Below are positions 1 to 64,000 of a stretch of 64,000 nucleotides of DNA, one piece after another (position 1 is the first letter of the stretch; every line of letters starts with the position of its first letter). Source of the stretch: Heteronotia binoei (Eukaryota); the NCBI RefSeq assembly GCF_032191835.1, contig NC_083223.1:257610001-257674000 (forward strand). Direction: 5' to 3'. Both the position numbers and the translations under genes were made by a program. Under the pieces are notes generated by a model, which saw nothing but the letters and a program-made list of their open reading frames with translations, did not search any database and was not told the origin of the DNA.

Positions 1-8
1 ATTTAAGT

Positions 9-510
9 TAAGGTTGCCAATTCCCAAGTGGGGGCTGGGGATCCCCCGGTTTGGAGGCCCTCCCCTGCTTCAGGGTCATCAGAAAGTGTGTGGGTGGGAG
101 TGAAATGTCTGCTGAGCGCTCCATTATTCCCGATGGAGACCGATTCCGATAAGATATAATGGAAAATTGATCCATGGGTATCTGGGCTCTGTGGGGGGGG
201 GGGGGCTGCTTTTTGACATAGAGGCACCAAATTTGCAGCACAGCATCCGGTGCCTCTCCCCAAGATACCCTTCAAGTTTCAAAAGGATTGGACCAGGGGG
301 TCCAATTCTATGAGCCCCCAAAGAAGATGCCCCTATCCTTCATTATTTCCAATGGAGGGAAGACATTTAAAAGGTGTGCAGTCCCTTTAAATGTGATGGC
401 CAGAACTCCCTTTGGAGTACAGTTATGCTTGCCACACCCTGGCTCCTGGCTCCATCCCCAATGACCCCCAAAGCCCCCAGATATTTCTTGAATTGGACTT
501 GGCAACCCTA
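9..510. mobile_element. Non-autonomous hAT-type DNA transposon (TAGGGTTGCCA-terminus MITE family, long form)
   Basis: Termini taaggttgccaa / ttggcaacccta, flanked by a perfect 8-bp direct repeat atttaagt (1-8 and 511-518). Related copies lie at ~60.7-61.2 kb and ~62.05-62.54 kb. Confidence 0.8.
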
Positions 511-551
511 ATTTAAGTTCTTATGGATTTGTGGAAAGGAAGGCCATAGGG

Positions 552-648
552 AATAGACCAATCTTGTTGGATCTCGGAAACTATGCAGGGTTGGTGCTTG
601 GCTGGGAGATCACCAAGGAAGACTCAGCAGAGGAAGGACAATGGAAAA
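552..648 (+). mobile_element. 5S rRNA-derived SINE, 5' part (3' part resumes at 6431-~6500, after the DIRS insertion)
   Basis: gatctcggaaactatgcaggg...tgggagatcacc resembles the 5S rRNA core GATCTCGGAAGCTAAGCAGGG...GATGGGAGACC. It is followed by the family tail caatgg(a/c)aaa|c(t/c)acctc...ggggtcaccataa, which other copies in the window carry uninterrupted. Confidence 0.75.
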
Positions 649-858
649 AGACAGGTTGCCTACCTGTAACTGTAGATCTTCGAGTGGTCATCTGTGCATT
701 CACACTCATGGGATTGTGCGCCTGCGCCGATCCCCGAATCGGTATCTGAAAAAGCCCGGGATTTTTCCGCGCCCGGCGCCAGTGGGCATGCGCAGGCGTC
801 CCACTGCGCATGCCCACCAGCGCCCGCGCGGGGATCCCGCCAGTTCCTTCCTGACCGC
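649..858 (-). repeat. DIRS 3' inverted terminal repeat including its 3' extension
   Basis: 699-858 is the reverse complement of 6249-6408. 649-706 is the exact reverse complement of 911-968. Confidence 0.93.
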
Positions 859-910
859 TGGAAGCCCCTTACTGGAGGGAGACCGTCAGCAGTGGGGAAG
901 GAGGGCGGGT

Positions 911-1005
911 AGTGTGAATGCACAGATGACCACTCGAAGATCTACAGTTACAGGTAGGCAACCTGTCTATCTTCTTCGTGGTCTCTGTGCTTCACACTCA
1001 TGGGA
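911..1005 (-). repeat. DIRS internal complementary region (ICR)
   Basis: 911-968 is complementary to the element 3' end (649-706). 969-1005 is complementary to the element 5' end (6394-6430). The two are joined as in the circle junction (...cctgtct|atcttcttcg...). Confidence 0.93.
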
Positions 1006-1044
1006 GATTAGCAAGCAAAAGCATACCTGGAGGTGGGAAGACGG

Positions 1045-3891
1045 TCAGCCCAAAGAAACAGCCTGTAACACCGCAGCTCCCAACCGAGTCCTCTGCTGAG
1101 CATGCACGTCCAGTGCGTAGTGCTTCATGAAGGCATGCGGAGAAGACCAGGTAGCCGCTTTGCAGACATCAGAAAGGGACACACCCTTCAGGAATGCCAC
1201 CGACGTGGCCATCGCCCTTGTGGAGTGTCCACGAACAGGTCCAGGTAGAGGCTTCTTAGCCAACAAATAACAAAGTTTGATCGTCTCAGTGAGCCACTTG
1301 GAAAGTCTTTGAGACGAAATTTTGGACCCTAACTTGGGGGCAGAATAGGAGACAAAAAGCTGATTGTCCTTACGGAAACCCCGTGAACGATCCAAATAAA
1401 ACAGGAGGGCACGCTTAACATCTAATGCATGCAGCCTGCGTTCCTCATCCGAGGAAGGGCTAGGGTAAAAAGTGGGCAACCAAACTTCTAAGTTAAGGTG
1501 AAACTGGGAAACCACTTTCGGGAGAAATGTAATGTCCGGGGCCAAAGATACCCCAGCCTCCCTAAAGGCAAGGTATGGGTAATCACACCGCATCGCCGTG
1601 AGTTCCCCCACACGACGCGCCGAAGTGATGGCAACTAAGAATGCAGTCTTCCAAGACAAAAGATGCAGGGAACACGTTGCCATGGGTTCAAAGGGACGGC
1701 GAGTCAACTTGTCCAAAACCAGAGTCAAGTCCCACAACTGTGGAGGGGATCTAGAAGGGGGATGAAGGCGGAACAGCCCTTTCATGAACCTTTTGGACTG
1801 CGGGTGAGCAAAAACAGAGTAACCCTCAACTGAACCATGGAAAGCAGAAATAGCTGCTAAGTAGACCTTGATGGAGGAGAATACCAGCCCCTCGTCCACC
1901 AAAGACAAAAGAAACTCAAAAACTGCCGATAGCCCAACAGAGTCCGGCGGCATTGAGGAGTCAGCCACAAATTTACTAAACTTCTTCCACTTCCTCTCAT
2001 AAGAGGCACGGGTGGAAGGTTTCCTGCTGCTTTGGAGCACCTGCTGGACCCTGGTGGAAAAGTCTAGTGGTCGATGAACCACGCTGTCAGCTTCAGGTGC
2101 GGCACGTTGTGATGGAACACGTGCCCGCCCTGGGCCGACAACAGGTCCGGTTCTGCCGGAAACTGGTAAAAGATCCCCCTCGACTGCTGGAGCAGAATCG
2201 AGAACCAGCTCTGACGGGGCCACCACGGAGTCACCAGAATGCAACGCGGCTTCTCCTGCACTAGCTTGTGGACCACCCTCGTCAGCAGAGGTAGGGGCGG
2301 GAACATGTACAGGAACCAGCCCCCCCATTGAAGTAGAAGTCCGTCTCCCAAGGAAGCCGGATCCGCACCTCTCCTGGCACAGAACAAGGGGCACTTCTTG
2401 TTCTGCGCTGTGGCAAAGACATCCAGCTGCGGGTAACCCCAAAGCTGGAACACCGGCTCCAGGAACCTCCATTGCAGCTCCCATTCGTGTGGGGAGGCTC
2501 CACCCCTGCTGAGAGAGTCCGCCTGTATGTTGAGGACCCCCGGCAGATGTGTAGCCTTCACAAAAATGTCCCATTGGAGGCACTCCTCCCAGAGATCTAC
2601 TGCCAGCGAGCACAGCCTGCGAGACACTGTCCCCCCCTGTCTGTTTATATAACACAGGGCAGTGGTATTGTCCGTAAGCAACGCTACAGTCTTTCCCGCT
2701 AACAGTGGGCGGAAGGATCGAAGGGCAAAGTGAACTGCCAGCAGTTCTAGATAGTTTATATGGCACCGGCTCAATTTCGGTGTCCACTTGCCTCCCACAC
2801 ATAGATCTTCCAGGTGAGCTCCCCACCCCCACATGGAAGCATCGGTGGCGATGGTCACTGTAGGGGCCGGCAGATGAAAAGGAGCCCCTTGGCAGATGTT
2901 GCTCTCTGCTCCCCACCATTGCAGTGAACAGAGAGTCCCGGGTGGGATGGTGAACCTCTTTCGAGGTGAGTCTCTGAGAGGTCGAAAATGGCGCAAGAAC
3001 CATAACTGTAGGCCTCTCATGTGCAGTCTTGCGAAGCGTAGCACGCTTGTCGTCGCAGCCATCAACCCCAGCATCCGCTGGAGCTGCTGGGCCGTGCCCC
3101 ACTGCCGCCTTCGGAGAAGATGTACCAGATCGATGATGTCCTTCGCTCTCTGTGAAGGAAGGAATGCTCGATGCTGCTGTGTGTCCAACAGAGCCCCTAT
3201 GAATTGAACTGTCTTTGAAGGAGTGAGATGGGACTTCTCCAGGTTGACCTGCAACCCCAGGGTGCCGAGAAGACGCAGAGTAATGGCAATGTGCGTTGTT
3301 AGATCCTCCCTCGACTTCGCCACAAGAAGCCAGTCGTCGATGTATGGGAAGACGACGACTCCCCGCAGACGAAGGTGGGCAGCCACCACGCTCATCAGCT
3401 TCGTGAACACCCGAGGAGCAGTAGACAGTCCAAACGGCAGGGCCCTGAATTGGAAGTGCCGAGCACCTACTGCAAACCTTAGGAAACGCCTGAACGCAGG
3501 ATGGATGCTGACATGAAAGTAGGCATCCTTGAGGTCCAGGGTCGCCATCCAGTCCCCTTGATTGATGAGGGGCAGGATTGTTTGCAGCGTGGCCATCCTG
3601 AACTTCTGGTACCGAATAAATTTGTTCAGACTCCGAAGGTCCATGATAGGCCTCAAGCCCCCGTCCCGTTTGGGGACCAGGAAGTAGCGGGAGTAGAAAC
3701 CTCCTGTCCTGGCCTCCAATGGAACTTCCTCTATGGCTTGTTTCTGTAGGAGGTTGTTCACCTCCGCCAGCAGAGGTGGGGAAGGGGAAGTGGTAACTAC
3801 CACGGACTGGTCTGGGGTCTGAACAAACTCTATTTTGTAGCCCTCTTTCACGATGGACAGAGCCCACCTGTCTGTAGAGATCAACTCCCAA
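1045..3891 (-). CDS. DIRS ORF3, tyrosine recombinase (long N-terminal part overlaps the RT ORF in another frame)
   Basis: 948-aa open ORF. The C-terminal part has lambda-integrase-type catalytic motifs TSARRVGEL (R), HSTR (HxxR), ATWSS (W) and KHY (Y). The true start codon is uncertain. Confidence 0.9.
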   Translation of the reverse strand: MGVDLYRQVGSVHRERGLQNRVCSDPRPVRGSYHFPFPTSAGGGEQPPTETSHRGSSIGGQDRRFLLPLLPGPQTGRGLEAYHGPSESEQIYSVPEVQDGHAANNPAPHQSRGLDGDPGPQGCLLSCQHPSCVQAFPKVCSRCSALPIQGPAVWTVYCSSGVHEADERGGCPPSSAGSRRLPIHRRLASCGEVEGGSNNAHCHYSASSRHPGVAGQPGEVPSHSFKDSSIHRGSVGHTAASSIPSFTESEGHHRSGTSSPKAAVGHGPAAPADAGVDGCDDKRATLRKTAHERPTVMVLAPFSTSQRLTSKEVHHPTRDSLFTAMVGSREQHLPRGSFSSAGPYSDHRHRCFHVGVGSSPGRSMCGRQVDTEIEPVPYKLSRTAGSSLCPSILPPTVSGKDCSVAYGQYHCPVLYKQTGGDSVSQAVLAGSRSLGGVPPMGHFCEGYTSAGGPQHTGGLSQQGWSLPTRMGAAMEVPGAGVPALGLPAAGCLCHSAEQEVPLVLCQERCGSGFLGRRTSTSMGGLVPVHVPAPTSADEGGPQASAGEAALHSGDSVVAPSELVLDSAPAVEGDLLPVSGRTGPVVGPGRARVPSQRAAPEADSVVHRPLDFSTRVQQVLQSSRKPSTRASYERKWKKFSKFVADSSMPPDSVGLSAVFEFLLSLVDEGLVFSSIKVYLAAISAFHGSVEGYSVFAHPQSKRFMKGLFRLHPPSRSPPQLWDLTLVLDKLTRRPFEPMATCSLHLLSWKTAFLVAITSARRVGELTAMRCDYPYLAFREAGVSLAPDITFLPKVVSQFHLNLEVWLPTFYPSPSSDEERRLHALDVKRALLFYLDRSRGFRKDNQLFVSYSAPKLGSKISSQRLSKWLTETIKLCYLLAKKPLPGPVRGHSTRAMATSVAFLKGVSLSDVCKAATWSSPHAFMKHYALDVHAQQRTRLGAAVLQAVSLG

Positions 3892-4268
3892 GCAGGTAGG
3901 AAAGGGCGAAGGCGGATAGAAGGATTTCCCGTAGGGGCGACGACGCGTGCTTGCAGAAAGTCAAACTCCCTGCTTCTGGGAGCGAGCCCCCTTAGACTTA
4001 TTAGGAGGTTGTGACCCGTAACGGTTCCTGCCGTTACCCGGATAAGGTGATCGTTCAGGCTGGGCAGGGCGGGGACGCCATTGCTCAGGGGAGACCTTCT
4101 GATAGGGTTTCTTGGTCCAGGGTTTAGACCATTGCTTGGATCTGGAAGCCCTAGGGGTAGATTGGACGCCCAAGTTCTTAGAGGTCTTGACACTCTTGTC
4201 GAACTCTTGCAGCGCCGAGTCAGTTGTGGTGCTGAAGAGCCCGTCCCCTTCAAAAGGCAGGTCTTCAA
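2064..4268 (-). CDS. DIRS ORF2, reverse transcriptase - RNase H - methyltransferase-like domain
   Basis: 734-aa open ORF with RT motifs LDLKDAYFH, LPFGL and FPYIDDWLL. RNase H motifs TDAS, HINYLELLAV, TDNTT, ADSLSR. C-terminal DVFATAQNKKC...LYMFPP matches the DIRS1 MT-like region. Confidence 0.95.
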   Translation of the reverse strand: MKTCLLKGTGSSAPQLTRRCKSSTRVSRPLRTWASNLPLGLPDPSNGLNPGPRNPIRRSPLSNGVPALPSLNDHLIRVTAGTVTGHNLLISLRGLAPRSREFDFLQARVVAPTGNPSIRLRPFLPAWELISTDRWALSIVKEGYKIEFVQTPDQSVVVTTSPSPPLLAEVNNLLQKQAIEEVPLEARTGGFYSRYFLVPKRDGGLRPIMDLRSLNKFIRYQKFRMATLQTILPLINQGDWMATLDLKDAYFHVSIHPAFRRFLRFAVGARHFQFRALPFGLSTAPRVFTKLMSVVAAHLRLRGVVVFPYIDDWLLVAKSREDLTTHIAITLRLLGTLGLQVNLEKSHLTPSKTVQFIGALLDTQQHRAFLPSQRAKDIIDLVHLLRRRQWGTAQQLQRMLGLMAATTSVLRFARLHMRGLQLWFLRHFRPLRDSPRKRFTIPPGTLCSLQWWGAESNICQGAPFHLPAPTVTIATDASMWGWGAHLEDLCVGGKWTPKLSRCHINYLELLAVHFALRSFRPLLAGKTVALLTDNTTALCYINRQGGTVSRRLCSLAVDLWEECLQWDIFVKATHLPGVLNIQADSLSRGGASPHEWELQWRFLEPVFQLWGYPQLDVFATAQNKKCPLFCARRGADPASLGDGLLLQWGGWFLYMFPPLPLLTRVVHKLVQEKPRCILVTPWWPRQSWFSILLQQSRGIFYQFPAEPDLLSAQGGHVFHHNVPHLKLTAWFIDH

Positions 4269-6015
4269 TGAAGGTTTTCGTGTCCTGGTGGAGTGCCGTA
4301 GATCTGAGCCAGGAGTGCCGCCGAATGCAGACTGCAGAGGTTATTTGTTTGGCTGAGGCTTCCACCATATGTTTCGCTGCAGCCAGTTGTTGTCTGGCCA
4401 CAGCGAGACCTTCTTTCTGTAACTTGGTTGCAGCAGCCCTCTTGTCTTCACTCAAAGAGGAGAGGAGGGGGGAAAGCTGTTCCCACACGGCATACTGATA
4501 TCTAGCCATGCAGGCTGCATAGTTAGACACCTTGATGCCGAGTGCCCCCGCGGAATAGACCTTGCGGCCCATTCCATCGATCTTCCTCCCTTCTTTATCC
4601 GGTGGGGAGGAGTGGACCTTCCTTGCCTTTGCGGAGGAAGAGACTACCACTGAGTTAGGGCGCGGGTGGGTGAATAGAAATTCAGCCCCAGTCTCTTGGA
4701 CCCTATACATGTGGTCCAGCCGTTTCGATGAGACGGGCGTCGATGAAGGTTTTGCCCAAGGTTCCTTAACCACCTGGAGGATCACCTTGGTAACCGGCAG
4801 GGCAACCGCAGTGGACGTGTTCCTTTGCATTATGTCGAACACATTGTCGTCCACTACGGGTTCTGGCTGGGTCACAGGCAGTCTGAGGGTGGCAGCAATC
4901 CGCTTCACAAGGTCCCCATAGGACTTCAGGTCTTCCGAAGGGGAAATCGGGAGATCCTCGGCCGTCTGGGAACCAGGTGAAGGTTCCAAATCTTGAACTT
5001 CACTCTCCGCCTCCGATGATGAGGAGTCTTGATGAGTGGAGTGCTCCGAGAGCATCGGGGTCGATTCTCTCGGTGGAAGGACCGGTGGTCTTCGAGCAGC
5101 TTCTACCGGAACCAATTGTCGATCCGGGGGAACCGACGCCGACGCCTTTCGGGATCGGTGCGATACTCTCGACATCGAGGAGAGTTGTGAAGCCTGCTCC
5201 CAGTCTGGATAGTCGTCCGGGTACCAACGACAGGTCTCGTACCGGGAGTAGGGAGGCTGCCACCGGCGCTGCTCCCACGGTGGTATCGGGAAGCGCTGAG
5301 GTGCGTAGAATGTGTCACGCCTGACTCGGGGCTTGAACGGTGGGTCAATGACCGGTGTCGATGCGTCAACCTCCGAGGTCGATTCGCTGGCTGAGCGACG
5401 GCGTGAACCCGACGATGAAGACCGCTGAGTCAGGTCGATCTCGGGTTCTTGTTCCGACGCCGACAGGCGCTGCTGGGCCGATGGGCTACGGCGCGGAGAC
5501 GCCCTAGTCTTCTGCGCCGGTTTTGTTGACGTCGACGCCGACGCATCGCCCGATGGAGAAGGAGTGCGGGGTCTTTTTCGCTTCTCCTTCGACTTCGCCT
5601 TTTTCGGAGCTCGGGTCCCCGAGTCCTTCCGGCGTTTCTCAGCGGGCGTATCCACCGAGCCCTCATGGGAACGTTTCGTGGAGCCACGCTCTTCCGGCGA
5701 ATCCAAAGTCAGTATCGGAGCAGCATCAGCCGATGCAAGCTCCAGAGCCGGAGTTTCGGTCGACTTCGGTGCCGACACCTCCATCGGTCGAAGAGGTCGA
5801 AGCGCCGATTCGGTGAGCGCTGCCGCCAGCCGAGCCGCTCGGTTTTTTCTGGTTTGTTTCGAAAACCGGAGGCAATGCGAGCAGGCCTCTACGCGGTGCG
5901 ACTCTCCCAGGCACAACAGGCAGAGGGAATGGCCGTCCGGAGGGGCGATCTTCTTCCCACAAGCACGGCAGCGCTTGAAAAACCCCCAGCGACTTTCCAT
6001 AGACGACAGTCGCAC
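3961..6015 (-). CDS. DIRS ORF1, gag-like protein
   Basis: 684-aa open ORF. N-terminal Cys/His finger CRAC...DGHSLCLLCLGESH...CSHC, a Ser/Pro/Arg-rich linker, and a C-terminal helical region of the kind found in vertebrate DIRS1 gag (LAP2alpha-related). Confidence 0.88.
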   Translation of the reverse strand: MRLSSMESRWGFFKRCRACGKKIAPPDGHSLCLLCLGESHRVEACSHCLRFSKQTRKNRAARLAAALTESALRPLRPMEVSAPKSTETPALELASADAAPILTLDSPEERGSTKRSHEGSVDTPAEKRRKDSGTRAPKKAKSKEKRKRPRTPSPSGDASASTSTKPAQKTRASPRRSPSAQQRLSASEQEPEIDLTQRSSSSGSRRRSASESTSEVDASTPVIDPPFKPRVRRDTFYAPQRFPIPPWEQRRWQPPYSRYETCRWYPDDYPDWEQASQLSSMSRVSHRSRKASASVPPDRQLVPVEAARRPPVLPPRESTPMLSEHSTHQDSSSSEAESEVQDLEPSPGSQTAEDLPISPSEDLKSYGDLVKRIAATLRLPVTQPEPVVDDNVFDIMQRNTSTAVALPVTKVILQVVKEPWAKPSSTPVSSKRLDHMYRVQETGAEFLFTHPRPNSVVVSSSAKARKVHSSPPDKEGRKIDGMGRKVYSAGALGIKVSNYAACMARYQYAVWEQLSPLLSSLSEDKRAAATKLQKEGLAVARQQLAAAKHMVEASAKQITSAVCIRRHSWLRSTALHQDTKTFIEDLPFEGDGLFSTTTDSALQEFDKSVKTSKNLGVQSTPRASRSKQWSKPWTKKPYQKVSPEQWRPRPAQPERSPYPGNGRNRYGSQPPNKSKGARSQKQGV

Positions 6016-6248
6016 GGAAAAAACTACTCAGAAGGTCTGAGAGAAAAACGGGGGGAAAAGCGCGCGAACGGAATACCCCGAAGGGTAATCCGCTAGACAA
6101 CCTAAGAAACGCTTTTTTGTTGTTGTTGTTTTTAACACTAACTAACTATAACTACAGTAACTAACTAACTAACTATTTAAGAACGATAACGGGCAAAAAG
6201 AGAAAATCTCACCGACCGGGGAAACCGAAAGGAACACCTCTCAGCGCG

Positions 6249-6430
6249 GCGGTCAGAAAGGAACTGGCGGGATCCCCGCGCGGGCGCTGGTGGGCATGCG
6301 CAGTGGGACGCCTGCGCATGCCCACTGGCGCCGGGCGCGGAAAAATCCCGGGCTTTTTCAGATACCGATTCGGGGATCGGCGCAGGCGCACAATCCCATG
6401 AGTGTGAAGCACAGAGACCACGAAGAAGAT
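6249..6430 (-). repeat. DIRS 5' inverted terminal repeat
   Basis: Reverse complement of 699-858, plus the terminal segment mirrored in the ICR. Confidence 0.93.
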
Positions 6431-6940
6431 CTACCTCAGCTTCTCACTTGCCTGGAAAGCCCCTTGCTGGGGTCACCATAAATTGGTTGCAACTTGGCAG
6501 GACTTTGTATGTATTTATGGGTTTGCACATCCTCCGCTGTATTGTCAGTGGAATATAATGCCTGCTAGATCAGGAGGAGGATCCATTTGGGAAAACATCT
6601 TGTTTCCAAATGTTGTCAAACAGATATCCCTGGGAAACTCACAAGAAGGGCATAAAAGCAATAGCTAGTGCTACCCTGCAATTCCCAGAAACTAGTATTC
6701 AGAGATATGCGATCTCTTTATTTGAAAGTTCCATTTAGCTATCATGGCTTTTATTAACACCTCCCATTAATTTCTCTAACATCTTGTAAAATCACTTAAG
6801 CCAGTGACCATTATTAAATTCCACTAAGAAGAACATAAGAAGAGTCCTGCTGGATAAGACTAGTGGTCCATCTAGTCCAGCATCCTGTTTCACATAGTAG
6901 CCAACCAGTTCCTTTGGAGGGCCAACAACAGGGTATAGAG

Positions 6941-7514
6941 CAGGGGTGTCAAACATGCAGTTTGGGGGCTGAATCAGACCCCCAGAGGGCTCCTATCAGG
7001 CCCCCGAGCAACTGGCTGTCATCTGCTTCCTTCTCCCTCTCTCTTGCTTCCTTCTGCATAACAGCTTGCTTTGCCAGGCTTGCTCAATTGCACAGGAACT
7101 ACAGAGCAAAACCTCTATTTTCTCCATTGATTGAGGCTCCTGCCTTGGGGAGAAAGGGGGGAGGAACAGCTTGCTTTGCCAGGCTCTCTCAATTGCACAG
7201 TAGAGCTACTGAGCCAAGCCTCTCTTCCCTCTATTGACTGAGGCTCCTCCCTCCCAGTCCTTTGCCCAGTTCCCTAGATCCCATGGGAGAAATACAAAGA
7301 AAGGACCTTTAAGACCAATGAGTGTTAATGTTTTAGATTTTTAAAAATATATATATTTCTATTGGTCAGCGTTCATTATAAAATGTATATCTCTGCTACC
7401 TAATCTTAAATAGGTACACACATGGCCCAACATGGCTTGGCTCAACCCAACATGGCCCGGCCCTTCAAGGTCTCATTTATGTCAGATCCAGCGCTCATGA
7501 ATTCAACACCCCTG
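6941..7514 (+). mobile_element. hAT/Charlie-type MITE (CAGGGGTGTCAAAC termini) nested in an older interspersed repeat
   Basis: TIRs caggggtgtcaaac / ttcaacacccctg, with TSD gtatagag (6933-6940) and ttatagag (7515-7522), 7 of 8 matching. Confidence 0.8.
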
Positions 7515-8180
7515 TTATAGAGGCAAGGCTATCCCCTGATAAGAAGAGCCCAGCTGGATCAGACCAGTGGCCCATCTAGTCCAACATCCTATATCGTACA
7601 GAAGCCAGCCAGTAGGTCTAACGAAGAGGCACAGAGTCCAAGGCCTTCACAGGAACACAAGAAGAGCCCTGCTGGATCTGACTAATGGTCCATCTAGTCT
7701 AGCATCTTGTCTTGCACAGTGGCCTCAACCAGCTTCTCTGGAGGGCAAACAAAGTGTGTTTAAGGCCGAGGTTTTCCCCTGATGCTGCCTCGTGGCTCTG
7801 GGATTCAGAGGTTTAGTGCTTCTGGAGGTTCCCCTCAGCCACCAAGGCTAGTAGCCACTGCTAGACCTATCCTCCATTAATTTATATAATCCCCTTTTAA
7901 AGCTGTTTATTCCTGTGGCCATCACAGCATCCTCTGGCAGCAAATTCCACATTTTAATCTGTGTAAAGAAGTATTTCTATCCTGAACCTACTGCCCATCA
8001 GCTTCATTGGATGCCCTCAAGTTCTACTATTTTGGAAGAGTGAGAAAAATTTTCTCTTCGTCAACTCTACCCCAGGCATCATTACTTCTATCATGTCCCC
8101 CAGGAAGGGCCACAACTGCCTCACCAGTCAAAGCTGGTAAATGGTAACCCTGGCCAATGCTACCACTGGTTTATCTAACA

Positions 8181-8825
8181 CAGAGGTGTCAAGCATGTAG
8201 CCTAAGGACTGAATCAGGCCCCTGGAGGGCTCTTATCAGGCCCATGAGCACCTCACTGTCATCTGCTTCCTTCCCTCTCCCTCTTGCTTCTTTCTGAATC
8301 ATAGCTTGCTTTGCCAGGCTTGCTCAATCACACAAGAGCTACAGAACAAAGCCTCTATCTTCTCCATTGGCTGACCAGTACGTGAAGCAACTTATGTACA
8401 AAAGCTCACAATGCCCAGCCATTTCATGTTTCCCCCTGGATCTTAGACTCAAAGCACTGACCATGAGTTTTCTGTAATGGATGTCAATAAATCAAAAATA
8501 GGTTTGCAATTTACATACACACCCCTGAACAACACCTGAACAGTATACTCAAGATTGCTACAGCACAGACATTATCTCCAGATTTTGACGCAATAATTCA
8601 TAGCAGGAGGTGTCAGTTATCAGAGACAGTTAAATAAACAAAATATTACAAGAGTGCTAATCTTTTAAGCATATTTTAAGTTTTTTAAAAAATTTGTGTT
8701 TGTTTGCATCTTTTATAAAATTTATATCTTCGCTACCTGGCATTACATTTTATGATACACATGGCCTGACAAGGTCTCATTTATGTCAGATCTGGCCCTC
8801 ATAACAAATGAGTTTGACACCCTTG
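8181..8825 (+). mobile_element. hAT/Charlie-type MITE, same family as 6941-7514
   Basis: Degenerate TIRs and a perfect 8-bp TSD atctaaca (8173-8180, 8826-8833). Internal sequence is shared with 6941-7514 and ~10872-11466. Confidence 0.8.
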
Positions 8826-10310
8826 ATCTAACAGGAGGCCTGGGTCCCGGAGCATGCCCAAGCAACAAGCCTGCCCCTTTAGGGGAAGTGCAATCCCATC
8901 CAGAACAGAGGAGAACCCATTTCCTGGGTCTAGGGTTGACAAATCCCCCTGGCCTCCCGTGGGGGAGGGTTGCCAGATCCAGCCTGGGAAACTTCCGAAA
9001 ATTTGGGGATGGAGTCTGGGGAAGTCAGGAACCTTAGTGGGGTATAATGCCACAGAGTCCTTACTCCAAAACATCCATTTTCTCCAGGAGAACTGATCTC
9101 TCTAGTCAGGAGATGCTGTAATTCCAGGGGATTCTCAGGTCCCAGCTGGAGACTGGCATCCCTAGTTCAGTTACACCACCCCTCAACAGTACTGCCTCCA
9201 TTTTGTTGGGATTAAGTTTCAGCTTGTTAGCCTTATCAATTCTGAAAGTGCCTGTAGGCACCTGTCCATGGCTTCCACAGCCTCCCTGGGATCTGCTGGC
9301 ACTGCAAGATGGAGTACGGTATTTCATATTCTACCCACGGCTATATTTAGTGGCCCATGAACATGTACAAACAAATGGTCTGTGTGCCTGCTTGCTATTC
9401 AGGTCTAAAGCATGTCCACCTTGCAACAATGCTTAGCAGTGAAAAGCAGCATAAACCTGTCTCCTCTCTATGGGCCAGTAAGAAAGATGCTTTTCATATT
9501 TTTAATTAGGAAGTTATTTGTTAAACTCCCATCTTCTAAAAAAGGCACTTTGCAAATCATGCACAAAACAAGAAATTAAGCATACATCTTCTATCAATAA
9601 ATAAACCGCTCAGAGCTCAATTGCTGGGCAAGAGGCAGGATAACAATGAAATGCAATTAATAATACATGAATAAAACCAACCAAATGGTCTATGCAGAAA
9701 GATCACACTGGGCTAAAAAAAAAAAAAAGGCCTTTCTGCAATTCAAAAAGGTTTGGCAAGCAGTCAAAAATATTACACATGCGTTGCTGAAAAGGGATGC
9801 GCGAGACTCGTGTGCAGGACTATTTTGTAATATGCAGTCACGGATGTTTTGACCAATCGTGTGAGAAAGCCCCTGAAGACGGAGTAAACAGAGGCTGCCT
9901 TTTGCAACTGTTAAAAAGTTGCAGTTAAGGCAGCTGAGCTCTCTTGGGAGTTTCCGCTTGCACGCAAACTGCACAGATGTTTCTACAGTTGCAAAGAGAT
10001 AGGCGCTCGAAGAAGGTGTCTCCCGCCTTCTCAGCCACTCACAGCTATTTCCTGCCTTTGCAAAGGAATGTAGTACGAAGCTGTTTTATACCGTGCCAGC
10101 CTACAGGGGCCATCTAACATTATTTAACAGAGATCTGCTTTAGGGTGATTTCTAGTGCATGTAATACAAATAGAAAGGCACTTACATACATTACATTCTC
10201 ACACATGTTACAGAATACATACATTTTTCCACACAATATTGTGTTTTATTTGTGTTGGGGAAAATACATGGATTAGAAAATTCACTTCTTTCCTAAGTCA
10301 TACTCGACTC

Positions 10311-10870
10311 TGAACAGCAATAGAACGAAGTTGGAGTCCAGTAGCACCTTTAAGACCAACTAAGTTTTATTCACAATGTAAGCTTTCATGTGTAAACACA
10401 CACTTCATCGGACAACAGTATGGGATGGAGTGAGTCCTACGTATATAGAGAGTGGGCAGTGAACTAGTATGCAAAATGGTGAAAACAGTTTTAGCAGATT
10501 AAAAGAATAGCAGTGGATATATACCGCTCAAGTGCGGGTTAAACTAACAACATCCTTTTCTAAGAATAGTTCTGTCAGAGAGATTTCTACTCTGTTATAT
10601 TGTATACTATCACAGACGTTATTCTGATACACTATTCTAAAAGAGAAATACAGTGGAATACAGTGGATGTAAATCTCTATTTGGTGAGGATGAGTTTAGC
10701 ATATGTAATTACACAAGAAACCAATATCCCTGTTCAGTCCTGGGGAGGTGTTTGTTCCAAGTTTCATAATAACTTGTAATTCAGCAGCTTCCCTTTCCAT
10801 TCTATTCTTGACATTCCTTTGCAGTAAAACAGCTACTCTGAGGTAACCAAATGAATGTCCTGGAAGGTTG
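10311..10870 (-). mobile_element. Penelope-like element 3' fragment (GIY-YIG endonuclease C-terminus plus terminal repeat)
   Basis: The minus frame HFNLPGHSFGYLRVAVLLQRNVKNRMEREAAELQVIMKLGT...GLNRDIGFL is typical of Penelope GIY-YIG C-termini. It is followed by the ctgatgaag...aataaaac...ggtcttaaaggtgctactggactc terminal motif. Confidence 0.8.
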
Positions 10871-10871
10871 A

Positions 10872-11466
10872 AGTGTAAAACATGCTGCTCGGGGGCCAAA
10901 GCAGCCCCCCAGAGGGCTCCTATCAGCTGCCCCCAAGCAACTGGCTGTTGTCTGCTTCCTTCTCTCTCTCTCTCTTGCTTCCTTCTGCATCACAGCACGT
11001 TTTCCCAGGCTTGCTCAATCGCACAGGAGCTACAGAGCAAAACCTCTATTTTCTCCACTGGCTGAGGCTCCTCTGTTGAGGAGGAGTGGAGGAAGAGCTT
11101 GCTTTGCCAGGCTCTCTCAATCGCACAGCACAGCTACTGAGCCAAGCCTCTCTCCTTTCTATTGGCTGAGATTCCTCCCCCTCCTGGTCCCTTGGGGAAA
11201 GAAGGAAAGAGCCAGAGCTTCTGTTGCCCAGTTCCCTGGATCTCTCCTGTGATACAAAGAAAGCACCTTTAAGACCAACAAGTGCTAATGTCTTAAGCAT
11301 GTTTTATTTTAAGTTTTTTAAAAAAAAATCTTTGTTTGTCAGTGTCCTTTATAGAATTTATATTTCTGCTATCTGGTGCTACATTTTATGACACACATGG
11401 CCCGGCCCAACAAGGTCTGATTTATTTCAGATCTGGCCCTCATAACAAATGAGTTCAACACCCCTG
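10872..11466 (+). mobile_element. hAT/Charlie-type MITE (left TIR eroded)
   Basis: Colinear with 6941-7514. Right TIR gagttcaacacccctg is intact. Confidence 0.75.
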
Positions 11467-14156
11467 TTCTCAATTCCAATGTATTTCTGTATTCTGATGT
11501 ATTTTTGTATTAGCATTTGAACACAGCAGAGTAGATTCCAGCTTCATTCTACAGAAAAATGTTATTTTATTCTTGCTTTAGAGGAGATCAATGAAACATT
11601 ACAACAGACTCCAGCTTATTACTTTTCACACTTAGGAGGCCTGGTGATGTGGACCTCAATCTCCAATTCTGATGTTTATTGCCTTTGCTATTTTTTCTGC
11701 CCAGTCAACCCAGGCTGACAATTGCCAGACCCCAACTAGCTATTCTTAATTTTCACTATTTTGCATACTAGTTCACTGCCCACTCTCTATATATGTAAGC
11801 CTAATTCCACCCCATACTGTTGTCTGATGAAGTGCGTTTTAGCACTTGAAAGCTTTCATTGTGAATAAAATTTTGCTGGTCTTAGCTGCTACTGGACTCC
11901 AGCTTTGCTCTATTGCTTCAGATCAACATGGCAGTTCACCTGGATGTATCTGAACAGCAGTGGGTCTCCAAGCTCTCAGGCAGAGAAAGGCTCCCCCACC
12001 CCCAACTTGGCCTACTTGACTTCCTCCATTGGGGAGGGATACCAGGGTGCCATCCTGGATCCTTCTGCATGCAAAGCTGCATGCAAATATAATTCCATAT
12101 AACCGCTGAGTTATATTTTCTTCCAAAATGGCAGCGGCCATATGAAGGTGCCTTCAACCATCTATTCTGACTGGCAGTGGCCTTCCAGGCCTCAGGCAGA
12201 GAAAGGTATTTCACAGAGCCTGCTACCTGAGGTACTTTTTACCTATACATACATACATACATAGATTTATGTAGAAAATATCTATGCCGCCATTCCAGAG
12301 AACCTGTTGGAGGTGGCTTGCAAAGTAAAGCATAACGTAACCACGAAGGGTGTTTGCAATTAATAAACTAAAACCTGGCATCAAAAAAATCCAGCTTTTT
12401 GCATAAACACAGCATATAACAGCGAGCAACTTGAAAGGAGCCTCGTAAAACACTTTGATGGCACACTACAAAAGTCATGTGGAAAGATCAGCCCCTTAAT
12501 TAAGAAGGCTGGGTAAGTAAGAACATTTTGGCCTGGCGCCTAGAAAGGGGCAGGCACAGTGTAAGCTTCACAGGGGAGGGTGTTCCAAAGGGAGAGGTGT
12601 CACTGGGGTTTCCCCCTACAGTCTTCTGCAAAATAAATGTACACAACGACATCCAAAAGTGTCTAAAACTTGGCCACCGGGATTCAGTTCTCACTGGAAT
12701 GTCCAAGTTTCATCTAACACATGGATTTGGCAAAATGGCCATTGTTTTTCAAGCTCCTAAACATGGGAGGGAGAGAAAGCAGCATGGTACATAGCTTGAT
12801 CTCGTTAGATCTCGGAAGCTAAGCAGGGTCAGTACTAGGATGGAAGACCACCACCAAGGAAGACTGCAGAGAAAGGCCATGGCAAACCACCCCTGCTTAA
12901 GCAGTTGCCTTGAAAACCCTTTGCTGGGGTAGCTGTGAACAGTGCTCCCTCTAAGCTGAGTTAGTGTGAGCTAACTCACAATTTTTTAGCTTCCAGCTCA
13001 CACATTTTTGTCTCCGCTCAGGAAAAATGACCCCAGAGCAAACTAATTGATGCAGTAGTTCACACCTTTAATACCAGTAACTTACAAAGTAGAATTTTTG
13101 CTCACAAGACTCCACAGCTTAGAGGGAGTATTAGCTGTGAGTCGGCTACAACTTGGCGGTCCTTCACACATACACACACACAAATTGGAGTTTATGGAAA
13201 CCTGCCGCCCATAAAAGTTGTCTAGGCTCCTTCTCTGAATTTCCAGCTTTCATTGTTTTTAACACTATGTTTTTACCTCTCTTGTTTTGGAAGAGATAGA
13301 AATAAACAAGAAAGGTGGGCAATTCCATTTAGAACTACTAGAGCTGTTCCCGCTTTCTGTATTCTGGCTAATAAGCACAAAAGCACTGCAGTGATAAATC
13401 CTAAACTACCTGTCAGTCAGGGTGTTGTTGTTGTTTTTTTAAATTAAAATTTGATTTTCACCAAAATGAATTAAGACATACTGTCAATTCAACACAGTAA
13501 ATGAGTGTATGCAAGCGTTTGCAGTTTCACCAGCCAACCCCACCCCTCCACAAATGTGAAAAAAAATACCCACTTTCTCTATATTTAGGACGGCTTGCTA
13601 TTCCATTTTTGATGAAGTCTGCTTACAGCATACGAAAGCTTACATTCTGAATAAAACTTAGTTGGTCTTAAAGGTGCCACTTGTCTACTGCTTTGTGAAA
13701 AAAAATTCTGGCAAAGGGAACTGGTCACCTGACTTTAGATTCCACATCCCCCCCCCCCCCCCCAATATGAAAGGGGCTAGAGCTCTTCCTTCACACACGT
13801 GCCATTGTAAAAAACTGGCTCTTGCATCCCCAGAATTTATTTATTTGTGCAATCATAATTATGATCATTAAACATGTGCGATGTTGTTTTTCCTACCGGT
13901 GCCTGTGGCAGGCAAGGCTGTTTTGGATGCATAAGGAGCTGTCCAGCTGTCCTCGGGCGCTGTTTTATACCAGCCCCTCGGTCCATTTAGCACTGGGCAG
14001 TCTCCTCTGACCCGCAGCTGCTCTCCAAAGACCGTCCCCTGAGGCTCCTTTTACTGAGAGATGCCAAGGGCCGAACCTGGGATCTTGCGTTTGCCAAGCC
14101 AGGGCCACTGAGCCATGCCCCACCCTGGCAGGGTTGTTTCCTGCCCCCAGCCTCAC

Positions 14157-14243
14157 CTGCGGCTGCTCCCAAGTTTTCTCTTGCTGCAGGCGGGTGGATC
14201 TTCTCAGAGGGGTGTCCCCCCTCGCAGGCTCTCTCTTCCTCAT
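14157..14243 (-). CDS. Candidate first coding exon of an unidentified gene (MRKREPARGDTPLRRSTRLQQEKTWEQPQ)
   Basis: ATG in good context (caagATGA) inside a CpG-rich, TE-free patch. 29 codons end at a consensus donor CAG|GTGAGG in phase 0. No protein family was recognised. Confidence 0.4.
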
Positions 14244-14520
14244 CTTGCGTCAGGATAAGCGAAAGGGCCCCCCCTCCGGAGATGCCCACCGGCGGCACGC
14301 TCTCGCTCCCGCTCCCTCCCCAAAAAGGGCTGTTCCAAAGTCCCACTGAAACTTTCCGGCTCCGCTCCAACCACGCAGAGACGTTAAGAGTTTCAAACCT
14401 GCTGGATGGGTTTGAAATGACAGCTAGCAATTGGCTGGCGGGCTAGCTGGGCTGTTCTTAGGCTTCGTCCGCCAGCCGACTCCTAGCGGCTGCTATCAGA
14501 AGGCAGGGAGGCAGGCGAAC
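14244..14520 (-). promoter_or_regulatory. Candidate CpG-rich promoter with CCAAT, TTTGAAA (CHR-like) and ETS-like motifs
   Basis: Minus-strand CCAAT at ~14430-14434, inverted pair tttcaaacc/ggtttgaaa at ~14391-14417, ccggaaag at ~14352-14359, locally high CpG. Confidence 0.45.
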
Positions 14521-14537
14521 AAGAATGCCAGTGAGTG

Positions 14538-14994
14538 AGTGAGTGCATACTGCCGATGGACCTTTCGAGGCACAATAAACATTTAATGATACACAAGGTT
14601 GGAAGCACCATGAAGCTCCGAGGAAGCAAGACTCGATCAAGAAAGTATTAGAAATAGCCTGAATAGATGTATTGGCGCTTCGCCTTAAAGGTAAATTATC
14701 AAGTGATGAAGAAAATCCTTGGAAACTTTTCTCTGATTGGCTTAATGCACAATTATGATTTTGTATATGATCTGGGACACTTTTCTGTATATTCCTCAGT
14801 TCTGATATTATAAAATTATACTAGCAAATTATTAGTTATCATCTATAGATTATAAATTTTCTAGAAACTAAGAATATGATCTTCAATCTAGTGATGCAGA
14901 GCATTTGTTGTCGAAATCATTTTATTTCCCCTTTTCCATTCTGTATCTCCCTATCCTGTTTTCCCTTAAAATTCTAATAAAAATATATGAAACA
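14538..14994 (+). mobile_element. 5'-truncated L1/Tx1-clade LINE
   Basis: 17-bp TSD aagaa(t/c)gccagtgagtg (14521-14537, 14995-15011). Decayed ORF2 C-terminus WKHHEAP...IKKVLEIA*IDVLALRLKGK...WKLFSDWL, and an A-rich end with AATAAA. Confidence 0.75.
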
Positions 14995-16439
14995 AAGAAC
15001 GCCAGTGAGTGTAACGAGACTGCTGGGTCTGTAGGTCTTGCGCTGGAGCAAAGACAGAAGCCGAGCACCCCAGTCCTGTGACAGGTCCAAATGAGAACAA
15101 TCCCCCCCACACCCAGTTTTCCGGCTGCCGTCAAAGGGGGTGTCTTAAGGAGGGGAGGCAGCAGCCAGAGAATCCCTCCACCAAGCCAGGATCCACGTCC
15201 AGAGTGTGGTTAGTGGGAAGTGCCCTCAGGTCACAGTTGGCTTATGGCAACCCCGTGCGGTTTTTGAAGTCAGGAGACAAATAGAGGGGTTTTTGCCATT
15301 GCCTGCCTCCATGTCACAACCCCAGGAATCCTGGGAAGTCTCCCATCCAACTACTAGCCAAAGCCAACCCTGCTTAGCTAAACTGACAGAAATCTGACAT
15401 TAAAACAACAACAACAACATAATACTCAAAAAGCACTTGGGAGAACACTATAATATGCTGGGTCATTCCATTGCTGATCTAAGAGTAGCAATCCTCAAAC
15501 ACGGATGCTTCAAGGGGAGATTACAAGGTGAGATCACTGGATTTCATTCACAAATTCAGAACGATGGACTCCCTGCCCCCCCCCATCAGTCTTTACACAG
15601 TGAGTGGTTAAAATGTGGAATTTGCTGCCTAGAGGAGGTAATGATGATCCAGGCACAGACAGCTTTAAAAGGGGATTAGATAGATTTGTGGAAGATAATT
15701 CTGTCAGTGGCCACTAGCCATGATGACTAAAGGGAACCTCCACATTCAGAGGCAGTCCACCTCTGAATTCCAACGCCAGGAGGCAGCATCAGGAAAAGGC
15801 CTTGGCTTCTATGCCCAGTTCCTGGACAGAATGCTGAACTAAATCAACCTCTGATCTGATTCAGCAGAGCTCTTATGTTGTTATGTTCAGGGCTGAATAA
15901 GGACATAAGATTTCTCTGTCACTACAGATGCTAATTTTCTGCCCTCCAAGCATTTCCCCTCTGCTCTAATCAAGCTGTGCATTGTACGTTTGCATCACCC
16001 CTCCCACCTTTTGACTGGAATACAAGGACTCTGAGATCTCCATTCCAGCTGGCAGGGCTTTTTTTGTAGCAGGAACTCCTTTGCATGCTAAGCCACACAC
16101 CCCTGATGTAGCCAATCCTCCTTACAGTAGGCCCTGTGCTAAGAGCCCTGAAAGCTCTTGGAGGATTGGTTACATCAGGGGCGTGTGTGGCCTAAGATGC
16201 AAAAGAGTTCCTGCCACAAGACATGCACATCAGATGTTTGAGAGCCACAAATAGATGGGGGAAGGGGAGGTGGAAAGAAAGCAACTTTAAATGCCTTTTC
16301 CAAGCTGGCCGATGAGATGGTGGAAGCCTCCAGAGCCACTCAATGTGTGTGAAAGAGCTCGCTATGTGGCTCGCTAGCTGCATTTTGACCACCCCTGTTA
16401 GCACGACTCCCAGTAACTATAGAAACTGAATCTCCGCCT

Positions 16440-16900
16440 CTTCTTCCTATGGAGGACTTCCAGAAGAAGTTCCACCAATCGACGCTAACGGCCAAGAGTC
16501 AACGGACGGTCTCCGAGATGTTACGTCGACGCAGCTCCTCCAATCAAAAAGTCGAGAGCGGTTCGTGATTGACAAAGAAGGGGTAGGCCAATGGGAGAAT
16601 ACATTAGGACAGCAAAAGACCCACCCTCCGTCTCTGTCTCCCGTCTCTGTTTTCAAGGTAAGCCCATTCAAAACCAGTTGAATAAAGATTGGACGAGCGC
16701 GACCCCAGGCCAAGAAAGCGATCCAATGAGCGCCGCGAGTGGGCGGGCAGGCGGAGAGCCAGTCGGGAGGAGGGGAGAGTGACAGATGGGCACCGCAAAG
16801 CCTCGCCTTTCGATGTGGCGGGAGAGAAGTGACAGGGAAGAGCAGCCAATCAGGAGGGAGGGGGCGGGTCCCTCGAGGCCTCTGCTTTGTGGTGGGTAAG
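16440..16900 (+). promoter_or_regulatory. ZBTB3: CpG-island promoter of ZBTB3 with clustered CCAAT boxes
   Basis: CCAAT at 16475, 16540, 16588, 16723 and 16846, ATTGG at 16688, GC box near 16860. Consensus donors after 16657 (AAG|gtaagc) and 16895 (TGG|gtaagt); acceptor before 18362. Confidence 0.7.
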
Positions 16901-17789
16901 TGGGGGGAAAAGAAGGGGTTCTCCAGCAACACCCAACGCACCCCATGCTGGGGGGAGGAAAAAAGGGTGCCTTCCTTCATATTTGTATTATATGCTGAAA
17001 GAAGGAAACTCGTGAAATCCCCTGCGGGGGGGCCTGGGGAGGCCATGTAGAGGGGGGTCAAGGTGGGGGAGGGGTGGACCAGGGAGAACTGTCTTTGGGA
17101 AGGGGGTCCTCATGGGGGGCAGCTATAATGGGGTTAGGGTTATGGGGGAAGCAGAGGAAAAACGCAGATGCGGGGGGGAAGGGGAGAACCCGCCCAAGGT
17201 TCAGGAGGGGAGATTCATTATGTGGGGAATTGGAACATAACAGGCAGGTATTATTTGGGAGCACACCAGAACATAGGCTGAAGGCAAGTGGGTGTGGGGA
17301 TTCATTACAGAGAGAATTTTTAAGGGATGGAAGGGTTGGGTGCTAAGGAGGGGTCTGGTAAGAGGAGCTTAGAGTAAGGGACATTCTTGTTGGGAGCACA
17401 ATTTGGGTGAATTGGTAATTGAGGGGAAAACATCCTTATAAAGGAAATATGGTGTGTGTGGGGGGGGGGAGATTCCAACAGACTGGCAGCAGATATCTAG
17501 ATAAAGAGGACCCATAGCAATGCATTTGTGCTAATTATTGAAGACAGGCATACAGGTACTGGGAACAGCATGGGCTCATTTGGGATGCTTTGGAAAGGTG
17601 CTCAAGTTATGCTGACTGCCGGGAGTAAAATTTGTGGAGGGATCTGGGAGGAGAAAAGCCTTGGCATCGGCTGTCTAGCTTAACAAGCATTTGGGTCAGA
17701 GAGGTTGTAGTACCCCAAATGAAAGAGATGGAGGATTGGAGTGAGAAATCTCTAGGCAAGTTCGAAGTAAAAATTTCTACCTTTCTGCT

Positions 17790-17990
17790 CTAGGCCAGGC
17801 AAGCTTGATCTTGTCAGATCTCAGAAGCTAAGCAGGGTTGACTTAGATGGTACTTAGATGGGAGATCTCCTTGAAATACCAACAGTTGGGAGGACAGGGG
17901 CGGACAGGGGCAGGCTTTATTCAGCCTCCACTCTAAATAACCTCCAGGCCCCCAATAGGGGTCAGTCACCAGAAGCTGCCATGACTTCCA
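17790..17990 (+). mobile_element. 5S rRNA-derived SINE (representative copy; others at ~12.79-13.18, 23.77-23.95, 32.06-32.44 and 52.82-53.02 kb)
   Basis: gatcttgtcagatctcagaagctaagcaggg...tacttagatgggaga matches the 5S rRNA internal promoter region, followed by a non-5S tail. Confidence 0.7.
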
Positions 17991-18412
17991 GGTGTGTGTG
18001 CACATATATATACAGACATATAAGTACAAAAATAAAAGTTCTACCTTTCTGCCCCTCAGACAGCAAAAGGCAAAGGTTGGTCGCTTGAAGGTAGAGCCCC
18101 AGATAGCAGAGGTGAGGATGCTGTCCCAGAAAGGCCCCCACGTCATTTTTAAAGCCTCTCAGGTAGTCTTGCTGGGAAAACTGCTCTGGAGACCTGCTGC
18201 CAGACAGAGGAGATCATTTGGGCTAGATGAACTAATAATATAAGCTAACTGTTCAACTTGCCTTGGATTCCAGAATGTGGCCCAAGGTCTGGAAATGTAA
18301 CTTTTCACAGCCCTTGTAATGAAGTTACTAAGTGTCTCCTCCTTTTTCCTTGCATCCCAAGGGCATAAAGGTATGCCATTAGTGTCTCCACAATCCTGAA
18401 AGGACCGCTACC

Positions 18413-19807
18413 ATGGATTTCCCCGACCACAGCAAGAACCTGTTGCGGAGCCTGCGGGACCAGCAACACGAGGGTTTCCTTTGCGACTGCACGGTGCTGG
18501 TGGGCAACACCCAATTCCTGGCCCACCGGGCCGTGCTAGCCTCGTGCAGTGCCTTCTTTCACATGTTCTACAAGGAAGGGCTGGACAAGGGGGACTTGGT
18601 GTGCATCAACAATGAGATTGTCACGGCCCCGGCGTTTGGACTGCTCCTGGAATTCATGTACCAAGGCAGCCTGTCCTTCAGTGACACTCCAGTGGAGGAC
18701 GTCCTGGCTGCTGCCAGCTACCTGCACATGAACGACATTGTGAAAGTGTGTAAGAAGAAACTGCAGGCCCGGGCTTTGACTGAAGCAGACAGCACCAAGA
18801 AGGAAGAAGATTCCCCAGCCAGTTCAGAACTTCTACCCAGCACCTCCAAGTGCCAGCCACTGGCCCCTGAGGCACAGTCATTGCCCCCACTCCCTCAGCC
18901 TTGTGAAGCAGAGACGAAAAACACAGAGGAGCGGAAGGGAGGAGAGAAAGCCAGTTCTGATGAACTGCTGGCCTCCACGCTAGACGTTGCAGACACCACC
19001 CAGCCTGGCATGGAGGGCGATTCCCCACATGCCCTTCCCCCAACCAGACCCCTTCCACCAGCTGTCATTGACATCTCCCTCTCCAGCCCCAGCAGTTCTA
19101 CCGAAACCATCTCACACAGCTGTTTTCCCCTGGGGAACATTGCTGAGGGCCCTACCAGTATGGACACTGCTCCGGAGAAGTATGCGGAACAGCTGGAAGG
19201 CAGCGTCGGTGTAGTTTGCCAAAAGGAGCCAAACAGGTCCTCCATCAAAGTCAAAATGGAAGCCATTGTGATCTCTGATGAGGAGCCAGACACAGCTGAG
19301 CAGCTGGAGGGGCAGAACCCAGAGGAGAGGCTGGAGAGTGTCTTCCAGCGGCCTACTATGGAAGCAGGGTCAGTTGGAGGCTGCAGCCGGCATCTGGACA
19401 ACTTTGCAGAGCCTGGTGGGCTAGAGGAAGTATCTTCAGAGGGTGCCTTCCTGCCTCAGGAAACTGTACCCTATCATATGATCCCTGTGCCCAGCGGGCA
19501 AAGTTTCTCCAACATGGCGATTCCGCCTCTGCACGAGCAGATGTATCTACAGGACTATGAGGTTCACCCTAACTTTGGCATCTTCACTGAGGACATGCCC
19601 ACTTGTAAGACATGCGGAAAGACCTTCTCCTGCTCCTACACACTCCGGCGCCATGCCACAGTCCACACACGGGAGCGTCCCTATGAATGCCGCTACTGCA
19701 TGCGCAGCTACACCCAATCTGGAGACCTCTACCGGCACATTCGGAAGGCACACAATGCAGACCTGGCAGCCAAACGTTGCAAACAGGATGTGGAGAATCC
19801 CTCGTAG
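18413..19807 (+). CDS. ZBTB3: Zinc finger and BTB domain-containing protein 3 (464 aa, single coding exon)
   Basis: N-terminal BTB ([46 protein letters not shown]...[14 protein letters not shown]). Two C2H2 fingers ([21 protein letters not shown]; [22 protein letters not shown]) nearly identical to mammalian ZBTB3 as I recall it. Confidence 0.96.
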
Positions 19808-22019
19808 GGTGCCCACATCTGGGCCAAAGTCTGAGGTTCATCAGCTCAGTTGCCAACCAACATGAAGGCCAAATTTTTCTCCTTTTTGAACTTTGTGCAA
19901 AAAGCCACAGTGTCTGTAGCCAAATGACAAAGCCACTTACTACTCCGCATTTTTCTTGGTTCAGTCTTCCCACACAGTCCTTCAGTGTTCCTCCAACTTT
20001 TGCCTTGAGGATTTGGTGTTGTATTTTCACAGGGTAGTTCTTGGTCAACACAATTCATATCCAGGCTTTGGATACTGCACATAGTTTGGAAGAAGCCACA
20101 GAATATGAACTCTTAGTATCTTGGAAAGAATTTTTTCTCTGTCTATTTATGTCTTTAGGGAACATGAGACTGGAGGAGGAATGAGATCTCTTGGTTCCCC
20201 AGCCAAGGGATCTTGGCTTGGTTTTTGCTCGAAAGAGGGTGTGGAAGCTTTTTAATCGTGGCAGTTTATGGAGATTGTAATTTCATTTGAAAACCTTTTC
20301 TAGCCCAAAACTCTGTGCACAACCTATAGAGATGTGAAGGCCCAGAAAAAAATAGGAAAATTCAAGGCGGAGTGTGCCCCTGCTATTATTTCTCTAGGAC
20401 TTTTTATCTGTTTGTCCAGCAGAAAAATTGAGAACGTTTGGGGAACACTTCTGTGAAATATTTTCGCTTTTAGAATGAGTAAAATGCTTTTTAAGGGTAA
20501 AGGTTTTTGTATTCAAAATGTATAGGATGAAAACATACAAGGGTTTAAATTTTTCAAGTAGGACATTTTGGGAAGTGCTGACTGCCCCCCATAAAATATG
20601 TTCTGTTTCTGAGGGAGAAAAACCTTGTCTTACAAAGCATTGAACTCATTCCAAACGTATAGGATGAAAAAAAATCTGAGGTCTTTCTCAAGGGTTCAGT
20701 ATTCTTAATGTTAAGATGTTAACTTGATATCCAAACATTCTGCCAGTCCTACGTTTTGGGACTGCACAAAAGTCTGTTAATAGCCTTTCTTTTGTTTACT
20801 ACAGAATTTGTTTTTTGTTTTTTTTAACCTTCAAAATGTATTGTTTCCTATCTCACAGGTGGAAAACAATCAAAGACACCTGCGTTTTATTCCTGTGACT
20901 TTAAAATTTCCAGAAATTTTACATCTCTGAGGAAGCCGCTTGGCATGTCCCCAGTGACATCATCTCCTCCTGTCGTGTGGGTGGAGTCAGGCAGCAGTTT
21001 TTCTCCAGCCAGTTTAGCCAGGGATCCTGGAGACTTTTTTTGCAATCTTCTGGGCATAGAACAGGGGTCGCTGAGATGTGTGTGGGAGTACTTGGGAATC
21101 TCCTTTATTGTCCAGGGGGTTGGACTAGATGATCCTGGAGGTCCCTTCCAACTCTGTGATTCTATGAACTCTGGCTAAAGAGGCTGATCTGTTGAGATCA
21201 TTCTAATATTCCCATGTTACAAATGGAGGCTGTGAGACATGGGCTTAGTGCTCCCCTGTGTGGGTGGCATAGCCCTGAACTCTCTTTTTATTCAGCTTAA
21301 ATTTGCTTCGTTCCCTCTTTCTCCAGTCCCTGCTTCAGAATCTCAAAGCTACCACTGCCAGTTTCCAGCTCACCCTCAGGACTCATACCCTTCCGGTATC
21401 CCTTTTGCTTTTTCTTCCTTCTCTCCAAAGCTGTTGGCCTCACTGGGGTTACCTATTGGGGCAGCGGCTTCCAGACCTGAAAGTCTGCCACTATGTAGAA
21501 CCTCAATAGTACCCCTTGGGGCTGTCAAATATATGGCCCATGGGCCAGATATAGCCCCTGCAAGACTCCAGTCAGGCCTGCAAACAGACCTCTGATAAGG
21601 TCTGCTGCTTCTTACTTTCTGTTCCTACTTCCTGTTTCCAGCACTGGAGCTGGCTTTCCCCCAGTCTCTCCTATTCCTGCTTTGCAGAGGAGAGAAAGAA
21701 AGCCATGCCTCCTTTCTCTCGATTGGCTGAGGGCTTCTCCCATGGAGGGGGGGGGGAGGAAAGAGCCAGAGTGAGAGTCCCATAGCACTTTCAAGAAGAC
21801 CAAGAACAACATTTTATTCCAGGTATAAGCTTTTGTGTGCCTGTACACTTCTTTGGCAGGGGAGGGGGGCGGGCTGGGAGAAGGAGGGAAAGAAAGAGCC
21901 AGAGAGAGAGTCCCATGGCACTCGGAGAGATCCCGCTTTCGAGTTCTAACAGATGGGGGGAAGAAATCGAAGAGCACAGTTTGCATTCCTTATTAGTGGA
22001 AGGGAGCAAGAGTGCAGTA

Positions 22020-22500
22020 GCCTCTTAACTAACAAAATTTGTGGCAGGGCATGAGCTTTTACGAGTCACTGCTCACTTCTTCAGATACACCTAGAATGTG
22101 AGTCCAACTGCCCTTATATCTTGGAGAGTGAAGTAATTTCAGATGCCAAATGACAATAGCAGGCATTGATAATGAAAGAAGAAACTTCGGTCTCAGTTCA
22201 GTCCAGGAGGAAGCATTGTCTTGAGTTTCATTATCAGTTTCAATTCAGTGGTCTCTCTTTCCAGTCTCCCTTTTGAGATTCTCTTGTAAGAGAACTGCTA
22301 CTCTTAAGTCAGCTGGTGAATGTCCTGGAAGGTGAAAATGTTCCTCCACTGGTTTTTTTAATATTGTGGTTTCTAATAGCAGTAGAAAGAGTAAGAGTCC
22401 AGTAGCACCTTGAAGACTAACACAATTTGCGGCAGGGTATGTGCTTTGTGAGTCATTGCTCTTTGGTTCAGGCTTATTTCCATTCATTCTTTGCATCCTC
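22020..22500 (-). mobile_element. Penelope-like element fragment
   Basis: Minus frame KKPVEEHFHLPGHSPADLRVAVLLQENLK (GIY-YIG C-terminus), plus two partial terminal-repeat motifs. Confidence 0.7.
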
Positions 22501-25500
22501 CCAAACTGAATCCTCCTGTACTAAACTGAGACCTAGGTTTCCTGTCTTTGCTGATATCTTTACACCTTCTGCATATCACACCTAATCCAATCTCCCCTGC
22601 TATTACCATTCAGCATCGGAAATCACCTGTATAAAGTTTGTTTCTCTGGTACCTCTTATTACCTTTTATGGCACATATGGCCTGGCCTGACAAAGTGACA
22701 TTCATGTCAGATCCGGCCCTTGTAACAAATGAATTCAACACCTCTGTTTTAAACTGTGGCGTATACTGCCCTGAGCCCTTTGGGGGAGGGTGGTTTATAA
22801 ATCAAATGAATAATGATAATAACCATCCTAATGTATATATAGCGTGTTTCTCCAGCAAGTTAACTGTCAGCAGCCTCACTGCCAAAAACACACCATCTAA
22901 AGTAAAAACCAACCACCAAGTAAGCCTGTCCACTTTGTTTCCTGTTGTGTGTTCTCTTTCTCCAGGATGTTTGTGTACGTATATATATTTGCAATATAAA
23001 TTTAAACCAGAGACAATTTTATTTGCTCTTCAGCATGTTAGTGTTTTAAATTTTAGAACCTGAAGGGATTATTATCTCTCAAGTATACCCCATACTCTTT
23101 TTCTACACTAGGAATGAAAGGAGATGGAAGATCATGGAATTATGATCCTGTGGGGCGGGGGGGAGAGGTTTTTCCTCTCTATTTTCTACTTGGATCACCC
23201 AGTAGAACTGAACAGCACTTCACGGAATTCACTGCCTGAGAAAAGCAGCCAGGCTCAGATGGCTTAAAACAAAACCAGACTGATACATGGTGGGGAAATG
23301 GAACCTCCATAGTCTCTGGCAGTAGCTATCCAGGTACCAGTTGCCTGGAGATAAGCAGGGCAGTAGAACTGTCCTTCAGACTCTTCTTGCAAACTTTGGA
23401 TGTTATGTTGCTGTTGGCCACCGTGAATTACATTATGGTCTGATCCAGCAGAGTTCTCATCTGCCAAGAAATTATCCATATCATCAATGACCTTGTTGAC
23501 AATTCCAGTTCGAAATGTAACGGTTTCCCCCACACTGATTTCCAGTGCAGAGTATATAGGGCTTTCAACGTAAGAAAGTGAAGGAACAGAACACTGCCAG
23601 AATTGTGACCAAGAGTTCAAACTATGTGCTTCTGTTTTTGCTCTGCTTTAAACTAGATTTATTTCACTTCACCTACCCCCAAACCTGGGAAATGTAGGCT
23701 GATTACCATGTCCCTTTGTCCACTTAACACAGCTTAGAAAGAGGAGCACATTGCCATGAATTTAGATAGCCCAGGCAATCCTGATCTCATCAGATCTCAG
23801 AAGCTAAGTGGGGCCAACCCTGACAAATGCTTGGATGGAAAGCCTCCGTGGATGACCAAGAGGCAGACCGTATCAAACCACTTCTCTGAATGTCCTCCAT
23901 GACCCCAGTAGGGTTCACCAGAAGTCTCCATGGCTTCCAGGCACACACATACACAAAATGTCAACAAAAAAAGAGAAAAGGGTGCACATTTAATAACTTG
24001 GACGTGGCTACGTGATTCTCTTCAGTCTTGGCCTTTCTGCAGCAGGGTTGAAAGGGAAATGGGCCAGAAGGAATACCTTAATTTCATCTAAAGAAGATTG
24101 CAGCCTCCATTGCTCTTACAGCTCAAGGACCACCTGCAGCTCTTCTAGGCACTGTCATCCTATCCTAGCCCATGTTTCAGGATAGAGTGCAAGCCCAGCC
24201 CTTTAGGACTTATGGCTGGCAAGTGGTTCCCACCTTGAAATAGCTGCTGAAAGGACTTGGAAGAGGGGTGTAGGTCTCATAGGGCTGCCAGCTTCCAGGT
24301 GGTAATGAGAAAAGGCCACTGCCTCTCTGTAAGTCTCAACACCATACTAAATATGATTGTAACAAAATAAATTTTTTTCTCAAATTGCAATCAAATAGTA
24401 AAAGTCCATCTAATGGTCTGCTGGAATACACAGAACAAGTACAGCATGGAATCGCTAATCCAAACCTTCAAAATCTGACAGATAACCCTTTATAATGTGA
24501 ACCAGTGACCTTTTTCCTATGCGCAGATTTATTTTGTGTTCCAAACACTGCCCATTAATACTCCATCTTGAGCAACAGTCCAACTTGATCCCAAGAAGCA
24601 ACTAACAAGCGTCCTCAGAATACTAAACTCGTTTTGCTGTATGTTTTTGTCTAAGCTTTACATTCAAGTGGAAAATCTTACCAATCAGAAACATCCAACT
24701 ATTCTTCCCAAAGATTATTATATTTTGTTGCAATGCTATTTAGCATGGTGTTATTTACACAGAGGCAGTAGCCTTTATTCATTGTCATCTCATCCACGTT
24801 TCTCACTTTTGTTGCTGAACTTCCTGGTGGTGGCTGGAGATTTCCCATTATTTCATCTCCTGGTGATAGATGAAGAGGAGTTGGTTTTTATACCGTTTTT
24901 CTTTACCCTAAGGAGTCGGCTTACAATCTTCTTCCTTTCCTTTCCTCTCACAACCATCACCTTGTGAGGCAGGTGGGGCTGAGAGTTCTGAGGGAACAGT
25001 GTCTGGCCCAAGATCACCTACCAGGCTTCATATGGAGGATTACAAAATCAAACCTTCCAGATTAGAGGCTGCCACTCTGACCACCACGCTGGCTTTCAGA
25101 TATCAGCCCCTGGAGAAAATGGCTGCTCTGAAATATGGACTCTTATGGTATTATACTCCATTGAAGTCCCACCCCAAACCACACCCTCAGGCTCCACCCC
25201 CAAAATCTCCAGGCAACCCTACTCATGTCAGGGGTGGAGCTGAAGGCCCTCCCTTCTCAGCAACTTCTGTATTCTCATCCCAACACCTGGCCAGCTGCCA
25301 GATGAACAAGCTGGCCACAGAGGGGGGGAAAGTAAAATACCTGCCACTGTAGAAGTCATCCAGGAAACCAACAAGCAGACCACAGTGTGTGTGTGTGATA
25401 TCAAACCCCCCTCCCCTTTCATAGCTAATTTGCTTTTTTTCCAGGCACCTTACCCTCTCACCTGACCTGTACCTCATGCAGAGGGCATGCAAACTTCCCA

Positions 25501-27309
25501 TTGTAGAAACCCACTCTGCTTGCTAAGCAAGGCTCACAATACTGCTTGGCTGGCTTACAATGACATTATATGAACATATGAAGCTGCCTTATACTGAATC
25601 AGACTTTCGGTCCATCAAAGTCAGTATTGTCCGCTCAGACTGGCAGTGGCTCTCCAGGGTCTCAAGCTGAGGTTTTTCATGCCTACTTGCCTGAACCCTT
25701 TTTAGTTGGAGATGCTGGGGATTGAACCTGGGACCTTCTGCTTACCAAGCAGATACTCTTAACACTGAGCCACCGTCCCTCCCATTCTGCTGGGCACCCT
25801 TCTCTTGCTGTTTTCTTGCTCTCCCCAGCATGAGGCAGAGTAGCTTGGTCTCTCTCTCTCTCTCTCATATGAGCTTTGGGGCTTGTGCCATGGAAATGGC
25901 AAAGAAAGTAGAAAGGCACACAGCCTTCCCAACAGCAGTGTCTCCCTTTGCAATGCTTGTGGCCTGACCAGGCATACGCCTGCAGGAGGAAGCTTGAACA
26001 CAATTGATTTCCATCTCTATTTCCTCTCTCGTCTCAGCATGAAGCACAGACTCTAGAGGAGGTTTTTGTGAATTTCCTCCATTGTGCAGGGGGTTGGACT
26101 AGATGACCCTGGAAGGTCTCTTTCAACTCTATGATTCTGATTCCTGCAGCAGCTGTCCAGAGAAATGAGCAAGGCTTGGTCCCTGGGGTGGGAGGCTTCT
26201 CCAACCAGCTGGCCCTGTCCTGGCTGATGAAGAGGGAAAAGAGAAGTAAAAGCACTAGAAAAACTGGGATCATTTCATAGTTAATAGGAGTCTTCACCAA
26301 CGTTCCCTCTAAGCTGCAGAGTTCTGTGAGCAAAAATTCTACTTTGTGAGCTACTGGCATTGAAGTTGTGAGCTACGTCATAGTGTGCTCTGGGGTCATC
26401 TTTCCTGAGCTAAGACAAAGATGTGTGCGCTGGAGGCTAAAAATCTGTGAGCTAGCCCACACTAACTCAGCTTACAGCCCAGGCTAGCTCAATCATCAGA
26501 ACCTAAGCAGGTGCCCAACTATATGTGCCCAACTGAGCCACCTTGTATACCTTCTTATGATTTGTTAAATTGTATTGATTTGCTTCTTAACTGTTATTTT
26601 ATACTGTTTTTAGGATGTTGTCATCCGCCCTGAGCCCATTTTTGGGAAAGGACGGACTATATCGCCTAAGTAAATATTTGGATGGGAGACCACCAGGTCG
26701 CAACATGGAGGCAGACAATGGCAAACCACCTCTGAACATCTCTTGCCTTGAAAGCCCATGGGGCTGCTCTAAGTCAGTTGTGACTGGGTGTCAGGTTCTC
26801 CACCGCTCTCACTCCCTTTGTCAGGCAAAAAGACCTCCAGGATGAAGAATCAGGTGGGGAGTTAAGTGGGAAACAGTTTTCTGCCACTGTTATCTTCCAC
26901 CAAGGCCTTGAGGGAAAACAACTCAGGTCGAGATCTCTCTCTTCCCTGGCCTCTCCACAAGCTTTCTCCTCAAGCGAATCCTCACGGTTCCCTTCATTCC
27001 CCCATTTTCCTGGTCTTTTCTCCTGCACCAATCCTCAGCCCCCCTCCCCAGACTCTCATTCATTTCAGCTGTGTTAGATGTCCTCATGCTCCTCTCCCAT
27101 TCTCCTTGGGAGGTTCCAGGGAAGACTGGTCGAAACTGGTTCCGACTGGTCCCTGCTGAGCTTTTACCTCCCTGATGGCAGCCTTGCACCCCTCTCTCTC
27201 TCTGGCCACCTGTTTTTCCTCTCTGCCTCCAGGTGCCCCTATCTGGCCCCCTCCTCCTGCCCGAATGCCAAGAATCTCAGCTCTCAGTTGCAGGCTTGCT
27301 CCTCATCAG

Positions 27310-27585
27310 AGAGCCAGTTTGGTGAAGTGGTTAAGTATGCAGACTCTTATCTGAGAGAACCGGGTTTGATTTCCCACTCCTCCACTTGCAGCTGCTGGAA
27401 TGGCCTTGGGTTAGCCATAGCTATCTCAGGAGTTGTCCTTAACAGGGCAGCTGCTGTAAGAACCCTCTCAGCCCCACCTACTTCACAGGGTGTCTGTTGT
27501 GGGGGGAGAAGATATAGGCGATTGTAAACCACTCTTGAGTCTCTGATTCAGAGAGAAGGGCGGGGTATAAATCTGCAGTCTTCTT
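27310..27585 (+). mobile_element. MIR/Ther1-headed, L2-tailed squamate SINE (Squam3-like); further copies at 46083-46372 (+) and 50722-50996 (-)
   Basis: tRNA-like head gagccagtttggtgaagtggttaag...gggtttgatttccc, MIR-like core cctacttcacagggtgtctgttgtg, and tail gggcggggtataaatc shared with the L2 3' end. Confidence 0.8.
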
Positions 27586-30500
27586 TTTCCAGTGCTGCTC
27601 ATCCTGAGGCAAACCTCAGTCTTGATAATTCGCCTGAGGAGGGCCAGCAGATCTCGAAGTCCAGGACCTGGACATCAGGTCGAGGACACTGGGCAGCAAA
27701 AAAGGGTCAAAGGGGGGAGGGATGGGTAGAAAGTAATATATGGGATAGAATAAAAAAAAGTAATTATTAATGAAGTAAGAAATTGAAATTTATCACCATA
27801 TGTTACCAATAAAATTGTTTGAAGACAAAAAAGGGTCAAATATACACAAGTGTTTTTTTTAAAAAACACAACTTCTCCATGATTATATCAAGGTTGTGCA
27901 GATGTGAATGGTTCTACATCCAAAGCTGGGTGGAGCACCACTGTCAAATGTTAGCCCACAAAATTCCATTAAGTAAAAATCTTAGCCCAGAAAGATTCTA
28001 ACCACCCTATCTTCTATCCCAGTACAGTCCAACTTGAAGGGATCATTTAACAGGGGAAAAGCACTTTATTTTTCACAACCAGTCTTTATATAGAATTTTG
28101 AAGACCTTGAAAGGTTCCACATCATTTTGTGTGACAAATCTGACTTTTGAGCCATTTTCCTCATTCCATATATACAAGGGCTGGCTCAGGTTCAGCAGGG
28201 GTGGAGAGACAACCCTCATGTGCTCAGAGATATTCCGGTTGTTAAGGTTACATCAAACATATTATATGGTCCTAACATTGTGTGTCTGGGAGGTGCATAG
28301 GGCCTGTAATAGTCACATGGCTCTTTTGGTTGTTGGGTATTGCAGATGTAGCTCTATGAGCCGTGGCATGAGTACCGATGTTTTACAGCTTTCAAAAATG
28401 TTTCAAAGCTGATAAGTCTAAAAGAATTTACCAAATTCACTGCCATACACAGTGACTGTCAAAGGTAGGCATTTATCTGACTTCTAATGTGCCTGGAATC
28501 AACCAAGTCAATTATATTGCCAACTGGGCATTAACACTAGGCACTATGAGACGACGGATATTTTACACAAGCCTCAGAAACAAACAAGAATCAATGCATT
28601 TGTGAATCTAGCCTTGAGCTAGGAATATTCCTGCGGACTGTCCCTTATTGTACAGCCATTGCTCTTCATAGCCTTCAGGACCGCCTTTTCCCACAAAATA
28701 AGCCTTCTTCTGGCTTCTTACCTCCCCCTCCCCACTCTAAAGAAAATATGAGCCATAAAGTTTGCACATACAGCTCTTTATCTGACAGAGATTAAGTTGT
28801 ACAATACCCATAATGCATTTCAGCCCAATGAGGCCCAAGTAAACCCAAGAGTGTCTGTTCACTCTTCCCAAGATTTCAAAAGGACCCTCAACGTACTGTG
28901 AGCTATTCCAAAAGCTTTTAGCTTTCTACTGTGTGGGAACAACTCCACAATCAACCTTCCTTTAAAATATGCTTGTGGTTAAGGGGCCAAAGCAAGATAC
29001 AGGGACACACTAAGCACTTCTTCCTTCATTGGGAGCATCTACAGAAGCATGACGCCTGGGATTTAAACCTTTACCTCTCCCATATCCACCTTGCTGTTTC
29101 TCCAACTGAAAACAACCCCACAGAGCTAATGTTCATCCAACTGAAGCAGGCACAGTTATCATACAGCATGTTCACCCAGCTGAAGCAGATACAGGTATCA
29201 TACAGCATGCCTTATCTTTACCTCAGTGAAACACAGAGTAGAGCCAAAAACAGCACAAGGGAAAAGGTTAGACCCCCCCACACACACACACCATTGTTCT
29301 AATCCAAATTGCTTGGCTACTAATTACAAAGAAAAGCACCTGTGAGCTGCAGCAAAGGAATTTTCCATCACCCCATTTGACTGCAAGTATATCCATTCAT
29401 TCACTGTATTAGGTCATAAAAGTGGGGCAATATATGCTGGGAGGGCTTTTCTCCCCAACTTCAGGCCCCTTCCCTCCATCCCACTAGCAGCAAAGGCCCG
29501 TCCTTCTGTTGCAAATTGCTCATTTAAAGCTTCAGCTATAAGTTGGTCCAGAAGAAGAGTCTCTTAACTTCCCATCTCCGGATTTGCAGCAAGAAACGAC
29601 CCAGGTATTTTGCCACCGCCATCTCTCCTCCTGATCCCACACTAAAAGACCAAGTGTGCTGTTGCCAACTTACACTGTAGCCAGATACTTCCAACTTTAT
29701 TAAAACCAGCCACACAAAAAGGCACACAAATCTTAAAAGCTTTATACTCCATTACAGAACAGTGTTAGAATTAGCAGTAAGACTCTAGAACAGCAGTTTA
29801 CGAGGCCTGGAAGGGAATTAAAATCTTGCAAAGGGCTCTGCTTTAAACCAGCAGCTGATGTTCTGTAAAGCTTATTTTAAGATCCTGGCAAGGCAATGGT
29901 TTGCATGGCCCCTGCTATTATCCCTCAAGCTTAGACCTCAAACAGCATACGTTGCTGCCAGTAGCAATGGTTAGGAAACACTAGAAAAAAGGAGGTGTCC
30001 ACATGGACAAGAACAAGAAAAGAGATTTCACAGTGTGAAGACCAGTTTTAAAAACGTGCACTTTCTACTCAAAAATGGACCTATTACAATTGTCTTAAAA
30101 GTGGTTGGTTGACAAAAAAAACAAGTCTCTTTCCAATATTATTGGAGATATAGATGTATTTACCCTTGCTTTTTTCACCAATCCATTCATTCCCTCTTCA
30201 ACGTGAAGATGCTCTCTAAACTCTCGTTCTCAATTTGCAGTGAAGCATCCCCCCTCCACCCTCATGCAGGATTTGCATCTTTATAAGGAAAAAATGTACC
30301 CAAGTGTCACGAAAGTTTCCAATAAAACCCACCACCTACCCCAGAGAGGAGGCAGTTTCCTGAAAGCAGCAATGATGCATGATGTAAGAAGGGTTCCATC
30401 TCCATTTTGTGAGAACTACTACCTATAGCAAGCCTCCCCTAAAACTTGCCCTTGACTGTTAATTAAAAGCTGTCATCTAAGGGTAGCTCAATCTATTCTA

Positions 30501-30879
30501 CTTGAGAGGACCATAGCTATAGCTGCCTCATCAACAGTGCCCAGGTGACCCCTTGACACCTCAGGGCCCAGATCAGAACTGGAAGACTTTAGAGGGCCTA
30601 GAAAGGGCTCTGAATTGAAACACTGTGATATACAGAACATTGCATCCCCTCCCTAATGCCTATCACCCAAGAGGCAACCCAAAATATTTACTTCGTCCAT
30701 TGGCAAGACAGCTTCCACCTTTCAGAAAGATCTCCAAGGGTGACACAGCAGAGGAGCATACATCCAGTCCAGCATTCTGAGAAGAACACAATCCAGTTTT
30801 TAAAGAGAAGGTGGGTGGTGTGGTCAGAGAGGCAGAAACTGATTTCAACCAATAATTTTCCCTGAACAGCTCAGTGCTG

Positions 30880-31042
30880 TCAGCCAAACACCTCCTGTGA
30901 GGCGTAAGTCATGTACAAGAAGCCGTCTTCATCTTTGTAAGCCGAGTACACTTCAGAAATGGTGGCTGACATGTTAACCATACTGCGGTTATTATCAGCC
31001 AGGAAATAGAAGGCTTGTGTGGAGCCAATGCACATTCTGTTT
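30880..31042 (-). CDS. MAP1LC3CL: LC3C-like ATG8 protein, exon 4 (terminal; ...NRMCIGSTQAFYFL...KDEDGFLYMTYASQEVFG*)
   Basis: Acceptor ttccctcag|A in phase 2, 163 nt, carrying the ATG8 C-terminal signature DEDGFLYMTYASQEVFG then TGA at 30880-30882. Confidence 0.93.
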
Positions 31043-31409
31043 CTGAGGGAAGAGAGTAAGAAATATCATGATGTGAGAATACATTGTTTTTATTCTGTAA
31101 TATGCCTGACATCTCAGTGAGAAAGGCAGTCAAAAGTAGATAAAACAAGGCTTGTGATCATACCAATTCTCCCCCCACCCCATGTGTAATGAGATATTTT
31201 TCCTCCCCACAAAACTAGATTCTCTTAAATCCCATTAATGTAACTGCAGCTTAAATCAGGCCCCAATACAGTGTGGAAACACTCGCAGCCAGGACTTTTG
31301 AGTAGGAACGCAGTTCCAGCCAGCTTGGTATCAAGGGGTGTGGCCTAATATGTAAATGAGTTCCTGCTGGGCATCTTCCACAAAAAAATGCCCTGCTTGC
31401 AGCCTATCA

Positions 31410-31544
31410 CAGGGGTGGCCAACGGTAGCTCTCCAGATGTTTTTTTCTACAACTCCCATCAGCCCCAGCCAGCATGGCCAATGGCTGGGGCTGATGGGAG
31501 TTGTAGGCAAAAAACATCTGGAGAGCTACCGTTGGCCACCCCTG
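31410..31544. mobile_element. Palindromic 135-bp hAT MITE
   Basis: CAGGGGTGGCCAAC termini, ~62-bp near-perfect arms, perfect 8-bp TSD gcctatca (31402-31409, 31545-31552). Confidence 0.9.
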
Positions 31545-31799
31545 GCCTATCAGATACTTAACCCCCTTGGTTCTACAACCTGCTAGGGCCCTCCGGACAT
31601 TCCTTTTGTCAGGGTAAAACTGCAGTGCCCAAGTAAACACAACTCTTCTAAAAATAAAACTGCAGAAATACTTAAGGGTTTATGTATAAATATATGCACT
31701 ATTATAAGTTATCTTTCCAGCAATCCCACATGGGAGGCTGGTGTTCTGTTAACTGAATGGGAGAGCTGCAGTTTAGGGGAACTGCAGCTTGACTAAGAC

Positions 31800-32015
31800 C
31801 ACCCACGGTGGCTCAGTGGTAGAGCATCTGCTTGGGAAGCAGAAGGTCCCAGGTTCAATCCCTGGCATCTCCAAAAAATGGGTCCAGGCAAATAGCTGTG
31901 AAAAACCTCAGCTTGAGACCCTGGAGAGCCGCTGCCAGTCTGCGAAGACAATACTGACTTTGATGGACCAAAGGTCTGATTCAGTATAAGGCAGCTTCAT
32001 ATGTTCATATGTTCA
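31800..32015 (+). mobile_element. tRNA-derived SINE (copies on - at ~13.99-14.12, 25.57-25.77, 44.21-44.42 and 55.04-55.23 kb)
   Basis: A box tggctcagtggt and B box ggttcaatcc in a tRNA-like head, followed by a conserved body and a (catatgtt)n tail. Multiple diverged copies. Confidence 0.85.
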
Positions 32016-32763
32016 ACATATTAACTGCAGAGGAGAGATTCAAGTTGGATTTGAGCTGCCCTAACCTGGATAGCCCAAGCTAGCCTGATCTTGTAAGCTA
32101 AGCAGGGCTGAGTCTGACGGTCAGTATTTGGGTAGGAGACCTGACAGGGCTTTTTTTGCAGCAGGAACAACTTTGCATATTAGGCCACACACCTCTGATG
32201 TAGTCAATCCTCCAAGAGCTTACAGTAGGCCCTGCAAGAAGAACCCTGTAAGCTCTTGGAAGATTGGCTGCATCATGAATGTGGCCTAATATGCAAGAGT
32301 TCCTGCTACAAAAAAAAGCCCTGGGAGACCACCAAGGAATACCAGTGTCAGGACATAGAGCATGGCAGTGGCAAACCACCTCTGAAAATATCTTGCCTTG
32401 AAAACCCTACAGGGTAACCATAAGCTGGCTGTGAGTTGAAAGCAAAAAAGTCTATGCATGTAGTGGCTTATCAGCTCCAAGTCGAATTACAACAATACAG
32501 TAATCCCACAGAGTTTTCCAAAGGAAGAGGAGATCCTGAGGTAACTACTGTGGACTTGCCAAAGCCCAGAGGAAGGAAAAGTGACTCAAGAGGATTTCTC
32601 ATTGATACAAGAGACTTAGGTTTGTAGCCTTCCTGGTACTCAGACCTTAGAGGGACTAAATGACGGCTAACACTGGAGGAATGCAAAAATCAACACAACT
32701 CAGATCATCCAAAAGCACCATCCCTGTGGATCAAGATTCACGGCACAGATAAACTGATCTTAC

Positions 32764-32870
32764 CGGATAATTGAGACAAACTGGCCCATAGTGAGGTCTT
32801 CCGGAACAAGAAATTTGACCTTGCTCATGACGGGCAGTATTTTCTCCTTGGCATAGCGCTCCAGGATCAC
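32764..32870 (-). CDS. MAP1LC3CL: LC3C-like ATG8 protein, exon 3 (VILERYAKEKILPVMSKVKFLVPEDLTMGQFVSIIR)
   Basis: 107 nt, ag|GTG...CG|gtaag. Length and phase match LC3 exon 3 as I recall it. Contains ERY and KxKFLVP motifs. Confidence 0.93.
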
Positions 32871-33829
32871 CTATGAAATAAGAATGCAGTTGGCTTGGTA
32901 AGGTCAGTGGTCCAGGCTCATCTCATACATTGGCTCATCACATGTCTCCAAGATGCTCAAGCAAGCAGGGAATGGGAAGAGCCCTTTGTTTGCTCCCATC
33001 AAGATTCAAAGGTACACTGTCCACAAAGACCACGTCACTTAGCCCGCCCCTCTTCAGCAATTAAAAAGATAAAGGTAGTCCCCTGTGCAGTTTCCGCAAG
33101 AAGGGTACTCATTTTACCAACTTCAGAAGGATGGAAGGCTGAGTCAACCTTGAGCCGGCTACCCGAACCCAGCTTCCACCAGGATCAAACTCAGGTCATG
33201 AGCAGAGCTTGGACTGCAGTACTGCAGCTTACCACTCTGCACCATGGGGCTCCTCTCCATATTTGCCTAGCCCTATGTTTGCATTTCCTAGCTCCATGTT
33301 CGTAGCGGATACAACAATTCAATTTTAAGAACCAGTAGCAGGCACAAAATATGAGTGTCCACGTAAAGCTATCAAGCTTCTGGGTGAGTTTTATACTGCC
33401 CATCCCTACCTAGAGCCTATCTGTAATACTGCATTTATCAGATTAAATGCCCCAACTCAGTCGAGATTGAAAGGTGAACAAAACAGAGGAGGAGTGGGTT
33501 GGCAAGAGCAAGTTCCTCTGAAAATTCTCCTGGGATAATCTAGAGAGCTTAAGATATAAGAAAGGACTTTAAGGGTCACCACCTGCAATGTGAAGAGGAA
33601 CTCAATTTCAGTAAGGCGTGGGAAGAAATATTCCACACCCAGAATTTTCACCCCAATATTTCCGTTGCTGGGACTGTATGTGCTCAGGAACCCACTTGCA
33701 CTCAGGTGACGGAAAGGTGCCCATAGGGTCCAAAATATTGGGGGATCCCTGGGCTACACCATTTCCAACTTTGAATGTGTATGGAGTGCCTCATTAAAAA
33801 AAAAAACTGGTCAGGAAGATTCAAGCCCC

Positions 33830-34355
33830 AAGATGCTAAATTTCTATGTGTGGAGAATTTCTGCATATGAGGAACCGTTATGTGAAGACATCAGACAGGC
33901 TTCCAATTCTGCTATCATTTCACAGAATATGCAAAACAGAAAGAGTTCAGGAAGGCATTTCTATAAAGGGAACAGAACAGTGTGGAACAGCTGAGATGCT
34001 TGCTTTATATGCGAGAGGACAAGTCTATTGCAAAGTTAATTGTCTCTATCAACTTCTGTTATCAAAGTTCATTGTCTCTATCCTTTGCATGCTTGCTTTA
34101 TATGCGAGAGGACAAGTCTATTACAAAGTTCATTGTCTCTATCGACTTCCTTTTCTTACATTTCTTACATTTGTTTTAAGATCTGTAAATCTACCTTTCC
34201 ACATTGTATCATATCATACCTGGATACCATTGTATCATATTATATTTTTTTCAGTGCAGCTGTTGTTTGCGCGGTTTCCCAATTTCATAATCCTAGTTCT
34301 CCCGTATTGTCTATTGAGGCCCTTGCTGTTTGATTAAACTGCTTATTAAAAAAAT
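33830..34355 (+). mobile_element. Probable L1/Tx1-type LINE 3' fragment with internal 61-bp duplication
   Basis: Frame WRISAYEEPLCEDIR resembles squamate L1 ORF2 C-termini, followed by an AT-rich 3' UTR and an A-rich end. Confidence 0.45.
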
Positions 34356-34528
34356 TTTGTAACCTCCCCCTTTGCATCTCAGTGAGAAAAGTGGTCCATA
34401 AATTAAGTAAATGAAAGTAAAATGTGACTGCCCACTTGCAGTCGTGAGTAGTGTAATTCAAACACAGACTGATCCTCTCAGTGAAGGTAGCGCTTCATTG
34501 GAATTTTACTTTGAAGTAAACACACTAA

Positions 34529-35227
34529 GGCTGCAATTACACACACTAAATAATGCACTTTCAATCCAGTTTCAATGCACGTTCCAACTGGATTTTATTG
34601 TATGAATTGGCAAAATCCAGTTGGAACGTGCATTGAAAGTGGATTGAAAGTGCATTATTTATGTTGGAAATCAGTCCTAAAATGGCTGACTGATTCCATC
34701 TTAGTAATAGTAATGTTGTTTCTGCAATGTCATGCTGAGTTATGCTGCATCATGGCCCAGCTGTTTCTTGTTACTGAGGTAAGGTGGAATGACCTCACCT
34801 GTAATTAGGCTTTATGCTGACTCACAGAGCTGATGCAACCTCTGGTGAGCTTGCATGATTGATGTGTGTATTTAGGGAAGCTCAGTGAGCTTGCTCTTCC
34901 TGCCTGTAAGGATTGTGGGTACTGTGAGACTCACCGTCCGGGCGGCAGCAAACACTGCTTGTGTTGATCCTGTGCTACTGTGCTTGGATTGTGCTGTGTA
35001 TACTTACTGGTGTATACTGTTATCTACTGAAGTGTGTACTGATTACTGTGTATGACCTTGGCCTGGCAACGACTCTGAATATTGGATACTGTCCTGGTAA
35101 ATATATTCCACTGTTGAATACAGTTGTCTCTCTTGTCTATTAATTCCTGTGTTTGCCTGTCCCTCTTCTTCAGTGTTTTTCTGCTGCACGCAAATTCTCT
35201 AACAATTTAGTGTGTGTGATCGCAACC
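34529..35227. mobile_element. Palindromic MITE interrupted by a solo LTR; uninterrupted relative at ~41161-41300
   Basis: TIR ggctgcaattacacacactaaat vs atttagtgtgtgtgatcgcaacc, and an internal palindrome. Confidence 0.75.
34662..35204. mobile_element. Solo LTR of an LTR retrotransposon (543 bp)
   Basis: TG...CA termini (tgttgg...ctaaca) flanked by a perfect 5-bp TSD attta (34657-34661, 35205-35209). Removing it restores the host MITE. Confidence 0.85.
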
Positions 35228-36933
35228 TCACCTAACTACCAACCCCACTGAAGCAACACAGTTCAGGAACATTTGCCAGGTTAGTACTGCTATAATTATA
35301 GAGTATTTAAAAAAACAACAGCCGACCACCACATCAGACCACTAGGCATTAAGCAAAAAGGATATGCACTTTCAGCATGCACCCTTACAACAGGAGGGCA
35401 TTTCACTCCATACAAGCCAGAGCCCTGCAAGGACATTTCATTTCTCCTTTCTCCCTTCCCTGAAAGCCCCCCAGGGCAACTTACATCATTCTCCTCTCCT
35501 TCTTTGCATCACAGTCTTGTGAGCTACCTTAAACTAAAAATGGGTGATTGGCCCACAGGGCTGTCAGCTCTGGGTTGACAAATTCCTGTAGAATTTTTTT
35601 TGGCGGGGTTTGGGGAGGCACTTCAGCAGGGTATAATGCCATAGAGCTGGGGTGATCAAACTTGTTTAATGCAAAAGCCACATAGAATAAATGTCAGATG
35701 CTTGAGAGCCGCAAGACATGAACGTCAGATGTAGGAAGAAAGGAAGGAAGCTTGGGGGAAGTGGAGGTGGAAAGAAAGCAACTTTAACTTTAAATGTGTT
35801 CTCCAAGCTGCCGGCTGGCTTGGCGAAGTGACTAAACGGGACAAATGTCTTCCCCAAGCCAACCGATGGGGCTTCAAGAGCCACACAATAATATGTGTAA
35901 AAGAGCCACATGTGGCTCCCAAGCCACAGTTTGGCCACTTATTATTATTATTATTAATTTCATTTATAACCCGCCCTCCCCCACCTCGGCAGGCTCAGGG
36001 CGGCTAACAACATTCCATAAAAACATACATGCCATAGAGACCAACTTGCAACGCAGCCATTTTTTCCAGGGGAACTGATCTTTATCAGCTAAAGGCCAGT
36101 TGTAATTGAGAGATCTTGATCCACCACCTGGAGATTAGCAATCCTATGACCACAGTCACCCAGCCAGGGGTAATAGCGGAGCTGGGATTCAGACTTGGGT
36201 CTCCCAAGCCTAACCTGAAACTCTAACCACTACCCCACACTGGCTTGTGGGGAGGGACTACTATTGAACAGTAGCAAGGAAATAACATTGGGTTAATCAT
36301 GCAACTGGGGAGGTATCCAGTCACCCAATGGTCCTGCCATTCCTGGAAAGAGCCCTGACTCTTCCTGAGAGATACCAAGGCCCGCAAGCTGGCAATTTCA
36401 GATCTGCCCACCCCCCCAGTGCAAACTTGGGAGTGCTTTCCAGGTTTCTTGTGGAGGGAAAACTGACTTGCCTGTTCATGGTTTAGGGTTGCCAGGTCTG
36501 TGTTGGGAAATACCTGGATGGAAGTGGATCGAGGAAAGAGTGGAGTCTGGGGAAGGGCCTCAGCAGGGTACAATGCCATAAAGTCCACCCTTCAAAGCAG
36601 CCATTTTCTCCAGGAGAGCTGATCTCTGCTAGCTGGAGATCAGTGGTAAAAGCAGGAGATCTCCAGGCCCTACCTGGAGGCTAACAACCCTCAACACAGC
36701 AAGTTACTAAATGGATAATAGATTGAATGTACTTTGGGAACAGTCACCTATGAACTGAAATGGGAGGTGTCTAGTGTACACAGTTAGGTAGAGCAGCTTG
36801 TGTGAAAAGTTCCATTTAATGGCTGGGTCTCCTACAAACACGCATAACAGAGCAGAGCCTCTCTCTATCTCCTGCCCCTGGGCCACATTATTATTCACCA
36901 CTGTTAAATAGAACAATACCCCCCAAACGTTAC

Positions 36934-36989
36934 CGGTCGTTTGCAGGGAAATTTGATGCGAATAGAAGCCACTTCACTCTTCCTGCAAG
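36934..36989 (-). CDS. MAP1LC3CL: LC3C-like ATG8 protein, exon 2 ((A)CRKSEVASIRIKFPCKRP)
   Basis: 56 nt, ttccag|CT...CCG|gtaac. Phase 1 in and phase 0 out, matching LC3 exon 2 size as I recall it. Confidence 0.9.
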
Positions 36990-37225
36990 CTGGAATAGAA
37001 AAAGTAAAGTCCCATCAGAAACAAAAAAACCTCATTTTTTTCCTTTCAAGTTAGTTTTCTCTCAACAAGCAAAGGAAGGACACAAAACAAATTACGGCCG
37101 CGGCCCCCACCCCACAATTTACTGCAGCACCTCTAGCCAGCAGGGAGCGCTCCTAGCCGGGAAAGTCAATTTGCAATACAAAGTTAGGGGCGTTTGCACA
37201 GGCTGGGAATAGAGTCGATACTTAC

Positions 37226-37265
37226 CAAAGGGTTTTCTGTGTTTGAATGGAGGGCGCGGATCCAT
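37226..37265 (-). CDS. MAP1LC3CL: LC3C-like ATG8 protein, exon 1 (MDPRPPFKHRKPF)
   Basis: 40 nt from ATG (gaaaATGG) to G|gtaag, with the FKxRK motif of LC3 helix 1. The four exons give a 366-nt CDS (121 aa). Assignment to the C-like paralogue rather than MAP1LC3C itself is inferred from synteny. Confidence 0.9.
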
Positions 37266-37660
37266 TTTCGGCAGAAAAGCGGCAACGAAAGTAACCCCCC
37301 TTTTTGGGAGGGGGGAGAACAGAACGAGAAACAACGAGCCCTCAATATAGCTTTACTAACAAATTAACTGCCGCTTAAATCATACAAGTCCTTCTTCGGA
37401 GGCGACAAGGGGAGGCGGTGTGGTTTCAGAATCGGGACCTCCCAGTAGTGTTTCCGGTGGGCGGACGCAGAGCATGAACAGGGGCTGGCCGCCAGCTTTA
37501 TTTTATAGTCCTCCTCAATGCAATTGATTGACATGAACATCAACACCTGCTATCAGGACAGGAAGCCTTTCTTCTTCACCCTCGCACGATTAACTGTTGG
37601 GACTCATTGCCGCGTTGTGTGCTGCAGACAAGTTCTTTCAATAAATAGAATCGCCACGTG
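37266..37660 (-). promoter_or_regulatory. CpG-rich 5' UTR and promoter of the LC3C-like gene
   Basis: Minus-strand TATAAAA at 37501-37507, GC box and ETS-like motif at ~37450-37465, E-box CACGTG at ~37655. Confidence 0.55.
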
Positions 37661-37666
37661 CTAGGG

Positions 37667-38442
37667 CAGCAAGGTGTCGAACTCGTTATGAAGGCCAGCT
37701 CTGACCTAAATGAGACCTTGTCATGTCGGGCCCATTTTAAGATTAGGTAGCAGAGATATAATTTTTTTTTAACGTTTTATCTTTAAAAACAAAGATTTTT
37801 TTTAAATAAAAATAAAACTTGCTTAAAACATTAGCACTTGTTGGTCTTAAACAGGGGTAGCCAAAGTTGCTTAATGTAAGAGCGTCTAGAATAAACATCA
37901 GATGTTTTAGGGCTGCAAAATATGAGAGCTGCAAAACAGGGAGGGAATAGATGGGGAGGAAGGCAGAGGTGAAAAGAAAGCAACTTTAGCTGTAAATGCA
38001 TTCTCCAAGCAGCCAGCTGGCTCAGCTTGGAGAGGTGATTTAAAGAAACGAATGTCTTCTCCAAGCTGGCCAGTGCTGCGGTGGGGACTTCAAGAGCCAC
38101 ACTATATGTATGAAAGAGCCACAGTTTGGCCACCCCTGGTCTTAAAGGTGCTTTCCTTGTATTTCTCCCATGGGGTCCAAGGAACTGGGCAAAGGAAGCT
38201 CTGGCTCTTTCCCTCCCTCCCCAGGGGACCAGGAGGGGGAGAAGCCTCAACCAATGGAAAAAATCGAGTTTTGTTCTGTAGCTCATGTGCAATTGAGCAA
38301 GCCTTGCAAAGCAAGCTGAGATGCAGAAGAAAGCAAAAGAGAGGGAGAAGAAGGCAGATGGTAGCCAGTTACTCCTCGTGGGGCTGATAGGAGCCTTCCG
38401 GGGGGCCTCATTTAGCCCCCGGCCCTATGTTTGACACCTTTG
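37667..38442 (-). mobile_element. hAT/Charlie MITE containing a second nested MITE (37852-38138)
   Basis: The outer element is colinear in reverse with 6941-7514. The inner CAGGGGT(A/G)GCCAAA element has a perfect TSD gtcttaaa (37844-37851, 38139-38146). Confidence 0.8.
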
Positions 38443-38585
38443 TGCTAGTGCATCTTTGAGTTTCTGCTTGGTATAGTAATTAGGAGACTGGGCTACAAAT
38501 CTAGAGGTCTCTGGTTTAAAATGTTTGGAGGTTTGACTCATTAGGTGACCTTGGGCAAGCTGTTTGCTGTCAATCTCAGGAATCT

Positions 38586-40584
38586 AGGAAGCAGAGTGAG
38601 TATAATAATAATAATAAATTTATTCTTATATCCCGCCCTCCCCCGCCGAAGCGGGCTCAGGGCGGCTCACATGACATGGTTTACACCATGATTACACTAA
38701 AATCCATCAATACATTAAAAACAATTAAAATAGTTAAATACAATTCAAATTAAGTTCATTAACAATTAAAATGTATCAAATATAAATTAAGTTAAAGTGC
38801 CACAGTTCAGAATGTATATAGGATGGCTAGGTGGCATCTCCGGGTGCCATCTTAAATGCGAGTTGACAGAGGGTGGTTTTGCAAGCCCTGCAAAATTGAT
38901 TTAGGTCTCGCAGGGCTCGCACCTCCTCTGGTAGTTGGTTCCACCATTTGGGGGCCTTTGTGGAGAAGGCCTGCTCCCTAGTTGCCTTCAATCTGGCCTC
39001 TCTTGGTCCAGGGATTTTTAAAAGATTTTGGGAGCTAGATCTCAGTGCTCTCTGGGGAACATATGGGGAGAGGCGGTCCCTAAGGTAGGCAGGTCCTCGG
39101 CCATATAGGGCTTTAAAGGTGATAACCAGCACCTTATAACGAACTCGATACACAATCGGCAGCCAGTGCAGCTGTACGTATTCCCACCGTGGTAGTCCCA
39201 CTAACAGCCTGGCTGCTGCATTCCGCACTAGCTGCAGCTTCCGCGTTCGGTACAAGGGCAGCCCCATGTAGAGGGCATTACAGTAGTCCAGCCTCGAGGT
39301 GACCGTTGCATGGATCACAGTTGCCAGGTCGCTACGTTCCAGGAAGGGGGCCAACTGCCTCGCCCTCCTAAGATGGAAGAAGGCAGATTTGGCAGTGGCA
39401 GCTATCTGGGCCTCCATTGTCAAGGAAAGCTCCGGTAGCACTCCCAGGCTCCTGACCCTGCGCACTGGTATCAGTGACACACCGTCAAAAGTTGGTAGGG
39501 AGATCTCCCCTCCTGGCCCGCCGCAACCCACACAAAGGACCTCTGTCTTCGATGGATTCAGCTTTAGCCCACTCAGCCTGAGCCAGCCCGCCACGGCTTG
39601 CAACGCCCAGTCCAAGTTTATAGGGACATCGTCAGTATAAATGGGCAGTCTTTGCAGTGGAGGACGGTAAGCAGTGGAGTGCTGCAGGGCTCTGTACTGG
39701 GTCCCATGCTCTTTAACTTGTTCATAAATGATTTGGAGTTGAGAGTAGGTAGTGAAGTGGCCAAGTTTGCAGATGACACTAAATTGTTCAGGGTGGTGAG
39801 AACCAGAGAGGATTGTGAGGAACTCCAAAGGGATCTGTTGAGGCTGGGTGAGTGGGCGTCAACGTGGCAGATGAGGTTCAATGTGGCCAAGTGCGAAGTA
39901 ATGCACATTGGGGCCAAGAATCCCAGCTGCAAATACAAGTTGATGGGGTGTGAACTGGCAGAGACTGACCAAGAGAGAGATCTTGGGGTCATGGTAGATA
40001 ACTCACTGAAAATGTCAAGACAGTGTGCGATTGCAATAAAAAAGGCCAACGCCATGCTGGGTATTATTAGGAAGGGAATTGAAAACAAATCAGCCAGTAT
40101 CATAATGCCCCTGTATAAATCGATGGTGCGGTCTCATTTGGAATACTGTGTGCAATTCTGGTCACCGCACCTCAAAAAGGATATTATAGCATTGGAAAAA
40201 GTGCAGAAAAGGGCAACTAGAATGATTACAGGTTTGGAACACTTTCCCTATGAAGAAAGGTTAAAACGCTTGAGGCTCTTTAGCTTGGAGAAATGTCAAC
40301 TGTGGGGTGACATGATAGAGGTTTACAAGATTATGCATGGGATGGAGAAGGTAGAGAAAGAAGTACTTTTCTCCCTTTCTCACAATACAAGAACTCATGG
40401 GCATTCGATGAAATTGCTGAGCAGTCGGGTTAGAACGGATAAAAGGAGGTACTTCACCCAAAGGGTTATTAACATGTGGAATTCACTGCCACAGGAGGTG
40501 GTGGCGGCTACAAGCATAGCCAGCTTCAAGAGGGGGGTTAGATAAAAACATGGAGCAGAGGTCCATCAGTGGCTATTAGCCACA

Positions 40585-40636
<52 letters not shown>

Positions 40637-40714
40637 TTTTGCCCACTGTGTGATACAGAGTGTTGGACTGGATGGGCCATTGGCCCAATCCAACATGGCT
40701 TCTCTTATGTTCTT
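38586..40714 (+). mobile_element. 5'-truncated CR1 LINE (RT C-terminus and 3' UTR), interrupted by L2
   Basis: ORF 39598-40545 contains FADDTKL, RDLGV and LEYCVQFWSPH. Nearly identical to 59200-60175. 5-bp TSD aatct (38581-38585, 40715-40719). Confidence 0.9.
38606..39633 (-). mobile_element. 5'-truncated L2 LINE inserted into CR1
   Basis: Minus frame LKLNPSKTEVL...TSRLDYCNALY...LHWLP...YLRDRL...WNQLP is a typical L2 ORF2 C-terminus. (TTA)n tail; TSD agtataa (38599-38605, 39634-39640). Confidence 0.9.
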
Positions 40715-42276
40715 AATCTCTGCAATATGGGACTACTAACACTGGCCTACCTCACCGGGTGTCGTAAGGATTACACACACTAAAGGACAGTATGTGAAAC
40801 ACCTTGAACCCTCAAAAGCACTGCATAAATGCTACAGTGGAGAAGAAAGAGGTCATGTTACAGAAGACAGTGACTGTCTCTTCTGATTCAGAAAGGAAAA
40901 TTTAGGCTCTTGTGAGGGTCAGATATATTAAGAGCCAAGGAACTTCTATAGTCAGAGGCAGTATATCTGCAGGAGTCTGGCGCTAAATTGTTAGAATGCC
41001 AGATAGATACCCTTGATATCATGTTGAAAGGAGTTCCTCTGGCCAGTTGTGTGCTGTCTGAGAACTAGGAGGGATATAAATATAATAATCCAATATTATC
41101 AATTCTGCCACTGTGGCACAGGGGGTTAGACTGAGTATCAGAATAGGATCCGGAAGTCGTAGGCTGCAGTCACACAGACTAAATAATGCACTTTCAATCC
41201 ACTTTCTAACTGGATTTTACTGTGTGAACTGGCAAAATCCAGTTGGAAAGTGCGTTGAAAATGGTTTGAAAGTGCATTAATTAGTGTGTGTGATCACAGT
41301 CCACCCTGCTATGGAAGCTGGCTCTCTTTCTCTCAGTCTAACCTACCTCACAGAGTTGTTGTTAGGATAAAATGGGGAGAATGATGTCCCAAACTGACTT
41401 GGGTCCTCACTGCGGCAAAAGGTGGGTATAAATAAATGAAGGCCAGGCCCTCAGATGGAGAGTTGCCAACAGGCCTGGAGGGGGGAAATGCCCTGTCCGT
41501 TTAACAGAGGAACAAAGGACGTCATTTACCAGGTGCTGATACTTATCTCTCCTTCATTTCCACACATTAAGCCTCTAGTAAAGGGCCAGGACGTTTTTCT
41601 CCAGGTCTGTTGGCAACCCTGCCCCCTTCCCATTTGGCAAGAGACTTTCTAATTATGGAGGCTCTATCAGGCTCCACTTTTGGTTCTTTCTTCTTTCTAT
41701 GACGCTGGGAACATTTTAATCTTTGATTCAGCCCTTGAAAATATATATATCTCTTTTTAAAAAAATCCATGTTCAGAAATCGGGCCAAAGAAAACGAGCT
41801 TGGAATGTCAAGGCCATCTGGTTTATTAGCTCGCTCGCTCTCTTTTGTAGGAAAACTTTTTTGCTCTTTAAGAATGTTTTATCTAGTTCGAGCCAATCAG
41901 AAACTGGGAGGGGGGGCGAGGGAGAGAGGGAACCTGTCTCCACGTGACTCTTTCAAACCCATCCCCTTTGTCTGAACTGCTGTTTTCTTCTTGGCCAGGC
42001 GGAGAATTGCAGAAAGTCGCGGGCACGGAGCGCTTTCTCCGCGTCGCCAACGCGGTAGTCGTTATTGCCCGGCATCTGTCGAGGTGCCTCCCCGCTTTTT
42101 CTCCACGGCCCCGCTTCTCCTCCGGTTTCTCTTTACCGCGAGTTTTCCAAGGGTAGTTTTGCCGTTAGCTGCCTCCTTCTCCTCCTGAAGTCTGCGCTCC
42201 TCCGAAGCGCATGCAGCCTCCTCTCTCCAAGAGGCAGCAGGAGGTGGGGGGAGCGGATCCCCAGCCCGGGGGGGTC

Positions 42277-42453
42277 ATGGCCCGCAGAGCCGTGCCTCCC
42301 TCGCTGTGGTCCGGCAACGAGCGGCTCCGCATCGGGGAGCGCCTCCAAGCCAGCCTGGCGGGGCTTCTGGAGCTGGATCTGCTGCGCGAAACGCAACGGG
42401 AGACGGTGGAGCGCGCTCTGCAGCGCAGCCAGGAAGATGGAGACCGGCAACAG
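42277..42453 (+). CDS. DACT4: Dapper (DACT) family protein, first coding exon; probably DACT4 (an upstream in-frame ATG at 42211 is possible)
   Basis: MARRAVPPSLWSGNERLRIGERLQASLAGLLELDLLRETQRETVERAL matches the Dapper N-terminal motif (DACT1 RQEATLAGLAELEYLRQRQ, DACT2 RLRAAFAGLQELQGLRATQ, DACT3 WLEGSLAGLCELHWLRERQ). Strong Kozak gtcATGG, donor CAG|gtgagg, inside a CpG island. Paralogue call rests on synteny. Confidence 0.75.
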
Positions 42454-42674
42454 GTGAGGCGGGGGGGGGGGGGCGGGTTGGGGGGCGCTGTGGCATCGGG
42501 GTCTATCCCGAAGGGTGGGCGAGCAGCAGAAGGAAGACAATGGCTACTTTCTGGCGGGTTGGGGCTTTTTACAGATGGTGCTGTTGGCTGGGCTTAGCGG
42601 CTCTTGGTCTGATCCAGCAGGGGAACTTCCTATGATTTCCTGAGACTCAGTTAGAAAGGCAGACAGACTAGAGA

Positions 42675-42980
42675 CCAGTGGTGGGCAAACTCTGGCTCGG
42701 GAGCCACATGTGGCTCTTTCACACACACTGTGAAACCCCCACTGCGCTGTTGGCCAGCTTGGAGAAGGCATTTGTCGCTTTAAATCACTCCAAGACAAGC
42801 CACCCAGCGGTTTGGAGAACACATTCAAAGTTAAAGTTGCTTTCTTTCCACCTCTCCCCCCTCCATCTATTTTCCTTCTTTGTGGCTCTCAAGCATCTGA
42901 CGTTCATCTCTTGTGGCTCTCAAACATCTGATATTTATTCTGCATGGCTCTTACATTAAGCAAGTTTGGCCATCCCTGCT
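42675..42980 (+). mobile_element. hAT-type MITE (CAGTGGTGGGCAAAC family; copies at ~35.65-35.94 and 52.23-52.68 kb)
   Basis: TIR-like ends and shared internal sequence with other copies. Confidence 0.7.
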
Positions 42981-45836
42981 ATAGACAACTTAATAGCACA
43001 TAATTGTCCAGGGATCTCCAGGAGGTATCCTTGCTCTGATTACATTGAAAGCACTTCAGTGGCTCCTGGAGCATTCTAGCCTTTTTATTACAGAGCGCCA
43101 AGTAAGACTGAGCTTTGCCCACTTTTAGCCAAGAGCAGAAAGTGGAACTGGTATGGTATAGTGGTCGGTGTCAGACTAGGATTTGTAAAACCCTGATTCA
43201 AATCCCCTCTCGGCCTATCGAAGTTTGTTGGGTGACCTGGAGCAAGTCACATACTCTCAGTCTAACCTACCTCACAGGGTGGTTGTGAGGATAAAGTGGA
43301 GAAGGGGAGAATGTTGGGGATGAACTTCCTGACAGAGTGGAACAGGCTTCCTCAGGAGGTGGCGGGCTGTCCTTCCCTGGAGGTTTTTTTAAACAGAGAT
43401 TAGATGGCCATTTGACAGCAATGCGGATTTAGAGGGAGGCATTTGTGAATTTCCTGCATTGTGCAGGGGGTTGGACTAAATGACCCTGCCAACTTCCAAC
43501 CCTTCCAACTCTATTATATTCTATGATTCTGTGACCCATTCAGAAGAAAAGAGGGGCATCAGTGGAGTGAATACAGATTGCAATTTTTAGCAGCAGACTG
43601 CTGGTTAATTCCAGGTGACCTGTGACTCATAAGAACTCGTGCTAGAATGAATTTTAGGGTAAACAGTTATAATTCCATATGTTGTTATGAGTTGAGTAGG
43701 GTGCCTTGCAGCACGACAAACAAGAAAAGCATCCCTGCCCCAGGGATTTTACAGTCTCACTGGGGTGGTGGGAATGTTTGCAACAGGAGGGGAAGATACG
43801 AAGGTAAACAGCAGAAAGAAAATGCCAAAGCAGCAGAACAAAGTTTGAGTCCAGTGGCCCATGCACACTTCTTCAGACACAGTGAAACAAGATGTTCAGT
43901 CTTGTTCTACTGCATCTAAAGAAGTGTGCACGCACACGAAAGCTTATACCTTAAATAAAACTTTGCGGGTCTTAAAAGATGCCATTGGACTCAAACTTTG
44001 TTCAGAAAAGAGTGTTCCTTTTAGAAGTTTTGCTGGGGTGTGACAAATAAGCAACTGGAATGGTGGACTGAACTGGATATCGCCTTGATTCAGCAAGGGC
44101 CTTGTTACGTTTGGAAGCGAGATTGCTTAACACAGACTAGTCATGCCCCAACTCTTATAAGATCTTGGGTCTGCATTCTTAGCTGATAAATATAAAATGA
44201 AGCGGTGGATGAACATATGAAGCTGCCTTATACTGAATCAGACCTTTGGTCCATCAAAGTCAGTATTGTCTTCTCAGACTGGCAGCGGCTCTCCAGGGTC
44301 TCAAGCTGAGGATTTTCACGCCTACTTGCCTGGACCCTTTTTGGAGATGCCAGGGATTGAACCTGGGACCTTCTGCTTATCAAGCAGATGCTCTACCACT
44401 GAGCCACCGTCCCTCCCACGGATGGTGAGGGAGGGAGTCTGATTTTTAAAAACCCACCACCAACCTTAAGTAGATCACACAAGATTAAAATTAGGGAATC
44501 CCAGGTTTGAAGTGTTTGAATGGGTTTGTGAATATATGTAAGTGAAATGGCAGCAGGCAGTCAGTGTGGGGAGAGGAAGGTGCTTCAGAGGGGACTTCAA
44601 GAGGGTCAGTGGGGTGCATCATTCCCCCAGAGCAATAGGATTTTGGATGAGATGGGATCTCTGGACAGGAGCCAAGAAAAACAGCCTCCAGGGTGCTGCA
44701 GATGAGACAGAGGGAATGTGAGTGGCGGAATGTGGAGGCTACGACAAGAAGGGTAATGGGGGGAGGGGTGGAAATGGGACTCTCGGTAAGAAGTGGGGGT
44801 TAGTTTGGGGGTGGAGGAGTCTGGTTTGTAGAAGTGGGGCACGCTGAAAACCTGAGTGAGGAAGGGCTGGGATGAAAACTTGGAAGACGAGACAGGTGTT
44901 TGGAATGAGGAAAGAAAAAGAGGTTGTGATTGCCAACGTGGCAGATGGGTAATTAATGTGCGAGACAAGCTTTGGAAAGGAGGGGGGGGAATGTGGGAAT
45001 CAGGCTTTTTGGAGCAGTGCTGTGTTAGAGGGACAGAGAAGGGGGAAATGGGGGTTTCTGCTGGAGTGGTTCTCAATGACATCAGAATGGTTCCCATTAA
45101 ATACATGCAAACTTGTGCCATTTCTGGTTCATCCCGGATAGTTTCTGCCCCCTAGATTCAACAGTGGCAGCCTGAGATATGTGTAAGAAGGCACCCCAAA
45201 AAGCAGGGGAACTTAGCCCTTAGCAACAGTCTTAGAGGTGTGCCCTTGGAGTTTGTTTGGATTGTTTTGTTTAGCAATGTAGCATAACAGGCAGCTGGGC
45301 TAGTTGCCTGACAAAGAGCCTTGTGTTACTCGAAAACTTGCAGAAATAACCAGGAGTCTAGTGGCATCTTGAAGATGAACATGTTTAATTCTAGCATACA
45401 TTTCTGTAAGACTAGAACAAAGTGGGCTGCAGACCCTGAAATGCCAAAATAAAAACTTGTTGGCCTTTTAGATGTCATAGAATCATAGAATTGGAAGGGA
45501 CCTTCAGAGTCATCTAGTCCAACTCCCAACAGACTCCTGTTTATTTTTGTTGCAATAGACAAAGGCAGTTACTCCTCAAGAATTACTACCATTGAAAGAT
45601 TGGTAGTATTTTTCCAATGTTGTTTCCCTTTGGTTCTAAGCTACTTCCATCAAATCAGTACATTTGTTGGGTGGATTTTCCCGCATTAGTTGGATGAAAG
45701 AGACATTGAAGGAATTTATTTGGGATTCACCCTGGGAGAAGAAGATGGTGTGTTAGGAATTTGCAAGCATTTGAATTGCATAGAATTCCTGTCATCTTGA
45801 TGAAGTGTCCTGTGTAGCTCCTGTGCACAAGAGGAA

Positions 45837-45950
45837 ATTTAATTTTTTCTCACTTTAGGGACTGAAGCCTTTACCGTGTGAGCTTGAGCTTTTCATTCCT
45901 CAAGCTCACAGGGTAAAGGTTTCAGTCCCTAAAATGAGAAAAAATTAAAT
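45837..45950. repeat. Near-perfect inverted repeat (52-bp arms, 10-nt loop)
   Basis: 45837-45888 vs 45899-45950, with 3 mismatches. Confidence 0.9.
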
Positions 45951-47734
45951 GCCTGTAATCAGTCCAGAGATATCATTTTTGTTCAACCATCTGTTTTTCA
46001 CCTCTTAAACCTATCTTGCTCTTCAGCTCTGGCCATATCCATATCATATTGGAAGGACATGGCTAAATAACTTGTTCTCTGTGAGCCAGTTTGATGTAGT
46101 GGTTAAGTGCATGGGTTCTTATCTGGGAGAACTGGATTTGATTCCCCACGCCTCCACTTGCACCTGCTGCAACGGCCTTGGGTCAGCCATAGCTCTGTCA
46201 GAGGTTGTCCTTGAAAGGGCAGCTTCTGGGAGAGCTCTCTCAGCCCCAGCCACCTCACAGGGTGTCTGTTATGCGGGGGGGGGGGGGGGAGGTAAAGGAG
46301 ATTGTGACTGCTCTGAAACTCTGAGATTCAGAGTATAGAGCGAGATATAAATGCAATATTATCATCATCATCTGAGAACTGAGAATTCTGATCCATTTTG
46401 GCAGTTGTGAGTACAGAAACAAGGGGGGGGGGGAATTCTGGATTAATTAACCTTTTCTGAAGAAGAGGTTGCAGATACCCAGCCGTTGCCAATCCTCACA
46501 AAACACACAGACTCCTTTTCATTCTACACTTAAACCTGAATCTCTGTGAGTCTTAGAGAGATACAAGGAAAATTTCTGCCCTTTTGTCATTTCAATCAAG
46601 AGGCGCTGTTCCTTTTCTTGCTCACAGAAAGCAGGGTGCAACCTGATACCAACGATACTGCTTTCTTTCTACTTGCTTGTGAGCATTAACCACAGCAAGA
46701 TCAGGCTTTTAAAACCACAAAAGCCTGAAACATATTTAGTTTTTCTCCTCCTCCTCTCCTCTTCTGCTTTGTAATATCCAGCCCGCTGAAGGTGACTGGT
46801 GAATTGCAAAAGCTCATGTTCTTTTGGTAGGTCCTAATAAAAAGCGTTATGCGGATTGTATTTTGTTTCAGGATTCTGTTTTCAACAAGAGCCAGGAATG
46901 ACATCACAGCGATTTAAAAGTGCACAGGGAAATGCTTTCTTACACTCGTTGAACCTGGGACTTTCCTGCACACCGCCAGGGCTGAGCTCTGGACCGTCTC
47001 CAATTTTCCAAGAGCCTGAGGCAGAGGCTTTCCCCCCAGTCCTGTTCCTTGATCTTCTTTAAAAGAAGATGCTACAGATGGAACCCTCCTGCGTGCAAAG
47101 CATTTGCTTTGCCACGGAGCAATGTGCTTTTCATTCTTTGAGGGCCCCAAGATCCTTGGGGATCAACCTGAGATTCTGCAGAGTTGATCTTTCTCCTGAC
47201 CCCTTCCCTGGCTTCCACATACCAGGCACTTTATTGGACTGTTTTGCATTTCTCAGCCTGGCTGGGTCAGAGTTCCTTTTGGAAATAACATCTCTTCTTT
47301 TGTATGCTCCAGTCCACCCGAAGCAGGGAATCTGAGAAGGAAGGCACTCTGGGGAATTCCTTTGGCCTTCCAGGCTGCTGTTTGAAGCCCAGGCCTCTAC
47401 AGTTTTCAGCCTGGGAGGCAGAGGCCAGGTTCTTTGCTCTGCAGCTTGGCTTGTGAGATGTGGGCGTTGGCCAGCTGGTCCCCCATGCGCAGCCAGGAGA
47501 GCAGAGCAAAACAAAACACCTGTTGTTCCTGACACGCACTTCCTGGTTGGCACGTCTCCTACCTTGAACTCAGTCATGAGGGAATGAGCACCTGTCTGAC
47601 GTGAGTTCTGCATTGTGCGCAAACCAAGAGAGACTGGAGGGGGGGGGCAAGTTCTTAGAAAAGAGCCTATTACCCACATCCAATGCACCTTCCCCTTGAT
47701 TGTTTTGTTTTTCATACATACTCTCATTAATTTT

Positions 47735-47968
47735 TTGTTGTTCAGTTGTACAGTCACTTTCGACTCTTTGCGACCCCATGGACCAAGTCATGCCAGGCCC
47801 TCCGGTCTTCCACCATCCTTCGAAGTCTGCTCAAATTTGTGTTAGTTACATCAGAAATGCTGTCCAGCCATCTCATCTTTTGCCGTCTCCTTCTTTTTTT
47901 GCCTTCTGTCTTTCCCTGCGTCAGGGTCTTCTCCAGTGAGTGCTTCCTTCTCCTTTGGTGGCCAAATT
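47735..47968 (-). mobile_element. RTE-BovB LINE 3' end
   Basis: Minus frame SLEKTLTQGKTEGKKRRRRQKMRWLDSI...RRAWHDLVHGVAKSRK and a (CAA)n tail. Confidence 0.85.
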
Positions 47969-49169
47969 GCATATCGCAGAGAACTCTGGGAAGCATCCCC
48001 ACCGCATGGTTCTTGAGCCAAGCAAGGGCTCATTGGGCCTCGCTGTCTCACTGCAGGAGCTGTGCACAGCAGAGGAAGACTGTGAATAATGGGCATGCTT
48101 TCCTTCTCATTGAGAAGCCCCTGAAGGGTTTTGTTTGCCCCAGGGTTCCCCAGAGCACAGGGGGAATGCCATGACATTACTGTAGGCATCAGGAGGCTCA
48201 GAGGGGTGGCAGGTTTCCTGGTGCAAGGAAGTTGTCTTTGTGCTGTGCCGCTTGTTGTACAAATAAAGCACAGTGCATACGTGTAGCAGTTCCCGCCCGT
48301 TGCATGGGTTCAAGAGGAACGATTACCAGAAGCAGCTGACTGTCTGCCAGTTCCTTGTTACAGAAGAAGACAGTTGGAGGGGCTTGATTCGTGTGGCATA
48401 GTTCTTGCAAAGGCATGGAAGGCTTTGTGTGTTGCAGTGCCCCACTGAACATTTTTTTTTTAAAGAAGCAACAACAGACACGCACAAGTCCCTGAACCTA
48501 GGAAGCTGGAGGCGTCAGGGAGGAAACTATCTTCTCCTTGAAACACTAGTTTTCTATGCTGCAGAGAGTTGCTCATGATCTAGTATACATTTATTTACTT
48601 CCCTGATGGGGACCCAAAGCATTTTATGTTGTTCTCCTCCTCCTCCATTTAACTTCACAGCAACAACCCTGTGAGTTAGGGTTAGGTTAAGATTGTCCCC
48701 TGGTCACCCATCAAGCTTCTGTGGCAGTTTGAAATCTGGGTCTCGCAGATCCTAGTCTGACATCCTAACCACCCTAAAGGTCTTGACTACACCACACTTA
48801 GATGGGGGAAACATGAAGTTGTGGGATCCCTGCCTTGCAGTGTGACGTGGTACAGTCCAGCAAGAGCTGCTTGATCACTCTGTTGCATCATTCAGCTCTG
48901 ATGCTGTCTCTTAGTCTGTGTAGCTGTGGCATGAATGAGGCTTTTGATGTGATACTTACCTGGTTGCACAGGTGGGCCTTGAATCCTTCATTGTTACTTT
49001 GTTTGTAGTTCACCTTTCTCTGTGTTTGTAGTCCACCTTTCTCATTGAGACTCAAGGGGGGGTGTTACCAAACGAGAAAGCAATGCAGTAAAAATCAGTA
49101 TAAGACTTAACATGTTGCAGTAAGCAGTGTGCCTTCCTTGAAAATATGGAGATTACTTTTACAGCTTGT

Positions 49170-49318
49170 NNNNNNNNNNNNNNNNNNNNNNNNNNNNNNN
49201 NNNNNNNNNNNNNNNNNNNNNNNNNNNNNNNNNNNNNNNNNNNNNNNNNNNNNNNNNNNNNNNNNNNNNNNNNNNNNNNNNNNNNNNNNNNNNNNNNNNN
49301 NNNNNNNNNNNNNNNNNN
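49170..49318. other. Assembly gap (149 N)
   Basis: Run of N. Confidence 1.
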
Positions 49319-51642
49319 GGCCCCCAAAGTGGCTTACAGCATTCTCCTCTCCTTCATATTATCCTCACAACAAACTGTGAGGTCGTTTAGGCTGAGAGAC
49401 CGCAACTGTCCCAAGGTTACCTGGCAAGCTTCCATGACAAGAGTGATCCAGGTGGGCAGCTGTGTTGGTCTGAAGCAATAGAACAGAGTAGGGGGTCAAG
49501 TAGCACCTTTAAGACCAACAAAGTTTTAATCAGAATGTAAGCTTTTGTATGCATGCATACTTCTTCATACGAGGGGATGGGGTACAGTGAACTGAAATAG
49601 ATATAACTGGTGGGTTAAGAGTGTAGACTGATACAAAGTTAGGATCAAATGGCAAAATAGTGTAATAAACTGGAAGACCATTTGGTCTGGATAGCTTTTG
49701 CATAGGAAGCCAATAAAAGGTAATAAAAATTGCCTGTTAATTGCTCTTGCTACAAGTCTAGGTAAAACAAAAGGGCATGTATTTCCTAGTGATGTTCTTG
49801 TCCACCTAATGTGTTTTTTTTGACATGTAAAGTATATTATAAACATCATTCTAGTTTGCCATTAGAAAAAAAAGTTTAAATTAAAATATAGTGAAAATGG
49901 GTTAAATATTCAAATCCTGCATCTCCCAGGTACTAGTCCGACACTCTTAACCACTACACCACGCTGGCTTTCAGTGTTCTTTGGTAATATGCGGATGATA
50001 AACACCATGTATAATAAAGTTAGAGTCCAGGGGCAGAGTTCAGGGTGTGAGTTTTGTGTACAGCACACTGCCTCGGACAAAACACCATGTAGGTAATGCA
50101 TGGGGAAAACTTTGTATCCTTAAATAATTAGCCTCTTTTATAATAATAATAAATAATAAATTTTTAATTTATATCCTGCCCTCCCTGCCGAAGCAGGCTC
50201 AGAGCGGCTTCCTCAAGTGGACCCTCTTCTTTCCCCTCTCCCCTTTTTAAGCAGACAGCTTTTTATGGGGGCATATGGATGCCTGGACAGATGGCGGCTG
50301 CCATAAAGGTCTCCTCCTCGGGAGGGGAGAGGCCTGGTGCACACCCATGAACCTAATCATGGATAAACAACTTTATCTTCCAGCCTGGCAAAGGTGGGTG
50401 GTGCTTCTGCAGGCTGGGGAATGTGTGAGCTTAACGTTGGGAAAGGTTCCAGGTTTGTTTGTTCTGAGGGGTGTGGTGGGGGGAGAGATCCTCCCAGCAA
50501 CTTGGCCTAGGAGGACCTTTTATCTCTGTGGAGGTGGGAGGAAACAGAGGTCTGGCCAGTGGGATAGCTCACGCTGTCGGGAGCAGCCACAGGCCTCTTT
50601 CTCCAGGGTTCGACCCAGCTGGCCATCAGGCAGCTTGTGTAGATGCAGGGAGCGTAAGAAAAGCCCTGGTGGATCAGGCCCCATGTCAAGCCGTTCCAGC
50701 ATCCTGCTCCTGGGAAGCTTGTAGGAAGAAGATGATGATATTGGATTTATATCCCGCTCTCCACTCTGAATCTCAGAGCGGCTCACAATCTCCTTTATCT
50801 TCCTCCCCCACAACAGACACCCTGTGAGGTGGATGGGGCTGAGAGGACTCTCACAGCAGCTACCCTTTCAAGGATAACTCCTGCGAGAGCTACGGCTGAC
50901 CCAAGGCCATTCCAGGTGCAAGTGGAGGAGTGGGGAATCAAACCCGGTTCTCCCAGATAAGAGTCCGCACACTTAACCACTACACCAAACTGGCTCAGGC
51001 AGACGACACCAAACTGGAAGGCAGACGGATTCTGTCCTCACGGTCCAGTATCCGGCTTCCACCAAGATTCCATTGAGGTTTTTTGTTTACGTTATTGTGA
51101 CTCATAGTATTGATAGACACACATTCATGAATGGTCAAATACATTCTGCCCTGCCTGCCCTCCAAGGAACTCAAGGCAGTGAGCATGATTTGCCCTTCCT
51201 CCATTTTATTCTCACAAAATACCCTTGTGAAGTAGTTTCTCAGGCAACATAGGTCTAAGCCAATGGGGAACAGAGGCGGCTGCCTTGGGCCCCCAACTTA
51301 GGGTTGCCAGCTCTGGGTTGGGAAAGACCTGGAGATCTTGGGGGTGGGGCCTGAGGAAGGTGTGGTTCAATGATTTCAATGGGATATAACACCAGAGTCC
51401 ATCTTCCAAAGTTGCCATTTTCTCCAGGTGAACCGATCTCTGTTGCCTGGATATCAGTAATAGCAAGAGGTTTCCAGCTGCTACCTGGAGGTTGGCAACC
51501 CTACTCACATTTGGGGGAATTCAAATGCCCATGGCCCTGCCCCATCCCCAGAGGAGGGGAGAATAAAGAAGAGCAGGCTCCTACTGCTGCTTCTATCTGC
51601 CCTGTCTGGGGGATCAGGCAGCTGGCTTCTGGTGGTAGGAAT

Positions 51643-51925
51643 AGCTCCCACTGTGGCGCAGAGTGGTAAAGCTGCAGTACTGCAGTCCAAACTTGGCTCA
51701 CAACCTGAGTTCGATCCTGGGGGAAGCTGGGTTCAGGTAGCTGGCTCATGGTTGACTCTGCCTTCCATCTTTCCGAGGTTGGTAGAATGAGTGCCCAGCT
51801 GGCTGTGGGTAAAGTGTAGATGACTGAGGAAGGCAATGGCAAACCAACCTGTAAAAAAGTCTGCCATGAAAATGTTGCGAAAGTAGCGTCACCCCAGAGT
51901 TGCTTGCACAGGGGATCCCTTTACC
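51643..51925 (+). mobile_element. Sauria-type SINE (others at ~33.06-33.25 kb -, 54.43-54.85 kb -, 62.91-63.19 kb -, 63.29-63.59 kb +)
   Basis: tRNA-like head gtggcgcagagtggtaaagctgcagtactgcag...gagttcgatcc, body gttgactc(a/t)gccttccatc and ggcaatggcaaacc, tail ending cctttacct. Confidence 0.85.
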
Positions 51926-52389
51926 TCACATAGGGTAAGGGCCACCGCTTGTAGAGCCCTGGGTGGGAAGCTGGCAGTGGGGTGGCATTAATTGTGAGGC
52001 TGCATCCTGGATTTTTGCCCAGGATCCCAGAATTACTAAGACCATCCCTGCTCTTGGGATGCTAACCATCATGTAAGACAAATGTTTAGCAACTAAGCAA
52101 GTCTGACAAACCGGGTTCCTGCTGAGCTATGCAAGCAAGTTAGGTTTATCATACTATTGTTTGTGGACAACACCAACATATTTCTGGCTATGTTAGGAAT
52201 TTGCAGATTTGGCCATTACAATTGATATAACGCAGGGGTGGCCAAACTGAGTCATGAGCCACATGTGGCTCTTTTATACGTGTGTCTCTCTCAAAGCCCC
52301 CGCCACCCCATCAATCGTTTGGAGAAGGCATTTCTCACTTTAAATCACTTTCCCAAGCAAGCCAGCTGGCAGTTTGGAGAATGCATTTA

Positions 52390-52616
52390 NNNNNNNNNNN
52401 NNNNNNNNNNNNNNNNNNNNNNNNNNNNNNNNNNNNNNNNNNNNNNNNNNNNNNNNNNNNNNNNNNNNNNNNNNNNNNNNNNNNNNNNNNNNNNNNNNNN
52501 NNNNNNNNNNNNNNNNNNNNNNNNNNNNNNNNNNNNNNNNNNNNNNNNNNNNNNNNNNNNNNNNNNNNNNNNNNNNNNNNNNNNNNNNNNNNNNNNNNNN
52601 NNNNNNNNNNNNNNNN
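52390..52616. other. Assembly gap (227 N) inside a MITE
   Basis: Run of N flanked on both sides by the same MITE family. Confidence 1.
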
Positions 52617-54032
52617 GTGGCTCCCAAACATCTGACGTTTATTCTCTGTGGCTCTTGTGTTAAGCAAGTTTGGCCACCCCCGATCTAGTGTATGCAATTA
52701 AAATTCTAGATTGGCTTTGTTGTATGGTGTTCTGATACTGAGTTGTAGATTACAGTTCAGACTGGTTTTCAGTTTCTGCTTTTCAGTTTCGGGAGTTCTC
52801 TTACCGCTTTGCCCTGAGCTGGATGGCCAGGCTAGCCCAATCTCAACAGATCTCAGAAGCTAGCGAGTTTGGCCCTGGTGGCTAATATTTGGAATGGGTG
52901 ACTATTAAGGAAATCCAAGGCCTCTGTGCGGAGCCAGGCCCTGGCAAACCAGTTCTGAGCATCTGTTGCCTTGAAAACCCTCTGGGGTCACCATAAGCCA
53001 TCTTGACTTGACAGCACTACATGCACTGCTTTTTGAGTTCCAATTCCAAATATGCAGAACTATGGCTGTTGGAACTGGATTTGAATTAGGTTGGAGCCTT
53101 ACGTTTAAATCCTCCTCTAGCCCTTTTTTTTTTTACCTCCGCCTAGGTTCTCCTTATCTGTTAAGTGGGAGCAATATTGATCGAGTTCACAAGGTTGTGT
53201 TGTAAAGGCAAACAAGATAGGAGATCATTGTAAAGCAATTTGTCTGTTAAAAGCTATGAAGTAAAACTGCTTGTCTGTAGGTTCCCAAGGAAGTGTTTTT
53301 TTTCTTCACCTAACATGTAATTAACTTATGGAATGTATCGCCGCAAGACAGGATAATGGCTGCTGGCTTTAGATGGCTTTTTAAAATAGGATTAGACAAA
53401 TCCATGGAGGATATGTCTGGTGGTGGCTATTACCCTTTAGAATTAGGAATGGAACCTTCATGGACAGAGTATATTAGTGTCGCAGCTGGGCTATGAATCA
53501 GACTGTCCTTGACTTGGAATCTTGCTTGCTTCTTTGAACTCCCTGGGACACCTTAGGCAAGTGATATCTCTCAGTCTCCCTCTTGTAGACTTCCTGGAAA
53601 CATCTGACTGATGTTGGACACTAGATTCTTGACAAGGTAGATTTTTCTGATCCAGCAAGGCAATACTTTAGTCCAGTGGCCCCCAACCTTTTTGGCACCA
53701 GGGACCAGTTTTGTGGAAGACAATTTTTCCACAGACCGGTGGGGGTGGGGATGTTGGGGTTTTTGCTGCCCCAGACTGACCCCAAGCCCACACCCCATCC
53801 CTGCCACCCATGGGGGTCTTTACATAAGGAGTAGGTGAAGGTCTCTGCATCACTCCACAGCCTGGTTGCTAATTGGCCATGAACCTGGGGTTGGGGACCC
53901 CTGTGTTAGCCCCTTGTAGATGATAACACCATCAAGAGCTATTAGCTGATGGAAACAAAGAACCCTCCATGTTCAGTGACAATATACATTTGAATATGGT
54001 TTACTGGTAGGCAGATAACAGGTGGACAGCTG

Positions 54033-54360
54033 CAGGGCTTTTTGTTTGTAGCAGGACCTCCTTTGCTTATTAGGCCACACACCTCCTGATGTAGCCCATC
54101 CTCCTGGAGCTTACAGGGCTCTTAGTACAGGGCCTACTGTAAGCTCCAGGAGGACTTTCTACATCAGGGGTGTGTGGCCTAATATTCAAAGGAGCTTCTG
54201 CTAGAATTCCATCCCTGGGCCACACACCCCTGATGTAGCCAATCCTCCAAGAGCTTACAGGGCAGTTCGTACAGGGCCTACTGTAAGCTCCAGGAGGATT
54301 GGCTACATCAGGGGTGTGTGGCCTAATATGCAAAGGAATCCCTGCTATAAAAAAAAGCTC
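54033..54360. mobile_element. Palindromic CAGGGCTTTTTT-type MITE with a duplicated hairpin (single-unit copies at ~16054-16200 and 32145-32323)
   Basis: Two successive copies of ggccacacacccctgatgtagccaatcctcc...ggaggattggctacatcaggggtgtgtggcc. Confidence 0.8.
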
Positions 54361-56534
54361 TAGTTGGCTTCATGCTGGGCTTGTGCGTTCCCGGGAACAG
54401 CCAGCCATTTTGGGTGCAGGAAGTTGGACTAAAGGTAAAGGTAGTCCCCTGTGCAAGCAACAGTCGTTTCCGACTCTGGGGTGACGTTGCTTTCACAACG
54501 TTTTCATGGCAGACTTTTTACAGGGTGGTTTGCCATTGCAGTCATCTACATTTCCCCCCCAGCAAGCTGGGTACTCATTTTACCGACCTCGGAAGGATGG
54601 AAGGCTGAGTCAACCTGGAGCCGGCTACCTGAACGCCGGGATCAAACTCAGGTCGTGAGCGGAGCTTAGGACTGCAGTAGAATCATAAAATCATAGAGTT
54701 GGAAGGGACCTCCAGGGTCATCTAGTCCAACCCCCTGCACAGTGCAGGAAACTCACAAACACCTCCCCCTAAATTCACAGGATCTTCATTGCTGTCAGAT
54801 GGCCATCTCGCCTCTGTACTGCAGCTTTACCACTCGACGCCACGGGGCTAACGTGGACTAAGTTGGACTAACTTGGTGCAATTCTGATGTGCTGTGTAGC
54901 TTTTGCAAAATGCCTGTCCTATGGAAAGGGCAGGCTAAAAATCGAATAAAATAAATAAAATGATGATGGTATTCCTATGGTCACGTTGTTCAAACAGTGG
55001 CTCTTGCGGGCAGCTGGTCGTTTTTGGTGCTGTCTGTTCTATAGAACGCATGAAGGTTCTTTATACTGTATCAAACCTTCTGTCTGCCAAGGCCAGTGTT
55101 GTCTGCTCCCTTGCCAGCAGCTCTCCCAAGGTCTCAGGCATTCACTGCTTGTTTCTTTCAACTGGAGATGCTGGGGACCAAACCTGGGACCTTCTGCATG
55201 CCAAACAGAGACTCTCCCACTAAACCAAAGCCCCCTCCCCCTGTATGATGTCTTTAAAAACAAAATGCCATCATGGTATAAACTTGACAGAATTTAAATC
55301 CCACCAGTGTGTTTGGGGTTCATGTCTTCTGAGGGAAGCTCAGGCTGCTGCTGGCACAGAAGTAAAACTGTCCTGGGTTGACAAAAGGCAGCGCTTGAAA
55401 CAAAACACTGGAAATATTAGCTCAGGGCAGGGTGGGGGGCGGAGGCATGGCTGAACGGCTGCTTGGCTTCCTCACACAGGCGCAGCCCGCCGGCCACATG
55501 GCACGTGCGACTCCCCGGCTCTCTTGGCGCTTGAATGACTAACCGGGAGGCCCCCAAACAATGCCAACAGCTGCCTGGCTTAAGGAAAGAAAGAGCGGCC
55601 TAGAGAAAGGAGAGGCCCCGGGGTTCGTATTTCACTCCTGCTGGCTCAGCACATGGGCCTTTCTCCCCCCACTTCTTGCTCTTGTCGAAGCAGCTGCCTT
55701 AACTGGTTGTGGGGGGAAGGGAAAAGTCTCTATAGGCATGTTGTAACCACTGCCCCTTCACCACCCCGTGGAGATCAATAAATCTTGCAAGCCGGGAGCA
55801 GCCAAGCTGCTTCTTGGAGACCAGGTGCAGTTGAGAAGGAGAGGCGCTGGCCCGCGTGGAGATAAGCTTCGGCATGTTTACTCTCTGAAGTTCTGCAACC
55901 ACTAATGCCTCGAATTTTGGTATCTCTTGACTGGCGGCATCTTTCTGCGGCTTAAGAGATCTGGATAGGTTTGGGGCTTGCTTCGACGCTGAATGCTTGC
56001 CAAAGCCCCTCAGTGTGAGCTCACCTCTCATAAAATCAGATTTGCTTGGGCTGGACTTCATTACCAAAACCGTATTGTTTATATAGGAAGACTAGAATAG
56101 CAGCAACCAGCGGAGCATGGATGATCACTGTGAGGTTTGGAATCCATCTCATATAACTTCCACTGGTGGCAGCACCTGGTACCCACCACAAAGAACCTTT
56201 TTGACTCGGGGGCCTGGAACAGATGCTGCCAGTAGTCAAACAGAGCTATGTGGTCCATTCTTACTGTTTCATAGTACTTTTTTACACTTTTTTCTGTCAT
56301 CCTGATGCTCTAGCTTTCCCTCTCCCTGGGAAATCACTATGCTGATGTTGTTGTTCAGTCGCACAGTCAAGTCTGACTCTTTGGAATAGAACAGAGAGTG
56401 CTACAAGGGTGAAGTTTGTGGCTTGGCAGCTGGGGGATTTGCTGAAAACTTCTGAGTTCATGTGAAGGGCTGAAGGTGGATGTGATTGTTGATGATTGAT
56501 TAGAGCGGCTGTGTTCCCCACCCTCTTTGCATTA

Positions 56535-59500
56535 TTAAGCTGTGCCTTGCAAGAGGCGAGAGCCTTTGGCGTGAGCTAAAGGGCTCTTAGCCTGGCGGCT
56601 GTGTAAGGACCAGGAACCCAGATTCCTTGTGTTCCCAATAAGGTAAGTAGACTCTCCAGGCGGGGAGCCACATAAACAAACAGAGTTTAAAAGGGGACTG
56701 CCTATTTTTAAAAAGCTATCATGAAGGTAGAATGCCAGCAGGGGGGTGGGGGCTTTCCAGTGTTTTGCATTGAGTGTCACATGTATGACTGTCTGCCCAC
56801 AGGACAGAAGTCTTGGGTGTGTGCTCGATGCAAGGAGCCCCTGGTCCTCAGGGAACGAGTACATACCCTTGAGGCTGAGGTGACTGATCTGGAGAAGCAG
56901 AGACAGTCAGTTAGGCACTCACAGAAGACTCTCGGGACGTGATAGATGAGCCCCGCTCTGAACGTGGCAGCCACGTTGCTGCCAGGGAGCATGAGGGTCG
57001 AGAGGGAACAGGGCACCGGGCTGAGGATAATGGGAATGCGCCCTCAGAAGGGACCTCTTCTTTGGTTGGTGAGGGGGAATCCTTTCGCGCCAAGGGACCA
57101 TCCCTGGGCAGGGAGAGAGGGGGGGTCTTGGTAGTTGGTAATTCGATCCTTAGGCAAGTAGACAGCTGGGTGGCAAAACCGCGTACTGACCGTATGGTGA
57201 CTTGCCTGCCTGGTCGAAGGTAGTGGACATTACGCGTGTCGTAGATAGGCTGATAGACAGTGCTGGGGAGGAGCCAGTGGTCGTGGTGCATGTTGGCACC
57301 AACGATGTGGGGAAATGCAGTCGTGAGGTCCTGGAGGAAAAATTTAGGCTGCTAGGCGGGAGACTTAAGGCCAGGACCTCCAAGGTAGCCTTCTCAGAAG
57401 TGCTTTTTGTTCCATGTGCAGGGCTGGAGAGACAGGCACAAATTAGAAGTCTCAATGTGTGGATGAGACGATGGTGTAAGGAGGAAGGGTTTAAGTTTGT
57501 TAGGCACTGGGATGCTTTCTGGAACAAGCGGGAGCTGTACAAAAGAGACGGTCTCCACTTGTCCCCCGATGGAACCAGGCTGCTGGCGCTTAAAATCAAA
57601 AAGACGGCAAAGCAGTTTTTAAACTAAATCTTGGGGCAAAGCCGACAGGAGATGAAATGTCTCTGGTTCAGGAGGACTCATCTCAAAGAGATGAAAGGTT
57701 AGCTGTTACTTTTCTACCGGGTAATGGATCAGAGTTGTCCACTGAGATGGTGACACACAGAATGGACTGCCTGCCAGAGTCTCGAGGCGGCAGGAGGAAG
57801 GTGGCGGGCCTAGCTTGCCTGGGAAATTATAGATGTTTGTACACAAATGCTGGAAGTCTTCAAAGTAAAATTGGTGAGTTGGAATGTTTAATGTTGGGAG
57901 AAAACATAGACATTGTGGGAATTTCAGAAACTTGGTGGAATGAGGAGAATCAGTGGGACACGGTGATTCCTGGAAATAAGTTATACTGGAAGGATAGGGA
58001 GGGAAGGGTTGGAGGTGGAGTGGCTCTGTATGTCAGAGAGGGCATACAGTCCAGTAAGACTGAGGTCAGAGAATTAGACTCCCTTCTAGAAATGCTTTGG
58101 GTTGAAATAGAGGGCCCAAAAGGCAATTTAACTATGGGAGTTTGTTATCACCCACCAAATTAAAAGATAGAGGATGACTATAATATGATGGAAGGCTTAA
58201 AGATGGTGGCTAGACTTAAAAACAGTGTCGTCATAGGTGATTTTAAGTTGTAAAAGGTAAGAAGGACTCCTTTAAGCAGTGGAAAGCTAGTCCAAGTGAA
58301 ATTAATAAAAGGGAACACAGGCAGTGGCAAATCAAATGCAAGTGGCAAATCAAATGCAAGACTGTGATCAGGCAGGCAAAAAGGGTCTATGAGGAGCATA
58401 TTGCAAAAAAACATAAAGACCAACAATAAAAATTTCTTCAAATATATTAGAAGCAGAAACCAGCCAAAGAGGCAGTGGGGACCTTGCATGACCAAGGAGT
58501 CAAAGGATTACTGAAGGAGGATAGGGAAAAGGTTGAGAAGCTGAATGCATTTTTTGCCTCCGTCTTCACTGTGGAAGATGAGAAGTGTTTGCCTGCTCCA
58601 GAACCACTTATATTGGAAGGGGTGTTGAAAGACCTGAGTCAGATTGAGGTGACAAGAGAGGAGGTCCTACAACTGATAGACGAATTAAAAACTAATAAGT
58701 CACCAGGTCCGGATGGCATACATCCAAGAGTTCTGAAAGAACTCAAAGCTGAACTTGTGGATCTTTTGACAAAAATATGTAATCTTTTGTTGAAATCTGC
58801 CTCCGTTCCTGAGGACTGGAAGGTAGCAAATGTCACCCCCATCTTTAAAAAGGGTTCCAGAGGAGATCCGGGTAACTACAGGCCAGTCAGTCTGGCTTCA
58901 ATACCGGGAAAGTTGGTAGAAAGCATTATCAAGGACAGAATGAGTAGGCACATTGATGAACACAAGTTATTGAGGAAGTCTCAGCATGAGTTCTGTAAGG
59001 GAAGATCTTGCCTCACTAACCTGTTACATTTCTTTGAGGGGGTGAACAAACATGTGGACAAAGGAGACTCGATAGATATTGTTTACCTTGGCTTCCAGAA
59101 AGCTTTTGATAAAGTTCCTCATCAAAGGCTCCTTAGAAAGCTCGAGAGTCATGGAGTAAAAGGACAGGTCCTCTTGTGGATCAAAAACTGGCTAATTAAT
59201 AGGAAGCAGAGAGTGAGTATAAATGGGCAGTCTTCGCAGTGGAGAACGGTAAGCAGTGGAGTGCCACAGGGCTCAGTACTGGGTCCCATGCTCTTTAACT
59301 TGTTCATAAATGATTTGGAGTTGAGAGTAGGCAGTGAAGTGGCCAAGTTTGCGGATGACACTAAATTGTTCAGGGTGGTGAGAACCAGAGAGGATTGTGA
59401 GGAACTCCAAAGGGATCTGTTGAGGCTGGGTGAGTGGGCGTCAACGTGGCAGATGATGTTCAGTGTGGCCAAGTGCAAAGTAATGCACATTGGGGCCAAG

Positions 59501-60185
59501 AATCCCAGCTACAAATACAAGTTGATGGGGTGTGAACTGGCGGAGACTGATCAAGAGAGAGATCTTGGGGTCATGGTAGATAACTCACTGAAAATGTCAA
59601 GACAGTGTGCGATTGCAATAAAAAAGGCCAACGCCATGCTGGGAATTATTAGGAAGGGAATTGAAAACAAATCAGCCAGTATCATAATGCCCCTGTATAA
59701 ATCGATGGTGCGGTCTCATTTGGAATACTGTGTGCAATTCTGGTCACCGCACCTCAAAAAGGATATTATAGCATTGGAAAAAGTCCAGAAAAGGGCAACT
59801 AGAATGATTACAGGTTTGGAACACTTTCTCTATGAAGAAGGGTTAAAACGCTTGAGGCTCTTTAGCTTGGAGAAACGTTGACTGCGGGGTGACATGATAG
59901 AGGTTTACAAGATTGTGCATGGGATAGAGAAGGTAGAGAAAGAAGTACTTTTCTCCCTTTCTCACAATACAAGAACTCGTGGGCATTCAATGAAATTGCT
60001 GGGCAGTCGGGTTAGAATGGATGAAAGGAGGTACTTCTTCACCAAAAGGGTGATTAACATGTGGAATTCACTGCCACAGGAGGTGGTGGCAGCTACAAGC
60101 ACAGCCAGCTTCAAGAGGGGGTTAGATAAAAATATGGAGCAGAGGTCCATCAGTGCTATTAGCCACAGTGTGTATATATATGTAT
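56535..60185 (+). mobile_element. Near full-length, disrupted CR1 LINE (ORF1 zinc finger plus SGNH esterase; ORF2 APE plus RT)
   Basis: ORF1 pieces: CIECHM...CARC; VLVVGNS; HVGTND; DGLHL, with frameshifts. ORF2: APE (CLYTNA, ISETWW, GGGVALYV, GVCYHPPN, IGDF) with a stop at 58161-58163 and an apparent deletion near 58250. RT 58475-59881 with FADDTKL. Confidence 0.95.
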
Positions 60186-60668
60186 ACTGACTGATTTGAT
60201 CTTCTGGCAGTCCAAGGGACTCTCAAGATTCTTCTCTAGCACCACATCTCAAAAGCATCTATTCTTCTGTGCTCGGCCTTCCTTATGGTCCAGCTGTCAC
60301 ATCCATACATTACTATTGGGAATACCATAACTTTGACTATACAGACTTTTGTTGGCAGGGTGATGTCTCTACTTTTTATTATACTGCCCAGGTTTGCCAT
60401 AGCTGTCCTCCCAAAGAACAAGTGTCTTTTAATTTCATAGCTACAGTCACCATCTGCAGTGATCATAGATCCCAGAAATATGAAGTCTGTCACTACCCCT
60501 ATGTCTTCCCCTTCTATTTGCCAAGGTGTGATGGGGCCAGATGCCATGATCTTAGGTTTTTTGATGCTGAGTTTCAAGCCTACTTTTGTGCTCTCCTCTT
60601 TCACCCTCAACAAGAGGTTCTTTAGGTCCTCCTCACTTTCTGCCGTTAGAGTGGTATCATGTGCATAT
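60186..60668 (-). mobile_element. RTE-BovB LINE internal fragment (ORF2 C-terminal region)
   Basis: Minus frame VKEESTKVGLKLSIKKPKIM...FIFLGSMITADGDCSYEIKR...YGCDSWTIRKAEHRRIDAFEMWC. Confidence 0.9.
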
Positions 60669-63657
60669 CCAGGGTTTCTAGGTGAGGATATCCCAACATG
60701 GTACTCATGGGCCCCTTGGCCTCTCCTAGTACTTTCCCCTGATGCCCACCAAGCTTTTCAGAAAGTAAATGGTGTCTGGGGACTTTGGGGGTGGAGCCAG
60801 GAGCAAAGTTGTGACAAGCATATTTGAACTCCAAAAGGAGTTCTGGCCATCACATTTAAAGGGACCACACACCTTTCAAATGCCTTCCCTCCATTGGAAA
60901 TAATGAAGGATAGAGGCACCTTCTTTTGGGGCTCATAAAATTGGACACCCTGGTCCAATCCTTTTGAAACTTGGAGGGTATTTTGGGGAGAGGCACTGGA
61001 TGCCATGTTGAAAATGTGGTGCCTCCACCCCAAAAAACAGTCCCCCCAGATGCCCATTGATCAATTTTCCAGGAAGTGCCCAGCATAATTCCCCCCCCCC
61101 GCTTTCTGATGATCCTGAAGCGGGGGCTGGGCCTCCAAACTGAGGGATCCCCTTCCTCCAGCTGGAGATTGGCAGCCCTACTTGTGATGCAGAGGCCGGC
61201 AAAGGCAAACCACCTCTGAAAGGTCTCTTGCCTTCAAAAACAACCCTAGCTTGCCACCTAGTGGTACATAATGCTAAAAGAGCTAGAACTTCTGGCTACC
61301 AGATAATCTTAGGATCTCAGGGCTATACTACACCCACTGCCATACAATAATTAATTAATGGTTTGTATTGACAATAGCTTAAAACTCGGAATGTGGTTCA
61401 CGTTTTCAAACACAGAAACAAACTATAAGTCATCTTTTGTTTTCTACATGCACAAACCTCTGGAAGTAGAATGATGGTACTGATTCTGGGTTGTCAATTT
61501 AGCAATCGCATCAAAACATACATAGTCCCAATAAGCACAGTTTGTAAGCCCCCTTTGAACCAGAGCTTTTGATTCTGGTGTACCAGCCATTTGCAAGTCG
61601 TGGTTGGTCTTTTGGGACACTGCCCCGGCCCTAACCATAAGCAACCCTGGCTACAGCTTGGTGGTACCTGAACTGAGGCTGTGTTTTGTTAGGCAATTTG
61701 ACGCAGCCTCCTCATCTCAGTTGCTGACTGGTGTCACATGACTGTAAGGTATCTGTGTACTTGTTGGGCATAACCTATCCACTTTCTATACATGTGACTT
61801 CTGAATCAAGCCACAATGCCTCTGCTACAATCAGACTTTCTTAGCCATGATCATGTCACATCTTTTGCTTAAATCTTTATTCTGACTCCCCTTAACCCTG
61901 TCTCAACATTAAGCTTCTAGTCTGGTGGACTAGAACTTTTAAAGGCTCTGCACTCACCTTGCCTCATCTGTGATTTTTCTTGTCTTCCATCCTCTTTTCT
62001 GTGCAGGCTCAGCTGTCTTTAGCACAGAACTACCCGTAAAATTAGGACTGCTGAATTCAATTCAATTCAAGAAATATCTGGGGACTTTGGGGGGTGGAGC
62101 CAGGAGACATTGGGGTGGAGCCAGGAGCAAAGTTGTGACAAGCATAATTGAATTCAAAGGGGAGTTCTGCCATCACATTTAAAGGGACCACACACCTTTT
62201 AAACGCCTTCCCTCCGTTGGAAATAATGAAGGATGGGGCACCTTCTTTGGAGATTCATAGAGTTGGATCCCCTAGTCCAATCCTTTTGAAACTTGGAGGG
62301 TCTTTCAGGAAGAAGCACTGGATGCTATGCTGAAAATTTGGTGCCTCTACCTCAAAAACAGCAAACCCCCCCCCCCAGAGCCCCAGATAACCATGGATCA
62401 ATTCTCCATTATACCCTACAGGAATTGGTCTCCATAGAGAATAATGGAGTGCCCAGCAGACATTTCCCTCCCCCCCTTGCTTTTTTTTGAGGGCCTCCAA
62501 ACTGGGAGATCCCCTGCCCCCACATGGGTATTGGCAACCCTACATAAAATAGATCCAGCTAGAACGAAATATTTTAAATCTCTAGTGATTTTAAGTGGAA
62601 GAGATTTGTATGGTTGTGTTTACTCAGAAGTAAGTTCTACAATATGATGTCCAAAGGAAGTGTGCATAGGACTAGAGATGTAACATTTCTGGACATTCTG
62701 AAGCCCAGGGGGAAAAGTGGGCATTTGTAGAAAAATGGAAACTTTTGGGGGGAAATTAAATATACACAATACTTATTATCCTATCAAACCTAAATTTCTA
62801 TTACTGAAATTAATGAAAATTGAAAACTCACTTTATTTTCTAGTCTGCGTCAAGGGGGATTACAAAATTAAAATTTAAAAATACAATTGAAGCAGTATAA
62901 TACTTAAAATAAGGAAAGGAAAGGTCCCCTGTGCAAGCACCAGTCGTTTCTGACTCTGGGGTGATGCTGCTTTTACAACGTTTTCACGGCAGACTTTTTA
63001 TGGGGTGGTTTGCCATTGCCTTCCCCAGTCATCTACACTTCCCCCCCAGCAAGCTTGGAAGGATGGAAGGCCGAGTCAACTTCGAGCCAGCTACCTGAAA
63101 ACCCAGCTTCCACCGGGGATCAAACTCAGGTCATGAGCAGAGCTTAGGACTGCAGTACTGCAGCTTTAACACTCTGCGCCATGGGGCTCTTCAATTTACA
63201 ATAAAAAACGTGGTAAAAAACTGGATTGTGTAATTAGAGAACAATACAATAAAATTGTATTTCAGAATTAGGGGGATGTACGATAGGGGACAGCCCCATG
63301 ACACAGAGTGGTAAAGCTGCAGTACTGCAGTCCTAAACTCTGCTCACGATCTGAGTTCGATCCTGGCGGAAGCTGGGTGTTCAGGTAGCTGGCTCAAGGT
63401 TGACTCAGCCTTCCATCCTTCTGAGGTTGGTAAAATGAGTACCCAGCTTGCTGGGGGGAAAGTGTAGATGACTGGGGAAGTAAATGGCAAACCACCCCAT
63501 TAAAAAGTCTGCCGTGAAAATGTCGTGATGCGACGTCACCCCAGAGTCGGAAATGACTGGTGCTTGCACAGTGGACTACCTTTATCTTTTTAACCTTTTT
63601 ACAATAGAGGAAGTGCAATAAACACAGGATAATGTACACACTAAACAATGCTGTCAG

Positions 63658-64000
63658 TGTTAGGTACTGCAACTGCATGATCTGGGAGGGAAAGGGTTAA
63701 GAGAATTATCTTCCTCAGGTACCCTGAGCAGTCCTGCTCCCACCCCGCATTGGTTAGATATTGAGCCTCTTTGGACCCTTGCTTGCCTTCCATTTCATCT
63801 TATATAAGACCTCTCTTCTTCTTCTCTCTCTCACCCGGGCTTGGAGCTGTAACAAGTTAATTTTTTTGAAGTTAATCTGTTCACAATAAGTTAAATGTGT
63901 CCCTATATGAATACGTCATGTAAGATGTGCTTCTATTTCTGTAAGTAAAAATTCTCTCGTTACCACTGGAGTTATAATATCTTTGTCATTTGTTGAAACA
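63658..64000 (+). mobile_element. Possible LTR running to or past the window end
   Basis: Starts TGTTAG, contains ATTGG, TATATAAG and an AGTAAA-like signal in LTR-like order. The right end and TSD cannot be checked. Confidence 0.35.

What the first reader, a model, noticed from the sequence alone, without database searches (positions are those of the whole stretch)
30871..31042. Vertebrate LC3 paralogue that is born pre-processed: stop codon directly after the lipidation glycine
Seen: the last exon reads ...TAC GCC TCA CAG GAG GTG TTT GGC TGA (YASQEVFG*), so Gly121 (= LC3B Gly120) is the C-terminal residue. Established: human LC3/GABARAP proteins carry residues after this Gly, and ATG4 must remove them before ATG7/ATG3 conjugation. 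Gly-terminated ATG8s are known from plants (ATG8h/i) and apicomplexans. Inference: this protein could be lipidated without ATG4 priming, giving a priming-independent ATG8 route. The stop is followed by CAG CAC TGA, and LC3C continues Gly-Cys, so a single TGC>TGA change that left a vestigial tail is a plausible origin.
Basis: partly seen in the sequence, partly recalled or inferred. Interest (0 to 1): 0.78.

Follow-up and report, generated by a model that had tools for sequence, protein, structure and literature searches.

The report
Gecko LC3C-like gene ending at glycine
This gecko autophagy gene (an LC3C-like ATG8) really does stop right after the glycine that gets attached to lipid, but the same gene ends the same way in all squamates and turtles examined, so it is a conserved, already annotated gene with a little-noticed trait rather than a one-off oddity.

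Summary
On the minus strand a four-exon gene (CDS 37265..30880) encodes a 121-aa ATG8/LC3 protein. Its last codons read ...Q E V F G followed by TGA at 30882-30880. The spliced model is identical to the RefSeq protein "LC3C-like [Heteronotia binoei]".

The trait is not particular to this genome.
- 22 squamate and 5 turtle LC3C-like proteins end at the same Gly.
- In all 7 loci I read, the codon after Gly is TGA, although synonymous sites are near saturation outside the geckos (dS about 1-3) and dN/dS is 0.05-0.19.
- The gene is a paralogue of LC3C, not its orthologue. It sits between a Dapper gene and a ZBTB3-like gene, and the same species also keep an LC3C with a 17-18-residue tail.
- A Gly terminus also occurs in LC3C proper of Xenopus tropicalis and three other frogs, in one sturgeon LC3C, and in many invertebrate LC3C-like proteins.
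- Alligator appears to have lost the stop (GGA).

The "vestigial tail" (CAG CAC TGA) is not conserved even among geckos.

Transcript-like contigs show exons 2-3-4 spliced and a long 3' UTR, but the listed pieces leave a 28-base hole over the stop.

Lipidation without ATG4 priming is inferred from published work on engineered Gly-ending human LC3s. I found no paper noting the trait in vertebrates. Earlier scan notes concern this same window only.

The parts
37226..37265 (-). Coding exon 1 of the LC3C-like gene: ATG at 37265-37263, 13 codons plus 1 base, GT donor at 37225-37224
36934..36989 (-). Coding exon 2 (56 nt), AG acceptor at 36991-36990, GT donor at 36933-36932
   Evidence: The loose end of the X1 contig at 32871 is the reverse complement of this exon's 3' end.
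32764..32870 (-). Coding exon 3 (107 nt), matching the ATG8 domain core
   Evidence: Pfam PF02991 E=1e-08. Joined to exon 4 in the X1 contig.
30883..31042 (-). Coding part of exon 4 (160 nt), ending with the GGC codon of Gly121
   Evidence: Pfam PF02991 E=4.7e-13. Best solved relative is human LC3C.
30880..30882 (-). TGA stop codon directly after the conjugation glycine
   Evidence: Same codon at the same place in Gekko, Sphaerodactylus, Varanus, Pituophis, Rhineura and Carettochelys.
28761..30879 (-). Probable 3' UTR (about 2.1 kb).
   Evidence: X1 contigs cover 29656-30862 at depth 112-233 and 28736-29699 at lower depth. A poly-T loose end before 28761 indicates a poly(A) tail on the minus strand. 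GATAAA lies about 15-20 nt upstream of it. Non-conservation is shown.
42211..42594 (+). ORF holding the first coding exon of the neighbouring Dapper (DACT) gene, head to head with the LC3C-like gene
   Evidence: Pfam Dapper match to profile positions 1-35. Same arrangement in Gekko, Sphaerodactylus, Varanus, Rhineura and Carettochelys.
18413..19807 (+). BTB/POZ plus C2H2 zinc-finger gene (ZBTB3-like), convergent downstream neighbour
   Evidence: Pfam BTB E=2.5e-26 plus zinc fingers. Same neighbour in Gekko, Varanus, Pituophis, Carettochelys and Alligator.

Best explanation
This is the gecko copy of a conserved sauropsid paralogue of LC3C, annotated as 'LC3C-like'. It is a functional 121-residue ATG8-family ubiquitin-like protein whose open reading frame ends at the conjugation glycine. 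Shown here: the gene is intact, spliced and transcribed, is under purifying selection, and has kept a TGA directly after Gly since at least the squamate-turtle ancestor. Inferred: the newly made protein needs no ATG4 cleavage and can be taken up directly by ATG7 and ATG3 for attachment to phosphatidylethanolamine, while ATG4 would still be needed to take it off membranes or proteins. The same animals keep an LC3C with a conserved 17-18-residue tail, so they carry one tail-bearing and one tail-less LC3C-type protein. In the LC3C family as a whole the tail varies from 0 to about 30 residues and has been lost or gained several times.
For: The gene model has GT..AG introns and is identical to RefSeq P0170. 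ATG8 Pfam matches are above cut-off. The full-length match to human LC3C has E=2.5e-44, with Gly121 on the terminal Gly. 22 squamate and 5 turtle proteins end at Gly. TGA follows Gly in 7 of 7 sauropsid loci read. Pairwise dN/dS is 0.05-0.19, with dS of about 1 or more outside the geckos. In the tree, sauropsid LC3C-like forms one clade (100/97), separate from LC3C proper of the same species. Dapper-LC3CL-ZBTB synteny is conserved. The X1 contig joins 31042 to 32764 with the intron removed, runs on into exon 2, and there is 3' UTR coverage with zero depth in intron bins. Engineered Gly-ending LC3B and LC3C bypass ATG4 priming and are conjugated in ATG4-deficient cells (PMC6526816, PMC6709618). 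Natural Gly-ending ATG8s are accepted in plants and apicomplexans (PMC7301642, PMC4206529).
Against: No biochemical data exist for this protein; lipidation and independence from ATG4 are inferred. The listed RNA-like contigs leave 30863-30890, which includes the stop, uncovered, so the TGA in this individual rests on the assembly, the RefSeq model and cross-species conservation. Three RNA-seq runs of the species gave no reads on exons 3-4 in the 6% of each run that was read, so expression is low or tissue-restricted. Tail length is labile in the family (at least 4 changes among the sampled vertebrates; alligator GGA). The tail-less state may therefore have little functional weight.
Confidence: 0.8

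Rival explanations
1. The tail-less end is a selectively neutral variant. Priming by ATG4 is fast and constitutive, so whether 0, 1 or 20 residues follow the Gly makes no physiological difference. The stop stays where it is only because any stop near the Gly will do.
For: Tail length in LC3C-type proteins ranges from 0 to about 30 residues, with many 1-residue tails (teleost H or R, amphioxus C, lungfish T). There are at least 4 state changes among the sampled vertebrates. Within frogs, close relatives differ. Alligator reads GGA instead of TGA.
Against: The same TGA is kept in every squamate and turtle locus read, although synonymous sites are near saturation outside the geckos and the 3' UTR just after it has diverged completely. 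LC3C proper of the same species keeps a recognisably conserved 17-18-residue tail, so tails are not simply free to drift.
Confidence: 0.35
2. The gene is a decaying or non-functional duplicate of LC3C, and the early stop is part of its decay.
For: There are unusual substitutions at otherwise conserved positions (KRP for KIP/KLP, MSKVKF for LDKTKF). No reads fell on the exons in three RNA-seq runs.
Against: dN/dS is 0.05-0.19 over deep divergences. All splice sites are intact in 7 species. The ORF is complete up to the functional Gly, with the ATG8 domain above the Pfam cut-off. A spliced transcript contig of depth about 117 is present in run X1. Synteny is conserved.
Confidence: 0.03
3. The stop is an assembly error, or an alternative 3' splice normally adds a tail, so the real protein is a normal precursor.
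For: The listed contigs do not cover 30863-30890. An Ensembl-derived Podarcis model (P0162) replaces the terminal Gly with other residues.
Against: Independent assemblies of 7 species show GGC or GGT followed by TGA at the same place. The RefSeq model is identical to mine. Transcript-like contigs continue colinearly into the 3' UTR, and no joint leaving exon 4 downstream was among the 15 joints listed (32 more were not shown). No listed difference from the window lies between 30399 and 31329 (26 more rows were not shown).
Confidence: 0.04
4. The protein is not conjugated at all. It acts as a soluble LIR-binding adaptor, and the Gly end is incidental.
For: There are no conjugation data. Gecko-specific changes lie near the LIR-docking strand.
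Against: The F-G end and the preceding YASQE motif, which are needed for ATG4, ATG7 and ATG3 handling, are invariant across the clade. The Lys-x-Lys-Phe-Leu docking residues and Arg68/Arg70 are also kept.
Confidence: 0.05

Closest known systems
Human MAP1LC3C (LC3C)
   Same: It is the best solved relative (E=2.5e-44 over residues 5-121), with the same ATG8 domain and the same ...YASQExFG end. The gecko gene falls in the LC3C-type clade rather than with the four unnamed LC3A/B-type outgroup proteins.
   Different: Human LC3C has a 21-residue tail after Gly that ATG4 must remove. The gecko gene has none. It carries a one-residue insertion (LADNN against LVNN) and lies in a different neighbourhood (Dapper/ZBTB3-like, not the FH...CEP170 neighbourhood of LC3C). 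Squamates and turtles have a separate LC3C orthologue with a 17-18-residue tail.
RefSeq 'microtubule-associated proteins 1A/1B light chain 3C-like' of squamates and turtles
   Same: The window's protein is identical to the Heteronotia binoei entry (P0170). Orthologues in 20 or more squamates and 5 turtles share the length (121 or 128 aa), the insertion, the synteny and the Gly-TGA end.
   Different: Nothing essential differs. There are gecko-specific substitutions (KRP, MSKVKF).
Xenopus tropicalis LC3C (map1lc3c) and other frog LC3C
   Same: It is a vertebrate LC3C-type protein ending at Gly with a TGA stop (P0223).
   Different: It is LC3C proper, lying between fumarase and CEP170 as in human, and it has no insertion. 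Other frogs (Bufo, Pseudophryne) have tails.
Arabidopsis ATG8h/ATG8i and Plasmodium/Toxoplasma ATG8
   Same: These are natural ATG8s whose primary sequence ends at the conjugation Gly and which are taken to need no ATG4 priming (PMC7301642, PMC4206529).
   Different: They are distant lineages (about 40% identity to plant ATG8i). In apicomplexans the protein serves the apicoplast.
Engineered pre-primed LC3B-G120 and LC3C-G126
   Same: They have the same C-terminal state. They are lipidated and reach autophagosomes in ATG4-deficient human cells, and they form ATG4-reversible protein conjugates (PMC6526816, PMC6709618).
   Different: They are laboratory truncations of tail-bearing genes, not natural genes.

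Membership tests
ATG8 / LC3-GABARAP family (Pfam PF02991) | ATG8 ubiquitin-like domain above the curated cut-off | tested here: met
   Exon 4 scores 49.7 bits and exon 3 scores 35.8 bits against a cut-off of 27. PF02991 is precomputed for P0170.
ATG8 / LC3-GABARAP family (Pfam PF02991) | Conserved aromatic-Gly conjugation site at the C-terminal end of the domain | tested here: met
   The protein ends ...QEVFG. Gly121 aligns to LC3B Gly120 and to the terminal Gly of the LC3C constructs.
ATG8 / LC3-GABARAP family (Pfam PF02991) | LIR-docking residues (Lys-x-Lys-Phe-Leu strand and Arg68/Arg70, LC3B numbering) | tested here: met
   The alignments show K-V-K-F-L and R-N-R kept. Asp48 and Thr50 are replaced by Ser and Val in this gecko.
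ATG8 / LC3-GABARAP family (Pfam PF02991) | Conjugation to phosphatidylethanolamine by ATG7, ATG3 and ATG12-ATG5-ATG16L1 | not testable with these tools
   This needs cell or in vitro assays.
LC3C orthologue (MAP1LC3C proper) | Groups with tetrapod LC3C in a tree and shares its chromosomal neighbourhood (FH ... PLD5 / CEP170) | tested here: not met
   The gene falls in a separate starred clade with lungfish LC3C-like. Its neighbours are Dapper and a BTB zinc-finger gene. The same species have another gene named LC3C with a tail.
Sauropsid LC3C-like paralogue | Dapper-LC3CL-ZBTB synteny, one-residue insertion after the FY(F/L)L strand, 4 coding exons with phases 1/0/2, and Gly-TGA end | tested here: met
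Naturally Gly-terminated ('born primed') ATG8s | Stop codon directly after the conjugation Gly in the genomic ORF and in the transcript | tested here: met
   The genome shows it, the RefSeq model is identical and 7 species agree. At transcript level the exon 3-4 junction and the 3' UTR were seen, but the listed pieces miss the 28 bases around the stop.
Naturally Gly-terminated ('born primed') ATG8s | Lipidation without ATG4 priming | not testable with these tools
   This is inferred from engineered G120/G126 forms.

The most novel reading that the evidence does not exclude
Reptiles, and independently some frogs and a sturgeon, maintain under selection a constitutively primed LC3C-type protein beside a tail-bearing LC3C. 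This would give a conjugation channel that keeps working when ATG4 priming is limiting or blocked, for example when ATG4 is oxidised or phosphorylated or is targeted by pathogens. If so, the presence or absence of the tail is a regulated, adaptive property of LC3C-type proteins rather than noise.
Probability: 0.2. Interest if true: 0.55.

Novelty: new member of a known kind. Interest (0 to 1): 0.33.

Why it matters
Accounts of vertebrate autophagy, largely built on mammalian ATG8s, treat these proteins as precursors that ATG4 must prime. The data here show that non-mammalian vertebrates carry natural Gly-ending LC3C-type genes. One is a paralogue kept for roughly the age of the squamate-turtle split. 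The other is LC3C itself in the laboratory frog Xenopus tropicalis. This offers natural material for separating the priming and deconjugation roles of ATG4 and for asking what the long LC3C tail is for. It does not reveal a new mechanism. The kind is known from plants and apicomplexans, the behaviour is predictable from engineered human constructs, and the genes are already in public annotation.

Tried and rejected
- The word-based protein search could not be run with the window's own exons, because a 53-aa query only sees proteins of 29-93 aa. I therefore used the representative search with exon 4 to obtain full-length ids and then ran word searches from those ids.
- RNA-seq runs X10-X12 gave no reads on the exons, only on intronic repeats, so they neither confirm nor refute expression.
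- The alligator 'tail' in P0174 crosses an assembly gap.
- DNA for the lungfish orthologue was not available because the file was too large, so its stop context is unknown.
- I looked for a PLD-family neighbour in the window, as seen in turtle and alligator, among ORFs at 13990-18146 and 21239-21986 and found none.
- Six literature searches found no paper describing Gly-terminated LC3 in vertebrates. The library is open-access only, so this is not proof of absence.
- I rejected the pseudogene, assembly-error and 'vestigial tail' readings (see the rival explanations).
- No structure prediction was run. 60-66% identity to solved LC3C and the Pfam matches made it unnecessary.

Full report
**Observation**

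The finding lies on the minus strand. The reverse complement of 30780-31120 shows a polypyrimidine tract and an AG at 31044-31043. An exon follows whose frame ends TAC GCC TCA CAG GAG GTG TTT GGC TGA.

Motif searches and reading of the upstream DNA gave three more exons:
- exon 1: ATG at 37265, coding to 37226;
- exon 2: 36989-36934;
- exon 3: 32870-32764.

All introns are GT..AG. The spliced CDS is 363 nt plus the stop, giving 121 residues. Exons 3 and 4 each match Pfam ATG8 above the cut-off. The whole protein matches human LC3C best among solved structures (E=2.5e-44), with Gly121 on the terminal Gly of processed LC3C and on Gly120 of LC3B.

**Identity of the gene**

A search of cluster representatives with exon 4 and then word searches from the full-length hits recovered a RefSeq protein named [quoted passage not shown] (P0170). 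My spliced translation is identical to it. The window is therefore from this gecko or a very close relative, and the gene model, Gly end included, is already in public annotation.

**How widespread the Gly end is**

- In one search, 22 squamate proteins from geckos, skinks, lacertids, an amphisbaenian, a cordylid, agamids, a monitor, boas, pythons, colubrids, vipers and elapids end at the Gly.
- Five turtle proteins also end there (Carettochelys, Emydura, Lepidochelys, Pangshura, Mauremys).
- I fetched the loci of Gekko, Sphaerodactylus, Varanus, Pituophis, Rhineura and Carettochelys and rebuilt their CDS with the same exon phases and GT..AG introns. In all of them, and in the window, the codon after GGC or GGT is TGA.
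- Pairwise dN/dS is 0.05-0.19. dS is about 1 to 3 between the gecko clade and the other lineages, and is incalculable, a sign of saturation, for two pairs. The gene is therefore under purifying selection, and the stop has been held while neutral sites turned over.
- The sequence right after the stop is alignable only among geckos. It is ordinary 3' UTR, not a vestigial tail.

**Paralogue, not orthologue, of LC3C**

Squamates and turtles also have a protein named LC3C or LC3 gamma of 143-148 residues. Its tail after the Gly is 17-18 residues and recognisably conserved, for example in Podarcis, Tiliqua, Carettochelys, Trachemys and Gekko.

I built a maximum-likelihood tree of 57 proteins with the tails removed.
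- The sauropsid LC3C-like proteins form one clade (support 100/97).
- The lungfish LC3C-like protein is their sister (99/91).
- LC3C proper of ray-finned fish, amphibians and amniotes forms another group.

The LC3C-like gene lies between a Dapper (DACT) gene, head to head, and a BTB zinc-finger gene (ZBTB3-like). This holds in Gekko, Varanus, Carettochelys and Alligator, with partial evidence in the other loci. The window has the same neighbours.

A one-residue insertion (L-V/A-D/E/N-G/N-N/S where LC3C has LVNN) is shared by squamates, the turtle and alligator but not by lungfish.

**The trait elsewhere**

- The Xenopus tropicalis protein P0223 (124 aa) ends at Gly with TGA. It lies between fumarase and CEP170, which from my own knowledge of the human map is the LC3C neighbourhood on 1q43, so it is LC3C proper.
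- Three other frogs share the state, while Bufo and Pseudophryne have tails.
- One Acipenser LC3C ends at Gly, and many teleost LC3C have a single residue after it.
- Hemichordate, echinoderm, mollusc, nemertean and mite LC3C-like proteins also often end at Gly. Amphioxus has Gly-Cys-stop.
- On the tree, the sampled vertebrates need at least 4 changes of state.
- In Alligator sinensis the codon after Gly is GGA, and the frame runs on into an assembly gap, which I did not fill. That looks like a loss of the stop.

Tail length in this family is thus evolutionarily labile, with the zero-length state arising repeatedly and being long-lived in the sauropsid paralogue.

**Reads**

One call was allowed. 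Run X1 is labelled as probable DNA, but it covers exons and 3' UTR and has zero depth in the purely intronic bins, so it behaves like a transcriptome.
- It holds a 389-nt contig (depth about 117) that joins 31042 to 32764 with the intron removed (CT..AC on the plus strand). Beyond 32871 it runs on into the reverse complement of exon 2.
- Other contigs cover 29656-30862 at depth 112-233, and further down to a poly-T loose end before 28761. That is a poly(A) tail on the minus strand with a GATAAA hexamer just upstream. The 3' UTR is therefore about 2.1 kb.
- The listed pieces leave 30863-30890 uncovered, and this includes the stop. The bin depth there is about double what the listed pieces explain, so unlisted contigs lie there.
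- No listed difference falls between 30399 and 31329, but 26 rows were not shown.

The TGA in transcripts of this species is therefore likely but not directly shown. Three RNA-seq runs of the same species label had no reads on exons 3-4 in the roughly 6% of each run that was read, only reads on intronic repeats. Expression is low or tissue-restricted in those samples.

**Mechanism**

Shown: an intact, conserved, transcribed ATG8-family gene whose product ends at the conjugation Gly, with the F-G end, the YASQE motif and the LIR-docking Lys-x-Lys-Phe-Leu and Arg residues kept.

Inferred from established work: ATG8 proteins are activated at the C-terminal Gly by ATG7 and passed to ATG3, and ATG4 is needed first only to expose that Gly.
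- Human LC3B ending at G120 bypasses priming, is lipidated, reaches autophagosomes and rescues p62 turnover in ATG4-deficient cells (PMC6526816).
- Pre-primed LC3C G126 and the other isoforms are conjugated in ATG4 knockouts and accumulate ATG4-reversible protein conjugates (PMC6709618).
- Natural Gly-ending ATG8s are accepted for Arabidopsis ATG8h/i (PMC7301642) and for Plasmodium and Toxoplasma, where ATG4 is kept for deconjugation (PMC4206529).

The gecko protein most likely works in the same way. Whether the missing tail matters physiologically is open. The long conservation of TGA, and of the tail in the sister gene, argues for some constraint. The lability of tails across the family argues that the cost of either state is small.

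**Novelty and verdict**

The gene and its exact protein are already annotated, and the kind (ATG8 born with an exposed Gly) is known. Six full-text searches found no paper that points out the state in vertebrates. A 2026 study of vertebrate ATG gene duplications had no mention of 'glycine' among the terms I searched in it and mentions LC3C only in passing. A 2018 zebrafish review lists map1lc3cl merely as lacking a human orthologue.

I file it as a new member of a known kind. Interest is modest. Its main value is the recognition that reptiles, and Xenopus, offer natural pre-primed LC3C-type proteins.

Noticed in passing
L004:10533-10580 (Alligator sinensis): In the alligator orthologue the codon after the conjugation Gly is GGA instead of TGA, and the frame reads on (G A G P R L ...) into an assembly gap. 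This is an apparent loss of the stop that would recreate an ATG4-dependent precursor.
   Followed up: partly
L003:10001-14244 (Xenopus tropicalis): LC3C proper of X. tropicalis lies between fumarase and CEP170 and ends GGT TGA directly after the Gly. A standard laboratory vertebrate therefore already has a naturally Gly-terminated LC3C.
   Followed up: partly
window 31312-32415 and 32968-33335 (intron 3 of the gene and the start of intron 2): Repeats here collect hundreds of RNA-seq reads on both strands in runs X10-X12, with many 'goes back' and opposite-strand joints. They are probably dispersed repeat families expressed elsewhere in the genome.
   Followed up: no
window 39598-40545 (+), 57202-58163 (+), 58475-59881 (+): These ORFs carry reverse-transcriptase, GDSL-esterase-like and endonuclease/exonuclease/phosphatase domains. 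They are LINE-type retrotransposon remains between and beyond the genes. Assembly gaps lie at 49170-49318 and 52390-52616.
   Followed up: no
I did not examine it.
   Followed up: no
proteins P0172, P0176, P0178 (Naja, Pseudonaja, Laticauda): Elapid snakes have extra LC3C-like models with degraded motifs (for example ...NEDSFLK instead of ...DEDGFLY, and no F-G end). They are possibly decaying duplicates or poor gene models.
   Followed up: no
protein P0162 (Podarcis muralis): A UniProt/Ensembl-type model of the same gene replaces the final Gly with VAPVSQPP. If real, this alternative 3' end would give a non-conjugatable isoform. The RefSeq-type model of the same species (P0163) ends at Gly.
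   Followed up: no
proteins P0001, P0197-P0201 (Lepidoptera): These are tandem two-domain LC3 proteins of moths and butterflies. In five of the six the second ATG8 domain ends at Gly; P0201 (Pararge) ends differently. A 2026 paper describes the Bombyx one (PMC13658554).
   Followed up: no
L002:18047-21295 and L004:15514-20090: A phospholipase-D-family gene lies beyond the ZBTB3-like gene in turtle and alligator. Bird LC3C models are annotated fused to PLD5 (P0252). This hints that the LC3C/PLD5 and LC3C-like/PLD regions are old paralogous blocks.
   Followed up: no
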